Origin: Candidatus Micrarchaeota archaeon
Lineage (GTDB): Archaea; Micrarchaeota; Micrarchaeia; Anstonellales; Bilamarchaeaceae
NCBI GenBank assembly: GCA_041694885.1
Contig: JBGFRX010000016.1
Coordinates: 86 to 64,085, forward strand
Direction of reading: 5' to 3'
DNA: 64,000 bases
This document shows positions 1-64,000 of this stretch, piece by piece; the stretch's first letter is position 1, and every line of letters starts with the position of its first letter. The position numbers were made by a program, and so were the translations under genes. The notes under the pieces were generated by a model. It saw only the letters and a list, made by a program, of their open reading frames with translations, searched no databases and was not told where the DNA came from.

Positions 1-1092
1 GATTCGCTCCAATCCAACTAATATTTCCGGCTCGAAACCCAGCCGCGCGCCCATTTCAGCAAGAATCTCGTCAACCAGAATATGAGTTTCGTGTATTACT
101 GTATTACCTACCACGAAAACGGCAAACGAACCGGGCTTCAGAACCCGGTAACATTCTTCCAGCACTTTTTCCATATCAAAGAAGTACGCGCCTATTACTG
201 GGATTTTATTTCCTATTTCTCCTGCTTCAGGAGGCAAATCCTCCCCCATTACTGAGGCAGTTATGGAAGAGCGGAGGCATCTTTCCCTTGCCTTCTTCGT
301 CGTCTGCGGATCCATTTCCAGAAGCGAGAGTTCCAATCCGTACACTTTTGTATAATCAATTGCATTCAAGTAAGGCGGAGAGGTGATTATGGCGTCCATT
401 GTCCCGCTTTCTAGATCCATTTTTCTCGCATCGCCCAAAAAAATCTCCGGCTCAGCTCCTGTTATGGGACTTTCGCGCAAATCCCTCAGCATCTTCTTTA
501 CCTTCCTCTTGAACATCTCCTTCACAGGAGCAACTGATTTTTTCACCAATTTGAGCACTCCTCCGTCCTTCAGGACAAAGGAGCACATTGGAATGAGCGA
601 TATTAAGGCGAGAAGCAGGAAATTGCGCGCTTTTTCATTTTCCACTTCTGTTATTTTCTCCCTTATGTAAAGGATGTTGCGCAAATTCGCAGGCGGAAAC
701 GCCTTTTCGATTCTGAACAGTTCGAAATCCCATTTCAATTTCGGCAATTTCGGCCCGGTCTTTTTCTGGAAAATTCCCTTCATGAAGTTTTCAACTTCGA
801 GCAGTTCATCTTGTGAATAGTTCCGCGTCTTCACATTCGCCACGCAAACCGCCAGAGGGGAAGAATCGATTCCGCATGCATTCATCCCCCTGGATTTCGC
901 AACCAGTGCAGTCGTGCCGATTCCGCAAAAAGGGTCCAAAACCTTCCCTCTTATCTGAAATCCGTCCAAAATTTTTTCCACGAATTCCGGGGAATATGCC
1001 TCCTTGTAATGGAACCAGTTGTATATCGGTTTTTCTTTGCTCGGCTCGAACGTGAAATACGACCCTAAGTCAAAGCGGTTCGAAATTTTCAT
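1..1092 (-). CDS. SAM-dependent DNA methyltransferase (N6-adenine/N4-cytosine family), 5' part only; gene runs off window start
   Basis: Manual translation of minus strand from ATG at 1092 gives MKISNRFDLGSYFTFEPSKEKPIYNWFHYKE...VLDPFCGIGTTALVA (FxGxG motif I) and later ...DAIITSPPYLNAIDY (SPPY motif IV); no stop before position 1. Not in ORF track because no in-window stop. Confidence 0.55.
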   Translation of the reverse strand, partial: MKISNRFDLGSYFTFEPSKEKPIYNWFHYKEAYSPEFVEKILDGFQIRGKVLDPFCGIGTTALVAKSRGMNACGIDSSPLAVCVANVKTRNYSQDELLEVENFMKGIFQKKTGPKLPKLKWDFELFRIEKAFPPANLRNILYIREKITEVENEKARNFLLLALISLIPMCSFVLKDGGVLKLVKKSVAPVKEMFKRKVKKMLRDLRESPITGAEPEIFLGDARKMDLESGTMDAIITSPPYLNAIDYTKVYGLELSLLEMDPQTTKKARERCLRSSITASVMGEDLPPEAGEIGNKIPVIGAYFFDMEKVLEECYRVLKPGSFAVFVVGNTVIHETHILVDEILAEMGARLGFEPEILVGLERI

Positions 1093-2215
1093 ACTTCGTT
1101 ACGTTCTCCTTGGGTTTTTTGCCGCGTTTGTCCATCGCGTCGTCCACCCTTTCCTTGGCAAGTGCTTCTCCCGCCTCGCGCACGTCCATTCCGTCCATCC
1201 TCTCGAGCGCGAGCTGGGTATTCTTTACTATCTTGTTCTCCACGAGCGCGAACATCTCGTCCTCGTCGTATCCGCGCAGCTCCGCGTACGAGCTTATCAC
1301 TCCGCCCGCGTTCGCAATGAAGTCCGGTATCACTACGATTCCCTTTTTGCCCAGGTGCTGCTCCATTTCCGGAGTCATCGGGATGTTGGCTGCCTCCACC
1401 ACGAGCCGCGCCTTCACCTTATTCACGTTCGCTGCTGTGATTACGTTGGGCCTTGCGCCCGGGATGAGCACGTCGGCCTTGAGCTCGAACAGTGCTTTTG
1501 GAGGAAGTACCTTGCCTTCCTTGTACGCAGTCACCGTTCCTTTTTCCGTCTTTGTTTTTATCAATTTTTCGTAATCCAGCCCCTTTTCGCTGTGTATCGT
1601 TCCCCTGGAATCGGAAACCGCGACCACTTTCGCGCCTTTTTCAGTCAAGAATTTCATTGCGAAAGTTCCCACATTCCCGAAGCCCTCTATCGCAACGCTC
1701 GCCCCGTTGAGGTCGAATCTGCAGAACTTGCAGAACTGCGAAGCGACCTCAGTAGCTTTAGCGACTCCGAAGCCGGTGCTTCCCAATTCGTGCGGAAGCC
1801 CGCCCATCGAGAATGGCTTTCCAGTTGCAGCATCTCTTGTCCCTATTTCATCTGAAAATATGGCCATTTCCTTTTCCGTCATATTCATGTCCGGACCTGC
1901 GATGTACATTCCTGGAACATATTGCTTTATCGCCTTTGCGAATGCGCGAACGTATGCCTCCTTGTCCACCTTCCTTGGGTCGCCCTTTATCCCCGATTTC
2001 GCGCCTCCGAACGGAATGTCAGCCAATGCATTTTTCCAGGTCATCGCCCGCGCAAGGCCGCACACCTCCTGCGTGGATATGTCCGGAATGAACCTTATCC
2101 CTCCCTTTCCCAGCCCGCGCGCAAGGTTGTCCATTACCAGAATCCCCTGCATTCCGGTCTTCGCATCATACACCTCCACTATGTATTCCGGCCCGTACTT
2201 GTCTTTCGCGTACAT
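1070..2215 (-). CDS. gdhA: Glutamate dehydrogenase (Glu/Leu/Phe/Val dehydrogenase family)
   Basis: 381 aa; GLGKGGIRF and GGAKSGIKGDP motifs, NAD(P)-binding GFGNVG; full-length family match. Confidence 0.9.
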   Translation of the reverse strand: MYAKDKYGPEYIVEVYDAKTGMQGILVMDNLARGLGKGGIRFIPDISTQEVCGLARAMTWKNALADIPFGGAKSGIKGDPRKVDKEAYVRAFAKAIKQYVPGMYIAGPDMNMTEKEMAIFSDEIGTRDAATGKPFSMGGLPHELGSTGFGVAKATEVASQFCKFCRFDLNGASVAIEGFGNVGTFAMKFLTEKGAKVVAVSDSRGTIHSEKGLDYEKLIKTKTEKGTVTAYKEGKVLPPKALFELKADVLIPGARPNVITAANVNKVKARLVVEAANIPMTPEMEQHLGKKGIVVIPDFIANAGGVISSYAELRGYDEDEMFALVENKIVKNTQLALERMDGMDVREAGEALAKERVDDAMDKRGKKPKENVTKYENFEPL

Positions 2216-2383
2216 GTGTTCTCACCTATATTAGTAATTGTAATGGACAAAAACAAATATTGCGTTTTTAGGGGATTAGCTTTAAATACTAAGCGCTTCA
2301 TATCCAATGCGTAACCCGGCGAAAAACCGAAAGTACCATGTCCCTTTGGGCAAGAACTGTACTTTTTTTGAGGAGAAAAAGAA

Positions 2384-3079
2384 ATGAACAGCGATGCGAA
2401 CGCAAGCGCTGCAAAGTCCGAAAGCCAGGAAAGAAACAGGGTGAAACGAATGAAGAAAGTCGTGATACCTGGGGAGCAGATATCGGAAAAGCCGTTCCTC
2501 AGCGAATCCACGGTTGTGGAGAACAGCAAGACGTACGCTTCGGTAGTGGGCTTCATGGATGAGGAGAACAGGTTCGTGCCTGCGAAAAGCGTCTACAGGC
2601 CTCAGCCCGGGGACAGTGTGGTTGGAGTGGTGGTGTATATAAGGGGAAATGGGTACAAAGTCGATCTTAATCTTCCTTTCGAGGGTTTTCTTTCAGGAAA
2701 GGACACGCGAGTGCCGTTCGGTATGGGCGAGATTATGTACGGAAAAGTGAAGGACGCTGACGAAGTCGGAAACGTTGACCTCATAGACGTGAGGAAGCTC
2801 GCGCCGGGAAAAATAGTCGAGTTCCCTCCTGCTAAAATCCCGCGGCTCATCGGGAAGAAGAACAGCATGCTCATGGCGATAATGCAGGGTACTGGAAGCG
2901 AGATGTATGTGGGCAACAACGGCTACGTCTATCTTTCAGGGGGCAACATACCGCTCGCGCTCAGGGCAGTGGAACTCGTGCGCAGAAAGTCGCACATGAG
3001 CGGGCTCACTCAGGAAGTGATCGAATTCCTTGCGAAAAACAAAAAAAGCAAAACCAGTGAAGCGACGAAGAACGAGTAA
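2384..3079 (+). CDS. rrp4: Exosome complex RNA-binding subunit Rrp4 (S1 + KH domains)
   Basis: S1 fold region followed by KH motif IPRLIGKKNSMLMAI...VGNNGYVYL; first gene of canonical rrp4-rrp41-rrp42 operon; alternative start at 2451 possible. Confidence 0.85.
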   Translation: MNSDANASAAKSESQERNRVKRMKKVVIPGEQISEKPFLSESTVVENSKTYASVVGFMDEENRFVPAKSVYRPQPGDSVVGVVVYIRGNGYKVDLNLPFEGFLSGKDTRVPFGMGEIMYGKVKDADEVGNVDLIDVRKLAPGKIVEFPPAKIPRLIGKKNSMLMAIMQGTGSEMYVGNNGYVYLSGGNIPLALRAVELVRRKSHMSGLTQEVIEFLAKNKKSKTSEATKNE

Positions 3080-3098
3080 TGAAAACTGCGAGTGATTA

Positions 3099-3863
3099 TT
3101 GATGATTGCAGGTGAAAAAATGTCAGGAACTGAAAAACCGAAACTCATAGTAGATGGAAAGCGGTTGGATGGAAGAAGCCCTGATGACCTAAGGCCGATA
3201 AGGATAGAGACGGGAGTGCTGAACGAGGCAGATGGTTCTGCGTACGTGCAGTGGGGCGGGAACAAGATAGTCGCGGGAATTTTCGGGCCGCGCGAATGTA
3301 TACCGAAGCACGAGGCGAACCCATACAAGGCACTTGTGAAGTGCAGGTACACGATGTCGCCTTTCGCGAGCAAGGAGGAGCACGGAAGGAGCGGGCCGAA
3401 CCGGAGGAGCATAGAAATTTCCAAGGTGATAAGGGAGGTCTTCGAGAACTTGGTGGTTGCGGAACTTTATCCAATGACCCAGATCGATATATTCATAGAT
3501 GTTTTGCAGGCAGAAGGAGGAACCCGCGTGGGGGCGATAACCGCCGCTGCTGCAGCACTCGCAGACGCAGGAATTCCGATGAAGGATATGGTGTGCGGTG
3601 TTGCTGTAGGAAAAGCGGACGGAGAAATAGTTATTGACCTCGGAAAGGCAGAGGACAACTTCGGGGAAAGCGATGTTCCGATGGCCGTTTCGCACAGGAA
3701 CAAGGAGTTACTCCTTCTCCAGATGGATGGATTGCTCACTAAAGAAGAGCTCGCGAGCGCGATAGACAAGGCGATAAATGCGAGCGATAAAATACACCAG
3801 CTACAGGTTGACGCGATAGTGAAGAAATACGAGTACCCCGAATCCGAGGGCCTCAAGCTTTAG
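3099..3863 (+). CDS. rrp41: Exosome complex exonuclease Rrp41 (RNase PH-like)
   Basis: 254 aa, RNase PH fold signature, conserved operon position. Confidence 0.9.
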   Translation: MMIAGEKMSGTEKPKLIVDGKRLDGRSPDDLRPIRIETGVLNEADGSAYVQWGGNKIVAGIFGPRECIPKHEANPYKALVKCRYTMSPFASKEEHGRSGPNRRSIEISKVIREVFENLVVAELYPMTQIDIFIDVLQAEGGTRVGAITAAAAALADAGIPMKDMVCGVAVGKADGEIVIDLGKAEDNFGESDVPMAVSHRNKELLLLQMDGLLTKEELASAIDKAINASDKIHQLQVDAIVKKYEYPESEGLKL

Positions 3864-3872
3864 CGGTGATTG

Positions 3873-4016
3873 ACAACCAGCAAAAAACATTGGTGATTGA
3901 AATGGCTGAAAAATGCATCGCGTATGCGCTCACATTTTTCAGATCCAGCCGACATGGGGATGTCGGCTGTCTTTCAATCACAACCAGCAAAAAACATTGG
4001 TGATTGAAATGGCTGA
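3873..4016 (+). repeat. Two perfect 38-bp direct repeats (3873-3910 and 3979-4016), each carrying an SD-like GGTGATTGA and ATGGCTGAA; the 68-bp spacer contains a 10-bp-stem hairpin (cagccgacat gggg atgtcggctg, 3946-3969)
   Basis: Seen directly in sequence; first copy opens a 33-codon uORF (MAEKCIAYALTFFRSSRHGDVGCLSITTSKKHW), second copy is the rrp42 start. Confidence 0.8.
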
Positions 4017-4812
4017 ATCGGCAAAGGACATTGTGATGCACGAAGTGAAGAGGAGCATGCTCCTCGACCTGCTCGCAAAAGGGCAGCGTTTGGATGAGAG
4101 GGCATTCGACGAGTACAGGCCTGTGAGCGTGCAGAAAGGAGTGATAGACACTGCAGAGGGCTCAGCACACGCGAAAATAGGCAAAACCCAGATATTGGTA
4201 GGTGCCAAAATGGCTGTTGCAAACCCTTTCCCGGACAGACCAAAGGAAGGGGTGTTCAGCGTGAACTGCGAATTCCTTCCGCTCGCGAGTTCCAGCTTCG
4301 AGCCTGGGCCTCCGGACGAGGATTCGATAGAGCTCGCAAGAGTCACTGACAGGGGGATAAGGAGCGCGGAAGTTGAGAGGGAAGAGGGGATAATCTCGAA
4401 CTTTTTCCTTGAAGAGGGGAAGGTGCTCGCGCTTTACTTGGACATATACGTGCTCGACCATTCCGGGAATATGACCGACACCGCATCGCTCGCTGCAGTT
4501 GGAGCGCTCGTTGACATGAAGATACCTAAATACGAGAACGGCGCGCTCATAAGGGACGAATATGCCGGGAAGCTTGAGTTGAAACACTTCCCAATAGCGA
4601 CGACTTTCGCGAAAATAGGCGAATATCTTCTTTGCGACCCAACGCGCGAGGAGATGCTCGCAGCGGACACGAAAATAACCATAGCAACAACGCAGAACGG
4701 CCAGATCGCGGCGATGCAGAAGGGCAAGGGCGCGCTCACGAAGGACGAGGTGCTCGGGGCAGTGGACATCGCATTTAAAAAGGGCTCAGAACTAAGGAAA
4801 TATGTTTTGTAA
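4009..4812 (+). CDS. rrp42: Exosome complex subunit Rrp42 (RNase PH-like, inactive)
   Basis: RNase PH-like fold, third gene of exosome operon; ORF track start at 3913 is in frame but most likely a spurious N-terminal extension; probable start MAESAKDIVMHEV at 4009. Confidence 0.85.
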   Translation: MAESAKDIVMHEVKRSMLLDLLAKGQRLDERAFDEYRPVSVQKGVIDTAEGSAHAKIGKTQILVGAKMAVANPFPDRPKEGVFSVNCEFLPLASSSFEPGPPDEDSIELARVTDRGIRSAEVEREEGIISNFFLEEGKVLALYLDIYVLDHSGNMTDTASLAAVGALVDMKIPKYENGALIRDEYAGKLELKHFPIATTFAKIGEYLLCDPTREEMLAADTKITIATTQNGQIAAMQKGKGALTKDEVLGAVDIAFKKGSELRKYVL

Positions 4813-4823
4813 GGTGAATATGC

Positions 4824-5057
4824 ATGAGGACCCCAAAATTCGGCGCAAGCATAAGAAAGCAGTACGATGGAGCTGAAAGAGCGAAAAGAGAGAAATACGC
4901 TTGCCCGAAATGTGGCAAGAAACGCGTGAAGCGGCTCGGGAACGCGCTGTGGAAGTGCAAGTCATGCGGAGCCAAAATCGCAGGAGGAGCTTACGCGCTC
5001 ACTACTGGAGTAGGGGAAGTAGCGAACCGCATGATCAGGGAATATTCCAAATCATAG
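4824..5057 (+). CDS. rpl37ae: Ribosomal protein L37ae (eL43), zinc ribbon
   Basis: 77 aa, CPKCGKK...CKSCGAK zinc ribbon, canonical position after rrp42. Confidence 0.9.
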   Translation: MRTPKFGASIRKQYDGAERAKREKYACPKCGKKRVKRLGNALWKCKSCGAKIAGGAYALTTGVGEVANRMIREYSKS

Positions 5058-5070
5058 GGGGGTGGTTCCG

Positions 5071-5207
5071 ATGGGGCAGTTCAAGGTATGGAAAACAGGA
5101 GAAACGGTCGAAGTTACTGATGAGAAGAATTTCCACTTCCCGGAAAGCGGGGAGAAGATACTCGCGAAGACAAGGCAACCGATAGCGAAAACAGTGGACA
5201 CGGATTA
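5071..5207 (+). CDS. Small hypothetical protein (45 aa) in the slot normally occupied by RpoP; has no cysteines
   Basis: MGQFKVWKTGETVEVTDEKNFHFPESGEKILAKTRQPIAKTVDTD; tight spacing in operon; not an RpoP zinc ribbon. Confidence 0.3.
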
Positions 5208-5208
5208 G

Positions 5209-5706
5209 TTGTTTAAGATGATTGTGAGCACAAGCCGCTACGCAAGCTGCAAAACAAAGGCACTTGCAAAGGCATTTGCAAATGTCCTGGGCTCCCAATA
5301 TTGTGCGCGGGGCAAAAAGACGGTTGAAAGGCTCGCCTCCCTTGCCGGGAAAAAAGGGGAAAGCACGCTCGCGCTCGTTTCGCCTGATGAAATTTCCTTC
5401 ATTTCCATTTCCCACTTCGGCTGGAAATGGAAGGGCAAGGCGCTCAAAATTTCAAAATATGAAATTGGAGAGGCGGAAGAAGAGGAAATAGGCGCAGTTG
5501 AAGGGAAGGACGCTGAAATTTTTCAAACCCTTTTCGGCTTGGATATGTTTTACGCAGGCGATGCGGTTCTTTGCGCTGAAAAGGGGAAAATGGAGGTAGT
5601 GGATGAGGAAGGCAAGCGCGTGCTTGAAATCGAATATGAAATCATTGAGGATGGAACCGGGAATGAAGGAAGCAGGGCTGGAAATGAGATGGATAAAGAA
5701 AAATGA
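5209..5706 (+). CDS. Brix-domain ribosome biogenesis protein (Imp4-like)
   Basis: MIVSTSRYASCKTKALAKAF... N-terminus typical of archaeal Brix proteins; conserved exosome-superoperon member. Confidence 0.7.
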   Translation: MFKMIVSTSRYASCKTKALAKAFANVLGSQYCARGKKTVERLASLAGKKGESTLALVSPDEISFISISHFGWKWKGKALKISKYEIGEAEEEEIGAVEGKDAEIFQTLFGLDMFYAGDAVLCAEKGKMEVVDEEGKRVLEIEYEIIEDGTGNEGSRAGNEMDKEK

Positions 5707-5725
5707 GGATGAGGCGGTAAGGAAG

Positions 5726-5962
5726 ATGAAAAACAGTGCTGAAATTATTCTTGAAGTTCCGCAGGCGGAAGCAGGCAATATAATCGCTGCGCTGAAAAAG
5801 GAAAGCGCTGCGAACGGGCGATTTGAAGCCCGGATAGCGATGCGTGGAAAAAAACTCGGAATAATAATCGAGGCAGAGGACATCGTAGCGCTGAGATCAG
5901 TGCTGAACAGTTATTTAAGGTATCTGCAGACAATAGAAGGTCTTAAGGAAAACGATTTGTAA
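5726..5962 (+). CDS. pcc1: KEOPS complex subunit Pcc1
   Basis: 78 aa from internal ATG; AEIILEVPQAEAGNIIAALKKE...IIIEAEDIVALRSVLNSYLRYL matches archaeal Pcc1 pattern; ORF track start 5603 overlaps Brix. Confidence 0.7.
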   Translation: MKNSAEIILEVPQAEAGNIIAALKKESAANGRFEARIAMRGKKLGIIIEAEDIVALRSVLNSYLRYLQTIEGLKENDL

Positions 5963-5971
5963 GGTGGGAAT

Positions 5972-6322
5972 ATGGCTGAACAGGTAAACCCTGAACTCGA
6001 ACGGGACTTGATGGAATACCAGAACGCCGAAAGGCAACTCCAAGCAGTGCTTCTTCAGAAGCATCAACTGCAGCTCCAGCTGAACGAGATAACGCTTGCA
6101 GTGGAAGAGCTCGCTAAGGCGAAGGGGGACATTTACAAGGCAACGGGAAGCATAATGGTCAGGAGCACCAGGGAGGAGGCGGAAAAGGACCTCAAGGAGA
6201 AGAAGGACCTTTTCGACATACGCGTGAAGGCACTCTCCCAGCAGGAGGAGAAGATGAAGAACGTGCTCATGCGGCTTCAGAAGAAGATAGAGGAGCAGGC
6301 AAAGGGCTACGGCGTCTCCTGA
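5972..6322 (+). CDS. pfdB: Prefoldin beta subunit
   Basis: 116 aa coiled-coil with beta-hairpin region, superoperon position. Confidence 0.8.
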   Translation: MAEQVNPELERDLMEYQNAERQLQAVLLQKHQLQLQLNEITLAVEELAKAKGDIYKATGSIMVRSTREEAEKDLKEKKDLFDIRVKALSQQEEKMKNVLMRLQKKIEEQAKGYGVS

Positions 6323-7323
6323 TGCGATTGTTGTTTCGGATTTACGGTTTTCTGTTTTGGGGTTCTAAGATGGGCTCTTCGGATTTTTCCTCTTTTCTTT
6401 CAAAATACAGGAATAGCCAGCTTGCGATAGGGGTGCACAGGAACGCGGATTTGGATGCTTTGTGCTCTGCTTATGCGCTCAGCACTGTTTTTTCCAATTC
6501 TCAAATAGTTGCTCCGGATGAAATGAACGTTCCTGCGAAGAATTTTGCCAGGGATTTTGGAATTACTGTAAAGGAGTTCAAAAAAGTCAGAAGAGAGGAG
6601 TTCGAAGGGCTTATTGTAGTGGACAGCGGAAGCTTCGTGATGATTGAAGAGGCGAGGAAATGGAAAATCATCCTGCTTATAGACCATCATCAGAAAGCAC
6701 CTGATGATGAAAGAATAACTGCGGAAATTGAGGTTTGGGATGGAAATTCCCCTTCCGCTTGCCAGATAGTATCATCCCTGCTTCCTGAAATGGATGGAAA
6801 GGTGGCATTTGCGCTCGCTGTCGGAATCGTCTCTGATACTGCCCGCTTCAGGAGCGGGAATATGCAGAGTTTTGGCGAACTTGCACGGCTGATGAAAATC
6901 TGTGGCAAGAGCTACACGGACATCCTGAATTACGCTGAACCGGAAAGGGAGGTGGATGAAAAGGTTGCAATACTTTCTGCGATGGCAAAGGCGAATGTAA
7001 TCACATACAGGAATTTCGTAATCGCAACAACCGTTGTTCCCAAGAACGAGGGCGACGCGTCCTCTGCGCTTACAGAATATGCCGACGTGGCTTTTTCCGC
7101 GAGCTGGAGGGATGAGGAGAAGGAAACGAGGGTTTCTGCAAGGGCGAGGAAGAGTATTCCATTCGCATTGAACGAACTGATGAGGGAAATAGGCGCGCAG
7201 TTCGCGGCAACAGGAGGAGGACACGCGAGAGCAGCAGGAGCGAATGCGAAAGCCCGCCCGGAAGAAGTGCTCAGGTTCTGCGTGGAGGCGGCGAAGGATG
7301 CTATTGATGTATCGTTCATTTGA
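6322..7323 (+). CDS. DHH/DHHA1 family phosphoesterase (NrnA-like)
   Basis: DHH motif LIDHHQ, DHHA1 motif GGGHARAAG; likely start at 6370. Confidence 0.75.
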   Translation: MRLLFRIYGFLFWGSKMGSSDFSSFLSKYRNSQLAIGVHRNADLDALCSAYALSTVFSNSQIVAPDEMNVPAKNFARDFGITVKEFKKVRREEFEGLIVVDSGSFVMIEEARKWKIILLIDHHQKAPDDERITAEIEVWDGNSPSACQIVSSLLPEMDGKVAFALAVGIVSDTARFRSGNMQSFGELARLMKICGKSYTDILNYAEPEREVDEKVAILSAMAKANVITYRNFVIATTVVPKNEGDASSALTEYADVAFSASWRDEEKETRVSARARKSIPFALNELMREIGAQFAATGGGHARAAGANAKARPEEVLRFCVEAAKDAIDVSFI

Positions 7324-7449
7324 ATGAAGATGCGCATTTTATAATGAACATAGAGAAGAACCATGGTAAACTTGGAAAGTAATTCGGCGAGGTATAAACG
7401 AAACTGCAGTTAGGAAGCAGGAAATCACGAACATTGGAAAGGAGAGATT

Positions 7450-8436
7450 ATGAAAACCATCATTGTTGGAGGACAATACGGGGACGAAGGAAAAGGAAAG
7501 ATATTGAGCCATCTCGCATTGGAGGATAACCCGCAAATAATTGCAAGGGGCGGAGTGGGTCCTAACGCAGGGCACAAAATCCAGTGGAAAGGCACGACTT
7601 ACGGCTTGCGGCTTGTTCCGTGCGGGTTCGTGAACGATAAGGCGCGGTTGCTTATAGGAGCAGGAGTCCTTGTGAATCCTGAGATCTTTCTGAAGGAGGT
7701 CGAATTGACGAAAAGCGCGAAAAGGGCAGGAATTGATTTTCGCGCAACTGCGATATTGCCCAAACATATTGAACTGGACAGAAGCGAGAATTCCAGGAAA
7801 ATTGGCACGACCGGAACTGGGTGCGGACCTGCGATGACTGACAGGGTGGGTAGGACTGCGAAAACAGTTGCCGAAATTCCTGAATTAAAGCCCTATCTTA
7901 CTGACGTAGTGAAGGAGGTGAACGAAGCGAAAAACGTTCTTGTGGAAGGAACGCAGGGCTTCATGCTTTCCCTTCTCTACGGCACTTACCCTTTTGTGAC
8001 GAGCAAGGACACGTCCGCATCTACAATGGCCGCGGATGTTGGATTGGGACCTACGCAGATAGACGAAGTGATGATGGTGGTAAAGGCATACACCACGCGG
8101 GTGGGCAACGGGCCTTTCTCTTCTGAAATTTCCGTGGACGAGGCGGTGAAAGCCGGATTCCAGGAATACGGCACGGTTACGGGAAGGCCGAGGAGGACGA
8201 GCAGAGATTTGCATTTCGACGAGTTGCGGCTCGCTGCACGGGTGAACAGCGCGACCCAGATTGCGATTACGAAAATAGATGTGAGATTTCCGGGAAATGC
8301 AGGGGCGAAGAAGTTCGAAGCCCTTACCCAAAAGGCAAAGGACTTCATAAAAAACGTGGAAAAGGAGCTCAGGACTCCAGTTACGCTCATAGGAACTGGA
8401 CCGGACGCAGAGGACGTAATTGACCTGCGGCACTAA
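7450..8436 (+). CDS. purA: Adenylosuccinate synthetase (short archaeal form)
   Basis: GDEGKGK P-loop, TTGTGCGPA, TRVGNGPF. Confidence 0.9.
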   Translation: MKTIIVGGQYGDEGKGKILSHLALEDNPQIIARGGVGPNAGHKIQWKGTTYGLRLVPCGFVNDKARLLIGAGVLVNPEIFLKEVELTKSAKRAGIDFRATAILPKHIELDRSENSRKIGTTGTGCGPAMTDRVGRTAKTVAEIPELKPYLTDVVKEVNEAKNVLVEGTQGFMLSLLYGTYPFVTSKDTSASTMAADVGLGPTQIDEVMMVVKAYTTRVGNGPFSSEISVDEAVKAGFQEYGTVTGRPRRTSRDLHFDELRLAARVNSATQIAITKIDVRFPGNAGAKKFEALTQKAKDFIKNVEKELRTPVTLIGTGPDAEDVIDLRH

Positions 8437-8471
8437 AGCGTTTTTATTCCTTATTTATCCTTATTTTACTT

Positions 8472-8600
8472 GCAGGGATGGCAGAACCTGGTATCGCGCC
8501 AGACTTGAAGTTCCGTGTTTGGAGTTTTTCGAAACTGGAAACAGGAAACGGATATCTGGTGCCCTTCCTGGGCTTAGGAGTTCAAATCTCCTTCCCTGCG
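8472..8600 (+). tRNA. tRNA-Ser(UGA), class II with long variable arm and a ~44-nt intron 3' of the anticodon
   Basis: Acceptor GCAGGGA/TCCCTGC+G, T-arm AGGAG TTCAAAT CTCCT, variable hairpin GCCC ttcct GGGC, anticodon stem CCAGA/TCTGG split by intron 8510-8553, loop CTTGAA gives anticodon TGA; D-stem has one mismatch, so fold is not fully verified. Confidence 0.55.
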
Positions 8601-8629
8601 AAAATCACACTTAAAAATATTAGTATGGT

Positions 8630-9370
8630 ATGGATTGCATGGGCATCGGCAAAATAATCAGCTATACATTCAGGGAATACAGGAGAAACCTGTGGTTCAT
8701 CCTTCTCTTCTCAGCCATGTTCATTATTTCCATGCTCGCGCTTTTCCTTGCGCCGGGTCCGACCTACGTTTCCTTAGGCGGAACCTACCTGAGAATAGGA
8801 AGCATTCCGGAGCTCACTGCAGTTGATATTGCGGTGATTGTGGCTGCTTACCTCCTTTCTCTGCTCATATTCGCGGATGCGATAACAAACATAAACATAA
8901 TAATAAAGGCGAACAGGACGCTCAGCAGGATTCCGAAAGAGATATTCGGGGGAATATTCAAATACGCGCTCAAGATATTCTTCGTTTACACAATAGCGAT
9001 GCTTTTCGTTTTTGCAGTGAACATCGCGACCTTCAACGATCCTTGGCACAACGTCATCTTTCCGCTCGTGTCGTTCCTTGTGTTCATGGCGATATTCTTC
9101 GTGCCCCCTGCAGTCATAATAGATGACATGGATACGTTTCGCGCAATAGCTGTTTCGATCAGGATGCTGGCGCAGAAATGGCGACTCGTGCTCTTCTGGG
9201 CAGTCGCAGGGCTTGCGGCAATCTCGATTATAGAATTCTTCTTGTTCCTGATAATCCCGCCCGCGATTGCGAAATACCTCGTGATAGCGCTCAATGGCCT
9301 CATTGTCATTCCGGTACTCACGATATTCCAGACGCAGGTGTACATGGAAAAGTACCCGCTTTCTCCTTAA
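8630..9370 (+). CDS. Hypothetical polytopic membrane protein
   Basis: 246 aa, six or more hydrophobic segments. Confidence 0.5.
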   Translation: MDCMGIGKIISYTFREYRRNLWFILLFSAMFIISMLALFLAPGPTYVSLGGTYLRIGSIPELTAVDIAVIVAAYLLSLLIFADAITNINIIIKANRTLSRIPKEIFGGIFKYALKIFFVYTIAMLFVFAVNIATFNDPWHNVIFPLVSFLVFMAIFFVPPAVIIDDMDTFRAIAVSIRMLAQKWRLVLFWAVAGLAAISIIEFFLFLIIPPAIAKYLVIALNGLIVIPVLTIFQTQVYMEKYPLSP

Positions 9371-9462
9371 TAGTGCTGGACTAACCATCTCCCTTTTTCA
9401 GAAGTTTTATAAAACAAATTACCGAATGGAAAACGACCAGTTTTCAAATTTCGCCCAGTGAT

Positions 9463-12400
9463 TTGATGATGCACATTTCGCGGATAAAGATGCGTGGTTT
9501 TAAGTCGTTTAAATTAGCCGACATAATTTTTCCCCGCGATTTCGTGTGCCTCGCAGGACCGAATGGAAGCGGCAAGAGCAACGTGTGCGACGCGATAAGA
9601 TTCGCTTTCGGAGAAATATCCCTCAAGGCACTGCGCGCGAAAAAAGTGAAGGAGCTGATTTCCCACAGTGCGAAGATGGCCGAGGTGAGCGTGTACCTCG
9701 AAGGTGAGAGCAAGCACGAGATAAGAAGGGTGATACGCGACGACGGCAAGATAATGTACAGACTGGACGGCGAAAGGACCACGCGCACTTCCATTCTGGA
9801 TTTGCTCAAGAAATTCAATATAGACGAAAGTGGAAGGAACACGATTGCGCAGGGCGAGGTTCAGCGCATAGTTACGATGGCTGCAAAGGACAGGAGGGGC
9901 ATAATAGACAGCGTTGCGGGAATTTCGGAATTCGAGGACAAGAAGGAGGAGGCGCTACGCGATCTGGAAGTGGTTGAGACGCGGCTGCGCGAAGCAGAGC
10001 TTATTTTGGGAGAAAAGCTTGGGATGCTCGAAGAGCTCGGGAAGGAGAAGGAGATCGCGCTCAAATACATCGAAAACAGGAAGCAGTTCGCGAACGCGAG
10101 GGGTTCGCTTGTGAAAAAGGAGATGGAAAAATTCGAAGGGGAACTGGAAAAGGCGGTGAACGACCTGCAGAAAATGAATAATTCTCTCAAGGCGAAGGGG
10201 ACGGAGCTCGCAGAACTTGAGGCAAAAATCAAGGCGCACGCGCAGGAGAAGGGCACATTTTTGGAAGAGATAGAGAAAAGGCAGCAACAGAGCGAGACCG
10301 CGAAGAAAATCGAGGCGCTCCGGCTCGCAATAGGAAAAGACAGCCAGGAATTGGAGGAGAAGAATGCATTCGCATCCAGACTCGAAGCGGACATCGCGGC
10401 TGCGAAGGAGGAGACGAAGAAGGAGGCGGAGGAGCTGAAGAAAACCACGGAAGAGCTTGGGAAAGTGGAGGAGGAGCTTGCGACGCTGAAGCCGCGCGCG
10501 CAGGAAGCGGAGAAAGCAACTGCACAATCGCGCCTTGGAAATGCGATCGTGGAGGGAAAGATGAAAATCGCCTCGATGCGCGAGGACTTCATACGCGTGG
10601 AAAGCGAAATATCCGCGTGCACTCAGCTTGCGCTTGAAAAGGAGTCATCGCTTGCAGTACCTGAAATGGACGATCCTGGGCAGGAGGAAAAATTAGCGAG
10701 CGAAACAGAAATACTGAAAAAAGAAGTGGAGATGGCAAAGGCAGGGCTCGAATTGCTTTTTGAGAGGGAGAAGGAGGCGAACGCAGAAATAGCGGATATG
10801 GACAGGCGCATACTCTCGCTCAGAGAGAAAATTGCCTCGCTCAGGGCGCAGAACCCGCGGCTCGCATCCAATGCAGTTATGGATTTCATAAGGAAGACAA
10901 CGGCAAGGGAAAGGAACGCAGGAGTGCACGGCGCGCTTATAGACCTCATAGCTTTCGATGCGAAATACGCGAACGCGATAGAGGCGGCAGCTGGCCCGCG
11001 CCTTCTCTATATAGTTGTTGACGATGCGGAAACCGCTACCTGGCTGATTGCGAAGATAAAGGAGAATGGTGCAGGAAGAGCTACGTTCATACCTTTGAAG
11101 GAGGTGAAGACAGGAAACGCAGCGAAGGGCGAAGGGCTTGGTCCTCTGCTCGATTATGTAAAATGCGATGCTGGGGTGGAGAAGGCGGCACAATACGCAC
11201 TCGGCGAAACGGTGCTCGTTTCTGACATGGCAGAGGCGAAGAAAATCGGGGTGGGAAAGCACAGAATGGTTACACTTGACGGAGAGATATTCGAGAAATC
11301 CGGGGTAATTACCGGGGGGAAAACGAGCACTGGAATAGCTGCAGCAGGCGCGCTTTCCAAACACGAGGCAGAAATCTCTGACCTAAAGGCAGCGCGGGAG
11401 TCGGTCTTCGCGGAAATAGCGGGCATACGCGAGCAGATGTCCATACTGCGCTCCCAGCGCGCGGAGAAGGAGGTGCGCGCGAAATCGCTTGTGATGGAGC
11501 TCGCTGCCCTTCGCGCAGAAGACGAAAAAGCGAAAAAGACGCAGGAAGAAGCAGCTAAAAAAACAGCTGAGATAGAGGCGCTCAAGGCACGGGCAAATGG
11601 CCTCGTTTCAAGAAAGGCGGAGCTGGAAAGCGCAATAGCCGCGCTCTCGGAAAAAATAGCGAAGGATGAAAAAGCGCTTTCAGCAGAGGAGGAGCAGGCA
11701 GCGAAGCAGAACAAGGAAGCGCGAAGGAAGCACACCGAAACGGTCGCGAAGATATCCGCTTTGGAGGTGAGGCGGGACGCGATTTTCAACGAGATAAAAT
11801 TGAGGAAGACGAATCACCACAAATCCGAAAGCAGGCACAAGCAGATGACTGCGGAAAAGTCCGCCTACATTTCCAAGGCGAGCGAAATAGAGCGGCGGCT
11901 CCTGAACCAGAAGGGCGGGCTGGAAAAATTGGAGGCAGAGCTTGCTTCCTCGAGCAGGGACCTCGAGGCGCTTTTCAGGAAGATGAAGGAGAGCGAGGAG
12001 AAAATAACCGCAATGGGAAAGGAGAAGGGCGCGATAGCGGCGGAAACCGAAAAGTATATGAAGGAGGCGAACAACCTGAACGTGAAAAAGGCGACTGCCG
12101 AAACGAAGCTTGCAGACCTAAAAGCGGAATTCGACTCATTCAGGGAATTCGAATTCCTTGACCTTTCCAAGGAGCGGCTTGTGGAAATCGCGAAAAGCGC
12201 TGATGCGTTTCTCGCAGCTAATCAGGCGGTGAACCTCGCGTCAGTGGAGCTCTACGAGAAGAAAAACGCGGAAATAGGAAATGTGAAGGAAAGGATGGAG
12301 AAGCTCAAAGCGGAAAAGGAAGCGGTAATGGGGATGATCACTGAGATAGATGCGAGAAAGAAAGAGACGTTCTTCAGCACCTTTTATGCGGTGAGCGACA

Positions 12401-12849
12401 ATTTCAGGAAGATGTTCAGATACATACTGCACGTTGGTGAGGGCTTCCTTTACCTCGACAAACCGAACGAGCCGTTCGAGAGCGGGCTCTATCTCAGGAT
12501 AAAGAGAGGCACGAAGGAGATGGGGTTGGAATCGCTTTCAGGGGGTGAGAACTCCCTTATCGCGCTCATGTTCATATTCGCGCTCCAGTTCGTGAAGCCG
12601 TCGCCTTATTACGTCTTAGACGAGGTTGATTCCTCGCTCGACAAGGAGAATAGCAAGAATCTCGCGAAACTCATAAAGGAGATGTCGAAAAACAGCCAGT
12701 TCATACTCGTGACGCATAACGACATGGTGATGAGGTTCGCAAGTGCGGTTTTCGGTGTGAGCAAGAGCGACGGGGTTTCAAGAATTGTAGGGGTGAAGTT
12801 TGAGGAAAAAATGGAAAACGCGCCCGCAGCTCCTGAAGTGCTCGTATAA
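9463..12849 (+). CDS. smc: Chromosome segregation protein SMC
   Basis: 1128 aa; N-terminal Walker A GPNGSGKSN, long coiled coils, hinge, C-terminal LSGGENSLIALMFIFAL...YVLDEVDSSLD signature/Walker B. Confidence 0.9.
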   Translation: MMMHISRIKMRGFKSFKLADIIFPRDFVCLAGPNGSGKSNVCDAIRFAFGEISLKALRAKKVKELISHSAKMAEVSVYLEGESKHEIRRVIRDDGKIMYRLDGERTTRTSILDLLKKFNIDESGRNTIAQGEVQRIVTMAAKDRRGIIDSVAGISEFEDKKEEALRDLEVVETRLREAELILGEKLGMLEELGKEKEIALKYIENRKQFANARGSLVKKEMEKFEGELEKAVNDLQKMNNSLKAKGTELAELEAKIKAHAQEKGTFLEEIEKRQQQSETAKKIEALRLAIGKDSQELEEKNAFASRLEADIAAAKEETKKEAEELKKTTEELGKVEEELATLKPRAQEAEKATAQSRLGNAIVEGKMKIASMREDFIRVESEISACTQLALEKESSLAVPEMDDPGQEEKLASETEILKKEVEMAKAGLELLFEREKEANAEIADMDRRILSLREKIASLRAQNPRLASNAVMDFIRKTTARERNAGVHGALIDLIAFDAKYANAIEAAAGPRLLYIVVDDAETATWLIAKIKENGAGRATFIPLKEVKTGNAAKGEGLGPLLDYVKCDAGVEKAAQYALGETVLVSDMAEAKKIGVGKHRMVTLDGEIFEKSGVITGGKTSTGIAAAGALSKHEAEISDLKAARESVFAEIAGIREQMSILRSQRAEKEVRAKSLVMELAALRAEDEKAKKTQEEAAKKTAEIEALKARANGLVSRKAELESAIAALSEKIAKDEKALSAEEEQAAKQNKEARRKHTETVAKISALEVRRDAIFNEIKLRKTNHHKSESRHKQMTAEKSAYISKASEIERRLLNQKGGLEKLEAELASSSRDLEALFRKMKESEEKITAMGKEKGAIAAETEKYMKEANNLNVKKATAETKLADLKAEFDSFREFEFLDLSKERLVEIAKSADAFLAANQAVNLASVELYEKKNAEIGNVKERMEKLKAEKEAVMGMITEIDARKKETFFSTFYAVSDNFRKMFRYILHVGEGFLYLDKPNEPFESGLYLRIKRGTKEMGLESLSGGENSLIALMFIFALQFVKPSPYYVLDEVDSSLDKENSKNLAKLIKEMSKNSQFILVTHNDMVMRFASAVFGVSKSDGVSRIVGVKFEEKMENAPAAPEVLV

Positions 12850-12863
12850 AAAATTCTTTAACA

Positions 12864-13964
12864 TTAAACGGCTTCCCGTGCGCTTATTATCGCGCTTATC
12901 GTGCCCTTTATCGCATATGCAGAGATTATAACGCGCACGCTATCGTTCTGTTTATAGGGCGTACTGCTTTCGAGCGCGAAAAACATGTCCTCTCCACCTG
13001 TGTTTATCTTCGCGTTGTACAAATACGTGTAATTTCTCGAAAAGTTCCCGAATTCCTGGGCCTCGATTTCCGCGTTTATCACAAGGAGCGAATCCGGGAA
13101 GACAGTCGTGTTCCCTAAGTCAGTCAGCACCTGCCCGGAATTGGTAAAATTCCCGACATAAATGGTGTTCTCTGCTACGAAAGCAACGTATGCGGGCCTC
13201 TCCTCAACAGAGTCGGAAATGTTCGCGAGTACAAAATCCTTTCGCACATAAGAAATATTTCCTTCACCATATTTCTGCGTAATGTTCGCGAGCCCTTCGC
13301 TTATTTCGTATCTTTTCTCCCAGGGAACATAAATGAATGTTTTGATCTGCGCAAGCGCAACCACGCTTGCGTTCGCCTCGATATCCAGTTGCGATGGAAG
13401 GACGCTCACTACTCCGTAAGCGACTATTTTCCTATCTAAGGCACGTACGAAAACGCGCACAGTTATGTTTTCCCCTTCCTCGAAAATCGGCTCCAATTTC
13501 GCGCTTATCTCCCCTCCGGAGATGTTCACGCTTGCATTTTCCGTATATATCTCCACTATGGGGGGCAGGGAAATGAGCGTGTTCGCCTTTCCGCTCACGT
13601 TTCTCGACTGGAGGTAGGAATATACTCCTGTAATATTGGAAGAATTTTTGAGCGTGATCACATATCCCGAGGCGCTTTGCATTACATCCTCGACATCCGC
13701 AAGCACCCTGAATTCCTCTGCAGCGGTCGCGTTGCGCAGCTCTGTGATTATGTAGGGCTGGTAACTCACTATGGTGGCGTTCGCAACTACGTCGCCTTCC
13801 AGATAGCCGGAACTCGCATTGTCGTTCGTCCTTATGCTGCCTCCGTCCTGCCTGCTCAAAAAACCCGCGGCAAAGCTAGACAATATGAATATGAGTATAA
13901 GCCCTATTGCGAATGCCTTGTACATATTTTCTTTTTTGAGTAAGTCGGAAATTTTCACTTCCAT
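12864..13964 (-). CDS. Membrane-anchored extracellular protein with about 17 N-glycosylation sequons (surface/S-layer-like candidate)
   Basis: N-terminal TM anchor MYKAFAIGLILIFILSSFAAGF, then 330 aa rich in N-x-S/T; no recognised catalytic motif. Confidence 0.5.
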   Translation of the reverse strand: MEVKISDLLKKENMYKAFAIGLILIFILSSFAAGFLSRQDGGSIRTNDNASSGYLEGDVVANATIVSYQPYIITELRNATAAEEFRVLADVEDVMQSASGYVITLKNSSNITGVYSYLQSRNVSGKANTLISLPPIVEIYTENASVNISGGEISAKLEPIFEEGENITVRVFVRALDRKIVAYGVVSVLPSQLDIEANASVVALAQIKTFIYVPWEKRYEISEGLANITQKYGEGNISYVRKDFVLANISDSVEERPAYVAFVAENTIYVGNFTNSGQVLTDLGNTTVFPDSLLVINAEIEAQEFGNFSRNYTYLYNAKINTGGEDMFFALESSTPYKQNDSVRVIISAYAIKGTISAIISAREAV

Positions 13965-14056
13965 TGCGCCCTACCTCTTTAAAAATTCATTAACTGAATG
14001 AAATAGAACAATATTCTTACTTAATACAATATATTTTAAAAAAGGAACTAAGGGGA

Positions 14057-14725
14057 ATGGATAGCATGGCAAAGAAAGGGGATTTCGTAAAAATCGAATA
14101 CACCGGCTATGATGAAAACGGAAATGTTTTCGACAGCACGCGGGGGGAGATAGCGAAGCAGCTTCACGGAAAGGAAGGCGCACTTCTCATAGTGCTCGGA
14201 GTGGATTACATGGTGAAGGGGCTCGAAGATGCGATAATTTCCATGAAAAAGGGTGAGGAAAAGGAGATAGCGCTTGCGCCAGAAAATGCGTTCGGCACAA
14301 GAGACAGACGGCGTTTGAAAATCTTCCCGATAAGCGAATTTTACAGGAACAAGCTCGACCCCAGCCCAGGCTCAGTTATCCAGATGGAGACGGAATACGG
14401 GGTGCTGAACGGGCTTGTGAAGAGTGTGAACAGCGGTCGCGTGCTAGTGGATTTCAATCATCCGCTCGCAGAGCAGAACGTGAAATACCGGCTCAAGCTC
14501 GCGGAGACGATAGAGGATGGAAACGGAAAAATGAGGGAGCTCATGAAAGATCTCAGCATCGAGGGCTCGTTTTTCCTGGAAGATGGTAAAGCAACCATAA
14601 CGATGAAAAAAGGGCAGCAGGAGGATGAGCTGAAGAAGACCCGGCTCACAATCGCGATCAAAAGCACAATTCCGGAAGTAAAGAATGTCGAATTCAGGTG
14701 GATTGAAAACACAAACGGGACGTAA
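14057..14725 (+). CDS. FKBP-type peptidyl-prolyl cis-trans isomerase (SlyD-like with IF insert)
   Basis: VKIEYTGYDENGNVFDST, LIVLGVDYMVKGLEDAIISMKKGEEK. Confidence 0.8.
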   Translation: MDSMAKKGDFVKIEYTGYDENGNVFDSTRGEIAKQLHGKEGALLIVLGVDYMVKGLEDAIISMKKGEEKEIALAPENAFGTRDRRRLKIFPISEFYRNKLDPSPGSVIQMETEYGVLNGLVKSVNSGRVLVDFNHPLAEQNVKYRLKLAETIEDGNGKMRELMKDLSIEGSFFLEDGKATITMKKGQQEDELKKTRLTIAIKSTIPEVKNVEFRWIENTNGT

Positions 14726-14728
14726 AGG

Positions 14729-15487
14729 ATGTGCGAACTCTGCGAAAAAACGAAAAACAACGCGCAATACAAAGCCCTTGTTTCCAAAATGCACATGGCA
14801 GATAGTGAACGGCTGGAAAATACCAAAAAAGCAGCTGCTTCTTTTTCCTCCATTCTTGCCTATTCAACCATGGAATACCCAATACGTCTCATCGAACCCA
14901 TGTTCGAGCTCAAGATTGCGTTCGCGACCCCGATGAATTATTTTCAGAATCTTTTCGTAAACGGGGAAAGGCAGCCGGCGAATTTCTCCCACGGCGCAAC
15001 ACGCTCCTTGTTTTTTTCCGGAAAGCGACTGGTTTTATTGAGCAAATCAGTGGCTGCGTACGAAGGCAGGGAGATTTTCTCCTCTTTTCTGCTCGCGCAT
15101 TTCGAACAGGGGGAATATTCCATGGATATAAACCCTGAAAACAGGATAGCAATCTCTGCAAATGCACAGAAGCCGGCGAAAAACCTTCTCGGTGGAAACG
15201 TGGAAAAAATAAACATCGAATTCAATTTCGTACAGGAGAGTTTGGGGGGAAAGCTGATAGGGAAGAACGAGGCGCTTGCGTCCACCCTTTTCGTGAACCA
15301 GTTCAAGCGCTCCGGAATGGATGCGCGCGCATGGTTAACTTCCACGGAATATATGTTCGATTATGTTTCGAGCGCAGCGCATTTCTCTCCCCATCCATAC
15401 ATGCTGCGGTTCTGCAAAGAGCTCGGATATGCCAACCAGCGGGATTTCCAGATGCATGCAGCGGACTATTTCAGGGCGCATGTTTGA
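14729..15487 (+). CDS. Hypothetical protein, 252 aa, immediately upstream of aguB-aguA
   Basis: No recognisable motif; same strand and tight spacing with the agmatine genes. Confidence 0.4.
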   Translation: MCELCEKTKNNAQYKALVSKMHMADSERLENTKKAAASFSSILAYSTMEYPIRLIEPMFELKIAFATPMNYFQNLFVNGERQPANFSHGATRSLFFSGKRLVLLSKSVAAYEGREIFSSFLLAHFEQGEYSMDINPENRIAISANAQKPAKNLLGGNVEKINIEFNFVQESLGGKLIGKNEALASTLFVNQFKRSGMDARAWLTSTEYMFDYVSSAAHFSPHPYMLRFCKELGYANQRDFQMHAADYFRAHV

Positions 15488-15526
15488 GGGCTTAATTATT
15501 TATACAAAGATTTCCAAATAATTTTT

Positions 15527-16435
15527 ATGACGTCTAAAATTAAGATAGGCATAATCCAGATGAGGATGCACGACGAACCGGAAAAGAACCTCTCGCACGC
15601 CCTTGATTTGATAGCAAAGGCGGCTAAAAAAGGCGCGCAGATTGTCTGCCTTCCAGAGCTCTTCACTGCAAAATATTTTGCGCAGGAAAAAAACAGGAAT
15701 GCAGCAGCCAAATATGCTGAGGAAATGCCCGGTAAAACGACTGCTGTGCTTTCTGCAGCTACACGTGAAAACCAGGTGGTGCTTGTGGCCGGCTCGGTAT
15801 ATGAAAAATCCCGGGGAAAGATGTACAATACTTCGGCTGTTTTTGACGAAAGGGGAAACATGCTCGGAACCTACCGCAAGGCGCACATCCCCCACGACGA
15901 GAATTATTGGGAAAAAGAGTATTTCGAGCCCGGGGACGGCGGATTCAGTGTTTTTGACACCGCTTACGGAAAAGTTGGCGTGCTGATTTGCTATGACCAG
16001 TGGTTTCCTGAGGCAGCGCGAATCGAGGCGCTCATGGGCGCTGAAATTATTTTCTATCCAACTGCGATAGGGAACGTGAAGGGAATTGAACGGGCTGAAG
16101 GGAGCTGGCAAAAGGCATGGGAGAACGTGATGCGCGGCCACGCAATAGCTAATGGAATTTTTGTATGCGCGGTGAACCGCGCCGGCCGCGAAGGCAAAAT
16201 AACGTTCTGGGGCGGCTCTTTCGTGTGCGATGCGTTCGGAAAGACGCTTGCGCGGGCTGGGAAAAAGGAGGAAGTACTTGTTGTGGAGGCGGACCTCGAC
16301 CTGGGCAGGCGGGTGAAGGGGGGCTGGCATTTCCTTGAGAACAGGAGGCCAGAAATTTATTCTGCCCTTACGGGAAAGGTTCCCGGTTCCCCGTTTCCAG
16401 TTCCGAAACTCAAAAAGGAAAACCAGAAACAATAG
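15527..16435 (+). CDS. aguB: N-carbamoylputrescine amidase (nitrilase/CN-hydrolase family)
   Basis: CN-hydrolase catalytic E-K-C context (LICYDQWFPE), adjacent to agmatine deiminase. Confidence 0.8.
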   Translation: MTSKIKIGIIQMRMHDEPEKNLSHALDLIAKAAKKGAQIVCLPELFTAKYFAQEKNRNAAAKYAEEMPGKTTAVLSAATRENQVVLVAGSVYEKSRGKMYNTSAVFDERGNMLGTYRKAHIPHDENYWEKEYFEPGDGGFSVFDTAYGKVGVLICYDQWFPEAARIEALMGAEIIFYPTAIGNVKGIERAEGSWQKAWENVMRGHAIANGIFVCAVNRAGREGKITFWGGSFVCDAFGKTLARAGKKEEVLVVEADLDLGRRVKGGWHFLENRRPEIYSALTGKVPGSPFPVPKLKKENQKQ

Positions 16436-16447
16436 TTTGGTGCATGC

Positions 16448-17503
16448 ATGGACAGGGAAACACCGCAGAAAGCCGGCTATTACATGCCTGCGGAATGGGC
16501 AACGCACGAAGGCACCTGGCTCGCATGGCCCACGAATCCGGAAACGTTTCCTTCGCGCATAATCGCAAATGTGGAACGCGCATATTGCCTCGTGATATCT
16601 GCGCTGAGCCGAGGGGAAAGGGCCAAGGTGCTCGTGAACGATGCGGCTGCGGAAGAAAGGGTGCGCAGACTGCTTGCAGGACATGATTGTAAGGAAAAAA
16701 ACGTTCTTTTTTACCGGATAAAAAGCGCGGACGTATGGATAAGGGATTACGGGCCCACGTTTCTGCTCAACAGGAAAACAGGCAAAAAGGCGACGGTGAA
16801 ATGGAAGTACAACGCTTACGGAGGCAAATATGAGGACCTGCTTTACGATGATATTACAGGAAGAAAAGTGGCTGAGGCGAGCAGAGTCATGATTTTTGAG
16901 CCGGGAATGGTGCTGGAAGGCGGCTCGATAGATGTGGACGGAAAAGGAATGCTTATCACAACTGAGCAGTGCCTGCTGAACACGAATCGGAATCCGTCCA
17001 TGGATAGGGCGCAGATAGAGGAATACTTGTGCGAATATACTGGCGTTTCCAGAATAATCTGGCTCAAATCAGGGATTGAAGGCGATGATACGGACGGCCA
17101 TGTGGACGATTTTGCGCGATTTGCTGCAAACGGAACGGTTTTATGCGCATCCGGAAGCGAGGCTGGTGAGAAAGACGATGCCGTGCTGAAAAGGAATTTC
17201 GAAATTCTGAAAAACGAAACAGATGCAGAAGGGACGGAATTGGAGGTCGTAAAGCTGCCAATGCCCAAGCCGCTTGTTGATAGAGCGGAGAACAGGCAGC
17301 TTCCAGCGAGCTATGCCAATTTCTACGTGGGCAACAAGGTCGTGCTGCTACCGGTATTCGGGGACGCAAATGATTCGGAGGCAATACGGATAATGGGAAA
17401 TTCTTTTCCTGGAAGAGATATAGTCCCAATAATGGCGCGTGAGCTCGTATTCGGCTATGGCGGGATACATTGTATTACTCAGCAAGAACCACAGTCGGAT
17501 TGA
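16448..17503 (+). CDS. aguA: Agmatine deiminase
   Basis: MPAEWATHEGTWLAWP N-terminus, GGGIHCITQQ C-terminus (PAD-like family). Confidence 0.9.
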   Translation: MDRETPQKAGYYMPAEWATHEGTWLAWPTNPETFPSRIIANVERAYCLVISALSRGERAKVLVNDAAAEERVRRLLAGHDCKEKNVLFYRIKSADVWIRDYGPTFLLNRKTGKKATVKWKYNAYGGKYEDLLYDDITGRKVAEASRVMIFEPGMVLEGGSIDVDGKGMLITTEQCLLNTNRNPSMDRAQIEEYLCEYTGVSRIIWLKSGIEGDDTDGHVDDFARFAANGTVLCASGSEAGEKDDAVLKRNFEILKNETDAEGTELEVVKLPMPKPLVDRAENRQLPASYANFYVGNKVVLLPVFGDANDSEAIRIMGNSFPGRDIVPIMARELVFGYGGIHCITQQEPQSD

Positions 17504-17560
17504 TTTTTTTGCAAATTCGGCGGGCAAAGTTTTTAAAACGAGCTGCAATTATTATCACCA

Positions 17561-18430
17561 ATGTCTCTAATGAAAAAATTTTCCGCCTTATTGCGACTCG
17601 TGCGCTTCGAGCACGCACTTATGTTTGGCCTTTCGGTCCTGATTGCTGAAATAATAGCAACCCAGGGGACGCTTTTCTTCAGCCCAGTGATAATTTTCTC
17701 GCTTCTTGTCCCAGTGTTCAGCGAGATGGGCGCGTTCGCCATGAACGACCTGCTGGACATAGAGACAGACCGGCTGAACAGGAAAACTGACAGGCCTTTG
17801 GTGAGCGGCGAGCTTTCCCAGCAGTTCGCGCTCTGGCTCACAGTGGTTTCGTTCCTGCTCGCGCTCATTTTCGCTTACTTGGTGAGCCCGCTCATTTTCG
17901 TGTTTGCGCTCGCCATGAACGCACTCGCGATGCTCTACAACATGGTTCTCAAGGACCTTCCGCTCCTCGGCAACATATACATCGCGTTCACGATGGCGAT
18001 ACCATTCATCTTCGGGAACTATGTAGTGAGCGAGACGCTCAACCCTGCAAACCTGCTCATCGCGCTCCTGGGCTTCATAGTCGGGCTTGGCAGGGAGATT
18101 GCAAAAAGCGTGGAGGATATGTATGGCGACAAGAAGGCGAGGCATGCGAAAACCCTTCCTGTGATGATCGGCTCGGAAAAATCGCTCACCCTCGCGGGCC
18201 TTCTGTACGCGCTTTTCGCAGTGGTTTCGATTGTTCCATATTATCTGTATTTGAATATAGGACCCGGCTTCGCACTCGTGCTCGCTGCAGACGGGATATT
18301 ACTCTATTCCTCGGTAGTGCTGATATTCTCGAGAAGGAAGGTTCCTTTCCTCAGGGTTTCCAGGAAAACGAGCCTGCTTGCGCTCCTGCTCGGGCTACTC
18401 GGGATATTGGCTTCTGTGCTGGGTTATTAG
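17561..18430 (+). CDS. UbiA-family prenyltransferase, probable digeranylgeranylglyceryl phosphate synthase (DGGGPS)
   Basis: NDLLDIETDRLNRKTDRPLVSG aspartate-rich motif, 8-9 TM helices, adjacent to GGGPS. Confidence 0.7.
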   Translation: MSLMKKFSALLRLVRFEHALMFGLSVLIAEIIATQGTLFFSPVIIFSLLVPVFSEMGAFAMNDLLDIETDRLNRKTDRPLVSGELSQQFALWLTVVSFLLALIFAYLVSPLIFVFALAMNALAMLYNMVLKDLPLLGNIYIAFTMAIPFIFGNYVVSETLNPANLLIALLGFIVGLGREIAKSVEDMYGDKKARHAKTLPVMIGSEKSLTLAGLLYALFAVVSIVPYYLYLNIGPGFALVLAADGILLYSSVVLIFSRRKVPFLRVSRKTSLLALLLGLLGILASVLGY

Positions 18431-18553
18431 AAAGCGGGTTTTATCCGATTGGCACGCGCTATCCTGCAATCCATATGTTATGCAAGCGTGGCTTGCACCG
18501 TGATTCCGGGAAGAGGGCGAACGTTTAAATTCCTTTTTTGCGAGGTCTTTTTC

Positions 18554-19321
18554 ATGAAAACCGGAAAAGTGGAAAAATACATCCACGACGAGCTTGAAAG
18601 GAAAAAAGGGCTGCTGTTCGCGGTAATAGACCCGATGGATTACAAGGACCTTGATGCCGCGGTGAAGACCGCGAAAGACGCGGACGAGGGCGACGCGGAT
18701 GTTGTGCTCGTTGGAGGAAGCACAGGCGTGCAGGGCGAGCTTCTCGATACGGTTACGAAGAGGATAAAGGAAAGTGTGAATGTCCCGGTGGTGCTTTTTC
18801 CGGGCAACATAGGCACTGTTACGAAATACGCGGACGCGGTTTATTTCATGTCTATGCTCAACTCGAAAAACACCTACTGGATTACTGGCGCGCAGATGCT
18901 CGCTGCACCTATGGTGAAGCAGTACGGAATCGAACCCCTTCCTGTTGGCTACATGGTTGTGGAGCCCGGAGGAACCGTGGGCTGGGTTGGCGAGGCGAAC
19001 CTGCTCCGGCGCGAGAGGCCGAAGCTTGCCGCGGCGATGGCATTGGCAGCGCAGTACATGGGATTCCGCATGGTGATTACAGATACAGGAAGCAACCCTG
19101 CGAATGGCCACGTTCCGCTCGGGATGGTCAAAACGGTTTCCTCTGTTTTGGATGTTCCTTACGTTGTTGCAGGAGGAATTCGAACTCCCGGGCAGGCGAA
19201 ATCCATATTGAAGGCAGGGGCTGACATAATACAGGTGGGCACCATATTTGAGAAGGGAGGTGGAGTTCAGAAAATCAAGGACTTCGTGAAGGCGGTGAGG
19301 AAAGGAGCTGGATTGAGGTAG
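18554..19321 (+). CDS. pcrB: Geranylgeranylglyceryl phosphate synthase (PcrB family)
   Basis: TIM-barrel PcrB/GGGPS family pattern (VLVGGSTG..., VVAGGIRT); start at internal ATG 18554, ORF track start 18449. Confidence 0.8.
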   Translation: MKTGKVEKYIHDELERKKGLLFAVIDPMDYKDLDAAVKTAKDADEGDADVVLVGGSTGVQGELLDTVTKRIKESVNVPVVLFPGNIGTVTKYADAVYFMSMLNSKNTYWITGAQMLAAPMVKQYGIEPLPVGYMVVEPGGTVGWVGEANLLRRERPKLAAAMALAAQYMGFRMVITDTGSNPANGHVPLGMVKTVSSVLDVPYVVAGGIRTPGQAKSILKAGADIIQVGTIFEKGGGVQKIKDFVKAVRKGAGLR

Positions 19322-19327
19322 TGGTTT

Positions 19328-20017
19328 TTGTTTCTGGGTGGGAAGATGAACAGGAAATTCATAGAATATTTAGTGCGAAATAAAGTGCTGAAATTCGGCG
19401 ACTTCGTCACCAAGAGCGGAAGGAAAACACCTTATTTCATCACAACCAGTGCACTGAACAGCGGAAAAACGAGCTATGAGCTCGGCGTATTCTTTGCGCG
19501 GAAAATCGCGAAGGTGTTCAGGAACAATTTCGACACGATTTTCGGGCCTGCATACAAGGGAATACCTCTTGCGGTTTCGGTGAGCATAGGGTTGCACAAA
19601 AAAGAGAAAATGGATAAGACGTGGCTCTTCGACAGGAAGGAGGCGAAAGAACACGGCGACAAGGGCGCTTTCGTGGGCGACGGACCGCGCGACGGCCAGA
19701 GGATAATAATGGTCGACGACGTTTTCACCACCGGAGGCACGAAGGACGAAGCGATAAAGAAGCTGAAGTCAGTTGCGAATGCGACCATAATGGGAGTGGT
19801 TATCGCAGTGGACCGTGAGGAGAAGGGAACTGCTAAAAACGCCATAGAGGAATTCGAGGAAGCGAGCGGCATAAAGGTTCATGCAGTGGAAAAGATCTCG
19901 AGCATTTTCAACTACCTGCACAACCGCGAAATAGACGGCCAGGTGCACGTGAACGACGCCATTTTCACTGCCTGCAAGGAGTACATGAAGCAATACGGTG
20001 CGAAGTATGGAAAATGA
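19328..20017 (+). CDS. pyrE: Orotate phosphoribosyltransferase
   Basis: LKFGDFVTKSGRKTPYF, PRPP-binding IIMVDDVFTTGGT. Confidence 0.85.
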   Translation: MFLGGKMNRKFIEYLVRNKVLKFGDFVTKSGRKTPYFITTSALNSGKTSYELGVFFARKIAKVFRNNFDTIFGPAYKGIPLAVSVSIGLHKKEKMDKTWLFDRKEAKEHGDKGAFVGDGPRDGQRIIMVDDVFTTGGTKDEAIKKLKSVANATIMGVVIAVDREEKGTAKNAIEEFEEASGIKVHAVEKISSIFNYLHNREIDGQVHVNDAIFTACKEYMKQYGAKYGK

Positions 20018-20804
20018 AAAACTTGCTGCGGATGCGAAGGCAGTAAACTCCATCCTCTGCTTCGGAATAGACCCTGTGCTCGAGAAAATAAAGTCGGATA
20101 AAAAAGGGATGCGGGAGAAAATCGAGGACTACTATTTCCGCATAACAGACAGACTGATTGCGGAAAGGCAAATAGTTGCAATAAAGTCCAACTACGCGTT
20201 CTTCGCTCAATACGGGTTCGAAGGGCTGCACGCGCTCAGGTCCATAATCGAAAGGTACAGGGGAAAAGTGGAAATAATTTTGGATGGAAAGCGGGGGGAC
20301 ATAGGCAAGACCTCTGAGGCGTACGCGAAAGAGGCATTCGATTTCTGGGGCGCGGACGCGCTCACCGTCTCGCCATATATGGGTAGCGATTCCGTGAAGC
20401 CGTTTTTGCGCAAAGGGAAGACCATTTACATGCTATGCAAGACATCCAACAAAGGCGCTGCTGATTTCCAGGAGCTCGAGTCAGGGGGGAAGAAATTCTA
20501 CGAATTCGTTGCTGAGAAGGCGGTTGAATGGAAGACGGGACTGGTTGTGGGAGCGACGAGCGACTCGATAAGGAAAATAACCGGCATTACCAAAGGTGAA
20601 ATCCCGTTCCTCATTCCAGGAATAGGTGCGCAGGGTGGGGATCTGGAGATGGTGATGGATGCGGTAAAGAAAAAACCGCACATCCACCGCATCAATTCTT
20701 CATCAGGCCTCGCGTTCGCTTACGAGAAGCACAACCTTTCCTCTGAGGAAAGCGCGCTGAAGGAGGCGAAAGCGCTGAACAGCCAAATTAGAAAATACCT
20801 TTAG
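19998..20804 (+). CDS. pyrF: Orotidine 5'-phosphate decarboxylase
   Basis: ILDGKRGDIGKT motif; 20-nt overlap with pyrE. Confidence 0.8.
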   Translation: MRSMENEKLAADAKAVNSILCFGIDPVLEKIKSDKKGMREKIEDYYFRITDRLIAERQIVAIKSNYAFFAQYGFEGLHALRSIIERYRGKVEIILDGKRGDIGKTSEAYAKEAFDFWGADALTVSPYMGSDSVKPFLRKGKTIYMLCKTSNKGAADFQELESGGKKFYEFVAEKAVEWKTGLVVGATSDSIRKITGITKGEIPFLIPGIGAQGGDLEMVMDAVKKKPHIHRINSSSGLAFAYEKHNLSSEESALKEAKALNSQIRKYL

Positions 20805-20866
20805 CAGATGGGAACTTATTTCAGAGTCAGCAAAAAATCTCAAAGCACTTAAGCGCAGTTCTCATT

Positions 20867-21724
20867 TTACTTTTTTGCCTGCTCGCCTTTTGCAACTGCG
20901 GAAAATCCTGCCCAGGCGAGTCCCCCTATCAAAGCGAGCGCGCCGTAAATCATAAGCAGATGGACAATCACGCCCTTCATCCATTCGTTTACGAAGTTTA
21001 TGGAATCTGAAATGAAGATATCCACAATGGGCCTTTGCTGCTCAGGGAGCTGGGAGAGCATCTGCTCGAGTTGGGGGCTGCCCATTACCATAGAGCTTAG
21101 TAAAGAAGGGAGCGTTAGCCACACGAGCGCAAGGATTATTACTGTTCCAAGTGCGTTCATGAATGTGTGGAAGGCGATGGTGCGCAGCCAGGGCATGATT
21201 GCTCCTTCGCGTAAATAATATATAATTGCAGAAAACGCATAGAAGACGAGGAATAGTATAAGGAAAATTGGGAGATAGGTGGATGTGTAAGGATTCACGT
21301 AGTCCGTTTTCAGGGCTGCGAATACCTCTGCACTCGCCTCATGGACCTTTTGCGATATGAACAGCTGTCTGAGCTCTGCAGCGCTTGCCGCCTTTGCTGC
21401 ATTCGTACAAAGCGAGTCGATATCCTTGTCGCTCAAAGGCAATTCCATTGGAAGGGTTATGTTTGTGTTTGCGCTGCTGCGTATGAAGCAGAGAAAGCGT
21501 ATGTTCTGGATGGAAATGTTGCCCAGCCTCTCTTCGCTGAGCTGGGGAAATGCAAGCCCCACAAGTTCGGCTATCTTGTCCGGATATTCCGCGTTCACCT
21601 TTTTCTCCAGATCCCCTATCTCGTAGGGCGCAAGCGCCATGGAAATGCTTATGAAAAAGGCGAGCGAAGAGAGCGCCAAAAAGCCCCACGCAAAAAATCC
21701 AAGAACGAGCCGCTTCAGGTCCAT
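20867..21724 (-). CDS. Hypothetical membrane protein
   Basis: 285 aa, several TM helices, no motif recognised. Confidence 0.45.
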   Translation of the reverse strand: MDLKRLVLGFFAWGFLALSSLAFFISISMALAPYEIGDLEKKVNAEYPDKIAELVGLAFPQLSEERLGNISIQNIRFLCFIRSSANTNITLPMELPLSDKDIDSLCTNAAKAASAAELRQLFISQKVHEASAEVFAALKTDYVNPYTSTYLPIFLILFLVFYAFSAIIYYLREGAIMPWLRTIAFHTFMNALGTVIILALVWLTLPSLLSSMVMGSPQLEQMLSQLPEQQRPIVDIFISDSINFVNEWMKGVIVHLLMIYGALALIGGLAWAGFSAVAKGEQAKK

Positions 21725-21733
21725 AATACCGCC

Positions 21734-23290
21734 TCAGAGAACAACTTTTCCCTTCGCAACATTCTCTTTTATTTTTTTCCCGAGTTCGGATATCGCCACG
21801 CGCTCCTGCTTTCCATCGTTCCTGTATCTTATTGTCACTGTTCCCTTTTCGAGCGTTTCGTAATCTATTGTAATCGCGTAAGGCGTCCCTATTTCGTCAG
21901 CCTTCGCATACCTCCTTCCTATGCTTCCGCTTTCAGAATAGAAAATAGTGAAATCGTTCCTCAGCTCAGCGGCAATTTCCCCTGCTTTTTCCGCGAGCCC
22001 GTCCTTTTTCATCAACGGAAAAACAGCAACTTCGTAAGGTGCTATTGCAGGCGGGAAATCGAACCATTCCCAGTCCTTTTCCTTGCTCTTTTCCCTGAAA
22101 CAGTGCTCAATCACCGAGAAAAGCATGCGGTCCACTCCCATCGAGACCTCGAACACATGGGGAACTATTTTTTTCTTCTCATCCTCCACGAATACCGCGA
22201 AGTCCTTTTTCGAATTGTTCTGGTGCTGGGAAAGGTCGAAATCGGTCCTGTACGCGTTCCCTATCGTTTCAATTATGCCATAGGACGTATCCACTTCCAT
22301 GTCTATATTGCCTTTGGAGTAATGGGGCGTTTCGCCTTCGAGCAGGTGCCTGAACGCGCACCTTTTCATGTCCAGGCCGCACGCAAAGTAATATTCCCAT
22401 TCCTTTACCAGAAAGAAGGCGAAAATCTCGTCGCAGATCCCTTTTTGCACAAGCTCTCCTGCGCTTATCTCGCTCACGTCCCTGAACGTGCCTTTCTGAC
22501 TGTCCCTCGGAAGATACCTCATTTTGAAGTCCTTCACTTTCCCGAAACCCTTCATCGCATGGTTCGAAGAGTTGAAGAAATATTCCAGCTCCATCTGTGT
22601 GAATTCCCTCATCCTCACAAGCACGTTCTTCGGCGAAATCTCGTTCCTGAACGATCTTCCGACCTGCCCTACTGCAAGAGGGAGCTTGGTTCCGTGGTTT
22701 TTGAACAGGCGCAAAAACGCGGTGAAAATCCCCTGCGCTGTCTCGGGCCTCGAATATCCTGCTGCCTGATCTCCGCCTATTCCTGTTCTGAACATTAAAT
22801 TAAATACGTACGGTTCAGTGGTTTCACCCCCGCAGGAGCACGTTATCCTCTGCCTGTTCTCGCTGTACACCTTCTTTAGCGATTCCATCTTTCCGTCCCA
22901 TTTGAAGCCCTCGATTTTTTCCTCTGCAAGATGGTCAGCCCTTATTTTCTTCCTGCATTTCCTGCATTCCACTATCGGATCAGTAAAATTGTCCACGTGC
23001 CCCGAGGCCTTGAGCACTATCTCGGGAGTGATTATGGAGCTCTCGACCTCGTGGTTCCCCATTTCGTAGATGAATTTTTTTCTCCATAAATTCTCTATTT
23101 TCTTTTTCATCAGAACGCCCACCGGCCCGTAGTCATAAAACCCGGACGTTGCGCCATAGGGCTCGTTCGAGGGGTAGAAGAAAGACCTCTGCAATGCGAT
23201 TTCCATTATCCTTTCCCATAAAGCCGGCATGAAACCCACCTGAATTTTTAGAGCATGGACTCTGCAATTTTTTAACTGGAAATATCTCAT
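21734..23290 (-). CDS. glyS: Glycyl-tRNA synthetase (archaeal/eukaryotic alpha2 type)
   Basis: FYPSNEPYGATSGFYDYGPVG, class II motifs (FRNEISP, GVDRM); start probably at 23230. Confidence 0.9.
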   Translation of the reverse strand: MRYFQLKNCRVHALKIQVGFMPALWERIMEIALQRSFFYPSNEPYGATSGFYDYGPVGVLMKKKIENLWRKKFIYEMGNHEVESSIITPEIVLKASGHVDNFTDPIVECRKCRKKIRADHLAEEKIEGFKWDGKMESLKKVYSENRQRITCSCGGETTEPYVFNLMFRTGIGGDQAAGYSRPETAQGIFTAFLRLFKNHGTKLPLAVGQVGRSFRNEISPKNVLVRMREFTQMELEYFFNSSNHAMKGFGKVKDFKMRYLPRDSQKGTFRDVSEISAGELVQKGICDEIFAFFLVKEWEYYFACGLDMKRCAFRHLLEGETPHYSKGNIDMEVDTSYGIIETIGNAYRTDFDLSQHQNNSKKDFAVFVEDEKKKIVPHVFEVSMGVDRMLFSVIEHCFREKSKEKDWEWFDFPPAIAPYEVAVFPLMKKDGLAEKAGEIAAELRNDFTIFYSESGSIGRRYAKADEIGTPYAITIDYETLEKGTVTIRYRNDGKQERVAISELGKKIKENVAKGKVVL

Positions 23291-23318
23291 TCGGAAGATT
23301 TTAAACCTTGATTTTTTC

Positions 23319-24602
23319 TCAGAAAAACTCGTCCAGCCCCTTCTGCTTTTGGTTGCCGGTAATGTGTTTCGGATTTTGGGTTCCGCGTTTCGGGCCCTGC
23401 ATCTCGTTCTCGCCCAATATCAATTCCCCGAAAACTCCATCGTACCCTGGAACCCAGCGCACCTTTTCCGCATTCACCATCACTATCGCGTCGGCAACTT
23501 CTTTGCTTGCAGCCATGCGCACCTGCTCCTCCTTCGCCTCGTAAACCGCGAACTCGTTCCCGAAATACCTTATGAGCTTGCCGTATTCCTTGTGCACCAG
23601 ATTCGCCATTTCGGTTTTTCCCAGCGCTTTGGAAATCACTGTGCGAAGGGGCACTATATGCTTGAAGGGAACCACATTTTCGGGCATTTCCCCTAATTTG
23701 CGGTCAGCCAAATCCGCAACCCTGTGCATAACTCCAATGGTAAGTTCGCGCTTGCACACCGGGCATCTGTTGTTCAATTTCTTCGCTTCCCACGGATCGA
23801 GCAGCACGTTGCAAAGCCGATGCCCGTCGTAGTGGTATTTCCCTTCCTCTGGAAAGAATTCGTACGTCTTCACAAATCCCTTTCTCGTCTTTATCGCATC
23901 AATGATCGTGCCATACGTTGCTTCCTCCAAATCCAACACGTTTGCCTCCCTTCCCATCTTCTCCGGGCTGTGCGAATCGCTGTTCGAAACGAGGGTGTAT
24001 TTATCCAATCCGCTCAGCATCCAGCACATTGAAGGGTCCGCGGACAAACCCGTTTCCAATGCGTGAATATGCTTCTCCATCCCCCCATATGCCTCTTTCA
24101 AATCATCCACTCCGTTTTTCGAACCTAATAGCGAGAACCACGGAGTCCAGATGTGCGCAGGAATAACGAAATTAAGGGCGGAGATTTCCATAACTTCCTC
24201 AACGAGCTCGGCAGCTGAACATTGCCCAAAAATTGGCCTTCCGTCAGCAGCAAGGTTGCCCTTTTTCTTCAGTTTATCGTTTATCTGCGCAGCTACCTCG
24301 AAATCAGGAGCAAGAATCACATGGTGCATCTTCTTCAGTTCACCGTTTATGTGGAAAAGATTCGCCACTTCCACTGAAAGCAAAAATTTCACTCCGTTGA
24401 ATTCGTACAGTCCGGTGTCGTTGTCCTTATTCTCCAACCCCAGTTTCAATTCCCTGAACCATTCAGGATGGGTGAAGTCCCCGGTTGCGAGAATCTGCAC
24501 GCCCTTTATTTTTGCTCCTTCTGAAAGCCCCTGGAGATCCGAATTCTGGCTCGTTGCTCTCGCGTATTTGGAATGCAAATGTAAGTCGGCTATAACCTGC
24601 AT
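23319..24602 (-). CDS. PHP-domain nuclease of the EndoQ / TIGR00375 family, with zinc finger
   Basis: MQVIADLHLHSKYARATS PHP N-terminus, CPVCKR zinc-finger motif, ~425 aa as archaeal EndoQ. Confidence 0.55.
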   Translation of the reverse strand: MQVIADLHLHSKYARATSQNSDLQGLSEGAKIKGVQILATGDFTHPEWFRELKLGLENKDNDTGLYEFNGVKFLLSVEVANLFHINGELKKMHHVILAPDFEVAAQINDKLKKKGNLAADGRPIFGQCSAAELVEEVMEISALNFVIPAHIWTPWFSLLGSKNGVDDLKEAYGGMEKHIHALETGLSADPSMCWMLSGLDKYTLVSNSDSHSPEKMGREANVLDLEEATYGTIIDAIKTRKGFVKTYEFFPEEGKYHYDGHRLCNVLLDPWEAKKLNNRCPVCKRELTIGVMHRVADLADRKLGEMPENVVPFKHIVPLRTVISKALGKTEMANLVHKEYGKLIRYFGNEFAVYEAKEEQVRMAASKEVADAIVMVNAEKVRWVPGYDGVFGELILGENEMQGPKRGTQNPKHITGNQKQKGLDEFF

Positions 24603-24621
24603 GGCTGGATTTCAGAAAGAG

Positions 24622-24631
24622 ATTTTATAAA
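24622..24631 (-). promoter_or_regulatory. TATA box (TTTTATAAAA) about 25 nt upstream of the EndoQ-like start
   Basis: Palindromic A/T box at expected archaeal promoter distance. Confidence 0.4.
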
Positions 24632-24747
24632 ACGCCTCTTTATCTTATAAGGCGTATTTCAACTCCAGTAGTTCTGTCGACTATTGAATCAGGATCTCTT
24701 CCTGATATTCGGCTTACGTCTGAGTAGTGCAACACGCTCAAAAAAAA

Positions 24748-24999
24748 TCAGATGTTCTCGAGCGGAATGCCGGTATCCAGCGACTCTGAATCAGGGCTGT
24801 CCAGAATCCCGAAATCTGCTGCAGTTATGTTCGAAGTAACTCCTCTGGTTCCAGAAGTCCCGCCTGTTGCAGAGCCGGCATTGCCTCCTGATGAAGCAGT
24901 GCCTTCTGGCGCACTGCCTGGCCTGGCCACGCAGCCGAAGCCGAAAAGCAGCACTGCGAGAAGCGCAACCACTATCATCAATTTACGCATGCTAAGCAC
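24748..24999 (-). CDS. Small secreted/lipobox-like protein, G/S/T-rich
   Basis: Signal peptide MRKLMIVVALLAVLLFGFGC followed by low-complexity region; 8-nt overlap with upstream gene. Confidence 0.4.
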   Translation of the reverse strand: MLSMRKLMIVVALLAVLLFGFGCVARPGSAPEGTASSGGNAGSATGGTSGTRGVTSNITAADFGILDSPDSESLDTGIPLENI

Positions 25000-25912
25000 C
25001 TCTCATCTTTTTGAGAAGGTTCTTCATCTTCTCGTGCGCCTGCTTGAGCGCGCTCTTCACATACTCGAAGTCGCCTGGATTGTATACCCTTCCGATTTTC
25101 ACTTTCGATGAAGCATCGTCCAGCAGGGCGCTTATCTCAGTGACGTCCGACTGGTAGCCCTTGGATATTGCCTCATCGTCCGTCGCGTCCACTATCGCCT
25201 TCATTTTTGCGATCTGAAAACGCGCCCAGATATGAAGGTGCTCTTCCCTCAGCCCTTTCACCGTTTCCTGTATGGTGCTCGCATTCCCTTTAGCTTCCGC
25301 GTCCCTGAGTTCGTCAAGGTTTGCCTCTGCCTCGCCCATTATCTTGTCCATTTCAGAAGTGTCCACGCCTTTGGCCTTTAGTTTTGCAGTGGTGTTCTTC
25401 ATGCCGTTCACGCGCGTCTTGACCTCGTTCACTTGTTTCTTTGCGAAATCGAGCGCAACACTCTTGAGGCATTTGGCCCTATCCTGCCTTACCTGCACGA
25501 AATAGTTCTGCCCATCGCTTGCGCTGGATCTGTTTTTCCCTCCCTTCACTATTTCCTTTCTGACGCCTTTCAGGTAAAGTGTAGCGTCGCGCAGGTCGTT
25601 TCTGAGCTCGCCTTTCACAAAGTCATTGAAGCCCTGCCTGTCTCCTCTGTCCGAATAGCCCTTGAGTGTGCTGAGATCGCCCGCGAGTTTGTCCGCTAGT
25701 CCGCTGCTGCTCGTGTTCGTGTTGTTCTCCCCATATTGCACGAGCGAGATCACCGCATTCACTCTGCATTCTATAAGCCCATATTTCAGGTTGAGCACAT
25801 GCAGCTTGGTCGCGTTCGCAGTTGTTTCGTCCGCAAACACGCTTCCTGCCAGGAGTGCAAGCCCGAACACGGCCAAAATCCACCCCTTCATCCAATCACC
25901 CCAAATCATCAT
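24992..25912 (-). CDS. Secreted alpha-helical protein of unknown function
   Basis: N-terminal signal peptide WILAVFGLALLAGSVFA, 306 aa, K/E/D-rich helical. Confidence 0.45.
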   Translation of the reverse strand: MMIWGDWMKGWILAVFGLALLAGSVFADETTANATKLHVLNLKYGLIECRVNAVISLVQYGENNTNTSSSGLADKLAGDLSTLKGYSDRGDRQGFNDFVKGELRNDLRDATLYLKGVRKEIVKGGKNRSSASDGQNYFVQVRQDRAKCLKSVALDFAKKQVNEVKTRVNGMKNTTAKLKAKGVDTSEMDKIMGEAEANLDELRDAEAKGNASTIQETVKGLREEHLHIWARFQIAKMKAIVDATDDEAISKGYQSDVTEISALLDDASSKVKIGRVYNPGDFEYVKSALKQAHEKMKNLLKKMRGA

Positions 25913-26018
25913 TTTACTTCCGCAAAACGTTGGTTCGCCATATTTAAATCGAAACTTTTTTTCCGCTTTTTCCAGGAATACGAAAGCTTTAAATTCCCTA
26001 AATTCTTAGTCGTAGAAC

Positions 26019-26669
26019 ATGCGATTCGCGCTCGGATTTTTGCTTATCCTTACTTTACTGCACGCAGCCACTATAAGCGGCTCAATCTACTCCTACGACT
26101 CGTTTGAAAAAGTAGGCGGAGCGGTTGTGAAATTCGAGGGAAAGAGCTCGCAGCAGATTATTTCGGAGGACGGCGACTATTCCATCGACTTGGAAAAAGG
26201 GGAATACAATATTACCGCGTTCTTGCTGAAAAACGGCACGCTGAGATACTATACGAAAGAAAAAATTTCAGTTGGGGAAGGGAACCAGACCTTTGATTTG
26301 GTGCTTTTCGAGCCCTCGTTCTTCGAAAGCGATGAGCTGCCCAATTTGGACCTGGAAATCCAGCAGAAAAAGGAGGATTGGATTTTATATATAATTGGAG
26401 CGGCTGCTCTTGCAATTGCCGCCTTTCTTCTTACGAAAAAATGTTTTCCGTTTGTCACTTTGAAAAAGGAAAGCGGGGAAGAGGAAATGAAAGTGCTCCA
26501 CATCATAAAAGAGAATGAAGGGCGAATGGAGCAAAAGCAGTTGCGCGACATCCTGAAATTTTCCGAATCGAAAATGAGCCTACTCCTCACCGAGCTCGAG
26601 GTTGGCGGATACATAAAGCGGTTTAAAAAGGGGAGGGAAAATATAATCAAACTGAAGAAGACCGAATGA
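26019..26669 (+). CDS. Membrane-anchored one-component regulator: signal peptide, extracellular beta-sandwich-like domain, TM helix, cytoplasmic MarR/ArsR-like wHTH
   Basis: Signal peptide, ~125 aa extracytoplasmic region, TM DWILYIIGAAALAIAAFLL, C-terminal wHTH MEQKQLRDILKFSESKMSLLLTELEVGGYIKR. Confidence 0.5.
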   Translation: MRFALGFLLILTLLHAATISGSIYSYDSFEKVGGAVVKFEGKSSQQIISEDGDYSIDLEKGEYNITAFLLKNGTLRYYTKEKISVGEGNQTFDLVLFEPSFFESDELPNLDLEIQQKKEDWILYIIGAAALAIAAFLLTKKCFPFVTLKKESGEEEMKVLHIIKENEGRMEQKQLRDILKFSESKMSLLLTELEVGGYIKRFKKGRENIIKLKKTE

Positions 26670-26685
26670 GCGAACGCGAAGGAAA

Positions 26686-27819
26686 GTGAAAATGCAAAGA
26701 AATGGAGAAAGTGGAAAAGGGGATGTAACCATGGTTACAATTGCAACATTGGGAAGCCATTCTGCTTTGGATGTGTGCGAAGGCGCAAAAGCAGAGGGTT
26801 TCAGGACTTTGGTGGTTGCGCAGGAGGGAAGGGAAAGGACCTATTCCCACCATTACAAAACGCGCAGGCAGGGGAAAAAAGAAACCGGGGTTGTGGATGA
26901 GGTGCTTGTGCTCGAGCGCTTCAGGTACATCCTCACCCCGGAGAACGTAAAAATCATGAAAAAAAAGGGCTGCGTCTTCATCCCGAACAGGAGCTTCTCC
27001 GTCTATGTTGGAAATGATAAGATCGAGAAAAAATTCCCTGTCCCGGTATTCGGGAACCGCTTTCTCCTCAAGGCAGAGGAGCGCGGGGAAAGGAGGAACC
27101 AGTATTTCCTATTGGAAAAGGCAGGAATACGCACTCCGAAGCAGTTGGCGCACCCTAATGCGATACACACGCCCTGCATAGTGAAGGTGTCTGAAGCGCG
27201 CAGGACCTATGAACGCGCATTTTTCATCGCCTCTTCTTTTGAGGAATACACGAAGAAAAGCGATGACCTTATAGGAAGAGGCGTGATTACGCGCGAAGGC
27301 CTCTCCAAAGCGGTAATCGAGGAATTTGTGGTAGGGGCGCAGTTCAATTTCAATTTCTTCTATTCTCCGCTCAGCGAGCGGCTCGAACTTCTTGGAATAG
27401 ATATGAGGAGGCAGACCAACCTGGACGGTTTATTGAGGATGCCTGCTGATGCGCAGGCGGAGGCGCTCAAGCACGTGCGGCCCACTACGATAGAGGTCGG
27501 GCACGTTGCCTGCACTCTTCGGGAGTCGCTGCTCGAAAAAGTATTCGAGGCAGGGGAGAGATTGGTGCAGGTGTGCAGGGAGGAATACAAGCCGGGCATC
27601 ATAGGTCCCTTTGCCTTGCAGTGCGCAATCGCGGAAGAGGAGACTGGCGAGGAGCTCGTATGCTTCGACGTCTCCTTCCGTATACCCGGCTCGCCCGGAA
27701 CGAGGTTCACTCCTTATTCATCTTATTTGTTTGGGAAGAACATTTCGTTCGGAAGACGCATAGCGATGGAGATAAAGGAGGCGGTTAAGAGGAAAATGCT
27801 GGGAGAAGTCACTACATGA
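26686..27819 (+). CDS. purP: 5-formaminoimidazole-4-carboxamide ribonucleotide synthetase (PurP, ATP-grasp)
   Basis: IATLGSHSALDV...GAKAEGF N-terminus, strong similarity to archaeal PurP over whole length. Confidence 0.8.
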   Translation: MKMQRNGESGKGDVTMVTIATLGSHSALDVCEGAKAEGFRTLVVAQEGRERTYSHHYKTRRQGKKETGVVDEVLVLERFRYILTPENVKIMKKKGCVFIPNRSFSVYVGNDKIEKKFPVPVFGNRFLLKAEERGERRNQYFLLEKAGIRTPKQLAHPNAIHTPCIVKVSEARRTYERAFFIASSFEEYTKKSDDLIGRGVITREGLSKAVIEEFVVGAQFNFNFFYSPLSERLELLGIDMRRQTNLDGLLRMPADAQAEALKHVRPTTIEVGHVACTLRESLLEKVFEAGERLVQVCREEYKPGIIGPFALQCAIAEEETGEELVCFDVSFRIPGSPGTRFTPYSSYLFGKNISFGRRIAMEIKEAVKRKMLGEVTT

Positions 27820-28004
27820 ATGCTTGGAGCTGCGAAATGCAAACGTTTTTATTGTTCTTGCTGGAAATTCAGGTTTTGAAGAGAAAATTCCTTTTGTTGA
27901 TGGCATCGTGTTCTCCTATGCAGGTACTGAAAAACCTGTGCTGACTGGAGATAAGCATCTCAGAAGTAAACCGAACGTTGAGTTCGTAAAAGAGCGTTGA
28001 TCGC

Positions 28005-29048
28005 ATGATAGAGAAATCCAAAATAGACGCGATAATTTCGGAATACAGGAAGCCCTCCATAGCCACCATTTGCTCCCATTCCTCATTGCAGATTTTCCAC
28101 GGCGCGAGACAGGAAGGCTTGAAGACTATAGGGATATGCCTGCGCGGAAGGGAAAAAATCTATGAAGTGTTCCCCCTTGCGAAGCCGGACGAATTCGTAT
28201 TCGTGAATTCATATTCTGAAATTCCTGAATCCGAATTGGTTGCGCGGGATGCTATTCTGATTCCGCACGGCTCGTTCGTAGAGTACACCGGGGAAAAAAT
28301 TGACGACTTAGCTGTTCCTGTTTTGGGAAACCGCGCCTCCCTAGTGTGGGAGCGCTCCCGCGAAAAACTCTTTGACTGGATATACAAGGCAGGGCTGAAA
28401 ACCCCAAAGGTGTTCCTTGACCCGAGAACGATAGACCGCCCGGCAATAGTGAAATTCCCCGGAGCAAAAGGGGGGCAGGGATATCTGGTGGTGAATTCTT
28501 ACGAGGAATACAGGCAGAAGGTTGGCGAGAAAAAAGCGATGGTGCAGGAATTCCTGACAGGAATAAGGGCATATCCGCATTATTTCTACTCTCCTCTTAA
28601 CAAGAGGGGCTACCGGGTCTCAAGTGGAACAGTGGAGCTTTTGGGAGTGGACAGAAGAGTGGAGAGCAACGCGGACGAGATAGGAAGGGCGATTTTCGCA
28701 GGAGCGCATGCCAAAATGTCCTTTACTGTGGTTGCAAACGAACCCATGGTTTTGCGCGAATCGCTCCTGCCCGAATACATGGAAACAGGAAAGAAAGTTG
28801 TTGAAGCGGCGGACAAGCTTTTTGGAGGCATTCCCGGTCCGTTTTGCGTGGAGACGATAATCACGGACAATATGGAAATCTACGTATTCGAGATTTCGGC
28901 GCGCATAGTCGCAGGAACTAATATTTTCTCCGACTCATCTCCTTATTCGGTGTTCGTGTATAAAAAGCCGATGAGCATGGGAAGGCGCATTGCGCTGGAA
29001 ATAAGGAACGCTGTAAAAATGAAGAAATTGGATGAAATTGTTTATTGA
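28005..29048 (+). CDS. PurP paralog (FAICAR synthetase family)
   Basis: IATICSHSSLQIFHGARQEGL, FPGAKGGQGY, FEISARIVAGTN; second copy in tandem. Confidence 0.75.
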   Translation: MIEKSKIDAIISEYRKPSIATICSHSSLQIFHGARQEGLKTIGICLRGREKIYEVFPLAKPDEFVFVNSYSEIPESELVARDAILIPHGSFVEYTGEKIDDLAVPVLGNRASLVWERSREKLFDWIYKAGLKTPKVFLDPRTIDRPAIVKFPGAKGGQGYLVVNSYEEYRQKVGEKKAMVQEFLTGIRAYPHYFYSPLNKRGYRVSSGTVELLGVDRRVESNADEIGRAIFAGAHAKMSFTVVANEPMVLRESLLPEYMETGKKVVEAADKLFGGIPGPFCVETIITDNMEIYVFEISARIVAGTNIFSDSSPYSVFVYKKPMSMGRRIALEIRNAVKMKKLDEIVY

Positions 29049-29851
29049 AGCTCGATTTTAACTGCATCTCCGTCCTTTTTATTCAGCGCCTTCTTGAGGT
29101 TTACCGGTGAGATTATCTCCACGATTTCAGATGGATGGTGAGTTCGAAGCGGAACTACCAATGCGCACTTGTGTTTTTCCATTGCGCATGGATATGCATA
29201 CAAGTCGCCGAAAGTGCGCTCCCCTTTCCTGAAGCCTTTGATTATTACTGGCTCGGAATTTTTCAGGAAATGCGATTTTGCTGCTGCGCTTTCCTCGCTC
29301 AATTTCACGTTGAGCGTGCCTTCGTAGGCCTCAAAGCCCAGCTTTTCCCTTATCTGCTTTTTGTATTTTTGAAGAGAGAGGTAATATCTGCCTTCTCCGA
29401 GCCCGGAGACGATTGCTCCGTAAAGCTTCGGTGCCTTTTTTTCAAACGCATTTTTCAATTCTGCATAAAACGCGTACGCTTCTTCCGCCCCTTTTTTGGT
29501 AAGCGCTATGCCATCTTTTGTCTTTTCCACAAGCCCGAGCTGCTCCGATTTGGAAAGCCGCGCAGAGGCGTTCTGCTGGCTCATGCCAAGAATCGCGCCT
29601 ATTTCCGAAGTGGTTATTCGCACGTGCCGCACGTGCGCACCTTTCTTCACCAGAAGCAGAAGCACTTCATCCATACAGATATTTTGGTAAACATGGTTTA
29701 TAAAGAAGTCCGGGCATAATACGTTTACGTGATGACATGAACAACCTCTGTCAGCATTCGGAAGAATGCTGGATGATGAGGCTAACAGCGTCTGATGGCT
29801 TTTCTTTATATAACGAAAATCCAGGAAAAAAAGGAGCAAAGTCCAATACAA
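29042..29851 (-). CDS. ribK: CTP-dependent riboflavin kinase (archaeal RibK) with N-terminal wHTH
   Basis: GAIVSGLGEGRYYLSL...YEGTLNVKL...HHPSEIVEIISP closely matches MJ0056-type RibK; probable start near 29674 (MDEVLLLL). Confidence 0.8.
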   Translation of the reverse strand: MYWTLLLFFLDFRYIKKSHQTLLASSSSILPNADRGCSCHHVNVLCPDFFINHVYQNICMDEVLLLLVKKGAHVRHVRITTSEIGAILGMSQQNASARLSKSEQLGLVEKTKDGIALTKKGAEEAYAFYAELKNAFEKKAPKLYGAIVSGLGEGRYYLSLQKYKKQIREKLGFEAYEGTLNVKLSEESAAAKSHFLKNSEPVIIKGFRKGERTFGDLYAYPCAMEKHKCALVVPLRTHHPSEIVEIISPVNLKKALNKKDGDAVKIELQ

Positions 29852-29878
29852 TCTTGGCTTTTTCCTTGGGAAGAAGGA

Positions 29879-31069
29879 TTACCCAAGTGCAGAAGAGATC
29901 GAATTCTTGACCCCCTTTGAAAGGCGAAGGAGGTGGTTGAGGCCGAACATGAAGTTGAATTCCTTGTCGCTCTCGAGTTTTTTCGCTATGTAAACAGAAT
30001 CCATGAGCCCGATGGACGCGCTGAGATGGATATCCTGGTAGATAATTTCAGCTATCTGGTTTCTTAGCCGTTCCGCAACTGCGAGGGAGTTCTTTCCGAT
30101 AGAGTTGAAAAGAACTATCACGAACTCGTCGCCGTGGAGGCGAATTCCGAAGTCTGCATAGTCGGGGCGCGTAGGTGAAAGGTCAATGCATACGTTTCTT
30201 ATATGTCTTACAATGCGGTTTGCGGCCAAGCACAGCCCTGCATCGCCCGCATGATAGCCGTAGGTGTCGTTGATAAGTTTGAAATTGTCCAGGTCCATCA
30301 GGAGAACGGAAAACGTGTAGTCGCGGTTCAGCCAGTGCCTTATGCTCGGTATTATCTCATGCTCGAAAGCGGTGCTGTTGAGCAGAGAGGTAAGGGGGTC
30401 GAACCACCCTTCCATCATGGACCTGCATTTGCTTGCCGCGCTGGCTGCAAACTTGAGCAGGAACGGTATGTCGTCAGGCGCATGCTTATGGATGAATAGT
30501 CGCTTTCCGGCTTGCCCTTCCACGACAAAGGAACCGAGAAAATTGTTGCCGCTGTAGACAGGCATTGAAAGTAGGTCAAATTCCGCGGCTTGGTCCAAGC
30601 GCAGATGGGTAACATTTCTTGCAGGTGGCGAAAAAAGGTACGCATCTTTTCCGCTTATGAAAATGCCTTCAGAGCACTCATGACTCGGCACAAAGTCCAT
30701 TTTTGGCAGGTTTTTGCCCTCGTCTTGGTTTGAGTAGGAATAAAAAAGCTTTAACGGCGTACCGCGTATGTAAAGGGAAGTGCCTCTCGCGTTCCTGAAA
30801 CTTTCGTAAACGATTCTCGTGAAGTTCTTGCGCTTCCACGTATCTACAACAAGAGCATTGTCCATGGCCTCGCCACGCTCATAAAGTTCGGCTTTCTGCC
30901 CCTCTGACATTCTGAGAAAATTGCGTTTAAGGGTTTTCCTCTTTACCCTGACGCTTGGGCTGCCGGTTGCCGAGACCAGCGCGCAACACTTGTTTGCGCG
31001 GGCTGCGCTCAGCTCTGCGAGAGGCCTGTGCAGGAAGCATTCTACAGGTGCCATAAGCATATTATACAC
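29879..31069 (-). CDS. GAF-like sensor + GGDEF domain protein (diguanylate-cyclase family; A-site reads HGDEF)
   Basis: DPLTSLLNSTAFEHEI, LLMDLDNFKLINDTYGYHAGDAGL, RLHGDEFVIVL are the three GGDEF-domain signature blocks; possible start at 30910. Confidence 0.7.
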   Translation of the reverse strand: MYNMLMAPVECFLHRPLAELSAARANKCCALVSATGSPSVRVKRKTLKRNFLRMSEGQKAELYERGEAMDNALVVDTWKRKNFTRIVYESFRNARGTSLYIRGTPLKLFYSYSNQDEGKNLPKMDFVPSHECSEGIFISGKDAYLFSPPARNVTHLRLDQAAEFDLLSMPVYSGNNFLGSFVVEGQAGKRLFIHKHAPDDIPFLLKFAASAASKCRSMMEGWFDPLTSLLNSTAFEHEIIPSIRHWLNRDYTFSVLLMDLDNFKLINDTYGYHAGDAGLCLAANRIVRHIRNVCIDLSPTRPDYADFGIRLHGDEFVIVLFNSIGKNSLAVAERLRNQIAEIIYQDIHLSASIGLMDSVYIAKKLESDKEFNFMFGLNHLLRLSKGVKNSISSALG

Positions 31070-31154
31070 AGAAAGGTTTTAAATGCTGTGTGAAAATGTA
31101 AAATAACGAGTAGGTGGGTAAGACATTATAAAGCCATTTGCGGTTTACACCTTC

Positions 31155-31757
31155 ATGCTCAAAAACAGCGAATTCGGAAAGGAGGCGTCGCGGCTTCTTG
31201 GGAAGGTGTTCAAGAACATTCCGCTTCACCCCAACATAATAACGGTGAGCGCAGCGGTTTTCGCGTTCCTTGCGTACCTTGCATATGGATATGACGGATG
31301 GTATGCGTTCGGCCTTTTTGCTCTCGCGTTTTTCGTGGACGCGGTAGATGGCGCGGTTGCAAAGGCAAAGGGAATGCAGACAAGGAAAGGCGCGTTCCTG
31401 GACGGGATAACCGACCGTGTGGTGGAGTTTTTCATAATCCTTGCACTGCTGAAGGCGCCCATACCTTTCCTCCTCCTGGAAAAAACGCTCTGGCTGCTGC
31501 TCATCCTTTTCTTCGGGACAGGGATGACGAGTTTCGTGAAGGCATATGCGGAGCACACCGAGGTAATGCACCACGCAAGGACAGTGAAAATGCCCGGAAT
31601 GCTCGAACGGGCGGAAAGGGGGGCGTTGCTCATGCTCGCGTTCCTGCTCGTGCTCTTTCGGAGCGAATTTTCCGCAGCAGTGATCATGTTCACCGCAATA
31701 CTGTCCTTCCTCACATTCGTGGAACGACTTTTGGCAGTTATGGGATCCAAGGAATGA
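31155..31757 (+). CDS. CDP-alcohol phosphatidyltransferase family (archaetidylinositol-phosphate/serine synthase-like)
   Basis: DAVDGAVAKAKGMQTRKGAFLDGITDR = D-x2-DG-x2-AR...G-x3-D-x3-D motif; ~200 aa, TM rich. Confidence 0.75.
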   Translation: MLKNSEFGKEASRLLGKVFKNIPLHPNIITVSAAVFAFLAYLAYGYDGWYAFGLFALAFFVDAVDGAVAKAKGMQTRKGAFLDGITDRVVEFFIILALLKAPIPFLLLEKTLWLLLILFFGTGMTSFVKAYAEHTEVMHHARTVKMPGMLERAERGALLMLAFLLVLFRSEFSAAVIMFTAILSFLTFVERLLAVMGSKE

Positions 31758-31760
31758 ATC

Positions 31761-33311
31761 ATGGAAGATGAAACTGAACGCACTGCAGTGGCTGGCAAGA
31801 GCGCGAAAGGAGTGCTGTTGAATATCGCCGCAGTAGGAGTTAGTAAGGGAAGCGGCCTGCTTTTCTACATACTTCTACTCCGGGTCGTGACTCCTGATGA
31901 AGGAGGGATATATTTCCTTTATCTCGCTGTTGCCGGCATCATCGGCTTAATCGGCGCGTTCGGGATGACGGACTCGCTCGCGAGGTTCATACCTTTTTAC
32001 GAGGGCAGCGGAAGGAAGCACAAAGTAAAGCCGCTCATCTACACTGTTCTCGTCTCGTTCGCTCTCTTTTCCATAATTATGGCAATTGCGTTGACTGCCG
32101 GGACAGGGCTCCTTGCACAGTATTACAGTAAGGCACTCGCAGCAATAGTGCCGTTAATTATTGCAGGCGGCATCGTTCTCTCGCTCAATTCTTTATTGAT
32201 GTGCACCCTGCTCGGGCTGAAAAGGTTCGGGGAAAGCGCTTTCTATTCTGCCTCGCAGCCGGTGCTTAGGTTCGGCCTTGCGGCGCTATTTTTCTACTTT
32301 TTGGGAGGAGGGCTCGAACAGGCGATATACGCTACGGTGCTATCGGTACTCCTCGTAAATGCGGCGATGGCGCTCTCGCTCTTCCATCGCCTGCGCAGCT
32401 ATCCTGGGAAAATCGGACTACTTGCGCCCAAAGAAAGTCTGGAAATCGCCTATTATGGTGCAGCCGCAGGGTTCAACCAATTCTACTCATCCATAATGAG
32501 CTGGACAGATACTTTTGTGCTCACGCCCTATGTGGCAGCGTCGGTCGTGGGCGCATACAATGCTGTGCTCAACATAGCAAGGACGCTCATGCACAGTGTC
32601 TCCGGGCAGATATTCGTAATACTCAATTCCATGCTCTCGCACCTCCATGGGACGAAGTCAGGAATATTCGGGCCGCTCGCAGGCAATGCGGCACGTTGGA
32701 GTGTGTATATCACCCTCCCGATAGTAATAGGGGGGATATTCTTCGCGAAGGGGCTTACGGGATTGCTTTTCCCGGTTTATGCTGATCATTACTGGCTGCT
32801 ATACGCGTTTATTCCCGCGTTTTTCGCAGCGAGCATATCCTTTCCTGCAAAGGGCGCGCTTTCCGCAGTGGGCAGGAGCGATTTGCTGTTCAAGTCAACG
32901 CTGGCTGCACTCGTGCTCAACCTCGTACTCAATGTTCTGCTTGTTCCCAAATACGGAGTAGTTGGCGCGGCCTTCGCGACCTCACTCACCTACGTTTTGG
33001 GGGAAGCGCTCGCTGTCTTTTATGCGATCCGGCTCGCGAAATTCTCTTTCCATCCTCTTCTTGTGAAAACGCTCGTTCCTGCAGGAGTTATGGCTGCTGC
33101 GCTCGCGCTTTCCTACAATTACCTCTTCGATTTTTCTGCGCGCGGCTGGGCGCTCGAAATCATGGGAATGGGGCTCGCGTCCTTGCTTTCCGGGCTTATA
33201 TATGCAGCAGCGCTCGTGAAAACAGGGGGAATGAACAAGACGGACTATAAACTCGTGGAAAAAACAATTGCAAAGGTCTCGGCAACAATTGAATTCATTC
33301 CTCAAAAATAA
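31761..33311 (+). CDS. MOP-superfamily polysaccharide/oligosaccharide flippase (Wzx-like)
   Basis: 516 aa, about 14 TM helices, typical MATE-like flippase organisation. Confidence 0.65.
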   Translation: MEDETERTAVAGKSAKGVLLNIAAVGVSKGSGLLFYILLLRVVTPDEGGIYFLYLAVAGIIGLIGAFGMTDSLARFIPFYEGSGRKHKVKPLIYTVLVSFALFSIIMAIALTAGTGLLAQYYSKALAAIVPLIIAGGIVLSLNSLLMCTLLGLKRFGESAFYSASQPVLRFGLAALFFYFLGGGLEQAIYATVLSVLLVNAAMALSLFHRLRSYPGKIGLLAPKESLEIAYYGAAAGFNQFYSSIMSWTDTFVLTPYVAASVVGAYNAVLNIARTLMHSVSGQIFVILNSMLSHLHGTKSGIFGPLAGNAARWSVYITLPIVIGGIFFAKGLTGLLFPVYADHYWLLYAFIPAFFAASISFPAKGALSAVGRSDLLFKSTLAALVLNLVLNVLLVPKYGVVGAAFATSLTYVLGEALAVFYAIRLAKFSFHPLLVKTLVPAGVMAAALALSYNYLFDFSARGWALEIMGMGLASLLSGLIYAAALVKTGGMNKTDYKLVEKTIAKVSATIEFIPQK

Positions 33312-33942
33312 GCTTCGTTTGCTTAATGTTCTCGAGCGTTTTCCATTTTTTCCTTATATGCTGCGCCGCCTTCATCAGATTTTCCTTGCTTTTGAGAAAC
33401 GCAATCGTCTTCGGGTCGCTCGGGTAGCCTGAGCCGAAATCCCCAACTTCCTTTTTTATCTCCTCTATTTTCGTGTCACGCAGTACCTTCGCGCATATGC
33501 TCGCTGCAGCCACTATGGGATGGTTCTCGTCTGCATTGTGCTCTGCCTCGTACTTGCTTATGCCGTAGCGCTCCATCCTCTTCGCGAATACCCAGGAATA
33601 GCGGTCAGGCAGGTCTATCTTCACGCTAATCTCGCCGCCTGCGCTCTTCCTCTGGCTCTTTATCAGCTTCGCGATGAACATCGCCTCTATCTCGTTCAGC
33701 GTCTCCTTTTCCATGAGTTTGTTCAGGGTTTCCGCGCTCAACTCCACGAAATTTATTGATCCGATAGCTTTGAGCTCCCTGAAAATTTCCTTGCGTTGCG
33801 TGGCGCTGAGCTGCTTGGAGTCCTTCCTGCACAATGAATTTATCCTTTGTTCGTTCTCGCCGGAGCACGAGAATATCGCTATCACTAACGGCCCTATTAC
33901 CGGACCCCTTCCGGCCTCGTCTATGCCTGCGATAAGGACCAT
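33295..33942 (-). CDS. rnhB: Ribonuclease HII
   Basis: GIDEAGRGPVIGPLV N-terminal catalytic motif. Confidence 0.9.
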   Translation of the reverse strand: MVLIAGIDEAGRGPVIGPLVIAIFSCSGENEQRINSLCRKDSKQLSATQRKEIFRELKAIGSINFVELSAETLNKLMEKETLNEIEAMFIAKLIKSQRKSAGGEISVKIDLPDRYSWVFAKRMERYGISKYEAEHNADENHPIVAAASICAKVLRDTKIEEIKKEVGDFGSGYPSDPKTIAFLKSKENLMKAAQHIRKKWKTLENIKQTKLIFEE

Positions 33943-34023
33943 GAATGGATAAGAATTAGAAATTATATAAGAGTTGGCTTTTCAAGCCAATCGTCTGAAA
34001 AGAAGGTTTGATAATGGAAAAAA

Positions 34024-34293
34024 CTATTCGTAAACAAGATTTCTTTTCTCCACTATGACGAAGTCGCCCACTGCGGTTACTGCCTCATAGGGAATGTGAA
34101 TCATCCCATCTTCCTTGCGAAGCTTGTTCGCGCTCTCGCTGTCGGGGTTCGCCTCGAGCACGAGGTTCTCTATCTTTCCCGTAATTTCGTTGATGTTCAC
34201 GTCAACGAGCCGCCCGAAATCCTCTCCGTCGTTCGTTATTATTTTCTTTCCTGAGAGCTGCCTTGCGATAAGGTACTTTGCCATTAAGATCAC
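34024..34293 (-). CDS. PRC-barrel domain protein
   Basis: ITNDGEDFGRLVDVNIN..., ~89 aa archaeal PRC barrel pattern. Confidence 0.55.
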   Translation of the reverse strand: MILMAKYLIARQLSGKKIITNDGEDFGRLVDVNINEITGKIENLVLEANPDSESANKLRKEDGMIHIPYEAVTAVGDFVIVEKRNLVYE

Positions 34294-34504
34294 CTGCGGG
34301 TTCTACTGCTCTTAGATATCTGGCAATATCTTTAAATTATTGCCTGGTGCCAGTTCCTCGTATTGTGGGGAAGCGGAACTATATAAAAGGGAAAGGTTTT
34401 TAAATTCGAGTTCGCTGTTTTTTCAAAAAAACAGGAACGAATTGCTGCAAAAAAACCTATTAATTTATAGAGTTACGAGGATATTATGCGAGCAGGTGGG
34501 AAAA

Positions 34505-35506
34505 ATGATGAAGGTGGCGATTTCCGGGTTTGGAAGGATCGGCAAGATGTTTCTCAAGGCAGCTATAGCGCAGGGCGTTTTGGGCAGGGATTTCGAAGTG
34601 ATCGCGATAAACACGCGGAGCGCACCTGAGATGCATGCGCACCTTTTCAGGTACGATTCCACGCTCGGGAGGTTCGACGGAGTGGTGGAGGTGAAGGACG
34701 GCCTCTTCGTGGTGAATGGCCACAGGATAAAATGGATACAGGAGACCGACCCGCTCAAGCTGCCGTGGAAAGAGCTCGAGATTGACGTTGTGCTGGAAAG
34801 CAGTGGCGAGTTCAGAAAAAGGGAGGAGGCGGAGAAGCACCTCGTCGCAGGCGCGAAAAAGGTCCTCATATCAGCACCTGCGAAGGAATGCGACGCAACC
34901 ATAGTTCCAGGAGTAAACGACCACCTGCTCAACCATGAGCACAAGGTATTTTCGCTCGCGAGCTGCACCACGAACTGCCTTGCGCCTGTTTTGAAGGTTC
35001 TGAATGAGAACTTCGGAATCGAAAAGGGGTTCATGAGCACTGTGCATGCGTACACCAACGATCAGAGAATTTTGGATGGAAGTCACGACGACTGGAGAAG
35101 AGCTCGGGCTGCTGCGGTGAGCATAATCCCCACCACTACTGGGGCTGCAAAGACGATAGGGGACGTGCTTCCTGACCTCAAGGGAAAATTGGATGGAATT
35201 GCCTTCCGCGTTCCGGTCCCTGACGGCTCGCTCAATGATATCGTTGTTTTGGTGAAAAAGGAAACAGATGCAACGGAAGTGAATGACGCGCTCAAAAAGG
35301 CGAGCGAGAACGAATTGCGCGGAATACTCGCTTACACAGAGGAGCCGCTCGTTTCGCGCGACATAATCGGAACAAGGGAAAGCGCAATAGTGGATGGAAC
35401 GCTCACCAGGGCGCTCGGAAATCTGGTGAAGGTCTCGGTATGGTACGACAATGAATTTGGATATTCCAGCCGTCTTGTTGATTTTGTGAAGAAATTCGCG
35501 AAGTGA
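34505..35506 (+). CDS. gap: Glyceraldehyde-3-phosphate dehydrogenase, type I (bacterial/eukaryotic type)
   Basis: GFGRIGK Rossmann motif and active-site SCTTNCLAP; ORF track start 34340 is an upstream extension. Confidence 0.9.
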   Translation: MMKVAISGFGRIGKMFLKAAIAQGVLGRDFEVIAINTRSAPEMHAHLFRYDSTLGRFDGVVEVKDGLFVVNGHRIKWIQETDPLKLPWKELEIDVVLESSGEFRKREEAEKHLVAGAKKVLISAPAKECDATIVPGVNDHLLNHEHKVFSLASCTTNCLAPVLKVLNENFGIEKGFMSTVHAYTNDQRILDGSHDDWRRARAAAVSIIPTTTGAAKTIGDVLPDLKGKLDGIAFRVPVPDGSLNDIVVLVKKETDATEVNDALKKASENELRGILAYTEEPLVSRDIIGTRESAIVDGTLTRALGNLVKVSVWYDNEFGYSSRLVDFVKKFAK

Positions 35507-35510
35507 ATGC

Positions 35511-36251
35511 ATGAAAAAAACAGATGCAACGGAAGTGAATGACGCGTTGGAAAACGTTCCAAAGCACATCGCCATCATCCCTGACGGCAACAGGAGATGG
35601 GCGAAGAAGAGAGGCATGACCTTAGTTAAGGGCTATGACAAAGGCATAAGGAAGATAGGTGACGTAATGAAATGGTGCAGGGAAGAGGGAGTACGCACCC
35701 TAACGATGTGGGGTTTCTCAACGGATAACGCGAAAAGGAATCCGGAGGAGATAAACAAGCTATTCATGCTGTTCAAGAAATATCTTGCCCGGATTCTTGC
35801 AGAGGAGAAGAAAAAGGGCGAGGGAGAAAGGAAAAAATACGATGTGCGCGTGAGATTTTTGGGAAGGTGTGAGCTCTTCCCAAATGAAATAAGGGAGGCG
35901 ATGAAGAGAATAGAGGAGCTGAGCAAAAACAACAGGACATACCAGCTCAACCTTCTTCTTGGATACGGGGGGAGAGAGGAGATAGTGAACGCAGTTAACG
36001 CGATTATCAAGGAAGGGATAAAGGAAGTGGACGAGGATACGATAAGCAGCCACCTTTATACTGCTGGAATCGAGGATCCTGATCTGATAATAAGGACGAG
36101 TGGTGAGCAGCGGCTTTCCGGACTTTTGCCATGGCAGAGCGCCTATAGCGAGTTCTATTTTTCCAGGAAGCTCTGGCCCGACTTTTCCAAAAAGGACTTC
36201 GCCGAAGCGCTCAGGACCTATAAAAAAAGAATGAGGCGGTTTGGGAAATGA
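35511..36251 (+). CDS. uppS: Undecaprenyl-diphosphate synthase family cis-prenyltransferase (dolichol/UPP synthase)
   Basis: HIAIIPDGNRRWA, ...RTSGEQRLS; N-terminal 12 codons are a copy of gap codons. Confidence 0.85.
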   Translation: MKKTDATEVNDALENVPKHIAIIPDGNRRWAKKRGMTLVKGYDKGIRKIGDVMKWCREEGVRTLTMWGFSTDNAKRNPEEINKLFMLFKKYLARILAEEKKKGEGERKKYDVRVRFLGRCELFPNEIREAMKRIEELSKNNRTYQLNLLLGYGGREEIVNAVNAIIKEGIKEVDEDTISSHLYTAGIEDPDLIIRTSGEQRLSGLLPWQSAYSEFYFSRKLWPDFSKKDFAEALRTYKKRMRRFGK

Positions 36252-36568
36252 GCAAATTGATCAGAATGGGGAACAAAACATTCGAATGCGAAATCGCTGA
36301 AACGTTTTTCGGGAAAATGAAGGGCCTGATGTTTTCCAAAAGAAAAAACATCCTCTTCATCCTCGAAAACGAAAAAATATTTCCCATACACTCCTTTTTT
36401 GTGTTCTTCCCTTTCGACGCGGTTTACATCAATTCGAAAAAAAGGGTTGTGGAAATAGTGCGGAACATCGCACCCTTCACGCTTTGCGTTGAAAACAACA
36501 AACCGGCGAAATATCTGCTCGAGCTGTGCGAAAAGAACGATTTGAAAGTCGGGGACGAACTGAAATGA
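36248..36568 (+). CDS. DUF192 family protein
   Basis: 106 aa; ...FFGKMKGLMF... and ...VFFPFDAVYIN... conserved DUF192 pattern; 4-nt overlap with uppS. Confidence 0.55.
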   Translation: MSKLIRMGNKTFECEIAETFFGKMKGLMFSKRKNILFILENEKIFPIHSFFVFFPFDAVYINSKKRVVEIVRNIAPFTLCVENNKPAKYLLELCEKNDLKVGDELK

Positions 36569-36584
36569 AGAGCGGAATGATAAA

Positions 36585-37988
36585 ATGATAAATGTCGAAA
36601 GTGGCGGCAAAACCGGAAACCCGGAACGCGAAACGTCCGGAAGAAGGCAGGAGACCGGTCTGGGCTGGCGCATAACAAAGGAAGGCGATTACATGATAGA
36701 CCTTCCCCCGCTCAGCAGAGACGAAGAGGCCGCGATAGCCGCAGCAGAGGAAAAATTCAGGTTGCTCGCAGGAGAAAAAAGGATTGATTCTGAAAGTGTG
36801 GGGCGCGAACTCGCGGAAACGATTGCGAAAAACGCTGAGACAGAAGGAGTGCTTCTCGATTCCGAGCAGAAGGCATACCTCGCAAAATATGCGAAAATGC
36901 ACATCTATGGCTTTGCGTTCCTTGACGAACTTATTGGGAAGGACGAGATAGAAGAGATAAGCGTGATAGGGGTAAAGAAGCCAGCATACGTTTTCGTGAG
37001 GAAGCAGGGATGGCAGAAGGTAAATGCTGTTTTCGAGGACGAGAAGACGCTCATGGACGTGATAAACAAGATGGCGAGAGGAATGGGGAGGAGGATAACC
37101 CTTCAGCAACCGCGCCTGGACGCGATGCTTCCGGACGGTTCGCGGCTCCATGCTTCGCTCCACCCGCTATCGCAGGGCGAGATAACGATAAGGAAATTCA
37201 GGTACCTTCCGTTCTCGCCGAAGGAGATAGTTGCACTTGGCACTGCAGATTACAGGGCGATGGCTTTCCTCTCCATGCTCATGCAGACAGACAATTCGGT
37301 GCTCATAGCTGGAAATACGGCAAGCGGAAAAACGACCACGCTCAACGCGCTTTTTGCATTTGTCCCGAAAAACGAGAGGGTGCTCATAACCGAGGAGACG
37401 CCTGAGATAAATGTTCCGCACGAGCACCAGGCGCGCCTTGTCGCGAACAGGGACATGGGGATAACGCTCAAGGACCTTGTTTACGATTCGCTGCGCATGC
37501 GCCCGGACAGGATGATAGTAGGCGAGGTGAGGAATAAGGAAGAAGTCGAAGCGCTCTTCGACGTGCTTCTTGGAGGACAGGCAAGGGGCGCGTACGCCAC
37601 GTTCCATGCGCAGAGCGCGGACGAAGCGCTGCTCCGGCTCGGAAAATTTGGAATACAGGAAACGGACATGTGCAGCATTGATGCGGTTGTTGTACAGAGG
37701 AGGATGCTCCTGTACGACGCGAAGAAAAAAGCCGCGAACGAAACCAGAAGGATAGTGGAGATTGCGGAAATCGCGGATAACGCGAAAACGAAAAAGATAT
37801 TTTTCCTCAAGGGAGGAAAATGGGCTTACGCGCCGGGCGTGCTGTGCGCCCGGCTCGCCGAGAGTTTCGGGCTGAGTGCAGGGGAATTCGCAAGGGAGAT
37901 GGCCCAGAGGGAGAAATGGCTCAGGAGTGCCAGTGCGGACTTCAATTCGTTTTTCGAGGACGCGCAGAAAAAACTCTACAATATGTAG
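36585..37988 (+). CDS. Type IV pilus/archaellum-type secretion ATPase (FlaI/PilB/VirB11 family)
   Basis: Walker A GNTASGKTTTLNAL, Asp box, RPDRMIVGEVR, His box. Confidence 0.8.
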   Translation: MINVESGGKTGNPERETSGRRQETGLGWRITKEGDYMIDLPPLSRDEEAAIAAAEEKFRLLAGEKRIDSESVGRELAETIAKNAETEGVLLDSEQKAYLAKYAKMHIYGFAFLDELIGKDEIEEISVIGVKKPAYVFVRKQGWQKVNAVFEDEKTLMDVINKMARGMGRRITLQQPRLDAMLPDGSRLHASLHPLSQGEITIRKFRYLPFSPKEIVALGTADYRAMAFLSMLMQTDNSVLIAGNTASGKTTTLNALFAFVPKNERVLITEETPEINVPHEHQARLVANRDMGITLKDLVYDSLRMRPDRMIVGEVRNKEEVEALFDVLLGGQARGAYATFHAQSADEALLRLGKFGIQETDMCSIDAVVVQRRMLLYDAKKKAANETRRIVEIAEIADNAKTKKIFFLKGGKWAYAPGVLCARLAESFGLSAGEFAREMAQREKWLRSASADFNSFFEDAQKKLYNM

Positions 37989-38065
37989 CTGCTGTGGTTT
38001 ATTTCGGGCGGAAAAAATTTGAAACTGTCGGTAGATTTTTAAGCAGTTACGCGGGCGAATAAAAC

Positions 38066-39700
38066 ATGGCAATCGCAAAAAACATTTTTTGGCTTTCGAC
38101 ATATTTTCCGGATTTGGGGATAAGGAGTGCCTCAGTTGGAAAATACTGCTCCAAAGCCGCAGGTAGAACATGCAACGAAGGCAAATACCTTTCCTTTTCC
38201 CTTTTTGCATCGCTGTTCGCTGGAATGATTGTTGCATGGGTTTCGGCATCTGCCTTTGCATCGGAAGAACTGCCGCTGCTCGCGCCGCTTGCCGGCTTCC
38301 TTGCCGCATTCGGGCTCGCCTTTTTGGTGCTGCTCCGGCTGCCTCTGCATATTGAAAGGGCGCGGACTGAGAGAATGGAGGCTGAGATGCCTGCACTGCT
38401 CAGGACGTTCGGAATGCTTCTGGACATGAGGGTGCCTTTTACTGATGCGCTCAGGGCAGCTGCGAAAGAAGGCGAGGCAGGGAAGGAATTCCTCAAGGTC
38501 GTGGAGGAGGCGGAGCGGGGGGCGAGCATACCCAAGGCGCTCGCGAAATTCGCGGAAGCGAGCGAAAGCGCGGTTGTGAAGAAATCCTCTGCCCAGCTCA
38601 TATCCGCCTACGAGCACGGCGCGCACGGAAGCGAGATAAGAAGGATTGCTGACGATCTGCTTTCCCTCCAGAGCTATCGCATGCGCGACTTCGTTTCCAA
38701 GAGCTCGTTCTTCGGGCTTTTGTTCGTGATTTTTGCAGCAGTTGTGCCAACCTTTTTCCTGGTGTTCGCGACTGCGGGAAAGTTCGCGCTCGATATTGAA
38801 ATAGGCGCAGGGGCGTTTGCATTTGTTTTCCTCGTTGTTTTTCCCATAGTGAATGCAGCGATACTGCTCGTTTCCGCCTCCTCGATGCCGCCGAGCATTT
38901 TCAGGTCTGAATGGAGGGGTGTGAATTTATGGGCGTTTGCCGCGCTTGCTGCGCTGCTCGCCGCAGTCATGCTCCTTGATCTGGAAGGAATCCAAAAGTT
39001 GGCCGCGCTTGCTGCGGTCTCGGCGCTTTCGTGGAGCTTTTTCCGCGGCGAGTATGCCGAAGAAAGCAGGGTCGAGAAAATAGAGGAGGCACTTCCTGAT
39101 GCGCTCCTCGGCGTTTCCGGACTGCCGAAAAACTATGGAATAGAAAAAATATTCGAGCGGCTCGCGCTTGCGAGGGATGCGCTCGGTGCCGAAGCAGGGA
39201 AAACCCTGCGCCAGCTGAGAGCAAATGTGAGTGCAGAGAAGGCGCTCGCCGACCTGTGGGAGCGCAACCGCTCGTTCATGTTCAGGCGCATGGGCGAACT
39301 GATGCTCAACTCCCATCTCGCAGGCGCGAACATTTCCGAGAAGATGCACGAAATGGCCGAGGACCTCCTTAAATTCGGCGAACTGAGAAGAGAGAGGGAG
39401 AACGCGCTCTCGATGCAGAAATACACTCTCATATTGGGCGCCTTCATAGTGCCGCTCATCCTCACTACTTCTCTTTCGCTCGCCTCGCAAATAACCGCGC
39501 TCATGGAGCAGAAGGGCAACGAGGAAGTGGTAGCGCTCGCTCCTGGCGTGATTTCAGCGTACGTGATAATCTACGCAGCGCTTTCAGCGCTCTACATCTC
39601 CCATTCCGAGGACAGAACTTCGCGCGTGGTCCCTTATTTCGTGGCGATGGCTCTCGCAGGTCTGGCGGGTTTTTATATCCTTTCACAGCAATTTTCCTGA
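38066..39700 (+). CDS. FlaJ/PilC/TadC-like polytopic platform protein (two T2SS-F-like repeats)
   Basis: 544 aa, two repeated helical-cytoplasmic plus TM triplets; immediately follows the ATPase. Confidence 0.65.
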   Translation: MAIAKNIFWLSTYFPDLGIRSASVGKYCSKAAGRTCNEGKYLSFSLFASLFAGMIVAWVSASAFASEELPLLAPLAGFLAAFGLAFLVLLRLPLHIERARTERMEAEMPALLRTFGMLLDMRVPFTDALRAAAKEGEAGKEFLKVVEEAERGASIPKALAKFAEASESAVVKKSSAQLISAYEHGAHGSEIRRIADDLLSLQSYRMRDFVSKSSFFGLLFVIFAAVVPTFFLVFATAGKFALDIEIGAGAFAFVFLVVFPIVNAAILLVSASSMPPSIFRSEWRGVNLWAFAALAALLAAVMLLDLEGIQKLAALAAVSALSWSFFRGEYAEESRVEKIEEALPDALLGVSGLPKNYGIEKIFERLALARDALGAEAGKTLRQLRANVSAEKALADLWERNRSFMFRRMGELMLNSHLAGANISEKMHEMAEDLLKFGELRRERENALSMQKYTLILGAFIVPLILTTSLSLASQITALMEQKGNEEVVALAPGVISAYVIIYAALSALYISHSEDRTSRVVPYFVAMALAGLAGFYILSQQFS

Positions 39701-39708
39701 GTGGAAAA

Positions 39709-40227
39709 ATGGATTCGCTTACAGAAAGCATAGCACAGGCGGATTTTGCCCTGCTCACCGCTGTTGCCGCGCTATTGGACAACGAAATTATATTCCTTGC
39801 CGTAACTTTTGCGCTCGTGCTTGTTTTTGAAAGGAGAAAAGAAAAAATAGCCAAAATAGCGCTCGCGGTGGCGCTCGCGGTACTACTTAGCACCATGGTG
39901 AAGAACATCGTCAAAGAGGAAAGGCCGTGCGTCTTACTGGCTTCGAAAATCGCGTGCCCTGATTCGTATTCGTTCCCGAGCGGGCACACTATATTGGCAT
40001 TCACGGTGATGCTCGCGTTCCTGAACAAGCCGACTTTCGCAATTTATCTGTTTTATGCGGCTTTCATCGCGTTTACGAGGATATATTTAGGCGTGCATTC
40101 GCTCTGGGACGTGGCAGGGAGCATCGCGTTCGCGCCGTTCGTATATTATACAGTGGACGCGCTCTGGAAAAAAATCGGGAAAATCGCGGGGAAGGGATAT
40201 GCTTTTAGGAATCGGACTGGCCAGTGA
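39709..40227 (+). CDS. PAP2-family lipid phosphatase (polyprenyl/dolichyl-diphosphate phosphatase-like)
   Basis: KEERPC, PSGHT, FTRIYLGVHSLWDV = KxxxxxxRP / PSGH / SRxxxxxHxxxD motifs. Confidence 0.75.
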   Translation: MDSLTESIAQADFALLTAVAALLDNEIIFLAVTFALVLVFERRKEKIAKIALAVALAVLLSTMVKNIVKEERPCVLLASKIACPDSYSFPSGHTILAFTVMLAFLNKPTFAIYLFYAAFIAFTRIYLGVHSLWDVAGSIAFAPFVYYTVDALWKKIGKIAGKGYAFRNRTGQ

Positions 40228-40777
40228 AACTAGGAGGAAGGTGCTGCATATATGCAGCGGAGTGGTGTTCCTGCTCTTTCTCCTCAGCTTTGGAAGGAGC
40301 AAATTCGTCATGCTTCTGGTCGCGCTCCTGCTCGGCGGCCTGCTCACGATAAACCTCCTCATGATGGGATGGAAATTCCCGCTCACGGAATGGTTCATAC
40401 GCAATTTCGAGCGGCCGAAGGTGAGGTTCCCGGGCTATGCGACAGCATGGTACGTTTCAGGGCTGCTCATCGCGGCCACGGTGCTGCACAACGAAGGGGA
40501 AATAGCCGCGGTGATATGCGCGCTCGCGTTTGGGGACGGCCTTTCGGGTGTTTTTGGGGAAAGGGGAAAAACAAAGCTTCCCTGGAACACAGGCAGGGAA
40601 AAGACGCTCGAGGGGACGATGGCATTCGCGTTCGGGACTCTCACCGCGCTTCCTTTTGTTGGGTGGATTGCGGTTCCGTTCGCGCTTGCAGCAGCGGTTT
40701 TCGAGTCCTTGCCCCTCGGGATAGACGACAACTTTTCAGTGCCTATTTTCGGGACGGTTTTCTTCTATGTTTTTTGA
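40199..40777 (+). CDS. CTP-dependent polyprenol/dolichol kinase-like membrane protein (Sec59/VTE5/CdsA superfamily)
   Basis: RKVLHI motif and GDGLSGVFGERGKTKLPWNTGREKTLEG C-terminal signature. Confidence 0.5.
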   Translation: MLLGIGLASETRRKVLHICSGVVFLLFLLSFGRSKFVMLLVALLLGGLLTINLLMMGWKFPLTEWFIRNFERPKVRFPGYATAWYVSGLLIAATVLHNEGEIAAVICALAFGDGLSGVFGERGKTKLPWNTGREKTLEGTMAFAFGTLTALPFVGWIAVPFALAAAVFESLPLGIDDNFSVPIFGTVFFYVF

Positions 40778-40798
40778 AAAAAATATTGCCAAGGGGGA

Positions 40799-40950
40799 AA
40801 TTCGAATTCCCGGCCTCCAGATTTCCCAGGAGAAATGGAGCGCTGAACGCGCATTTTTTGTCATCGCTTCGCGAAAAGCTCATAACTCACAAATCCAAAA
40901 TTTATGAGTCTGGCGCTCTAGCCGACTGCCCACCTCGCGAACCGTTCGCG
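40799..40950 (+). promoter_or_regulatory. AT-rich intergenic region with perfect palindromes AATTCGAATT (40799-40808) and CGCGAACCGTTCGCG (40936-40950)
   Basis: Seen in sequence; upstream of the sigma-r4-like gene. Confidence 0.35.
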
Positions 40951-41042
40951 CAGGTTCTGAGCTACCTTGGCACAAGAGAACTTATGGTTATCGCTAAAAA
41001 CTGTTTTAAAGCAACGCAGCAAAAGATTTTAAATACCATTGT

Positions 41043-41066
41043 AGTATATAACCTACAACATGTAGG
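41043..41066 (+). promoter_or_regulatory. TATA box GTATATAAC plus hairpin/operator-like palindrome CCTACA-aca-TGTAGG, ending 9 nt before the ATG at 41075
   Basis: Spacing fits a leaderless archaeal promoter; palindrome sits over the predicted TSS. Confidence 0.4.
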
Positions 41067-41074
41067 TAATTTTT

Positions 41075-42190
41075 ATGGGAAACGCACATTTGAGCGAAGA
41101 TAATGGGTTTGCTATGCAACAGAGGCGATGGAAGCCTCGTGAAAGATATCTGGAAAAGGTTTTTAACAGAAAAAAAGCAGGCGACTGGGCTGCAGTGAAG
41201 GAACTTTTTGACAGGTACCAGTACATTGCGCCAAAAACAGTGGATAAACGCATAGAACTAAGAGAATGCAAAGTGCGGAAAATAGAGGATGCTCTTCATA
41301 GCAACAATGGCGACCATGGTAATGTGGATGAAGCAACGCAGACCAAATTGCTGCTCGAATATGCTAAGAAAAAAGCGTTTGTTGCACGCCATCTGCAATG
41401 CAGGGATTACATGGTTGAGGTTGTACGCGACAAACTTATGGAAAAATTGATGGATGCGAATCCAAAAAATCCGTCATATATATCTTCACATGCGTACAAG
41501 TGGGCAGAAACCGAAACAAAGCGTTTGATGAAGCTTCTGGAAAAGGAACTGCGCATTGGGAGCGTACTTTCGGCCCGGCAAATGGAAACGCCGATACGTA
41601 CGCCATTCGATTGCGTCTTGGAAACCGAATGCTCGAAAATGATAAAGTTCATGCTGAAATGGCTAACGCCAAAGGAAGACAGAGTAATACGCATGAGATT
41701 TGGGATTGACTATCCGTACAAAACACTTGGGGAAATAGCAGGGCATTTGTCAGTGACGCCGGAACGAGTAAGGCAGATCGAAACAATGGCCCTGATAAAA
41801 TTGAGGCGCTCTCCCCGTTCAAAGACATTGGGGCACTTTGTCGCTCCGCAGCCAGGCCGCAGCTGGCTCACAGAAGATGCGCCGGAAAACGAGGAGCAAA
41901 AAAAGGCCTGCAAAAAAGTGGATGAAATCATCCTGAAAACCTGCAGAAACGATGCGAAGGTAGTGCGGTGCAGGATGATCGAAGGGCTGCACTGGAGCGA
42001 GATAGAGAAGAAAACGGGCATTAGCGGCTACTGTGCCAGGCAAATGGTTCACGCGCATCTCGGAACAATTGAAAAATTACTTGTCGGACTTGCTGCGCAG
42101 CTTGGCACAAGCGGTTCAGTGGCTGCTGCATTGGTAAAAGGGGCGCGCATTGACGAGTACGTAAGGCGCATTGCAGAAGCGGCGAGGTAA
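41075..42190 (+). CDS. Regulator with two sigma-70 region-4-like HTH domains (first copy canonical r4.2), atypical composition
   Basis: LTPKEDRVIRMRFGIDYPYKTLGEIAGHLSVTPERVRQIETMALIKLRR matches sigma-70 region 4; second HTH ...VVRCRMIEGLHWSEIEKKTGISGYCARQMVHAHLGTIEKLL is ECF/LuxR-like; possible degenerate region-2-like NPSYISSHAYKW; codon usage AAA/GAA-biased unlike neighbours. Confidence 0.55.
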   Translation: MGNAHLSEDNGFAMQQRRWKPRERYLEKVFNRKKAGDWAAVKELFDRYQYIAPKTVDKRIELRECKVRKIEDALHSNNGDHGNVDEATQTKLLLEYAKKKAFVARHLQCRDYMVEVVRDKLMEKLMDANPKNPSYISSHAYKWAETETKRLMKLLEKELRIGSVLSARQMETPIRTPFDCVLETECSKMIKFMLKWLTPKEDRVIRMRFGIDYPYKTLGEIAGHLSVTPERVRQIETMALIKLRRSPRSKTLGHFVAPQPGRSWLTEDAPENEEQKKACKKVDEIILKTCRNDAKVVRCRMIEGLHWSEIEKKTGISGYCARQMVHAHLGTIEKLLVGLAAQLGTSGSVAAALVKGARIDEYVRRIAEAAR

Positions 42191-42192
42191 AA

Positions 42193-43056
42193 TCAAACCT
42201 GCACAATTTCCATTTCAAATTCCTTAGCCAGTTTCTCTATCTTTTCCCTCTGCGTCTTATTTACGCCTTTTTTGTCCAGAAGCAGTGCAGTTATTGGTTC
42301 AACGTTCTTCTCTATTGCCTGCCTGAACGTGTCCTCTGCAATTGCATCTGCCTTGTATTTTGGAAGCATGTGCCCAAAAGACATATTTTTTTCTATCGCG
42401 CATTTCGTGAAAAGCGGCGCATAATGGCCCCCTCCAACTCCGAAAAAGGTCCCGGGTTCTGGGTTTTCAGTTTCGGTTTTATGGATTTTGCTCTCGCTTT
42501 CGGTTTCTTTTCCATTTATTGTTTCAAACACCGATTCGGCAATTGTTTTTGCTGCAAGAGGGTTTTTCCATTCTTCTTCAGAGCTTCCTATTTCCACGAA
42601 TATTATCGGCTTCTTTATTGTAGGCCCATGGTGGTCAACCTCGAAATTGACGTTGAAATCAAGCCCATAGAGGGCGTTTTTCGAATGCATTTTCTGCAAG
42701 ATGGATTTCTGCACGCTCGCATAGGAAACATTCAGAGTTCTCGGCTTCCCCCCATGCTCAGCAGAATCCCAGTTGCCAGGTATATGGACAGTCAAACTCT
42801 GGAATTTCGCCTCGCTCCTGTGCGGTGAAAGCACTATGAAATAATCAGCTTCGAAATCGGTCTGAACTTCGAACGAGCGCGCAAATTTCGTATCTATCAG
42901 TTTCGCATTTTCACAGTGCCATTCATTTTCGCTTTTTTGCCCGAATCCCAATTTCATCAATTCAAGCGCGATATTGCTCGATGCGGCATTTTCTGTTTTC
43001 GAAATGTCGGAAGAAAAAAGGACTGCCGGAATCATGGTTGTTTTTAAGCTGGGCAA
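42193..43056 (-). CDS. dtdA: D-aminoacyl-tRNA deacylase, archaeal type (DtdA)
   Basis: FVEIGSSEEEW and GGGHYAP motifs of the DtdA family. Confidence 0.7.
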   Translation of the reverse strand: MPSLKTTMIPAVLFSSDISKTENAASSNIALELMKLGFGQKSENEWHCENAKLIDTKFARSFEVQTDFEADYFIVLSPHRSEAKFQSLTVHIPGNWDSAEHGGKPRTLNVSYASVQKSILQKMHSKNALYGLDFNVNFEVDHHGPTIKKPIIFVEIGSSEEEWKNPLAAKTIAESVFETINGKETESESKIHKTETENPEPGTFFGVGGGHYAPLFTKCAIEKNMSFGHMLPKYKADAIAEDTFRQAIEKNVEPITALLLDKKGVNKTQREKIEKLAKEFEMEIVQV

Positions 43057-43064
43057 ATTAATAA

Positions 43065-43739
43065 TTGATTATGATCGATGAAACATTCGCGAGAAATATC
43101 GGCGCAATCACGGAAAAGGAGCAGGAGAAACTTGCAAATGCGAAGGTTGGAATTGCAGGAATGGGCGGGATAGGAAGCCCTGCATTCGAAATTCTGACCC
43201 GGATCGGAACAGGAAACTTCGTAATTTTCGACAAGGATAAAATCGAAAGGACTAATTTCAACAGGCAGCTTTACGCTACCAAGGAAAGTTTTGGGAAATG
43301 GAAGGTTGATGTTGCTGTGGAAAAGGCGAAGGCGATAAATCCTAAAGTAAAAATAGAAAAATATGCTGAAAAATTGGACGAAACGAATGTGAAGAAGCTG
43401 GGAAAGTGCGGTGTGGTTGTGGATGGGATGGACAATGTTACGGCGCGGAAAACAATCGCGGAATTCTGCAGTAAAAACAGGATTCCATACGTGTTCTGCT
43501 CTGCAGGCATGAGCCGGGGGATGGTTTCTGTCTTCAGAGATGCTGATTTTGGGAAAATATTTGGGAGAATGAAAGAGCCTAAGCGGAAAAGCATAATTGC
43601 GCCTGCTGCTTTTCTCGCAGGAGTGCTCTCTGCTTCGCAGGCGGTAAACGTCCTGCTTGGGAAGAAATATGTGAAGGCGCCCGAATTCCTGTTTTTCGAT
43701 TTGTTTTTTGAAAGGGTTTTCTGGAAGCAGCGGATATAA
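43065..43739 (+). CDS. ThiF/MoeB/HesA-family E1-like protein (short form, no rhodanese domain)
   Basis: VGIAGMGGIGSP nucleotide-binding motif, NFNRQLYA. Confidence 0.7.
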   Translation: MIMIDETFARNIGAITEKEQEKLANAKVGIAGMGGIGSPAFEILTRIGTGNFVIFDKDKIERTNFNRQLYATKESFGKWKVDVAVEKAKAINPKVKIEKYAEKLDETNVKKLGKCGVVVDGMDNVTARKTIAEFCSKNRIPYVFCSAGMSRGMVSVFRDADFGKIFGRMKEPKRKSIIAPAAFLAGVLSASQAVNVLLGKKYVKAPEFLFFDLFFERVFWKQRI

Positions 43740-43786
43740 AGAATAGCTTATAATCTGATTACCATGGAATAGTAATAGTTGATATT

Positions 43787-45046
43787 ATGGATTCTGGAAA
43801 AAATTACGAAGTGAAAGACCTCGGGCAGGCAGAGGAGGGGCGGATGAATATAGAACTCGCTGAAAGGAGAATGGGCATAATGCAAATCCTGAAAAGGCGG
43901 TTCAGGAAGGAAAAGCCGTTCAAAAACCTCGTGGTAGGAATGGCACTCCACGTCACCAGGGAAACCGCAGTGCTGGTGCGCACGCTTGCAGCAGGAGGCG
44001 CGAGGATTTCCATTGCCGGCTGCAACCCCCTCTCCACACAGGACGACGTTGCAGCAGCGCTTGCGGAAAATGGTATTTCCGTTTACGCATACAAAGGCGA
44101 GACGCGCGACGACTATTACAAATATCTGGGAAAGGTGCTGGATGCGAAGCCCAATCTCACCATAGACGACGGCGGGGATCTCGTAGGCATGATTCATTCC
44201 AAACGTCCTGAAATGATAAGGAACATTTTAGGCGGAAGCGAAGAAACCACTACTGGCATCATAAGGTTGAGGGCGATGGAAAGAAACAATGCACTCAACT
44301 ATCCCGTAATAGCTGTGAACGACAACAAGACCAAGCATCTTCTGGACAATTATTATGGAACTGGACAATCCACTTTGGACGGCATTCTACGCGCAACGAA
44401 CATTCTCATTGCAGGGAAGAAATTCGTCGTTGCCGGTTATGGACCCTGCGGAAAAGGCGTTTCGCTCCGCGCGAGAGGAATGGGCGCTAACGTAATTGTT
44501 TGCGAAACTGACGCATTCAGGGCTTTGCAGGCAGTTCTTGACGGCTTTGACGTCCTGCCTATGAAAGAAGCAGCCAAAATAGGCGATGTTTTCGTAACTG
44601 TGACGGGGAACAAGAACGTAATAACTGTGAAGCACATGAAGGCGATGAAGGATAACGCAGTTCTGGCGAACAGCGGCCACTTCGACGTGGAAATAGACGT
44701 TGCGAGACTGAACAAAATCGCGAAAGCGAAAAGGGCGAGATGGCAACTCGACGAATACGATTTGGGAGGAAAGAAGATTTACGTTTGCGGCGAAGGCCGG
44801 CTCGTGAATTTGGCAGCTGCTGAGGGCCATCCAAGCGAAGTCATGGCAACCAGCTTCGCTGGCCAGGCGCTCGCAATGGAGTTTCTGGTCAGGAACAGGG
44901 GAAAACTGACACCCGGTGTCATCACACTTCCGGAATCCATAGACGATGAAATCGCGAAACTACAGCTCGATTCAATGGGAATAAAAAAGGACGAGCTCAC
45001 GGAGGAGCAGGAAAAATACCTTTCCGGCTGGGAGGAAGGAACCTAA
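43787..45046 (+). CDS. ahcY: S-adenosyl-L-homocysteine hydrolase
   Basis: 419 aa, NAD-binding GYGPCGKG, archaeal AhcY length and pattern. Confidence 0.85.
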   Translation: MDSGKNYEVKDLGQAEEGRMNIELAERRMGIMQILKRRFRKEKPFKNLVVGMALHVTRETAVLVRTLAAGGARISIAGCNPLSTQDDVAAALAENGISVYAYKGETRDDYYKYLGKVLDAKPNLTIDDGGDLVGMIHSKRPEMIRNILGGSEETTTGIIRLRAMERNNALNYPVIAVNDNKTKHLLDNYYGTGQSTLDGILRATNILIAGKKFVVAGYGPCGKGVSLRARGMGANVIVCETDAFRALQAVLDGFDVLPMKEAAKIGDVFVTVTGNKNVITVKHMKAMKDNAVLANSGHFDVEIDVARLNKIAKAKRARWQLDEYDLGGKKIYVCGEGRLVNLAAAEGHPSEVMATSFAGQALAMEFLVRNRGKLTPGVITLPESIDDEIAKLQLDSMGIKKDELTEEQEKYLSGWEEGT

Positions 45047-45087
45047 GCAGTCCTCCTTTGCCTATGAGATATCTCCCAGGTCATGTG

Positions 45088-45098
45088 GCTTTTTTTCC
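45088..45098 (+). terminator. Oligo-T tract (GCTTTTTTTCC) in the convergent ahcY/L14e intergenic
   Basis: T7 run on ahcY coding strand, 40 nt after its stop. Confidence 0.3.
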
Positions 45099-45174
45099 AA
45101 AATTAAATTCGTTGGATATCAGGTAAATTTTCATATATCCGCAGCCAAAAACACAAAACCAGGAACCGAAATGC

Positions 45175-45348
45175 TTAAGCACTCCGCGAAGTGGGCTCGA
45201 GGTGCAATATCGCGCATTTGCTCTCCCTTCCTTTCGCGTTCTTAACCATCACAAAGTTGTCGTCGATCACTTTCGTTATTGTAACTTCTTCGCCTGTATC
45301 AGCACCCTTTTTCTTCACGCAAATCCTGCCTTCCTTTATCGCTACCAT
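45175..45348 (-). CDS. rpl14e: Ribosomal protein L14e (KOW domain)
   Basis: MVAIKEGRICVKKKGADTGEEVTITKVIDDNFVMV; ORF track begins at a GTG three codons upstream. Confidence 0.75.
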   Translation of the reverse strand: MVAIKEGRICVKKKGADTGEEVTITKVIDDNFVMVKNAKGRESKCAILHLEPTSRSA

Positions 45349-45353
45349 AAAAA

Positions 45354-45878
45354 TCACCGCTTGTGCCTCTTTTTTATCTCGATTACCCTCATCACTCCAT
45401 CAGCCATTTCGTCCGGCGAGAATTTAGCCGAATTGAACGAAATGTCGAAAATACTGGTATCTAATATGTCTACATTGTAAAGTTTTTTGTATCTCGTCCT
45501 GTTCTGGCTTTCGCGCTTTTTTATACTCTTTTCCGCCTCCGAAACCGTAATGCCGTCCCTTTCCGCAACCCGTTTTGCGCGCACTTCGAGCGGGGCAAAA
45601 AGCCATACGCTGAAATCTGCATCAACCATCCATGGTCCGAGCCATGTCGAGACTACACAGTTCCCCTTCTTTGCCTCCCCTTTCACGTATTCGTCGAATT
45701 TCAGGTCGATGTTCCTGTCCTTCTCCGCCCTTTTCTGAAATTCCATCAGGGAAATCCCTTCCTTTTCAGCGAGTTCCTTGAACGAAGGCGAGATGAGTGC
45801 ATATCCTAAACGGAGGGCAAGCACCCTGCCCAGCGTGGTCTTGCCGCTTCCCGCAAAGCCGGCTATTGTGATTATCAT
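45354..45878 (-). CDS. cmk: Cytidylate kinase, archaeal type
   Basis: MIITIAGFAGSGKTT P-loop, conserved position between DUF106 and L14e. Confidence 0.8.
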   Translation of the reverse strand: MIITIAGFAGSGKTTLGRVLALRLGYALISPSFKELAEKEGISLMEFQKRAEKDRNIDLKFDEYVKGEAKKGNCVVSTWLGPWMVDADFSVWLFAPLEVRAKRVAERDGITVSEAEKSIKKRESQNRTRYKKLYNVDILDTSIFDISFNSAKFSPDEMADGVMRVIEIKKRHKR

Positions 45879-45911
45879 ATCATTTCACTGAAAGCGTTCC
45901 GACATGCCAGC

Positions 45912-46229
45912 TTAGTTAACTAATTGCTGGACGTAGCTCCTGTAAATGAGGTCGACCTCATCCACCCCTTTCGTTTTTTCCCGCACACGCGTAGCGTCCC
46001 TTATTATGCGCGCAGTGCACGCATGGCAAAGGTGGCCCCCGAATTTCCTCGACACGGATTTCTCGGTTCTCGAGCCGGTGCCCACTCCTGCAAGGTTTGC
46101 TCTGCACACAGCACATGCTGCTCCTGCTTTTTTCCTTTTCAGGAAAACGCTTTTCGCACCGCGAGCCGTTTTCCTTTTCATTTTTCTGTATTTTCCCGAG
46201 CGTTCCTTAGGCAACGACATATTGTGCAC
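45912..46229 (-). CDS. rpl34e: Ribosomal protein L34e
   Basis: RKTARGAKSVFLKRKKAGAACAVCRANLAG zinc-ribbon region. Confidence 0.8.
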   Translation of the reverse strand: MHNMSLPKERSGKYRKMKRKTARGAKSVFLKRKKAGAACAVCRANLAGVGTGSRTEKSVSRKFGGHLCHACTARIIRDATRVREKTKGVDEVDLIYRSYVQQLVN

Positions 46230-46230
46230 C

Positions 46231-47031
46231 CTATTGGTTTTCCTTCTTCTCCTTCTTAGGCAAATATTTATCTATAAGCGAGATAACCGGATTGACAAGC
46301 AACCCTATTATTACTGCGGAAAAGATGAACCAGTTCTGAGAATCATAAATGCGCTGAAGGTTTATTAAAGGTATTGTGATCGGCAAATCGACGTAAAAAC
46401 GAGTGCCGTTGCTGAGCGTCGCAATTGCACTCTCCGTGTTTTCAGGCGCCTCGGCGTAAACCGTAACTCTCTCTCCATTGCTATACGATTCCTTATCCGT
46501 GTAAACGGGCATTGCCACCTCCTTGCCTTGTATCCATAATATCTGCTCTGTTTTTGGCCCTACAAAAAAGACCGTCTGGTTCATGGCAATCTCAGCGTTG
46601 TCAGCATATGCTTTCGCAGTCGCGTACCAAAATGGATTAGTATTGTTCAGGACAAACGACCCGGAATAAATACCGTTCCTGGTGTTAGTGAGGTTTATGG
46701 AAAAATCATCCTGAGCAGTCGGATCTAACTGTCCACTTATCCACATGAATACGAAGAACACCGCGAGCACAGCGACCATCATTTTCATCTGGCCCACGAA
46801 CATCGCGTTCATCTTAGGCATCAGTTCCTCGTTCATCTTGCTCAGCTGCTCCATCTTCCTCTTGTCGTTGTGCTTCGCCGCCTCCTTGTAGAGCTCGTTT
46901 ATCTGCTTGGATTTTTCCTGCACTTCCTTCATTATGGATTTGTCCATCAGCTTGTTCTGGAGCAGCCGCACGAAAACAGAATAAACGACCGCAAGCGCTG
47001 TCACAACGTAAAAATAGAATTCGGAATCCAT
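46231..47031 (-). CDS. DUF106 / Ylp1 (Oxa1-EMC3 superfamily) membrane protein with an extra ~130-aa extracytoplasmic insertion
   Basis: TM1 + coiled coil (KEVQEKSKQINELYKEAAKHNDKRKMEQLSKMNEELMPKMNAMF) + TM2 as in DUF106; conserved adk-DUF106-cmk order; total 266 aa versus ~190 typical. Confidence 0.6.
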   Translation of the reverse strand: MDSEFYFYVVTALAVVYSVFVRLLQNKLMDKSIMKEVQEKSKQINELYKEAAKHNDKRKMEQLSKMNEELMPKMNAMFVGQMKMMVAVLAVFFVFMWISGQLDPTAQDDFSINLTNTRNGIYSGSFVLNNTNPFWYATAKAYADNAEIAMNQTVFFVGPKTEQILWIQGKEVAMPVYTDKESYSNGERVTVYAEAPENTESAIATLSNGTRFYVDLPITIPLINLQRIYDSQNWFIFSAVIIGLLVNPVISLIDKYLPKKEKKENQ

Positions 47032-47037
47032 GCAAAA

Positions 47038-47601
47038 TCACTCCAAAATGGAAACGAAGCGTTCCACCGATTCCGGCAACTTTCCATCCCTGCTCATTAT
47101 TATTGTGGCAGGCGCCCCGGTGAATGCGGAATATGCCGCAAGATAGCCGAAGTTGATTTCAAGATGCTCCGCAATCTCGCCCTTGTTCGCTTCCCTTATC
47201 CTTGTTTTGTCCTTTTTCCGTCTTCCGCATATTTCGTCAACAGTGGCAGAGACAAGCACGAGCCCGTCCACCTTGAGCTTCTTCAGAAGCGCGAACGGCA
47301 GGCCTGGAAGATAGCCCTTTGGCGTTCGTATTGAGCAGTGCGTATCGAGTATGACTTTGCCATCCATTTTCGAGAGCCGTTCCGCGACCGTCTTCTGCAC
47401 CGCCTTCTGCTGCGCCACCGACGTTTTTCGCATTTCGTCCCTGTCCTTTACCCCGTATTTTTCCCCGAATACCCCGAGCATGAGGTCGCCGTAGTTCACT
47501 ATTTTGTATTCCTGCTTCCTTTCCATCACACCCTTGAGCACGGATGTCTTCCCTGCGCCGGGCACTCCCATGACGATTATCATTTCATCCACCTTTTCCA
47601 T
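47038..47601 (-). CDS. adkA: Adenylate kinase, archaeal type
   Basis: MGVPGAGKTSV P-loop, follows secY. Confidence 0.85.
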   Translation of the reverse strand: MEKVDEMIIVMGVPGAGKTSVLKGVMERKQEYKIVNYGDLMLGVFGEKYGVKDRDEMRKTSVAQQKAVQKTVAERLSKMDGKVILDTHCSIRTPKGYLPGLPFALLKKLKVDGLVLVSATVDEICGRRKKDKTRIREANKGEIAEHLEINFGYLAAYSAFTGAPATIIMSRDGKLPESVERFVSILE

Positions 47602-47655
47602 TTATTTTGGGTTTCCTGTTTCGGGTCTTCGGTTTCGCACTGGTTTGAAAAAAAT

Positions 47656-49224
47656 TTATTTCGCAAACATGCTGGCCATCTGCGGGTATACGTCGAACAC
47701 CTTGAGCTTCTCGAATTCTTCGTAGAGCTTGTAAAGGATCCCCACAGTAAGCAATATCCCTGTCCCTGTCCCGAGCGCACCTGTAATGTCACCGAGCCCT
47801 GCAAGAAAGCCGACTGAGGCGCTGCTCGTAATTATGAGTGGATTGATGTATTTCTCAAGCACCTTCTCTAACAAGCGCGGATCCCTCCTGTATCCGGGAA
47901 TCTGGAACCCTGCTCTTCCGAGTTGCTCTGCCACGCTCTTCGCATCCATGCTGCTGGTCTCTGACCAGAATATGCCGAACATGATTGAAATGAGAACGAG
48001 GAAAATCACGTAAGTTATCGCATGCACCCATTCAGGGATTTTGAACGTGGGAGTTGTAGTGTTCGCGAGCGCGTTGAAGTGTGCCATTGTCCCTCCTCCA
48101 GCATAAATCGGGGTAATGAAATACACAAGCCCATCGCGCACCATGTTCTGCGAATCCACCACCCCCAAATAGTCTGCGATGTTGTTTCCGCCCACAGTCC
48201 AGTTTTGCGCCTGCAGCGCTATGATGAGTGGAGCGGAGAATAGCTGGACGTTGAGCAGCAGTGCGGCTGCGAAAATAACTGGGATGTTGGAAACGTAGAA
48301 GAATTTGAGCGGAAGCTTGGGCACCATCCCCCTAGCTGCCTCGTACGCGACAGGTATCTCGACTTTCATGCCTTCTGCGTACACCACTACGAGGAACACC
48401 AGCACAGTGAATACGAACGGCAGCAGCACGAGCAGCGCAGAAGGTATCGCGTCAGCGCCTCCGCCTGCGAGCGTCTCTACTACTCCAGACCCGTAGGGGG
48501 ACGTCTCCAAGGTTCCGAAAACAAGTGCTGAAAGACCTCCCAAAACCGAGAGCGAAACCCCTGCTGCTATGAACAAGCTTATGCCGCTCCCTATCCCGTA
48601 CCTGGAAATCGTCTCGTCTAAGTAGAAAAGTATTATTGCGGCCAATGCGATCTGGAGCGTTACGATGCCCGCAGTAAGTCCGCTGCCGTCCACAAGAATC
48701 GTCTTGCCAGTATATACGAAAATTCCAGCCTCCAGGAATGCGAGAATAAATGCAAGTACTTTCTGCGTTTCGTGGAACTGCTTTTTCTGCGCCGGATTGC
48801 TTAAATCGACATTTATCAGGCCAGCGCCCTTGGACAACTGAAGGAAAATGGAGGCGAGCACTATGGGCCCTATCCCCACTGTGAGGAGCGAACCGATATT
48901 CGAAGCAGTTATGATCTGGAGGAAATCCGTGCTCACTGCCTTCGAGCTCACTCCGAACGCAGTCACGTTATACATCACGTAGAATATCACGAGCGCGGCA
49001 ATAGTCCACATTATCTTTTCCCTGATGGACACCGGCCTGTCCGGAACCCGCACTTCAGGAAGAACCCTTGAAGCAGAAGACATTATTTCCATTATATTCA
49101 TACTCTCACCAACGACCAAGGGTTTCAGACGCGGGAAATGCACCAGACTCGGGCTTCCACCCGCAGCTCGTTTTGCCTGTTTTTGCCTGCTTTGCCTATT
49201 CAACGGAAATTTAAAAACATTCAA
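47656..49224 (-). CDS. secY: Preprotein translocase subunit SecY
   Basis: 10 TM helices, IGPIVLASIFLQL, GIGSGISLFIAAGV; true start probably at 49101 (MNIMEIMSSASRVLPEV). Confidence 0.9.
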   Translation of the reverse strand: MNVFKFPLNRQSRQKQAKRAAGGSPSLVHFPRLKPLVVGESMNIMEIMSSASRVLPEVRVPDRPVSIREKIMWTIAALVIFYVMYNVTAFGVSSKAVSTDFLQIITASNIGSLLTVGIGPIVLASIFLQLSKGAGLINVDLSNPAQKKQFHETQKVLAFILAFLEAGIFVYTGKTILVDGSGLTAGIVTLQIALAAIILFYLDETISRYGIGSGISLFIAAGVSLSVLGGLSALVFGTLETSPYGSGVVETLAGGGADAIPSALLVLLPFVFTVLVFLVVVYAEGMKVEIPVAYEAARGMVPKLPLKFFYVSNIPVIFAAALLLNVQLFSAPLIIALQAQNWTVGGNNIADYLGVVDSQNMVRDGLVYFITPIYAGGGTMAHFNALANTTTPTFKIPEWVHAITYVIFLVLISIMFGIFWSETSSMDAKSVAEQLGRAGFQIPGYRRDPRLLEKVLEKYINPLIITSSASVGFLAGLGDITGALGTGTGILLTVGILYKLYEEFEKLKVFDVYPQMASMFAK

Positions 49225-49260
49225 GAATTATAAACTCTTACGAAAGGAAAAAAATCAAAA

Positions 49261-49683
49261 TCAAGCGGATATCTTTTCAATGGAGCCGCCTGCCTGCCTT
49301 ATCTTCTCTTCGGCTTTCCTGCTCCAACTGCCCGCCTTAACCGCCACTACAACAGTTATTTCGCCTGTGCCTAAAATCTTGCCTTCGAAAGTAAGCTCGT
49401 GCTTCCCCTCCTTTTTCCCGAGCTCGTTCTTCCTTGCCCTGTTCTCTATCTCGAAAACGTTCATCACCTTCATTTCCTGCCTGAGTGGATTCACGAAGCC
49501 GTAGTTTCCGAAGTGCTTTGGCGCGAACTTCACGGTCCACGTCTTCCTGTGCTTGTTCAGCCCTGCACCTCCCACTCCTCCGCGGTTTCCGCTTCCCCTC
49601 CTGTTTTTCACGTTGCCTGCGCCATGCGTCCTGTGGCCGCGCCAGCTCTTCGTCTTCCTGTCTTTTCTTTTCATGATCATCAC
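49261..49683 (-). CDS. rpl15: Ribosomal protein L15 (uL15)
   Basis: G/R-rich N-terminus RGHRTHGAGNVKNRRGSGNRGG. Confidence 0.85.
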   Translation of the reverse strand: MMIMKRKDRKTKSWRGHRTHGAGNVKNRRGSGNRGGVGGAGLNKHRKTWTVKFAPKHFGNYGFVNPLRQEMKVMNVFEIENRARKNELGKKEGKHELTFEGKILGTGEITVVVAVKAGSWSRKAEEKIRQAGGSIEKISA

Positions 49684-49702
49684 CGGCTTCTTTTGGAACG
49701 CC

Positions 49703-50143
49703 CTAAGCCATCCTCCTTATAAGTCCGTTCATGTCCGGCCTCGCCCCGAGATCGCCTATGGGATAGGGCAGCTTAATATTCTTCCAGCCCTTGCTCGGAG
49801 GTCTGAGTGTGAAAACCGGGTCAGCGAATTCCTTCGCCTTCGCTCCATCAATTATCTTTTTCGCAATCGCTGTTATTTCATCCTTTTTGGAAATTTCCGA
49901 AAGCCGCTTCGAGCCCTTTTTCGCCCTCTTTGAAAGCAGGTGCAAAATCGCGCCTTCGTTTATCGGTCCGAATGTGACATAATCCTTCGCAACGTTGAGC
50001 ATGCCCTTCACATATTCCGAGTCGTCCATAAGGACGCAGTGGTTCGGCCTGCGCAGATTGAGAAGCTCGAGCGTCTTTCTTATCTTCTGCTTCATGTTCC
50101 TCCTTCCACGCACCCTTATTATCGCAATCTTCATCGTGTTCAC
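49703..50143 (-). CDS. rpl30: Ribosomal protein L30 (uL30)
   Basis: KIAIIRVRGRRNM, ferredoxin-like L30 pattern. Confidence 0.85.
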   Translation of the reverse strand: MNTMKIAIIRVRGRRNMKQKIRKTLELLNLRRPNHCVLMDDSEYVKGMLNVAKDYVTFGPINEGAILHLLSKRAKKGSKRLSEISKKDEITAIAKKIIDGAKAKEFADPVFTLRPPSKGWKNIKLPYPIGDLGARPDMNGLIRRMA

Positions 50144-50162
50144 CTAAGCCAAAATTTCAAAA

Positions 50163-50906
50163 TCACTGCGTGTTTCCTTCAAGTCCCCGGACTATGTCCG
50201 GCTTCACCATGGATATGTTCTGGAGCGCCCGCACAGTCGCCATCGCAGTATTGTAAACGTTATTAGTGTTCCCGCTCGTGGTGCTCCATGCGTCCTTCAC
50301 CCCTGCTACCAAAAGCACTTTTTTCACAGTCGCGTTCGACGCGAGCCCAAGCCCCTTGGGCGCAGGTTTGAGCACCACTATGGTGCTTCCTTCTTTCCCC
50401 CGTGTCACCTTGGGTATGGAATGCATGGAATGACATTTGCACTCCCACGAGCCGCAGCCCATCCTCAGTGAAATCATGTTCTTCTTAGCATCCCTTATCG
50501 CGTAATCCAGGCCTGGCTTTATTTCGTCGCATTTGCCCACGCCTATTCCAACATGGCCCATGCGGTCGCCCACGACCACAACCACGCGGAACTGTATCTT
50601 CCTTCCGGAATCGGTCACACGCTGAGTGCTTTTTATGAGCAGCGTCTCTGCTTCCATCTGCTGGAGCAGCACATCGGTGATTTCTGGCTCGAGAATGGGC
50701 CTGCCGAGCTCTGTTATCTGCTCAAGCGAGGTTATCTCTCCGCCCTTCACCATGCGCCCGAGCTCCGTTTTAGGATTCCAGCGCTCCTTGTCAACGACAG
50801 TTACCTTTTCGCTCATCATCAGCACCTTATGAGAGTATTTTTTTCTTCGCTTCCTCGAATTCATTCTTGAGTTTGAGGTGCGTGCCGTCCAGCCGCTCTG
50901 CCACAA
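50163..50906 (-). CDS. rps5: Ribosomal protein S5 (uS5)
   Basis: FRVVVVVGDRMGHVGIGVGK; likely start at 50819. Confidence 0.9.
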   Translation of the reverse strand: MWQSGWTARTSNSRMNSRKRRKKYSHKVLMMSEKVTVVDKERWNPKTELGRMVKGGEITSLEQITELGRPILEPEITDVLLQQMEAETLLIKSTQRVTDSGRKIQFRVVVVVGDRMGHVGIGVGKCDEIKPGLDYAIRDAKKNMISLRMGCGSWECKCHSMHSIPKVTRGKEGSTIVVLKPAPKGLGLASNATVKKVLLVAGVKDAWSTTSGNTNNVYNTAMATVRALQNISMVKPDIVRGLEGNTQ

Positions 50907-51312
50907 CTACGCTTTCGTCGAAAGGCATCGCTATTCCTGCGTCTCTTGCGCCCTTCACTGCTGCGAACACCACTGCTCCTTTGGATGCAGTTGTATTTAT
51001 GTCCGCTATCGCTTCGCTTACTCCTTTTGCCTTCGCCTGTTTCCCTGCATAAAGGCCTGCAAGGTAGGCAGTGGGTGTGTTGCACTTAGCAGGGAAATTC
51101 GAAATTTTCCTAAGTTGTGAGGAATGCATCGAGTAAATCGTCCTGTCCCCTTTTTCCGAGTACTGCACGAACTGGAGCACGAAGCCCTTATTCGAGCGCC
51201 TTATCACCAGCCGTGTTTTCCCGCATTTCACTGCAGCGAGCCGCTTCGCGTAGTCAGTCTTCCCTTCCCTCCTTCTCCGGAAAGGCATTATGAACGTGGT
51301 CTTGATTTTCAT
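50827..51312 (-). CDS. rpl18: Ribosomal protein L18 (uL18)
   Basis: FRRRREGKTDYAKR N-terminus. Confidence 0.9.
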   Translation of the reverse strand: MKIKTTFIMPFRRRREGKTDYAKRLAAVKCGKTRLVIRRSNKGFVLQFVQYSEKGDRTIYSMHSSQLRKISNFPAKCNTPTAYLAGLYAGKQAKAKGVSEAIADINTTASKGAVVFAAVKGARDAGIAMPFDESVVVAERLDGTHLKLKNEFEEAKKKILS

Positions 51313-51477
51313 TTCAGCACCTTTATCAAATTCATTTTTTTACTTTTTATCGAGTCCATTTAACCATCATTTTATTTTTTTTATTATTTTGCGTTCTGGC
51401 CCAATTTAATTCATCTTCTGCGTTCATTTCATCTGGTTCGCATTATCATTCCCTTTCGCTTTTCTTCAATAATTGAT

Positions 51478-51915
51478 TTATTTTTTCGTTTCAGCTTTTT
51501 CAATATACAGCCTGTTGTCCTTGAGGTACATGAGCATGGCTTTCTTTCCCCTGAACGCGCCTCCCTTTATCCTCATGTACACGCCGCGCTTGTTTTTTCT
51601 CTCCACATTTCCTTCCGCAACGAGCTGCGCGAGATATTTCCTCTGCGCCCTCACGTTGATCATCCACTTCTCCTTTTCAGGAGTGCGGGAATTCATGCTT
51701 CCTCTGCGCGAGCCGCCTAGTTTCCGTTTCCTCCTGTTCATTACCTTGAAGCCGGGCTTCCTCTTTACGTAAACCACTCCGTCCTTTATGAGTTTCCTTA
51801 CGTCCTCGCGCGTGAGCGCGCTTTCCGCCCTTCCAATTTCCCCGCTCTTTATGCGGATTTTACTTTCCCCTGCGCCCAAAATGTCGGCAGCGAGGCGTTT
51901 TACCGTTGAAAGCAT
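51478..51915 (-). CDS. rpl19e: Ribosomal protein L19e
   Basis: 145 aa, basic L19e pattern RKLIKDGVVYVKRKPG. Confidence 0.85.
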   Translation of the reverse strand: MLSTVKRLAADILGAGESKIRIKSGEIGRAESALTREDVRKLIKDGVVYVKRKPGFKVMNRRKRKLGGSRRGSMNSRTPEKEKWMINVRAQRKYLAQLVAEGNVERKNKRGVYMRIKGGAFRGKKAMLMYLKDNRLYIEKAETKK

Positions 51916-51930
51916 TTCATCACCATTAAA

Positions 51931-52278
51931 TCAATTGAGCAGCGTAATTTTCATCTCCGCAGCAATCTTCCTCATCTCCTCTTTTTTCCTTTTTCCGATT
52001 CCGGCAGCGAGTCGGGCAGCAAGTTTTTCCTTTGCCGAGAGTGCCCTGAGTTCGTTCGCATTGTGCACCAGCACCTCGAAAACCCCTGAAGGGTGCATTC
52101 CCCTGATCTCACTGGCATTCTTGTATCCGATGCGCGGACTCGCCCCTGCGAACGCGAACCGTACTCTTTTCTTGCTATCCGTTCCGCGCGGCTTCCTCCA
52201 TCTCTCCTTCACTCTTTTCTTGAAGCCCGCGTTCGGGACATTGAATTTTGGTTTGGATTTTTTTTCCATCTCATTCAC
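51931..52278 (-). CDS. rpl32e: Ribosomal protein L32e
   Basis: KKRVKERWRKPRGTDSKKR. Confidence 0.85.
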   Translation of the reverse strand: MNEMEKKSKPKFNVPNAGFKKRVKERWRKPRGTDSKKRVRFAFAGASPRIGYKNASEIRGMHPSGVFEVLVHNANELRALSAKEKLAARLAAGIGKRKKEEMRKIAAEMKITLLN

Positions 52279-52785
52279 CTAAACGAACTCGTATGCGCCG
52301 TCCTGGAACACCCTGCAGTCCTTTTTCTTTATGCGGAGCGCGCGCCTGAAATTCGCAATCGTCTGACCCACCCCGTCCTTGTCCGGACCTGAAACAGTAA
52401 CCTCTTGCCCCTTTGCCTCGACCTTGGTGCTGCCTATGAGCCGGAACACGCGCGGTTGCCTTTCGCCGAGCAGGTTCTTCACATTGACTTTGTCTCCCTT
52501 TACTTCGAGCGTGAATGGGAAGTGCGCGTATATGAGCTTGAGCTTCCTGACGTATCCGTTGCGCACCCCCTCGACCATATTCTTCACGTGCGCCTCGAGC
52601 GTCCCCTTCAGCGCAGGCGTGGGTGCAGACACCTCGACCTTTCCTTCTTCTGCCTTTATTTTCACGCCCTGCGCTTTGAATGTCTTTTCAACATTTCCCT
52701 TCGGCCCGTTCGCCTTGACCGTGAGGCCGTCAGCGCTTACTGCGACCGTGATTCCCTGAGGTATTTCCACTGCCATCATGAACAC
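52279..52785 (-). CDS. rpl6: Ribosomal protein L6 (uL6)
   Basis: IEIPQGITVAVSADGLTVKANGPKG, two-domain L6 fold. Confidence 0.85.
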   Translation of the reverse strand: MFMMAVEIPQGITVAVSADGLTVKANGPKGNVEKTFKAQGVKIKAEEGKVEVSAPTPALKGTLEAHVKNMVEGVRNGYVRKLKLIYAHFPFTLEVKGDKVNVKNLLGERQPRVFRLIGSTKVEAKGQEVTVSGPDKDGVGQTIANFRRALRIKKKDCRVFQDGAYEFV

Positions 52786-53283
52786 CTAATATACGTATGC
52801 GATGAGCCGGCCGCCTATGCCCTTCTCCTGCGCCTCCATATTGGTGACTATTCCATTCGAAGTTGAGACGATTATCACTCCTATGTTGTACGCGGGAAGG
52901 AAGCGCTGCTCGAACTGCGGCCAGTCGCCCTTCTTGACTGGGAAGCGCGGTTTCACAACTCCTGCCTCGTTTATCTTTCCAGCGAGCTCGATCTCGTACT
53001 TGTTTCCCCTGCCGTCTTCCCTAAGGCGATAGGACGCGATGTAGCCCTGGTCCTTGAGTATCCCGAGCACCCTCGCTATGAGTTTGGACGCTTTCACCGT
53101 GCAGTACCTCTGCCCAGCAATCTCGTGCGTTTTCATAGTGTTGAGCGCATCAGCGAGAATATCCATCATATCACCTAATATTTCCTGAAGTTGATATGCT
53201 CCGCGACTTCGCGGAAGCACCTCCTGCACACGTGAAGGTTGTATTTCCTTATTACCGCGCGCGCATTGCCGCATATTCTGCAC
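52786..53283 (-). CDS. rps8: Ribosomal protein S8 (uS8)
   Basis: MMDILADALNTMKTHEIAGQRY...; probable start at 53169. Confidence 0.85.
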   Translation of the reverse strand: MQNMRQCARGNKEIQPSRVQEVLPRSRGAYQLQEILGDMMDILADALNTMKTHEIAGQRYCTVKASKLIARVLGILKDQGYIASYRLREDGRGNKYEIELAGKINEAGVVKPRFPVKKGDWPQFEQRFLPAYNIGVIIVSTSNGIVTNMEAQEKGIGGRLIAYVY

Positions 53284-53363
53284 TTCCTCGTGCCCTTTGC
53301 CTTGTATTTTTCCTCGAGCGGAACCTTTGCCATCATCGCACCTTCAACATCATTGCATTTCAC
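53175..53363 (-). CDS. rps14: Ribosomal protein S14 (uS14, zinc-binding type)
   Basis: CRICGNARAVIRKYNLHVCRRCFRE; probable start near 53336. Confidence 0.85.
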   Translation of the reverse strand: MKCNDVEGAMMAKVPLEEKYKAKGTRKCRICGNARAVIRKYNLHVCRRCFREVAEHINFRKY

Positions 53364-53926
53364 TGTTCTTCAAATTTCGCCTTGAGTTTCGTCTTGGCGA
53401 ATTCCACTGCCTCCTCTTGTTTTATAGCGTGCTTTCTGCCCGTTTTTGCGCTCCTTCTCATCCTTTCCGAAACGCGCTTACCCTTTCTCTTGAGAGTTAC
53501 ACACACGTCGAACCCGAACACCCCAACCTTGGGATCGTATTTCGCGCCAGGGAAGTCAATATACTCCTTCACTCCGAACGAGAAATTCCCGGTCCTGTCG
53601 AAATTCCTCCTCTCCAATTTCCTTTTCCTCGAATCAAGCGCCCTGTTCAGGAAGTCGAGCGCCTTAGCTTCCCTGAACGTGGTCTTCAGGCCTATCGGAA
53701 GCCCGACCCTCAATTTGAAAACAGGATTCCTTTTCTTCGCCTTGGTCTCCACGAATTTCGAGCCCGTGAGCCGTTCCATGAATTCCTTCACTCCATCGAG
53801 CCGCTCGCCGGGCGAGCCGATGCCCAAATTGACCGTAACCTTGTCCACGAGTATTTCCCTCATCGGGTTTCCCGTCTCCAGTTTCCCGTCTCCTGTCCCG
53901 GATTCCGAGTTTCCTGCCATGATCAT
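53360..53926 (-). CDS. rpl5: Ribosomal protein L5 (uL5)
   Basis: EILVDKVTVNLGIGSPGERL N-terminal signature. Confidence 0.9.
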   Translation of the reverse strand: MIMAGNSESGTGDGKLETGNPMREILVDKVTVNLGIGSPGERLDGVKEFMERLTGSKFVETKAKKRNPVFKLRVGLPIGLKTTFREAKALDFLNRALDSRKRKLERRNFDRTGNFSFGVKEYIDFPGAKYDPKVGVFGFDVCVTLKRKGKRVSERMRRSAKTGRKHAIKQEEAVEFAKTKLKAKFEEQ

Positions 53927-54621
53927 GCACCCTCGTAGCTTTCGTCAATCACGAAAAGGTATTTCGCGAGTGTTATGAATTCCACTTCGTTCTTCAGCCG
54001 CGCCTCCGGCCATTCGCCCTCCCTTCTTATCACTGCCTCGAGCTTCGCAACTGTTCCAGCGTGCTTCCCGTCAGTAACGAGACATTTCGCCCCTTCCTCG
54101 AATTTCAGCACCTTTCCCAGCTTCTGTTCAGGAACCGATATGATTACCGTGTCCCCGACTGCGACATTGTTGTCCGCCTCCATGTTCCTGCCATCGTGGA
54201 GCGTGATGTTTATCTTCCCTTTCTTCACAGTGCGCTTTCCAACAACCTTACCAAGCTTGTTTCCATCCTTCTTTATTTCAGAAGGCACGAGCTGCGCCTT
54301 CCTGTTCACGATTATGCGGTACGTTTTGCCTGCACTTGGGAATGATACCATATCCATGAGGCCAACTGCGAGGCGCTCGTTCCTTCTCGCCTTTCCGTCC
54401 ACGAGCACCTGTTTCGAATTGAGGGTCTTGCGCGTCTCAGCAGCGCTCCTCGTTATCTTCAGTACATCCCTCAAAAGAACCCCGAGGGGAATCGCCTTCT
54501 CCTTCGGATGCGCGCCTGCTTCGCTGCTCATCATGAACCTGCTCGCTTTCCTGTCGCTCAGCGGTATCGCCTTTGGAGCCGCGAGCCGCTTCGTATGATA
54601 AGTCCCTCCTTTTTTCGCCAT
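53923..54621 (-). CDS. rps4e: Ribosomal protein S4e
   Basis: MAKKGGTYHTKRLAAPKAIPL N-terminus, 232 aa. Confidence 0.9.
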   Translation of the reverse strand: MAKKGGTYHTKRLAAPKAIPLSDRKASRFMMSSEAGAHPKEKAIPLGVLLRDVLKITRSAAETRKTLNSKQVLVDGKARRNERLAVGLMDMVSFPSAGKTYRIIVNRKAQLVPSEIKKDGNKLGKVVGKRTVKKGKINITLHDGRNMEADNNVAVGDTVIISVPEQKLGKVLKFEEGAKCLVTDGKHAGTVAKLEAVIRREGEWPEARLKNEVEFITLAKYLFVIDESYEGA

Positions 54622-54645
54622 TTTTACACCTTATCCATAATCATC

Positions 54646-55032
54646 TTAGACCTTCGGCCCTTCTACCTCAGCCGTTTTTTCCTTTTCCCCAGTTCCGAAC
54701 TTCTTCTTCCTCTCTTTGCTCATATTCAATTCCGTGAGCGCGAGGTTGGATGGATGGAAAGGAATCAGCATCTCGGTGCCCTTCGCGTTCTTGTGCGAAA
54801 TGCCCTCTATATAAACCCTGAGCTGGTTGTAATTGACTTTTGCGACCTTCGCGTTTTTTCCCGCGTGCGCTCCGCGCATCACCTTCACATTATCGCCCTT
54901 GTTCACGAGCAGCGCCCTTTTCTTCGTCCCGAGCTTTGCCTTGAGCTCCCTGGATAGGTGAACGTGCATCCTCTTTGCGCGCTCGTGTAGCACTGCTTCG
55001 TAGTGCATTTTCCTTTCGCGGTCTCTTTTCAT
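54646..55032 (-). CDS. rpl24: Ribosomal protein L24 (uL24, KOW)
   Basis: LLVNKGDNVKVMRGAHAGKNAKV KOW motif. Confidence 0.85.
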   Translation of the reverse strand: MKRDRERKMHYEAVLHERAKRMHVHLSRELKAKLGTKKRALLVNKGDNVKVMRGAHAGKNAKVAKVNYNQLRVYIEGISHKNAKGTEMLIPFHPSNLALTELNMSKERKKKFGTGEKEKTAEVEGPKV

Positions 55033-55042
55033 CCGGACACCA

Positions 55043-55444
55043 TCATATTACCGCAGGCGCAATTGCAGTTACCTTGGGATACCTTTCGAATACCTCCTTT
55101 GCCACCGCGCCCTTGATTTCCGTCCCTACTGGAAGGCCGTCCTCTGTTATGAGCACCGCCGCGTTGTCCTCGAATTCTACGGTGAATCCGTTTGCTCTCT
55201 TGAACGGCATCTTCTGTCTGATTATGAGTGCTCTGACAACCTTTTTTATTATCTCCGGCTTGCCCTTTTTTACCGATGCAATCACGACGTCCCCGATTCC
55301 CGCAGCAGGGTAGCGGTTCCGCACTCCCCTGAGGTTGAGCACGTTTATTATCTCTACCTCTTTCGCTCCGCTGTTGTCGTGGCACTGTATCCTGCTCCCA
55401 ACCTGCAGCCCGCGAGTGATATGCGATCCGGCAAGCCCTTTCAT
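55043..55444 (-). CDS. rpl14: Ribosomal protein L14 (uL14)
   Basis: VGSRIQCHDNSGAKEVEII signature. Confidence 0.9.
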   Translation of the reverse strand: MKGLAGSHITRGLQVGSRIQCHDNSGAKEVEIINVLNLRGVRNRYPAAGIGDVVIASVKKGKPEIIKKVVRALIIRQKMPFKRANGFTVEFEDNAAVLITEDGLPVGTEIKGAVAKEVFERYPKVTAIAPAVI

Positions 55445-55474
55445 TTCAAATCACCAGAATAATTTTTTATAGAA

Positions 55475-55783
55475 TTATTTCTTGTACTCATTAGAGACGA
55501 TCTCAAGCACAGTCCATGCCTTGGTCTTGCTTATCTTCCTCGTCTCGCCTATGCGCACTATGTCCCCGTATTTGGCGTTTATGCACTGTGGATTGTGCGC
55601 AGGCACCCTGCTAACCTTCTTCGAAATCCTGTTGTACTTGGGCATTATGCTCGAGATGTTCCTTTCAACTATGACCGTTCTCTTTCCCCGGTCGCTCACG
55701 ATCCTGCCCTCTATCCTGCTTCCCCTGACTTTGATGCTGCCATGGACATAGCAGTTCTTGTCACCGCATTTGGCTTCAGCCAT
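55475..55783 (-). CDS. rps17: Ribosomal protein S17 (uS17)
   Basis: OB-fold S17 pattern CGDKNCYVHGSIKVRG... Confidence 0.85.
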   Translation of the reverse strand: MAEAKCGDKNCYVHGSIKVRGSRIEGRIVSDRGKRTVIVERNISSIMPKYNRISKKVSRVPAHNPQCINAKYGDIVRIGETRKISKTKAWTVLEIVSNEYKK

Positions 55784-55988
55784 TTTTTCACCACATGAAT
55801 TTATGTTCGCAACTTCGGCTCAACACCTAAAGAAGCGTAAAGCATACTCAACTCAAATGCGCTTTCTCCGCTCAGTTTCGATTCGTTCCATCAGGAACGA
55901 GTGTCGCAACTTCGGGCATCCGCATCCTTAAGAAGGACTCTTGAGCAGTTGCCCTGAGGGCGCAATTTTTAGATTATAGAGCGCGGGG

Positions 55989-55998
55989 TTTATAAATA
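55989..55998 (-). promoter_or_regulatory. TATA box TTTATAAATA about 215 nt upstream of rps17, inside a 630-bp non-coding block
   Basis: Only strong A/T box between tRNA-Asn and rps17; implies a long 5' leader carrying 12-nt direct repeats. Confidence 0.3.
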
Positions 55999-56414
55999 TG
56001 AGTGCCGTGTATTGGGAAGTGCATATTGTCACCTTATTCGGGGATTCGTTCCCGAGAAACTTGCCTCGTTTAAGGTGACTTATATTCAGAAAAATTTACG
56101 AAACTTTCGTTATGTTGTTTACGGCGCAATTCGCAGCGGGCTCGATTTTCAAGCTATATTTTTACACTGAGAGCACCCTACTTCATACCTAACACCTCGC
56201 TTCCTGTTGATTTGTTTTTTGAGGCAAGATGTTGACCCTATTGCGTGGAGAACCGGGGTTAAAGGGGCAAAAAACTAACGCCCCGACCATGACTTTGCAA
56301 CAGTTGTCGCAAATTATAGGCCTCCGCTAAAGGATGACCCGAACAAATGAAGTTACGCTCAGGGGATTGGAGAGAACGACGAATCGTTCTCTGCTCCCTG
56401 GTGCTCACTGCGTT

Positions 56415-56513
56415 CGCCCCGGGGAAGACTCGAACTTCCGGCCTACTGATGTCTGTTTCCAGCTTTGAACCAGATTTAACAGTCAGTCGCTCTACCAACT
56501 GAGCTACCGAGGC
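56415..56513 (-). tRNA. tRNA-Asn(GUU) with a 26-nt intron at the canonical 37/38 position
   Basis: Reverse complement: GCCTCGG TA GCTC AGTTGGTA GAGC G ACTGA CTGTTA[26-nt intron]A TCAGT AGGCC GGAAG TTCGAGT CTTCC CCGGGGC G; full cloverleaf pairs including G-U at 4:69. Confidence 0.8.
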
Positions 56514-56632
56514 AAGTGATGACAAATGACCGTTTTCAGTTTCGGGTTTCGAAATGCAAAACTCAGAACTGGAAACCGTGAAATAGAAGCAAATAATGCC
56601 AAAAAATGTTTATAAAGGGCTGGGCTAACCTA

Positions 56633-56753
56633 CTGAGCACGTACTCCAGCCGCAAACCATGCATTGCTTGCAACTCTCTGCAAACACGAGTTTTGCCCCG
56701 CATGCCGGGCATATCCCCTTCCTTATCTTCTCCTCGTCGTCCTTGTCTCTCAT
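56633..56753 (-). CDS. Small zinc-ribbon protein (40 aa, CxxC-x12-CxxC)
   Basis: MRDKDDEEKIRKGICPACGAKLVFAESCKQCMVCGWSTCSV; ATG sits 5 nt after the stop of the upstream 104-aa gene; below ORF-track size cutoff. Confidence 0.35.
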
Positions 56754-56758
56754 GAAAA

Positions 56759-57073
56759 TCACTTCTTCCCAAAGAGTCCTTCAGGCACCATCTTAAGCTC
56801 ACCCAGGAAAGAGAACCAGTTCCCTTCGCCCTTGAGCTTTTCCAAGATTTCAGCAGCGTCCTTGAGCAGCATCTTGGAGCCCTTCTTGGAGCCAGAAAAC
56901 AGCCACATCCTAAAAAGCAATTCCGTAATTCCAACTTTCTTGAACCCCTTTTTCTTCCATTTCTCCAGGAATTCCTTTGTTTCTCTTTCCCTGATGAATT
57001 TCGCGTAATCGGTCACTACCTGCTCTATGTGCTCCTCTTCCTCCTCCTTCATCTCCCCATATTTTATTTTCAT
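56759..57073 (-). CDS. Hypothetical protein, 104 aa, acidic N-terminus
   Basis: No motif recognised; TATA-like TTTATATAT about 60 nt upstream. Confidence 0.4.
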   Translation of the reverse strand: MKIKYGEMKEEEEEHIEQVVTDYAKFIRERETKEFLEKWKKKGFKKVGITELLFRMWLFSGSKKGSKMLLKDAAEILEKLKGEGNWFSFLGELKMVPEGLFGKK

Positions 57074-57148
57074 TTTGCCACCATTCGCGCATTTCTGATT
57101 TTTTCACCGTTCGCCTGCACTCCTTTTCCTTAAGAAATATATAAACCT

Positions 57149-57634
57149 TTATTTCTTGTACCCGATTTTCCTAAGGAACTCGCGCCTCGCCTTCCTTTCC
57201 TCCTTATCCTCGATCCCCGCGGGCGTCTCACCATCAATAACCCCAAGAACGCCCCTTCCCCTATTATTCTCCGCGATGATTGCTTGAAGGGGATTCGCGG
57301 TCGCAACAAATATCGTGCACACTTCGCCCACGTTCTTTAGCCGGTTCAGCACATTGATCGGATAGCCGTTTCTCAAAAAAACGATGAACGCGTGCCCGCA
57401 GCCGATTTTCATCGCCTCCTTTTCAGCAGCCTCTCTCAATTCATCGTCATTCCCCTCGCTTCTAACCAGCCGCTTTCCAGACGCCTCGCAGAACGCAAGC
57501 CCGAATTTCAGGGAAGGGGAGCTCTCAACAAGCGTCTCGTACAAGTCCTCTACGCTCTTTATGAAGTGTGTCTGGCCCAAAATCACGTTTGCATCTTTCG
57601 GAATTTCAATCTCCACGGATTTTATTTCGACCAT
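57149..57634 (-). CDS. Conserved archaeal protein, possibly adenosine-specific kinase-like family
   Basis: 161 aa; weak resemblance only (NVILGQTHFIKSVEDLYETL, GCGHAFIVFL). Confidence 0.3.
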   Translation of the reverse strand: MVEIKSVEIEIPKDANVILGQTHFIKSVEDLYETLVESSPSLKFGLAFCEASGKRLVRSEGNDDELREAAEKEAMKIGCGHAFIVFLRNGYPINVLNRLKNVGEVCTIFVATANPLQAIIAENNRGRGVLGVIDGETPAGIEDKEERKARREFLRKIGYKK

Positions 57635-57910
57635 CTAAACCACTAGTGCGTCTTTTTTCACAATTGCTGGCAGATAAGCAATCAGCGCCCAGATTCCAGA
57701 AATGGAGGCGACAATCGCGGTTCCGAGCACCAGATCATCTATAGGATTCGCGCTCGAAAAAAGCTCTCCGTTCCACAAATGGTCCACGAACCCGAAAACT
57801 GTACCTCCTAAAAGCATCAGATTAAAGGAGCGGAGTTCCGGCGAGTCGCAGCGCCTTCTCAGCGCATACACCAGAACCGCGGACACAACGGACAGAATAT
57901 AACAAACCAT
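57635..57910 (-). CDS. Small membrane protein (2-3 TM)
   Basis: 91 aa hydrophobic. Confidence 0.35.
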   Translation of the reverse strand: MVCYILSVVSAVLVYALRRRCDSPELRSFNLMLLGGTVFGFVDHLWNGELFSSANPIDDLVLGTAIVASISGIWALIAYLPAIVKKDALVV

Positions 57911-58071
57911 TTTCCCACCACTAAAATAGGGCGGGAAAACGAATATAAACCCTAAGTTCGCACTGGAAAAGTACGGAATACGAAGGGATAAGGAAAAAAA
58001 CCGAAGAAGTCGGGTTCAGAAGCAAAATCCCAGCAGTCCAGGAAGTGATTGCGAAGACAAAATTTTTCGTC

Positions 58072-58494
58072 TTATAAGTCCAATTCCCTTATTATCCTGC
58101 TGCTTTTCAGCTTCTCCGGCTCCACATGTTCCTTAAGTTTCACTATCTCCACTTCTTCGGGCTTCAAAAACGCATCCTGATCATAGCCGTAAATTATCAC
58201 ATCCGGTTTCACTTTCCGCACCGTCTCATCGCTGTCCTTCCCTCCAAGCACGACTGCATCAACCGGCTTCAAAAAATTGACCATCGCAGCCCTGTATTCC
58301 TGCGAATGCACCGGCTTCCTGCCCTTCTTCATTATGTGCTCGTCGGACGCAACCACGACTACGAGGAAACCGCAGTGCTTTTTCGCCTCGTTCAAAGTAA
58401 AAACATGGCCGTAATGGAGCACATCGAAAACGCCGCCTGCGAGCCCTATCCTAAGGCCCTTTTTCCTTGCTTCCTCGATGTCCAATGCAAACAC
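58072..58494 (-). CDS. Cytidylyltransferase-fold nucleotidyltransferase (archaeal FAD synthase RibL-like)
   Basis: GGVFDVLHYGHV = (T/H)xGH motif, 140 aa. Confidence 0.5.
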   Translation of the reverse strand: MFALDIEEARKKGLRIGLAGGVFDVLHYGHVFTLNEAKKHCGFLVVVVASDEHIMKKGRKPVHSQEYRAAMVNFLKPVDAVVLGGKDSDETVRKVKPDVIIYGYDQDAFLKPEEVEIVKLKEHVEPEKLKSSRIIRELDL

Positions 58495-59508
58495 CTATAC
58501 AAAAGCAGCCATTTCCCTTATTTCGAGAGGAATGAAAATCTTCGCTTTTTTCAGGGAAACAATGTCCTTAGAGCCGGTGAGGAACATGCACACCTTGAGC
58601 TGCTCCTTCCATAAGTTGATTTCACTTTCAAGTTTTCCCTTCCCATATGCGCGCAGGAACGGCTGCGCAGCCCCACCAAGTTCAGCGCCGAGCGCAATTG
58701 CCTTAGCAACGTCTATCCCGCTTCTTACTCCTCCGCTCGCAATCAAAGGCAAAATCCCCTTATCAGCGAGTAGGCCTGCAACAGTGGGAATTCCCCATTC
58801 AGCGAAGCCCGGAACTCCCCCGCCCCTTTCGTATTCTATTGCGCTCCAGGAAGTTCCTCCTGCGCCTGCAACGTCTATATATTTCACTCCCGCTTCCCTG
58901 AGTTTTTTCGCTGCTTCGCTTCCTATTCCCGCACCAGTTTCCTTGGCAATAACAGGAACTGAAAGCTTTTCGCACGTTATCTTTATCGCGTCCAAAATCA
59001 CTGAGAAATCACGATCCCCTTCCAGCTGTATTATCTCCTGCAAAGGATTCAAATGCACGGCAAGCGCGTCCGCATCAACAGAAGAAACAAGTTTCTCTAT
59101 TTTCCCGAACGAATATTTTTTCAGCTGATAAGCCCCTATGTTGGCAATTATCGGAACAGAAGGGGCTACGTCGCGCACAAAATACGTTTTCGCAAGGGCC
59201 AGCTCTTCAAGCATAGCCCTCTGGCTTCCAAGCCCCAGAGCGACTTTTGTTTTTTCCGCAACTTCCGCGAGCGCCCGATTTATTTTTCCTCCTTCGGGAT
59301 AGCCGCCAGTCATCGCCTCAATAATGATGGGCGCATCCAGTTTCCTGTTCAAAAATTCCGTTTTTGTGCTTATACGGTCGAAATCCAGTTCTGGAAGGGC
59401 GTTGTGCACCAATGTTATTTTCCCGAATCCCGCGCTTTTCGCGTACTGCACATCTTTTTTCATCGCTATTGAAACATGGTCTGATTTTCGTTTGCGCGTG
59501 GTTTTCAT
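58495..59508 (-). CDS. fni: Isopentenyl-diphosphate delta-isomerase, type 2 (FMN-dependent)
   Basis: IEAMTGG, AKETGAGI, ASGGVRSG TIM-barrel IDI-2 motifs. Confidence 0.85.
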   Translation of the reverse strand: MKTTRKRKSDHVSIAMKKDVQYAKSAGFGKITLVHNALPELDFDRISTKTEFLNRKLDAPIIIEAMTGGYPEGGKINRALAEVAEKTKVALGLGSQRAMLEELALAKTYFVRDVAPSVPIIANIGAYQLKKYSFGKIEKLVSSVDADALAVHLNPLQEIIQLEGDRDFSVILDAIKITCEKLSVPVIAKETGAGIGSEAAKKLREAGVKYIDVAGAGGTSWSAIEYERGGGVPGFAEWGIPTVAGLLADKGILPLIASGGVRSGIDVAKAIALGAELGGAAQPFLRAYGKGKLESEINLWKEQLKVCMFLTGSKDIVSLKKAKIFIPLEIREMAAFV

Positions 59509-59585
59509 CTTCTTCCCTTATCGTTTGGTTTCTTCATTCGCAAATTGTGTCTGTTTTTCCATTCAGTTGCATCCGCCTGTCAATA

Positions 59586-60410
59586 TTATTTCGTTCCTTC
59601 TTTGGCGAATATTACGCTCGCGTATCCTACAACTGTGGAATAATCGCCGCTTGCCTTCCCTGAATTTGTATACTTAAAGGTTTTCCCTTTTTTAATCCCC
59701 TTCACTTTTGCGTATTCTATCAGAGCAGCTATAGGGCCATGGCCGCACACGCTCCACCCGAATTTCCTGAGTGCATTCCCGAATCCGGATGCGTCCATGT
59801 CCTCTATGTACTCTAGTGCCTTCCTGTCCTTCTTTTCCGCAACATCGGAAGGAAGATAGTGGGAAAAATCCGAGCTCGCAATTACCACATGTTTTTTAGC
59901 GTCTAATGATTTCGCAAGTGCATTCCCCACGTCTTTCGCGCTTTCGTAGTCCTGGCTCATCATACATATGCACACGATTTTCGCATCCGGATTTATTTTC
60001 TGCACGAACGGAACCTGCACTTCGATGGAGTGCTCGTGGAGGTGCGCCCTCTCGTCGAAATCGATGAATTTGGAATTTTTCTGTATCTTCTTCGCAAGTT
60101 CCTTGTCGCATCCCGCAACTCCCATGGGGGTCTCCCAGTCCTCGAGAGAGAGCGAAAGCAGGCTCCCTTCTCCGCTGTGGTTCGGACCCAAAATTACAAC
60201 CGTCTCGGCTTTTTTTAAATTCGCAATCGAAACATAGGTGATAGCCGCGGTTTCGCCGGAATAAATGTAGCCGGCGTGCGGGCAAATGCCCCCGAGCGCA
60301 TTAACAGGTCTGAATTTCGCCCCTGCCTTATTCAAATAATCATTGAGCATTGCATCCAGCCTGCTTTTTTCTCCAGGATAAAAGTAGCCGGCAACTGCTG
60401 CGGTTCGCAT
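59586..60410 (-). CDS. MEMO1 / AmmeMemoRadiSam system protein B family
   Basis: AAVAGYFYPGE, GPNHSGEG, SSDFSHY. Confidence 0.8.
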   Translation of the reverse strand: MRTAAVAGYFYPGEKSRLDAMLNDYLNKAGAKFRPVNALGGICPHAGYIYSGETAAITYVSIANLKKAETVVILGPNHSGEGSLLSLSLEDWETPMGVAGCDKELAKKIQKNSKFIDFDERAHLHEHSIEVQVPFVQKINPDAKIVCICMMSQDYESAKDVGNALAKSLDAKKHVVIASSDFSHYLPSDVAEKKDRKALEYIEDMDASGFGNALRKFGWSVCGHGPIAALIEYAKVKGIKKGKTFKYTNSGKASGDYSTVVGYASVIFAKEGTK

Positions 60411-60532
60411 ACTTGGATGTTGAATGCAAGGTATATAAATTTAATTTTGCGTGTCCAGTTCATAGGCGCTTCCCTTCGTCCTCAAAAGCAAACTTTTTAA
60501 GCATCCGGGGCCAATTGACATCAGTTGATAGC

Positions 60533-60826
60533 ATGGCAAGCGAACTCGAAAAAATAAAGGGCGCGATTGCGAGCCGCAGGAATGAGCTGGAGAGCGCCTA
60601 CTGCGTAAAGGAGATAGGGATATTCGGCTCCTACGCAAGAGGGCAGCAGAAAAAGAAAAGCGACGTGGACGTGCTTGTGGAATTCCGGAAACCAGTGGGG
60701 CTAGAGTTCATCGACCTGCGCGACTATTTAGAGCGCCTGCTTGGAAAGAAGGTGGACCTCGTGACCCCGCGGGCGCTGAAGCCGCGGATGAGGGATCAGG
60801 TAATGCGGGAGGTCGTTGCCGTATGA
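60533..60826 (+). CDS. mntA: Minimal nucleotidyltransferase antitoxin (MntA)
   Basis: GIFGSYARGQQKKKSDVDVLVEF = GS-x9-13-DxD; start at internal ATG 60533. Confidence 0.8.
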   Translation: MASELEKIKGAIASRRNELESAYCVKEIGIFGSYARGQQKKKSDVDVLVEFRKPVGLEFIDLRDYLERLLGKKVDLVTPRALKPRMRDQVMREVVAV

Positions 60827-61167
60827 AGGCGCGTTCCCATGCGCTTTTTCTTGAGGATATGCTGGACGCGATGGCAAAGATAGAGGACTTCATTAATGGA
60901 ATGGATTACTCTTCGTTCGCAAACGACGATAAAACGCTGAGCGCGGTAATCAGGAAATTCGAGATCATAGGCGAAGCGGCAAAGAACATTCCGGCATCGG
61001 TAAAGGAAAAGCACCCGGAAATTCCGTGGAAAAGCATGAGCGGCCTGCGTGACGTAATCATTCACGATTATTTCGGAATAGATGCGGAAATAATATGGAA
61101 CATCGCAAGTAGGAATCTGCCTGAACTCAGGCCGATGATAAAAAAGATTCTCGAGCAAAGCGGTTAA
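60823..61167 (+). CDS. hepT: HepT-like HEPN RNase toxin (DUF86)
   Basis: R-x4-HxY HEPN motif in GLRDVIIHDYF; 4-nt overlap with mntA. Confidence 0.8.
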   Translation: MKARSHALFLEDMLDAMAKIEDFINGMDYSSFANDDKTLSAVIRKFEIIGEAAKNIPASVKEKHPEIPWKSMSGLRDVIIHDYFGIDAEIIWNIASRNLPELRPMIKKILEQSG

Positions 61168-61170
61168 TCA

Positions 61171-62007
61171 TCAGTGTATGTAGTATCCGCTTCCATTCGT
61201 CCTCAAAACGATAGTCCCGTTCAAATCCGTCCTCAAAATCTCTGCTCCCGCGGCTCGCAGCCGTTCCAACGTTTCGTTCGCAGGATGGCCGTAGTTGTTC
61301 TCGCCCACTTCGATAACCGCAAGTTCGGGCGTAACCTTGCCCAAAAATACAGAACTTGTTGCGTACTTGCTCCCGTGGTGCGCCACCTTCAAAACATCTG
61401 CATCGATATTCTCATTCAGCAAATCCGCTTCGCATCTCCCATCGCAGTCCGCGGCCAGAAGGGCAGAAAAGTTTCCGAAATACAGCACAAGGACAATTGA
61501 ATTCTGGTTTGGTTCATCGCTGCCGGTGTTTGCGTGCAGGATTCTCATTTCCGCTTCGCCCAAAAGCAATTCATCATATTTTTTTGCAACGATGAGTTTT
61601 TCATCGTCAATTTCGGCTATGGTTCTGATGTAGGCATGAGTTTCCCTTTTTTGCCCGTCCACGATTACGTTCTTAACAAAAAATTTCCGCAAGATCTCGG
61701 CGCATCCGCCTATGTGATCGGAATCGGTGTGCGTCATAATCAGGTAATCGATTTTGTACACGTCCAATCCGGCAAGATAGGCGCTTATCTCCTTCCCCTT
61801 GTCGCTCCGGCCGCAGTCAATCAGCATGGTGTAATTTCCGTTCCTGAGGAAAATGGAATCGCCCTGGCTTACGTTAAGAAAAAAAATCTCCAGCGTGCTG
61901 TTCACCGTCCGGTTTCCGCTTCCGGGCCTCCAGCTCTCCATCGCGACTATCGCAATGGCCGCAAGCAGAATAAGTATAAGCGCGGCTTTTTTCCTACTCA
62001 TCGTCAT
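61171..62007 (-). CDS. Membrane-anchored metallo-beta-lactamase-fold hydrolase, ComEC/Rec2 C-terminal-domain-like
   Basis: VSQGDSIFLR...MLIDCG, MTHTDSDHIGG (HxHxDH), VAHHGS; start ATG overlaps thpR stop as ATGA (62004-62007). Confidence 0.65.
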   Translation of the reverse strand: MTMSRKKAALILILLAAIAIVAMESWRPGSGNRTVNSTLEIFFLNVSQGDSIFLRNGNYTMLIDCGRSDKGKEISAYLAGLDVYKIDYLIMTHTDSDHIGGCAEILRKFFVKNVIVDGQKRETHAYIRTIAEIDDEKLIVAKKYDELLLGEAEMRILHANTGSDEPNQNSIVLVLYFGNFSALLAADCDGRCEADLLNENIDADVLKVAHHGSKYATSSVFLGKVTPELAVIEVGENNYGHPANETLERLRAAGAEILRTDLNGTIVLRTNGSGYYIH

Positions 62008-62570
62008 TCCTTCAGTTTGTATTCCGCGAGTACGGTGTATCTTGGCCCGCCAGGAGTCAGTTCGCTTTGCATAAGGTAGAATTTCTCCGGCTTGAAATCG
62101 CCGAAACGCCATTCGCGGTATTTTTCCAAAAACGCCTTCAGTTCAACCTTCCTTTTCACCCGCGCAAGCGTGAGATGGCCGGTGAAGGGCTCTGTGGCAA
62201 AATCCGGTGCAAGCGCTTCGTTCACCTTTTGCGCAAGTTCGGCAAACTCCCTGGTTTTGCAGCCGGCCCACACCACGCGCACGTAATTCCCGTTCGGAAA
62301 AGTCCCGACTCCTTTCACAACCGCCTCGAATTCCTTGTGCCTGATCGAGCGCAGCGCATTATCTATCTGCTGGATCTTCTTGGGATTCACCTCGCCAAGG
62401 AATTTGAGCGTGAGGTGCATGTTTTCGGTGTTTACTAAGGCGAGCCCTTCAGAAGGAAGGTTCATCTGCACTCCGTGTACCGCCCTTTTTATCCAGGGCG
62501 GGACATCGATCGCTATAAAGAGACGCATAAGCCGGATTTGGGAAAAGAGGTTTATAACCTGTTCGCGCAA
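62004..62570 (-). CDS. thpR: RNA 2',3'-cyclic phosphodiesterase (ThpR/LigT, 2H family)
   Basis: Two H-x-T-x motifs: HLTLKFLGE and HLTLARV; likely start at 62528. Confidence 0.8.
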   Translation of the reverse strand: MREQVINLFSQIRLMRLFIAIDVPPWIKRAVHGVQMNLPSEGLALVNTENMHLTLKFLGEVNPKKIQQIDNALRSIRHKEFEAVVKGVGTFPNGNYVRVVWAGCKTREFAELAQKVNEALAPDFATEPFTGHLTLARVKRKVELKAFLEKYREWRFGDFKPEKFYLMQSELTPGGPRYTVLAEYKLKE

Positions 62571-62730
62571 GCGTTCTAAGTTTTCCGGCTCCTCAAGCGC
62601 CTTGTTCCAGCAGTTGTGTGCAGCACATTCTTCCCGAAATCTGCTCTGGATAGTAATTTGTGCATATTAAGCATTATTCATGTAAAATGTTTCTATAAAC
62701 ATTTATTAATCGCGTTTCTGAAAACCATTT

Positions 62731-63270
62731 ATGATTATTATCGTAGCCGGCTTCAGGGGAAGCGGAAAATCGGAATTCGGCGCTATTGCAAAGGAAATGG
62801 GTTTCCCGGTTTTCGAGATGAGCGGACCGGTGCTTGCGCTGATTGAGGAGCTCGGGCTCAGGGCAACTAACGAGAGCGTGCGCACCTTCGCCACGGATTT
62901 CAGGGAAAGGGGCGGCTCGGACGCAGTAGCGAAACTCCTTCTTCCACGAATCAAACTCGCGCTCCAGCAGAGCAGAACAGTAGTGGTGATAGGCGCGCGG
63001 AGCGAAGAGGAAACAGCACTATTCCGAGGCGCCGGACAGGTGCTGACCGTGGCGATATTGTCAGAGGAAAAAAAGCGCTTCGGGCGGATAAGGGCAAGGG
63101 AAAAGGAAAGCGATCCGAAAACCATGCGGGATTTCAGATGGGCTGACAAAGTGGAGGCGAAATGGGGACTGAAGGCGCTTTTGGAATCGTGCGAAGTTAA
63201 AATCGCGAACAACAACAGCGGGGAAAAGTTCAGGGAGAAGGTAAGGACCTTGCTGGAAAAATACAGGTAG
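62731..63270 (+). CDS. UPF0200-family P-loop nucleotide kinase (dephospho-CoA-kinase-like)
   Basis: MIIIVAGFRGSGKSE P-loop and overall pattern of archaeal UPF0200 proteins. Confidence 0.5.
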   Translation: MIIIVAGFRGSGKSEFGAIAKEMGFPVFEMSGPVLALIEELGLRATNESVRTFATDFRERGGSDAVAKLLLPRIKLALQQSRTVVVIGARSEEETALFRGAGQVLTVAILSEEKKRFGRIRAREKESDPKTMRDFRWADKVEAKWGLKALLESCEVKIANNNSGEKFREKVRTLLEKYR

Positions 63271-63299
63271 GGTGCGCTGCAACCTGAGTATGGTGCGAT

Positions 63300-64000
63300 A
63301 TGTTCGATTCCCTGAAAATGCTCCACTCGTTCGGCATCCAGGACGGAGAAATTTTCCACTTGAGGCAGGGCACGTTCGTTTACGAATATTCCGGGAATTC
63401 GCTCAAAGTAAAGAACTCTGGAACGGACGAGGGCTTTGGAATAAGGGTACTGAATGACAAAAAAATAGGTTTTTCTTACGCGAATTCGAAATCGAAAGTT
63501 CCGGATGCGGTGAAGAGTGCGCTTTCGATTTCGAAATTCTCCGCTTCCTCTTCATTTTCCTTTGCGCAAAAGCAGAAATATGCGCCTGGGAGCATTTACG
63601 ACAAACGGATCGCTGAAGCGGACGAAAAACAGCTGAAGGAAATCGTGCTGGAAATGGAAGAAGGGATAAAAAAGCATTCCGAGCCGGTGCGAATGGTGCT
63701 CGTTTCCCAGATGAACGAAACTGCCATAGCGAATACGGATCTGCTTTTTGCAAGCGCCAGAGGAACTTCGTTCATGGCATACGCCGAAGCCAAGAACGGA
63801 AACGGAATGGGGATCGCAGAGCATTCGCACTACAAAATCCTGGAAAAACCGTACGAACTGGGAGAAAAAGCAGGGCTGATGGCCAAGGAAATGAGAAGTC
63901 CGAAAAAAATCGCATCGGGAAAATATCCGGTTGTTTTTTCCCACGAAACGCTCTCCTCGCTTTTCGACCTTCTGCTCTATTCGTTTTCAGGCGAATTGAA
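63300..64000 (+). CDS. TldD/PmbA-family metallopeptidase, N-terminal part; gene continues past window end
   Basis: Manual translation MFDSLKMLHSFGIQDGEIFHLRQGTFVYEYSGNSLKVKNSGTDEGFGIRVLNDKKIGFSYANS...; no stop to 64000. Confidence 0.6.
   Translation, partial: MFDSLKMLHSFGIQDGEIFHLRQGTFVYEYSGNSLKVKNSGTDEGFGIRVLNDKKIGFSYANSKSKVPDAVKSALSISKFSASSSFSFAQKQKYAPGSIYDKRIAEADEKQLKEIVLEMEEGIKKHSEPVRMVLVSQMNETAIANTDLLFASARGTSFMAYAEAKNGNGMGIAEHSHYKILEKPYELGEKAGLMAKEMRSPKKIASGKYPVVFSHETLSSLFDLLLYSFSGEL

Follow-up and report, generated by a model that had tools for sequence, protein, structure and literature searches.

Diguanylate cyclases are almost exclusively bacterial, and c-di-GMP has never been detected in an archaeon (PMC10249747); for the few GGDEF genes found in archaea, specialists have left undecided whether they are real or contamination (PMC5847659, PMC10086821). 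Those noted earlier are a "WspR-like, inactivated" REC-GGDEF protein in two genomes of Ca. Micrarchaeum acidiphilum and the Methanocella arvoryzae protein CAJ37382 (PMC5847659). A first-pass annotation of the DNA studied here, which called c-di-GMP signalling essentially absent from archaea, agrees with this literature, where such signalling is nearly absent or unverified. The first Gly of the GGDEF motif is intolerant of change in most cyclases, and tolerance is enzyme-specific according to the authors who studied VCA0965 of V. cholerae, an engineered HGDEF form of which raised c-di-GMP ~3-fold (PMC3974145).

Here we describe a protein of this known (GGDEF) type in an unexpected domain of life. 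We consider it probable that the gene is native and old, that it belongs to a family joining a GAF-like sensor, a long helix and a GGDEF domain into a cytoplasmic, ligand-controlled diguanylate cyclase, and that the copy in the window (the whole 64 kb stretch of DNA analysed) is weakened or turning non-catalytic. The gene and its surroundings comprise the following features:

29879..31069, minus strand: whole ORF, GAF-like sensor plus GGDEF; 396 aa from the GTG at 31069, stop codon at 29879-29881
31055..31154, no strand: divergent intergenic region of 100 bp between the GGDEF gene and the CDP-alcohol transferase gene
31155..31757, plus strand: CDP-alcohol phosphatidyltransferase, archaetidylinositol-phosphate-synthase-like; divergent neighbour, syntenic in L017, L019, L020 and L023
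31761..33311, plus strand: polysaccharide-biosynthesis (Wzx-like flippase) protein; syntenic in L020 and, by tblastn, in L019
29042..29674, minus strand: winged-helix HTH plus CTP-dependent riboflavin kinase; downstream neighbour, 210 aa as called in L001, syntenic in L019, L020 and L023

All three GGDEF signature blocks reported at first reading (DPLTSLLNSTAF, LLMDLDNFKLINDTYGYHAGDAGL and RLHGDEFVIVL) were found in the translation. The gene likely starts at the ATG at 31054 (residue 6 of the ORF) and not at the GTG at 31069; the ATG is the start called by NCBI, its 391-aa product is identical to P0001, and a TATA-like box lies ~27 nt upstream of it. Each of the two genes has an AT-rich TATA-like box in the divergent intergenic region, as seen when five syntenic loci are aligned, and these boxes may serve as promoters. 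The product is soluble by its hydrophobicity profile (Kyte-Doolittle(19) maximum 0.97). The longest ORF of the downstream HTH-riboflavin kinase gene extends to 29851.

A rival account is that the gene is a bacterial contaminant, the product of a chimeric assembly or a very recent acquisition by horizontal transfer from a bacterium. In its favour, the great majority of GGDEF proteins are bacterial, previous archaeal cases have come under suspicion of contamination, and the source is a metagenome-assembled contig. The gene lies mid-contig, however, with core archaeal genes on both sides over tens of kilobases. The archaeal-specific neighbours on which the annotation had relied, the CTP-dependent riboflavin kinase and the archaetidylinositol-phosphate-synthase-like CDP-alcohol transferase, were confirmed, two PurP genes are also among the neighbours, and the window further encodes exosome subunits, GGGP and DGGGP synthases, r-proteins and SecY. 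The GlyRS of the window, the single marker behind the taxonomy, has Micrarchaeota as its closest named relatives. Furthermore, a second assembly agrees at 100% identity over 4125 bp and carries the same gene junctions, and the composition of the GGDEF gene is that of its surroundings (GC 0.505, window mean 0.501; GC3 0.602, window mean 0.596), with codon usage typical of the window (deviation rank 38 of 48).

The order flippase, CDP-alcohol transferase, GGDEF and HTH-riboflavin kinase is kept in L017, L019, L020 and L023, which come from different samples and whose GGDEF orthologs are only 30-35% identical; another family member adjoins archaeal split rpoB and rpoH. Over the entire block of ~10 kb the window and L020 are collinear, so the linkage of the GGDEF gene to its neighbours may merely reflect shared ancestry. 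Functional coupling to the riboflavin-kinase regulator or to the CDP-alcohol transferase was considered and set aside, synteny being its one support. The persistent linkage is to genes for lipid head groups and polysaccharide export; a type IV pilus-like ATPase is encoded near the GGDEF gene.

Relatives of the protein were collected by an exhaustive HMMER scan of 1.84 billion proteins, which found 13 non-identical, full-length or partial family members (E from 1e-43 to 1e-17), most of which had been overlooked by word-index protein searches. Orthologs on other archaeal contigs are 30-42% identical to the window protein. In a neighbour-joining tree of the GGDEF domain only, the 13 members were monophyletic in 97 of 100 bootstraps and stood apart from the nearest bacterial domains, and 11 of the 13 other members score above every bacterial match. 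The family forms a small clade of archaeal proteins, soluble and ~390 aa long, in which a divergent GAF-like ligand-binding domain is followed by a long helix and then the GGDEF domain. The best bacterial GGDEF domains are ~31-43% identical over the domain core, which argues for an old resident gene over a fresh transfer; the annotation had proposed to identify a bacterial donor by phylogeny, and no recent one is visible. A search of species-representative genome contigs, which do not include the genome of the window, returned with the window protein only bacterial GGDEF domains, Aquificaceae best, but this ranking names no donor because it is biased by the INDTYGYH search pattern. A search of metagenome contigs with the full family alignment gave bacterial GGDEFs, with no family member among the matches listed. 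Given the syntenic independent assemblies, the identical junctions, the native codon usage and the monophyletic archaeal clade, contamination or recent transfer is effectively refuted already, and we regard it as exceedingly improbable. The earlier judgement that the contig is no contaminant holds, and the GGDEF gene is genuine and has long resided on the chromosome of a DPANN archaeon, most likely one of the Micrarchaeota.

Within the protein, three structural parts and four sites bear on its function:

30500..30904, minus strand: divergent GAF-like sensor, about residues 56-190; two N-terminal helices, then an antiparallel beta-sheet (model)
30413..30469, minus strand: long linker helix from sensor to GGDEF, residues 201-219 (model secondary structure)
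29882..30403, minus strand: GGDEF domain, residues 223-396, assigned by Pfam, TIGR00254 and fold; its PDB sequence matches are diguanylate cyclases
30242..30295, minus strand: metal- and GTP-binding block DLDNFKLINDTYGYHAGD; D259, K264, N267 and D276 correspond to PleD D327, K332, N335 and D344
30152..30163, minus strand: position of the allosteric I-site, reading DYAD and not RxxD
30122..30136, minus strand: A-site motif HGDEF, H312-F316; His (codon CAC) replaces the first Gly
29903..29917, minus strand: C-terminal KGVKN; K385 corresponds to PleD K442, and K388 stands at the R446 position

The GGDEF assignment passed the HMM check proposed for it: PF00990 matched residues 223-354 at E=5e-21 (75.5 bits, cutoff 23.8) and TIGR00254 scored 76.4 bits (threshold 37.4), by sequence a match far beyond chance. 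The predicted fold agrees. In a full-length AlphaFold model (pLDDT 85.5, pTM 0.84), most of the GGDEF domain exceeds a pLDDT of 90; compared by Foldseek, the full model matches the sensor-helix-GGDEF cyclases 5llx, 5xgb, 4zmu and 8c05 (E ~1e-13), the fold matches have an rmsd of ~3 A over ~180 columns, and those to isolated GGDEF domains one of 2.7-3.5 A (TMt 0.7-0.83). A C-terminal helix and strand of the domain are family-specific.

The proposed GAF-like sensor fared less evenly, standing at the level of predicted fold and failing at that of the GAF HMM. The best 50 Foldseek PDB matches of the N-terminal model (pLDDT 85.6) were all GAF domains (probability ~1.0, TM ~0.5, best E=1.3e-4), whereas neither PF01590 nor PF13185 matched the window protein at E<=0.01. 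Pfam GAF appeared only faintly, and in just 2-3 orthologs (E=0.08-0.13), and a profile search of the PDB reached a GAF protein derived from a cyanobacteriochrome with E=1.3. The models thus support a GAF-like N-terminal half at fold level only. A REC-like domain, as in the Micrarchaeum acidiphilum protein, was rejected, every structural match being a GAF. Conservation in the GAF-like domain falls mostly on Gly, Pro and aromatic residues, which gives no basis for proposing a ligand.

Turning to the active site, we took the roles of the PleD reference positions, including specification of guanine by the D276 equivalent, from PMC6629876. The window protein keeps six of the seven positions (D259, K264, N267, D276, D314 for E370, and K385); E315 is retained as well, and the spacing of D259, K264, N267, D276 and D314 is correct. 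The KGVKN loop lacks one residue relative to the canonical AKxxGRN, and its K385 is invariant in the family. His for the first Gly of GGDEF, as annotated, was located at the A-site, where an alignment of 14 members gives the family consensus RWGGDEF. Codon CAC lies two base changes from every Gly codon and recurs in the second assembly, so we rejected a sequencing error as the origin of His312. GG(D/E)EF is canonical in 12 of the 14 aligned members, and HGDEF is therefore peculiar to the window genome and no family trait; by this alignment it is a terminal change. It is one of three departures of the window copy from conserved family positions of the GGDEF domain (G312H, H272Y and D378N), Y272 standing in the DLDNFKLINDTYGYHAGD block for a near-invariant family His. 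The sister sequences P0121 and P0122 have the canonical motif.

As a whole, then, the family keeps a canonical active site and is predicted to have cyclase activity. For the window copy, HGDEF together with H272Y and D378N points to a weakened but active cyclase or to one en route to a non-catalytic role, and on these residues its activity is uncertain. The same three changes, along with Lys at the position of the R446-equivalent Arg, could instead mean that the domain is catalytically dead and that the protein works non-enzymatically, sensing GTP or nucleotides, scaffolding or acting as a receptor, like degenerate GGDEF proteins of bacteria. Degeneration recurs in the clade, since P0124, a second member whose first Gly is gone (QGDEF), has also lost the guanine-binding Asp; the gene is the fastest-evolving of its block (~33% identity, against 53-80% in its neighbours), which could reflect relaxed constraint; and the Ca. 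Micrarchaeum acidiphilum REC-GGDEF was called "inactivated" by Galperin et al. (PMC5847659). We nevertheless think a dead domain rather unlikely. All residues for metal binding, base binding and the transition state are in place, the sister sequences are canonical, HGDEF is active in VCA0965 (PMC3974145), and a GTP-sensing GGDEF would here have no partner output domain under its control. Known degenerate-GGDEF receptors of c-di-GMP, moreover, bind it via an RxxD I-site, for which the annotation had asked and which is absent from the window protein: five residues before the A-site, where DosC has RSSD, alignments to DosC and the family show DYAD, and within the family RRDD occupies this position only in P0129 and P0134. 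Lacking RxxD, the protein is not expected to undergo product feedback inhibition.

A complete c-di-GMP system would also comprise a phosphodiesterase (EAL or HD-GYP) and a receptor (PilZ, MshEN, degenerate GGDEF/EAL or a riboswitch) in the same genome. Pfam scans of the 64 kb window found no EAL, HD-GYP or PilZ domain, bearing out the annotation, and a motif scan of the same 64 kb found no MshEN-type or other c-di-GMP-receptor motif; two regular-expression matches from the MshEN, PilZ and HD..GYP scans were discarded because each lay in a frame antisense to a real gene. No phosphodiesterase or known c-di-GMP receptor turned up in the flanks of L019, L020 and L023 either. This absence of turnover and receptor genes nearby, the deep divergence of the family from bacterial domains and its own C-terminal segment would suit an active enzyme making another product in a non-classical pathway, be it 3',3'-cGAMP (Hypr-like), linear pppGpG or another cyclic oligonucleotide; known enzymes of the GGDEF fold, the Hypr GGDEFs, do make other products. 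As Hallberg et al. reportedly described in 2016, Hypr enzymes carry Ser for the guanine-specifying Asp. That Asp (D276) is kept in 13 of the 14 family members and Asn267 in all 14, and no sequence feature suggests another substrate, so that we judge a different product quite improbable.

For the favoured reading, a ligand-controlled diguanylate cyclase, bacterial sensor-helix-GGDEF enzymes suggest a mechanism. A small ligand bound by the GAF-like domain would reposition the linker helices of a homodimer, and this shift would bring together or part two GTP-loaded GGDEF domains, whose pairing would control the condensation of 2 GTP to c-di-GMP. What the data show is the identity of the domain, its predicted fold, its residence in an archaeon, the synteny, the structure of the clade and the conservation of residues; the dimer mechanism, the ligand control, the c-di-GMP product and any downstream target are inferred. 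We tentatively entertain, as possible though short of probable, the broader idea that a DPANN (Micrarchaeota) lineage makes c-di-GMP with this vertically inherited family and reads and degrades it with parts unrelated to EAL, HD-GYP and PilZ. If true, Archaea would have their first bona fide case of c-di-GMP signalling, possibly for cell-surface or host-attachment functions.

The genomic half of the question is answered, in that at least one GGDEF family in a DPANN lineage is native and old and has its active site intact. Archaeal use of c-di-GMP thereby becomes directly testable, the canonical orthologs and the natural HGDEF variant serving as test proteins. Should family proteins prove active, a search would open for archaeal c-di-GMP receptors and hydrolases, and the clade would offer a natural experiment on the variability of the first Gly of GGDEF.

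Among known systems, the window protein shares its domain order with bacterial GAF-GGDEF and other sensor-helix-GGDEF cyclases (P. aeruginosa Dcsbis/PA2771, 4zmu; the Idiomarina phytochrome-DGC, 5llx; a LOV-DGC, 8c05), along with the predicted GGDEF fold and the metal- and base-binding residues; of the phosphate-binding pair, K385 (PleD K442) is kept and Lys388 takes the place of R446. It differs from them in being archaeal, in a GAF-like domain too divergent for GAF HMMs, in a 7-8 residue insertion before the GGDEF hairpin, in lacking RxxD, in the AKxxGRN loop shorter by one residue and in the motif HGDEF. The Palm/cyclase domain (GGDD) of Cas10 in type III CRISPR systems is common in archaea; it has a related RRM-like palm fold and cyclises nucleotides. 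The window protein matches the GGDEF family proper instead, with guanine-specifying base-binding residues, and the window contains no cas genes. VCA0965, a natural AGDEF cyclase, likewise has a non-Gly first A-site residue and is active, but it is a membrane protein whose N-terminus is unrelated and which has an RxxD site, and its HGDEF form is artificial, derived from an Ala-adapted background (PMC3974145). The archaeal GGDEFs of Galperin et al. (2018) likewise come from archaeal, notably Micrarchaeota, assemblies and raised the same question of genuineness; compared with the Ca. Micrarchaeum acidiphilum REC-GGDEF, as that protein was described, the window protein has a GAF-like sensor and belongs to a family with a canonical active site.

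Translation of 29879..31069 (-) confirmed a real ORF, 396 aa counted from GTG, in which every sequence block quoted in the first-pass annotation was recovered, with the HGDEF codons at 30122-30136. The GGDEF assignment made there held under profile search, both Pfam GGDEF (75.5 bits, threshold 23.8, residues 223-354) and NCBIfam TIGR00254 (76.4 bits, threshold 37.4) scoring above cutoff, and 43 distinct PDB sequences, nearly all diguanylate cyclases or GGDEF-domain proteins, match the window protein by sequence. The identical NCBI protein, P0001, is present on two contigs and has 391 aa, beginning at an ATG that corresponds to residue 6. The divergent intergenic region spans 100 bp (81-101 bp for its counterparts in four other loci), and two AT-rich TATA-like boxes are common to the window and these loci. 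One such box precedes the residue-6 ATG by ~27 nt, which would agree with the 391-aa gene model and with an archaeal transcript that has a short leader.

Evidence from synteny, clade structure and composition shows that at least this GAF-like-GGDEF family is native to a DPANN lineage. When 1.84 billion representative proteins were scanned exhaustively with HMMER, 13 non-identical relatives emerged (P0121-P0130, P0132, P0134 and P0142), mostly 380-440 aa long; three are shorter (P0121, P0126 and P0142), and P0121 and P0126 lack most of the N-terminal region. The relatives are 25-42% identical, match in the N-terminal region too, and lie in archaeal context on those contigs that could be read. 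The gene order Polysacc_synt (flippase), CDP-alcohol transferase, divergent GGDEF gene and HTH-RibK (CTP-dependent riboflavin kinase) is common to the window and four independent samples (loci L017, L019, L020 and L023), with collinearity in L020 reaching RNase HII, GAPDH, UPP synthase and the T2SSE ATPase. When the GGDEF domain alone served as query, 11 of the 13 other members ranked ahead of all bacterial sequences in the top matches from the whole library. The phylogenetic check, run as a crude bootstrapped NJ tree (Kimura-type distance, 163 columns, comparators limited to best hits to the query), recovered an archaeal clade of 13 members in 97/100 replicates, with P0142 outside, and the best bacterial domains were just ~31-43% identical over the domain core. 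Furthermore, the GGDEF gene has a GC of 0.505 and a GC3 of 0.602 (window means 0.501 and 0.596), it sits at the typical end for codon usage (deviation rank 38 of 48), and a 4125-bp contig of GCA_041695005.1 is 100% identical to window 28386-32510 with the same gene junctions. Contamination or chimerism is effectively excluded by synteny, clade, composition and these identical junctions in a second assembly, and the gene is not a recent transfer; the first-pass annotation had already taken the archaeal-specific neighbours to argue against a contaminating contig.

P0142, a GAF-like-GGEEF protein, is encoded at 3937-4980 (+) of its locus L022 (GCA_964565725.1), adjoining archaeal split rpoB and rpoH on a very AT-rich contig (22-29% GC); its place outside the main clade in the GGDEF-only tree could mean that a second lineage exists in archaea, or could be an effect of long branches.

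The window itself is core archaeal chromosome, with exosome subunits Rrp4, Rrp41 and Rrp42, SMC, GGGP and DGGGP synthases, a ribosomal-protein/SecY cluster, the HTH-CTP-dependent riboflavin kinase and two adjoining tandem PurP paralogs (DUF1246/DUF1297, FAICAR synthetase-type ATP-grasp). Its GlyRS has relatives at 72-88% identity, and the closest named ones (59-65%) belong with few exceptions to Candidatus Micrarchaeota, Anstonellales or Bilamarchaeaceae, so on this single marker the host is taken to be a DPANN archaeon, most likely of the Micrarchaeota.

Features of the window
6322-7323 (+), DHH/DHHA1 phosphoesterase
26686-27819 (+), PurP paralog
28005-29048 (+), PurP paralog
29042-29851 (-), riboflavin kinase
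31055-31154, divergent intergenic region
36585-39700 (+), T2SSE ATPase and T2SSF platform protein
40252-41103 (+), 283-aa ORF
41075-42190 (+), 371-aa protein
56415-56513 (-), 99-nt tRNA

With its N-terminal winged-helix HTH (MarR/Crp-like), the riboflavin kinase is of the bifunctional regulator-kinase type; its longest ORF (269 aa) overshoots the gene as other assemblies call it (210 aa). The 371-aa protein has a clear Sigma70 region-4 HTH match (E=1.3e-12), a bacterial-type sigma-factor domain on an archaeal chromosome. The 283-aa ORF, without a Pfam match, departs furthest in codon usage among 48 genes, with a GC3 of 0.43 against a mean of 0.60; it may have a foreign origin or have been mis-called. 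No Pfam family at E<=0.001 was found for eight ORFs of 246-427 aa (8630-9370, 12864-13964, 14729-15487, 15500-16684, 20867-21724, 23319-24602, 24992-25912 and 53196-53978), typical DPANN dark matter. The tRNA (Rfam, 61.4 bits) was missed by ARAGORN in bacterial mode, perhaps because it contains an intron.

Structure models were built from shallow alignments of 12-14 sequences, the full AlphaFold model (mean pLDDT 85.5, pTM 0.84) from the 14-sequence family alignment.

Layout of the full model
Residues 1-19, disordered N-terminus
Residues 22-35, helix, then a short strand at 42-45
Residues 56-90 (helices) and 94-185 (antiparallel sheet), GAF-like domain
Residues 201-219, long helix
Residues 223-396, GGDEF domain

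This model matched sensor-helix-GGDEF cyclases at E ~1e-13 (phytochrome-DGC 5llx, PAS-GGDEF-EAL 5xgb, GAF-GGDEF Dcsbis 4zmu and LOV-DGC 8c05). For a separate model of residues 40-222 (pLDDT 85.6), the top 50 PDB matches were all GAF domains, including phytochrome GAF, fRMsr, PtsP and Nlh1 (probability ~1.0, TM ~0.5, best E=1.3e-4). Because sequence HMMs gave no GAF match in the window protein, and E=0.08-0.13 in two or three orthologs only, "GAF-like" should be read as a fold-level statement; the GAF-like sensor of the first-pass annotation is borne out by predicted fold and not by profile. No hydrophobic segment was found in the window protein, so it should be cytoplasmic.

PleD catalytic reference residues (PMC6629876, citing Wassmann et al. 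2007) and window protein counterparts
D327: D259, kept
K332: K264, kept
N335: N267, kept
D344: D276, kept; guanine-specifying
E370: D314, Asp as in GGDEF, with E315 next
K442: K385, kept
R446: K388, Lys; loop shorter by one residue

The A-site consensus of the family is RWGGDEF, with GG(D/E)EF in 12/14 aligned members; the first Gly is indeed His in the window protein, its codon (CAC, His312) two changes from any Gly codon. By leave-one-out count, the window protein departs at 4/36 family-conserved columns (typical members, 0-3), and three of the four departures, H272Y, G312H and D378N, fall in the GGDEF domain; these changes are terminal to the window lineage because the tree sisters P0121 and P0122 are canonical. 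In P0124, too, the first Gly is gone (QGDEF, plus a one-residue insertion) and Asn stands in place of the guanine-binding Asp, so active-site erosion recurs within the clade.

The main rival reading, which we consider unlikely, is that the window copy has lost catalysis and plays some non-enzymatic part. What speaks against this is that the protein has no partner domain and lacks the RxxD site used by degenerate GGDEF receptors: an I-site check found DYAD at this position, RxxD being confined within the family to P0129 and P0134. Working with VCA0965, an AGDEF cyclase, Hunter et al. swapped the leading residue of the motif for all other amino acids and found function retained with Gly, His and Met, HGDEF raising cellular c-di-GMP ~3-fold, with the caution that enzymes differ in tolerance at this position (PMC3974145). 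Another nucleotide product is conceivable, although the sequence, which keeps the guanine-binding Asp, lends it no support. The window protein is most likely a cytoplasmic one-component sensor making c-di-GMP, in which a ligand at the GAF-like domain would act via the linker helices of a homodimer, these helices would gate the meeting of two GTP-loaded GGDEF domains, and c-di-GMP would be made free of I-site feedback. Cyclase activity is rather probable for the family; for the HGDEF copy its chance is a little short of even.

When the window is compared with L020, identity is 53-80% for the neighbouring proteins (RibK 62%, CDP-OH transferase 68%, flippase 53%, RNase HII 78%, GAPDH 80%, UPPS 78%, T2SSE 69%) and ~33% for the GGDEF protein, so the gene is retained yet the fastest-evolving in its block. 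Family-invariant positions are concentrated in the GGDEF domain, all catalytic residues among them, a pattern that fits purifying selection on catalysis with a rapidly changing sensor and surface.

Pfam searches of ORFs and a six-frame motif scan found no EAL, HD-GYP, PilZ or MshEN in the window, in keeping with the first-pass observation that no EAL/HD-GYP or PilZ partner was visible, and Rfam at gathering thresholds found no c-di-GMP riboswitch there; precomputed Pfam lists covering the L019, L020 and L023 flanks likewise contained none of the four domains. NanoRNases and hydrolases of cyclic dinucleotides or pGpG belong to the DHH/DHHA1 family, and any relevance of the phosphoesterase in the window to the GGDEF gene is speculative. 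The T2SSE/T2SSF genes (archaeal type IV pilus-like machinery; ATPase gene collinear in L020) lie 5.5 kb from the GGDEF gene and could in principle be relevant to it; a motif scan found no MshEN c-di-GMP-binding motif in this machinery.

The literature has c-di-GMP and GGDEF as nearly absent or unverified in archaea, in line with the first-pass annotation: a 2023 review describes c-di-GMP as undetected in any archaeon and DGCs as almost exclusively bacterial (PMC10249747), and Römling (2022) states that archaeal GGDEF proteins "need to be confirmed" (PMC10086821). Galperin et al. (2018) recorded one GGDEF from Methanocella and, in two genomes of Ca. Micrarchaeum acidiphilum, a protein of REC-inactivated-GGDEF type, leaving open whether such archaeal genes are genuine or contamination (PMC5847659). 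We found no literature account of the GAF-like-GGDEF family. GAF-GGDEF is a common bacterial architecture, and the window protein adds a new, divergent member to the sensor-GGDEF class, unusual for its archaeal home and not for its architecture.
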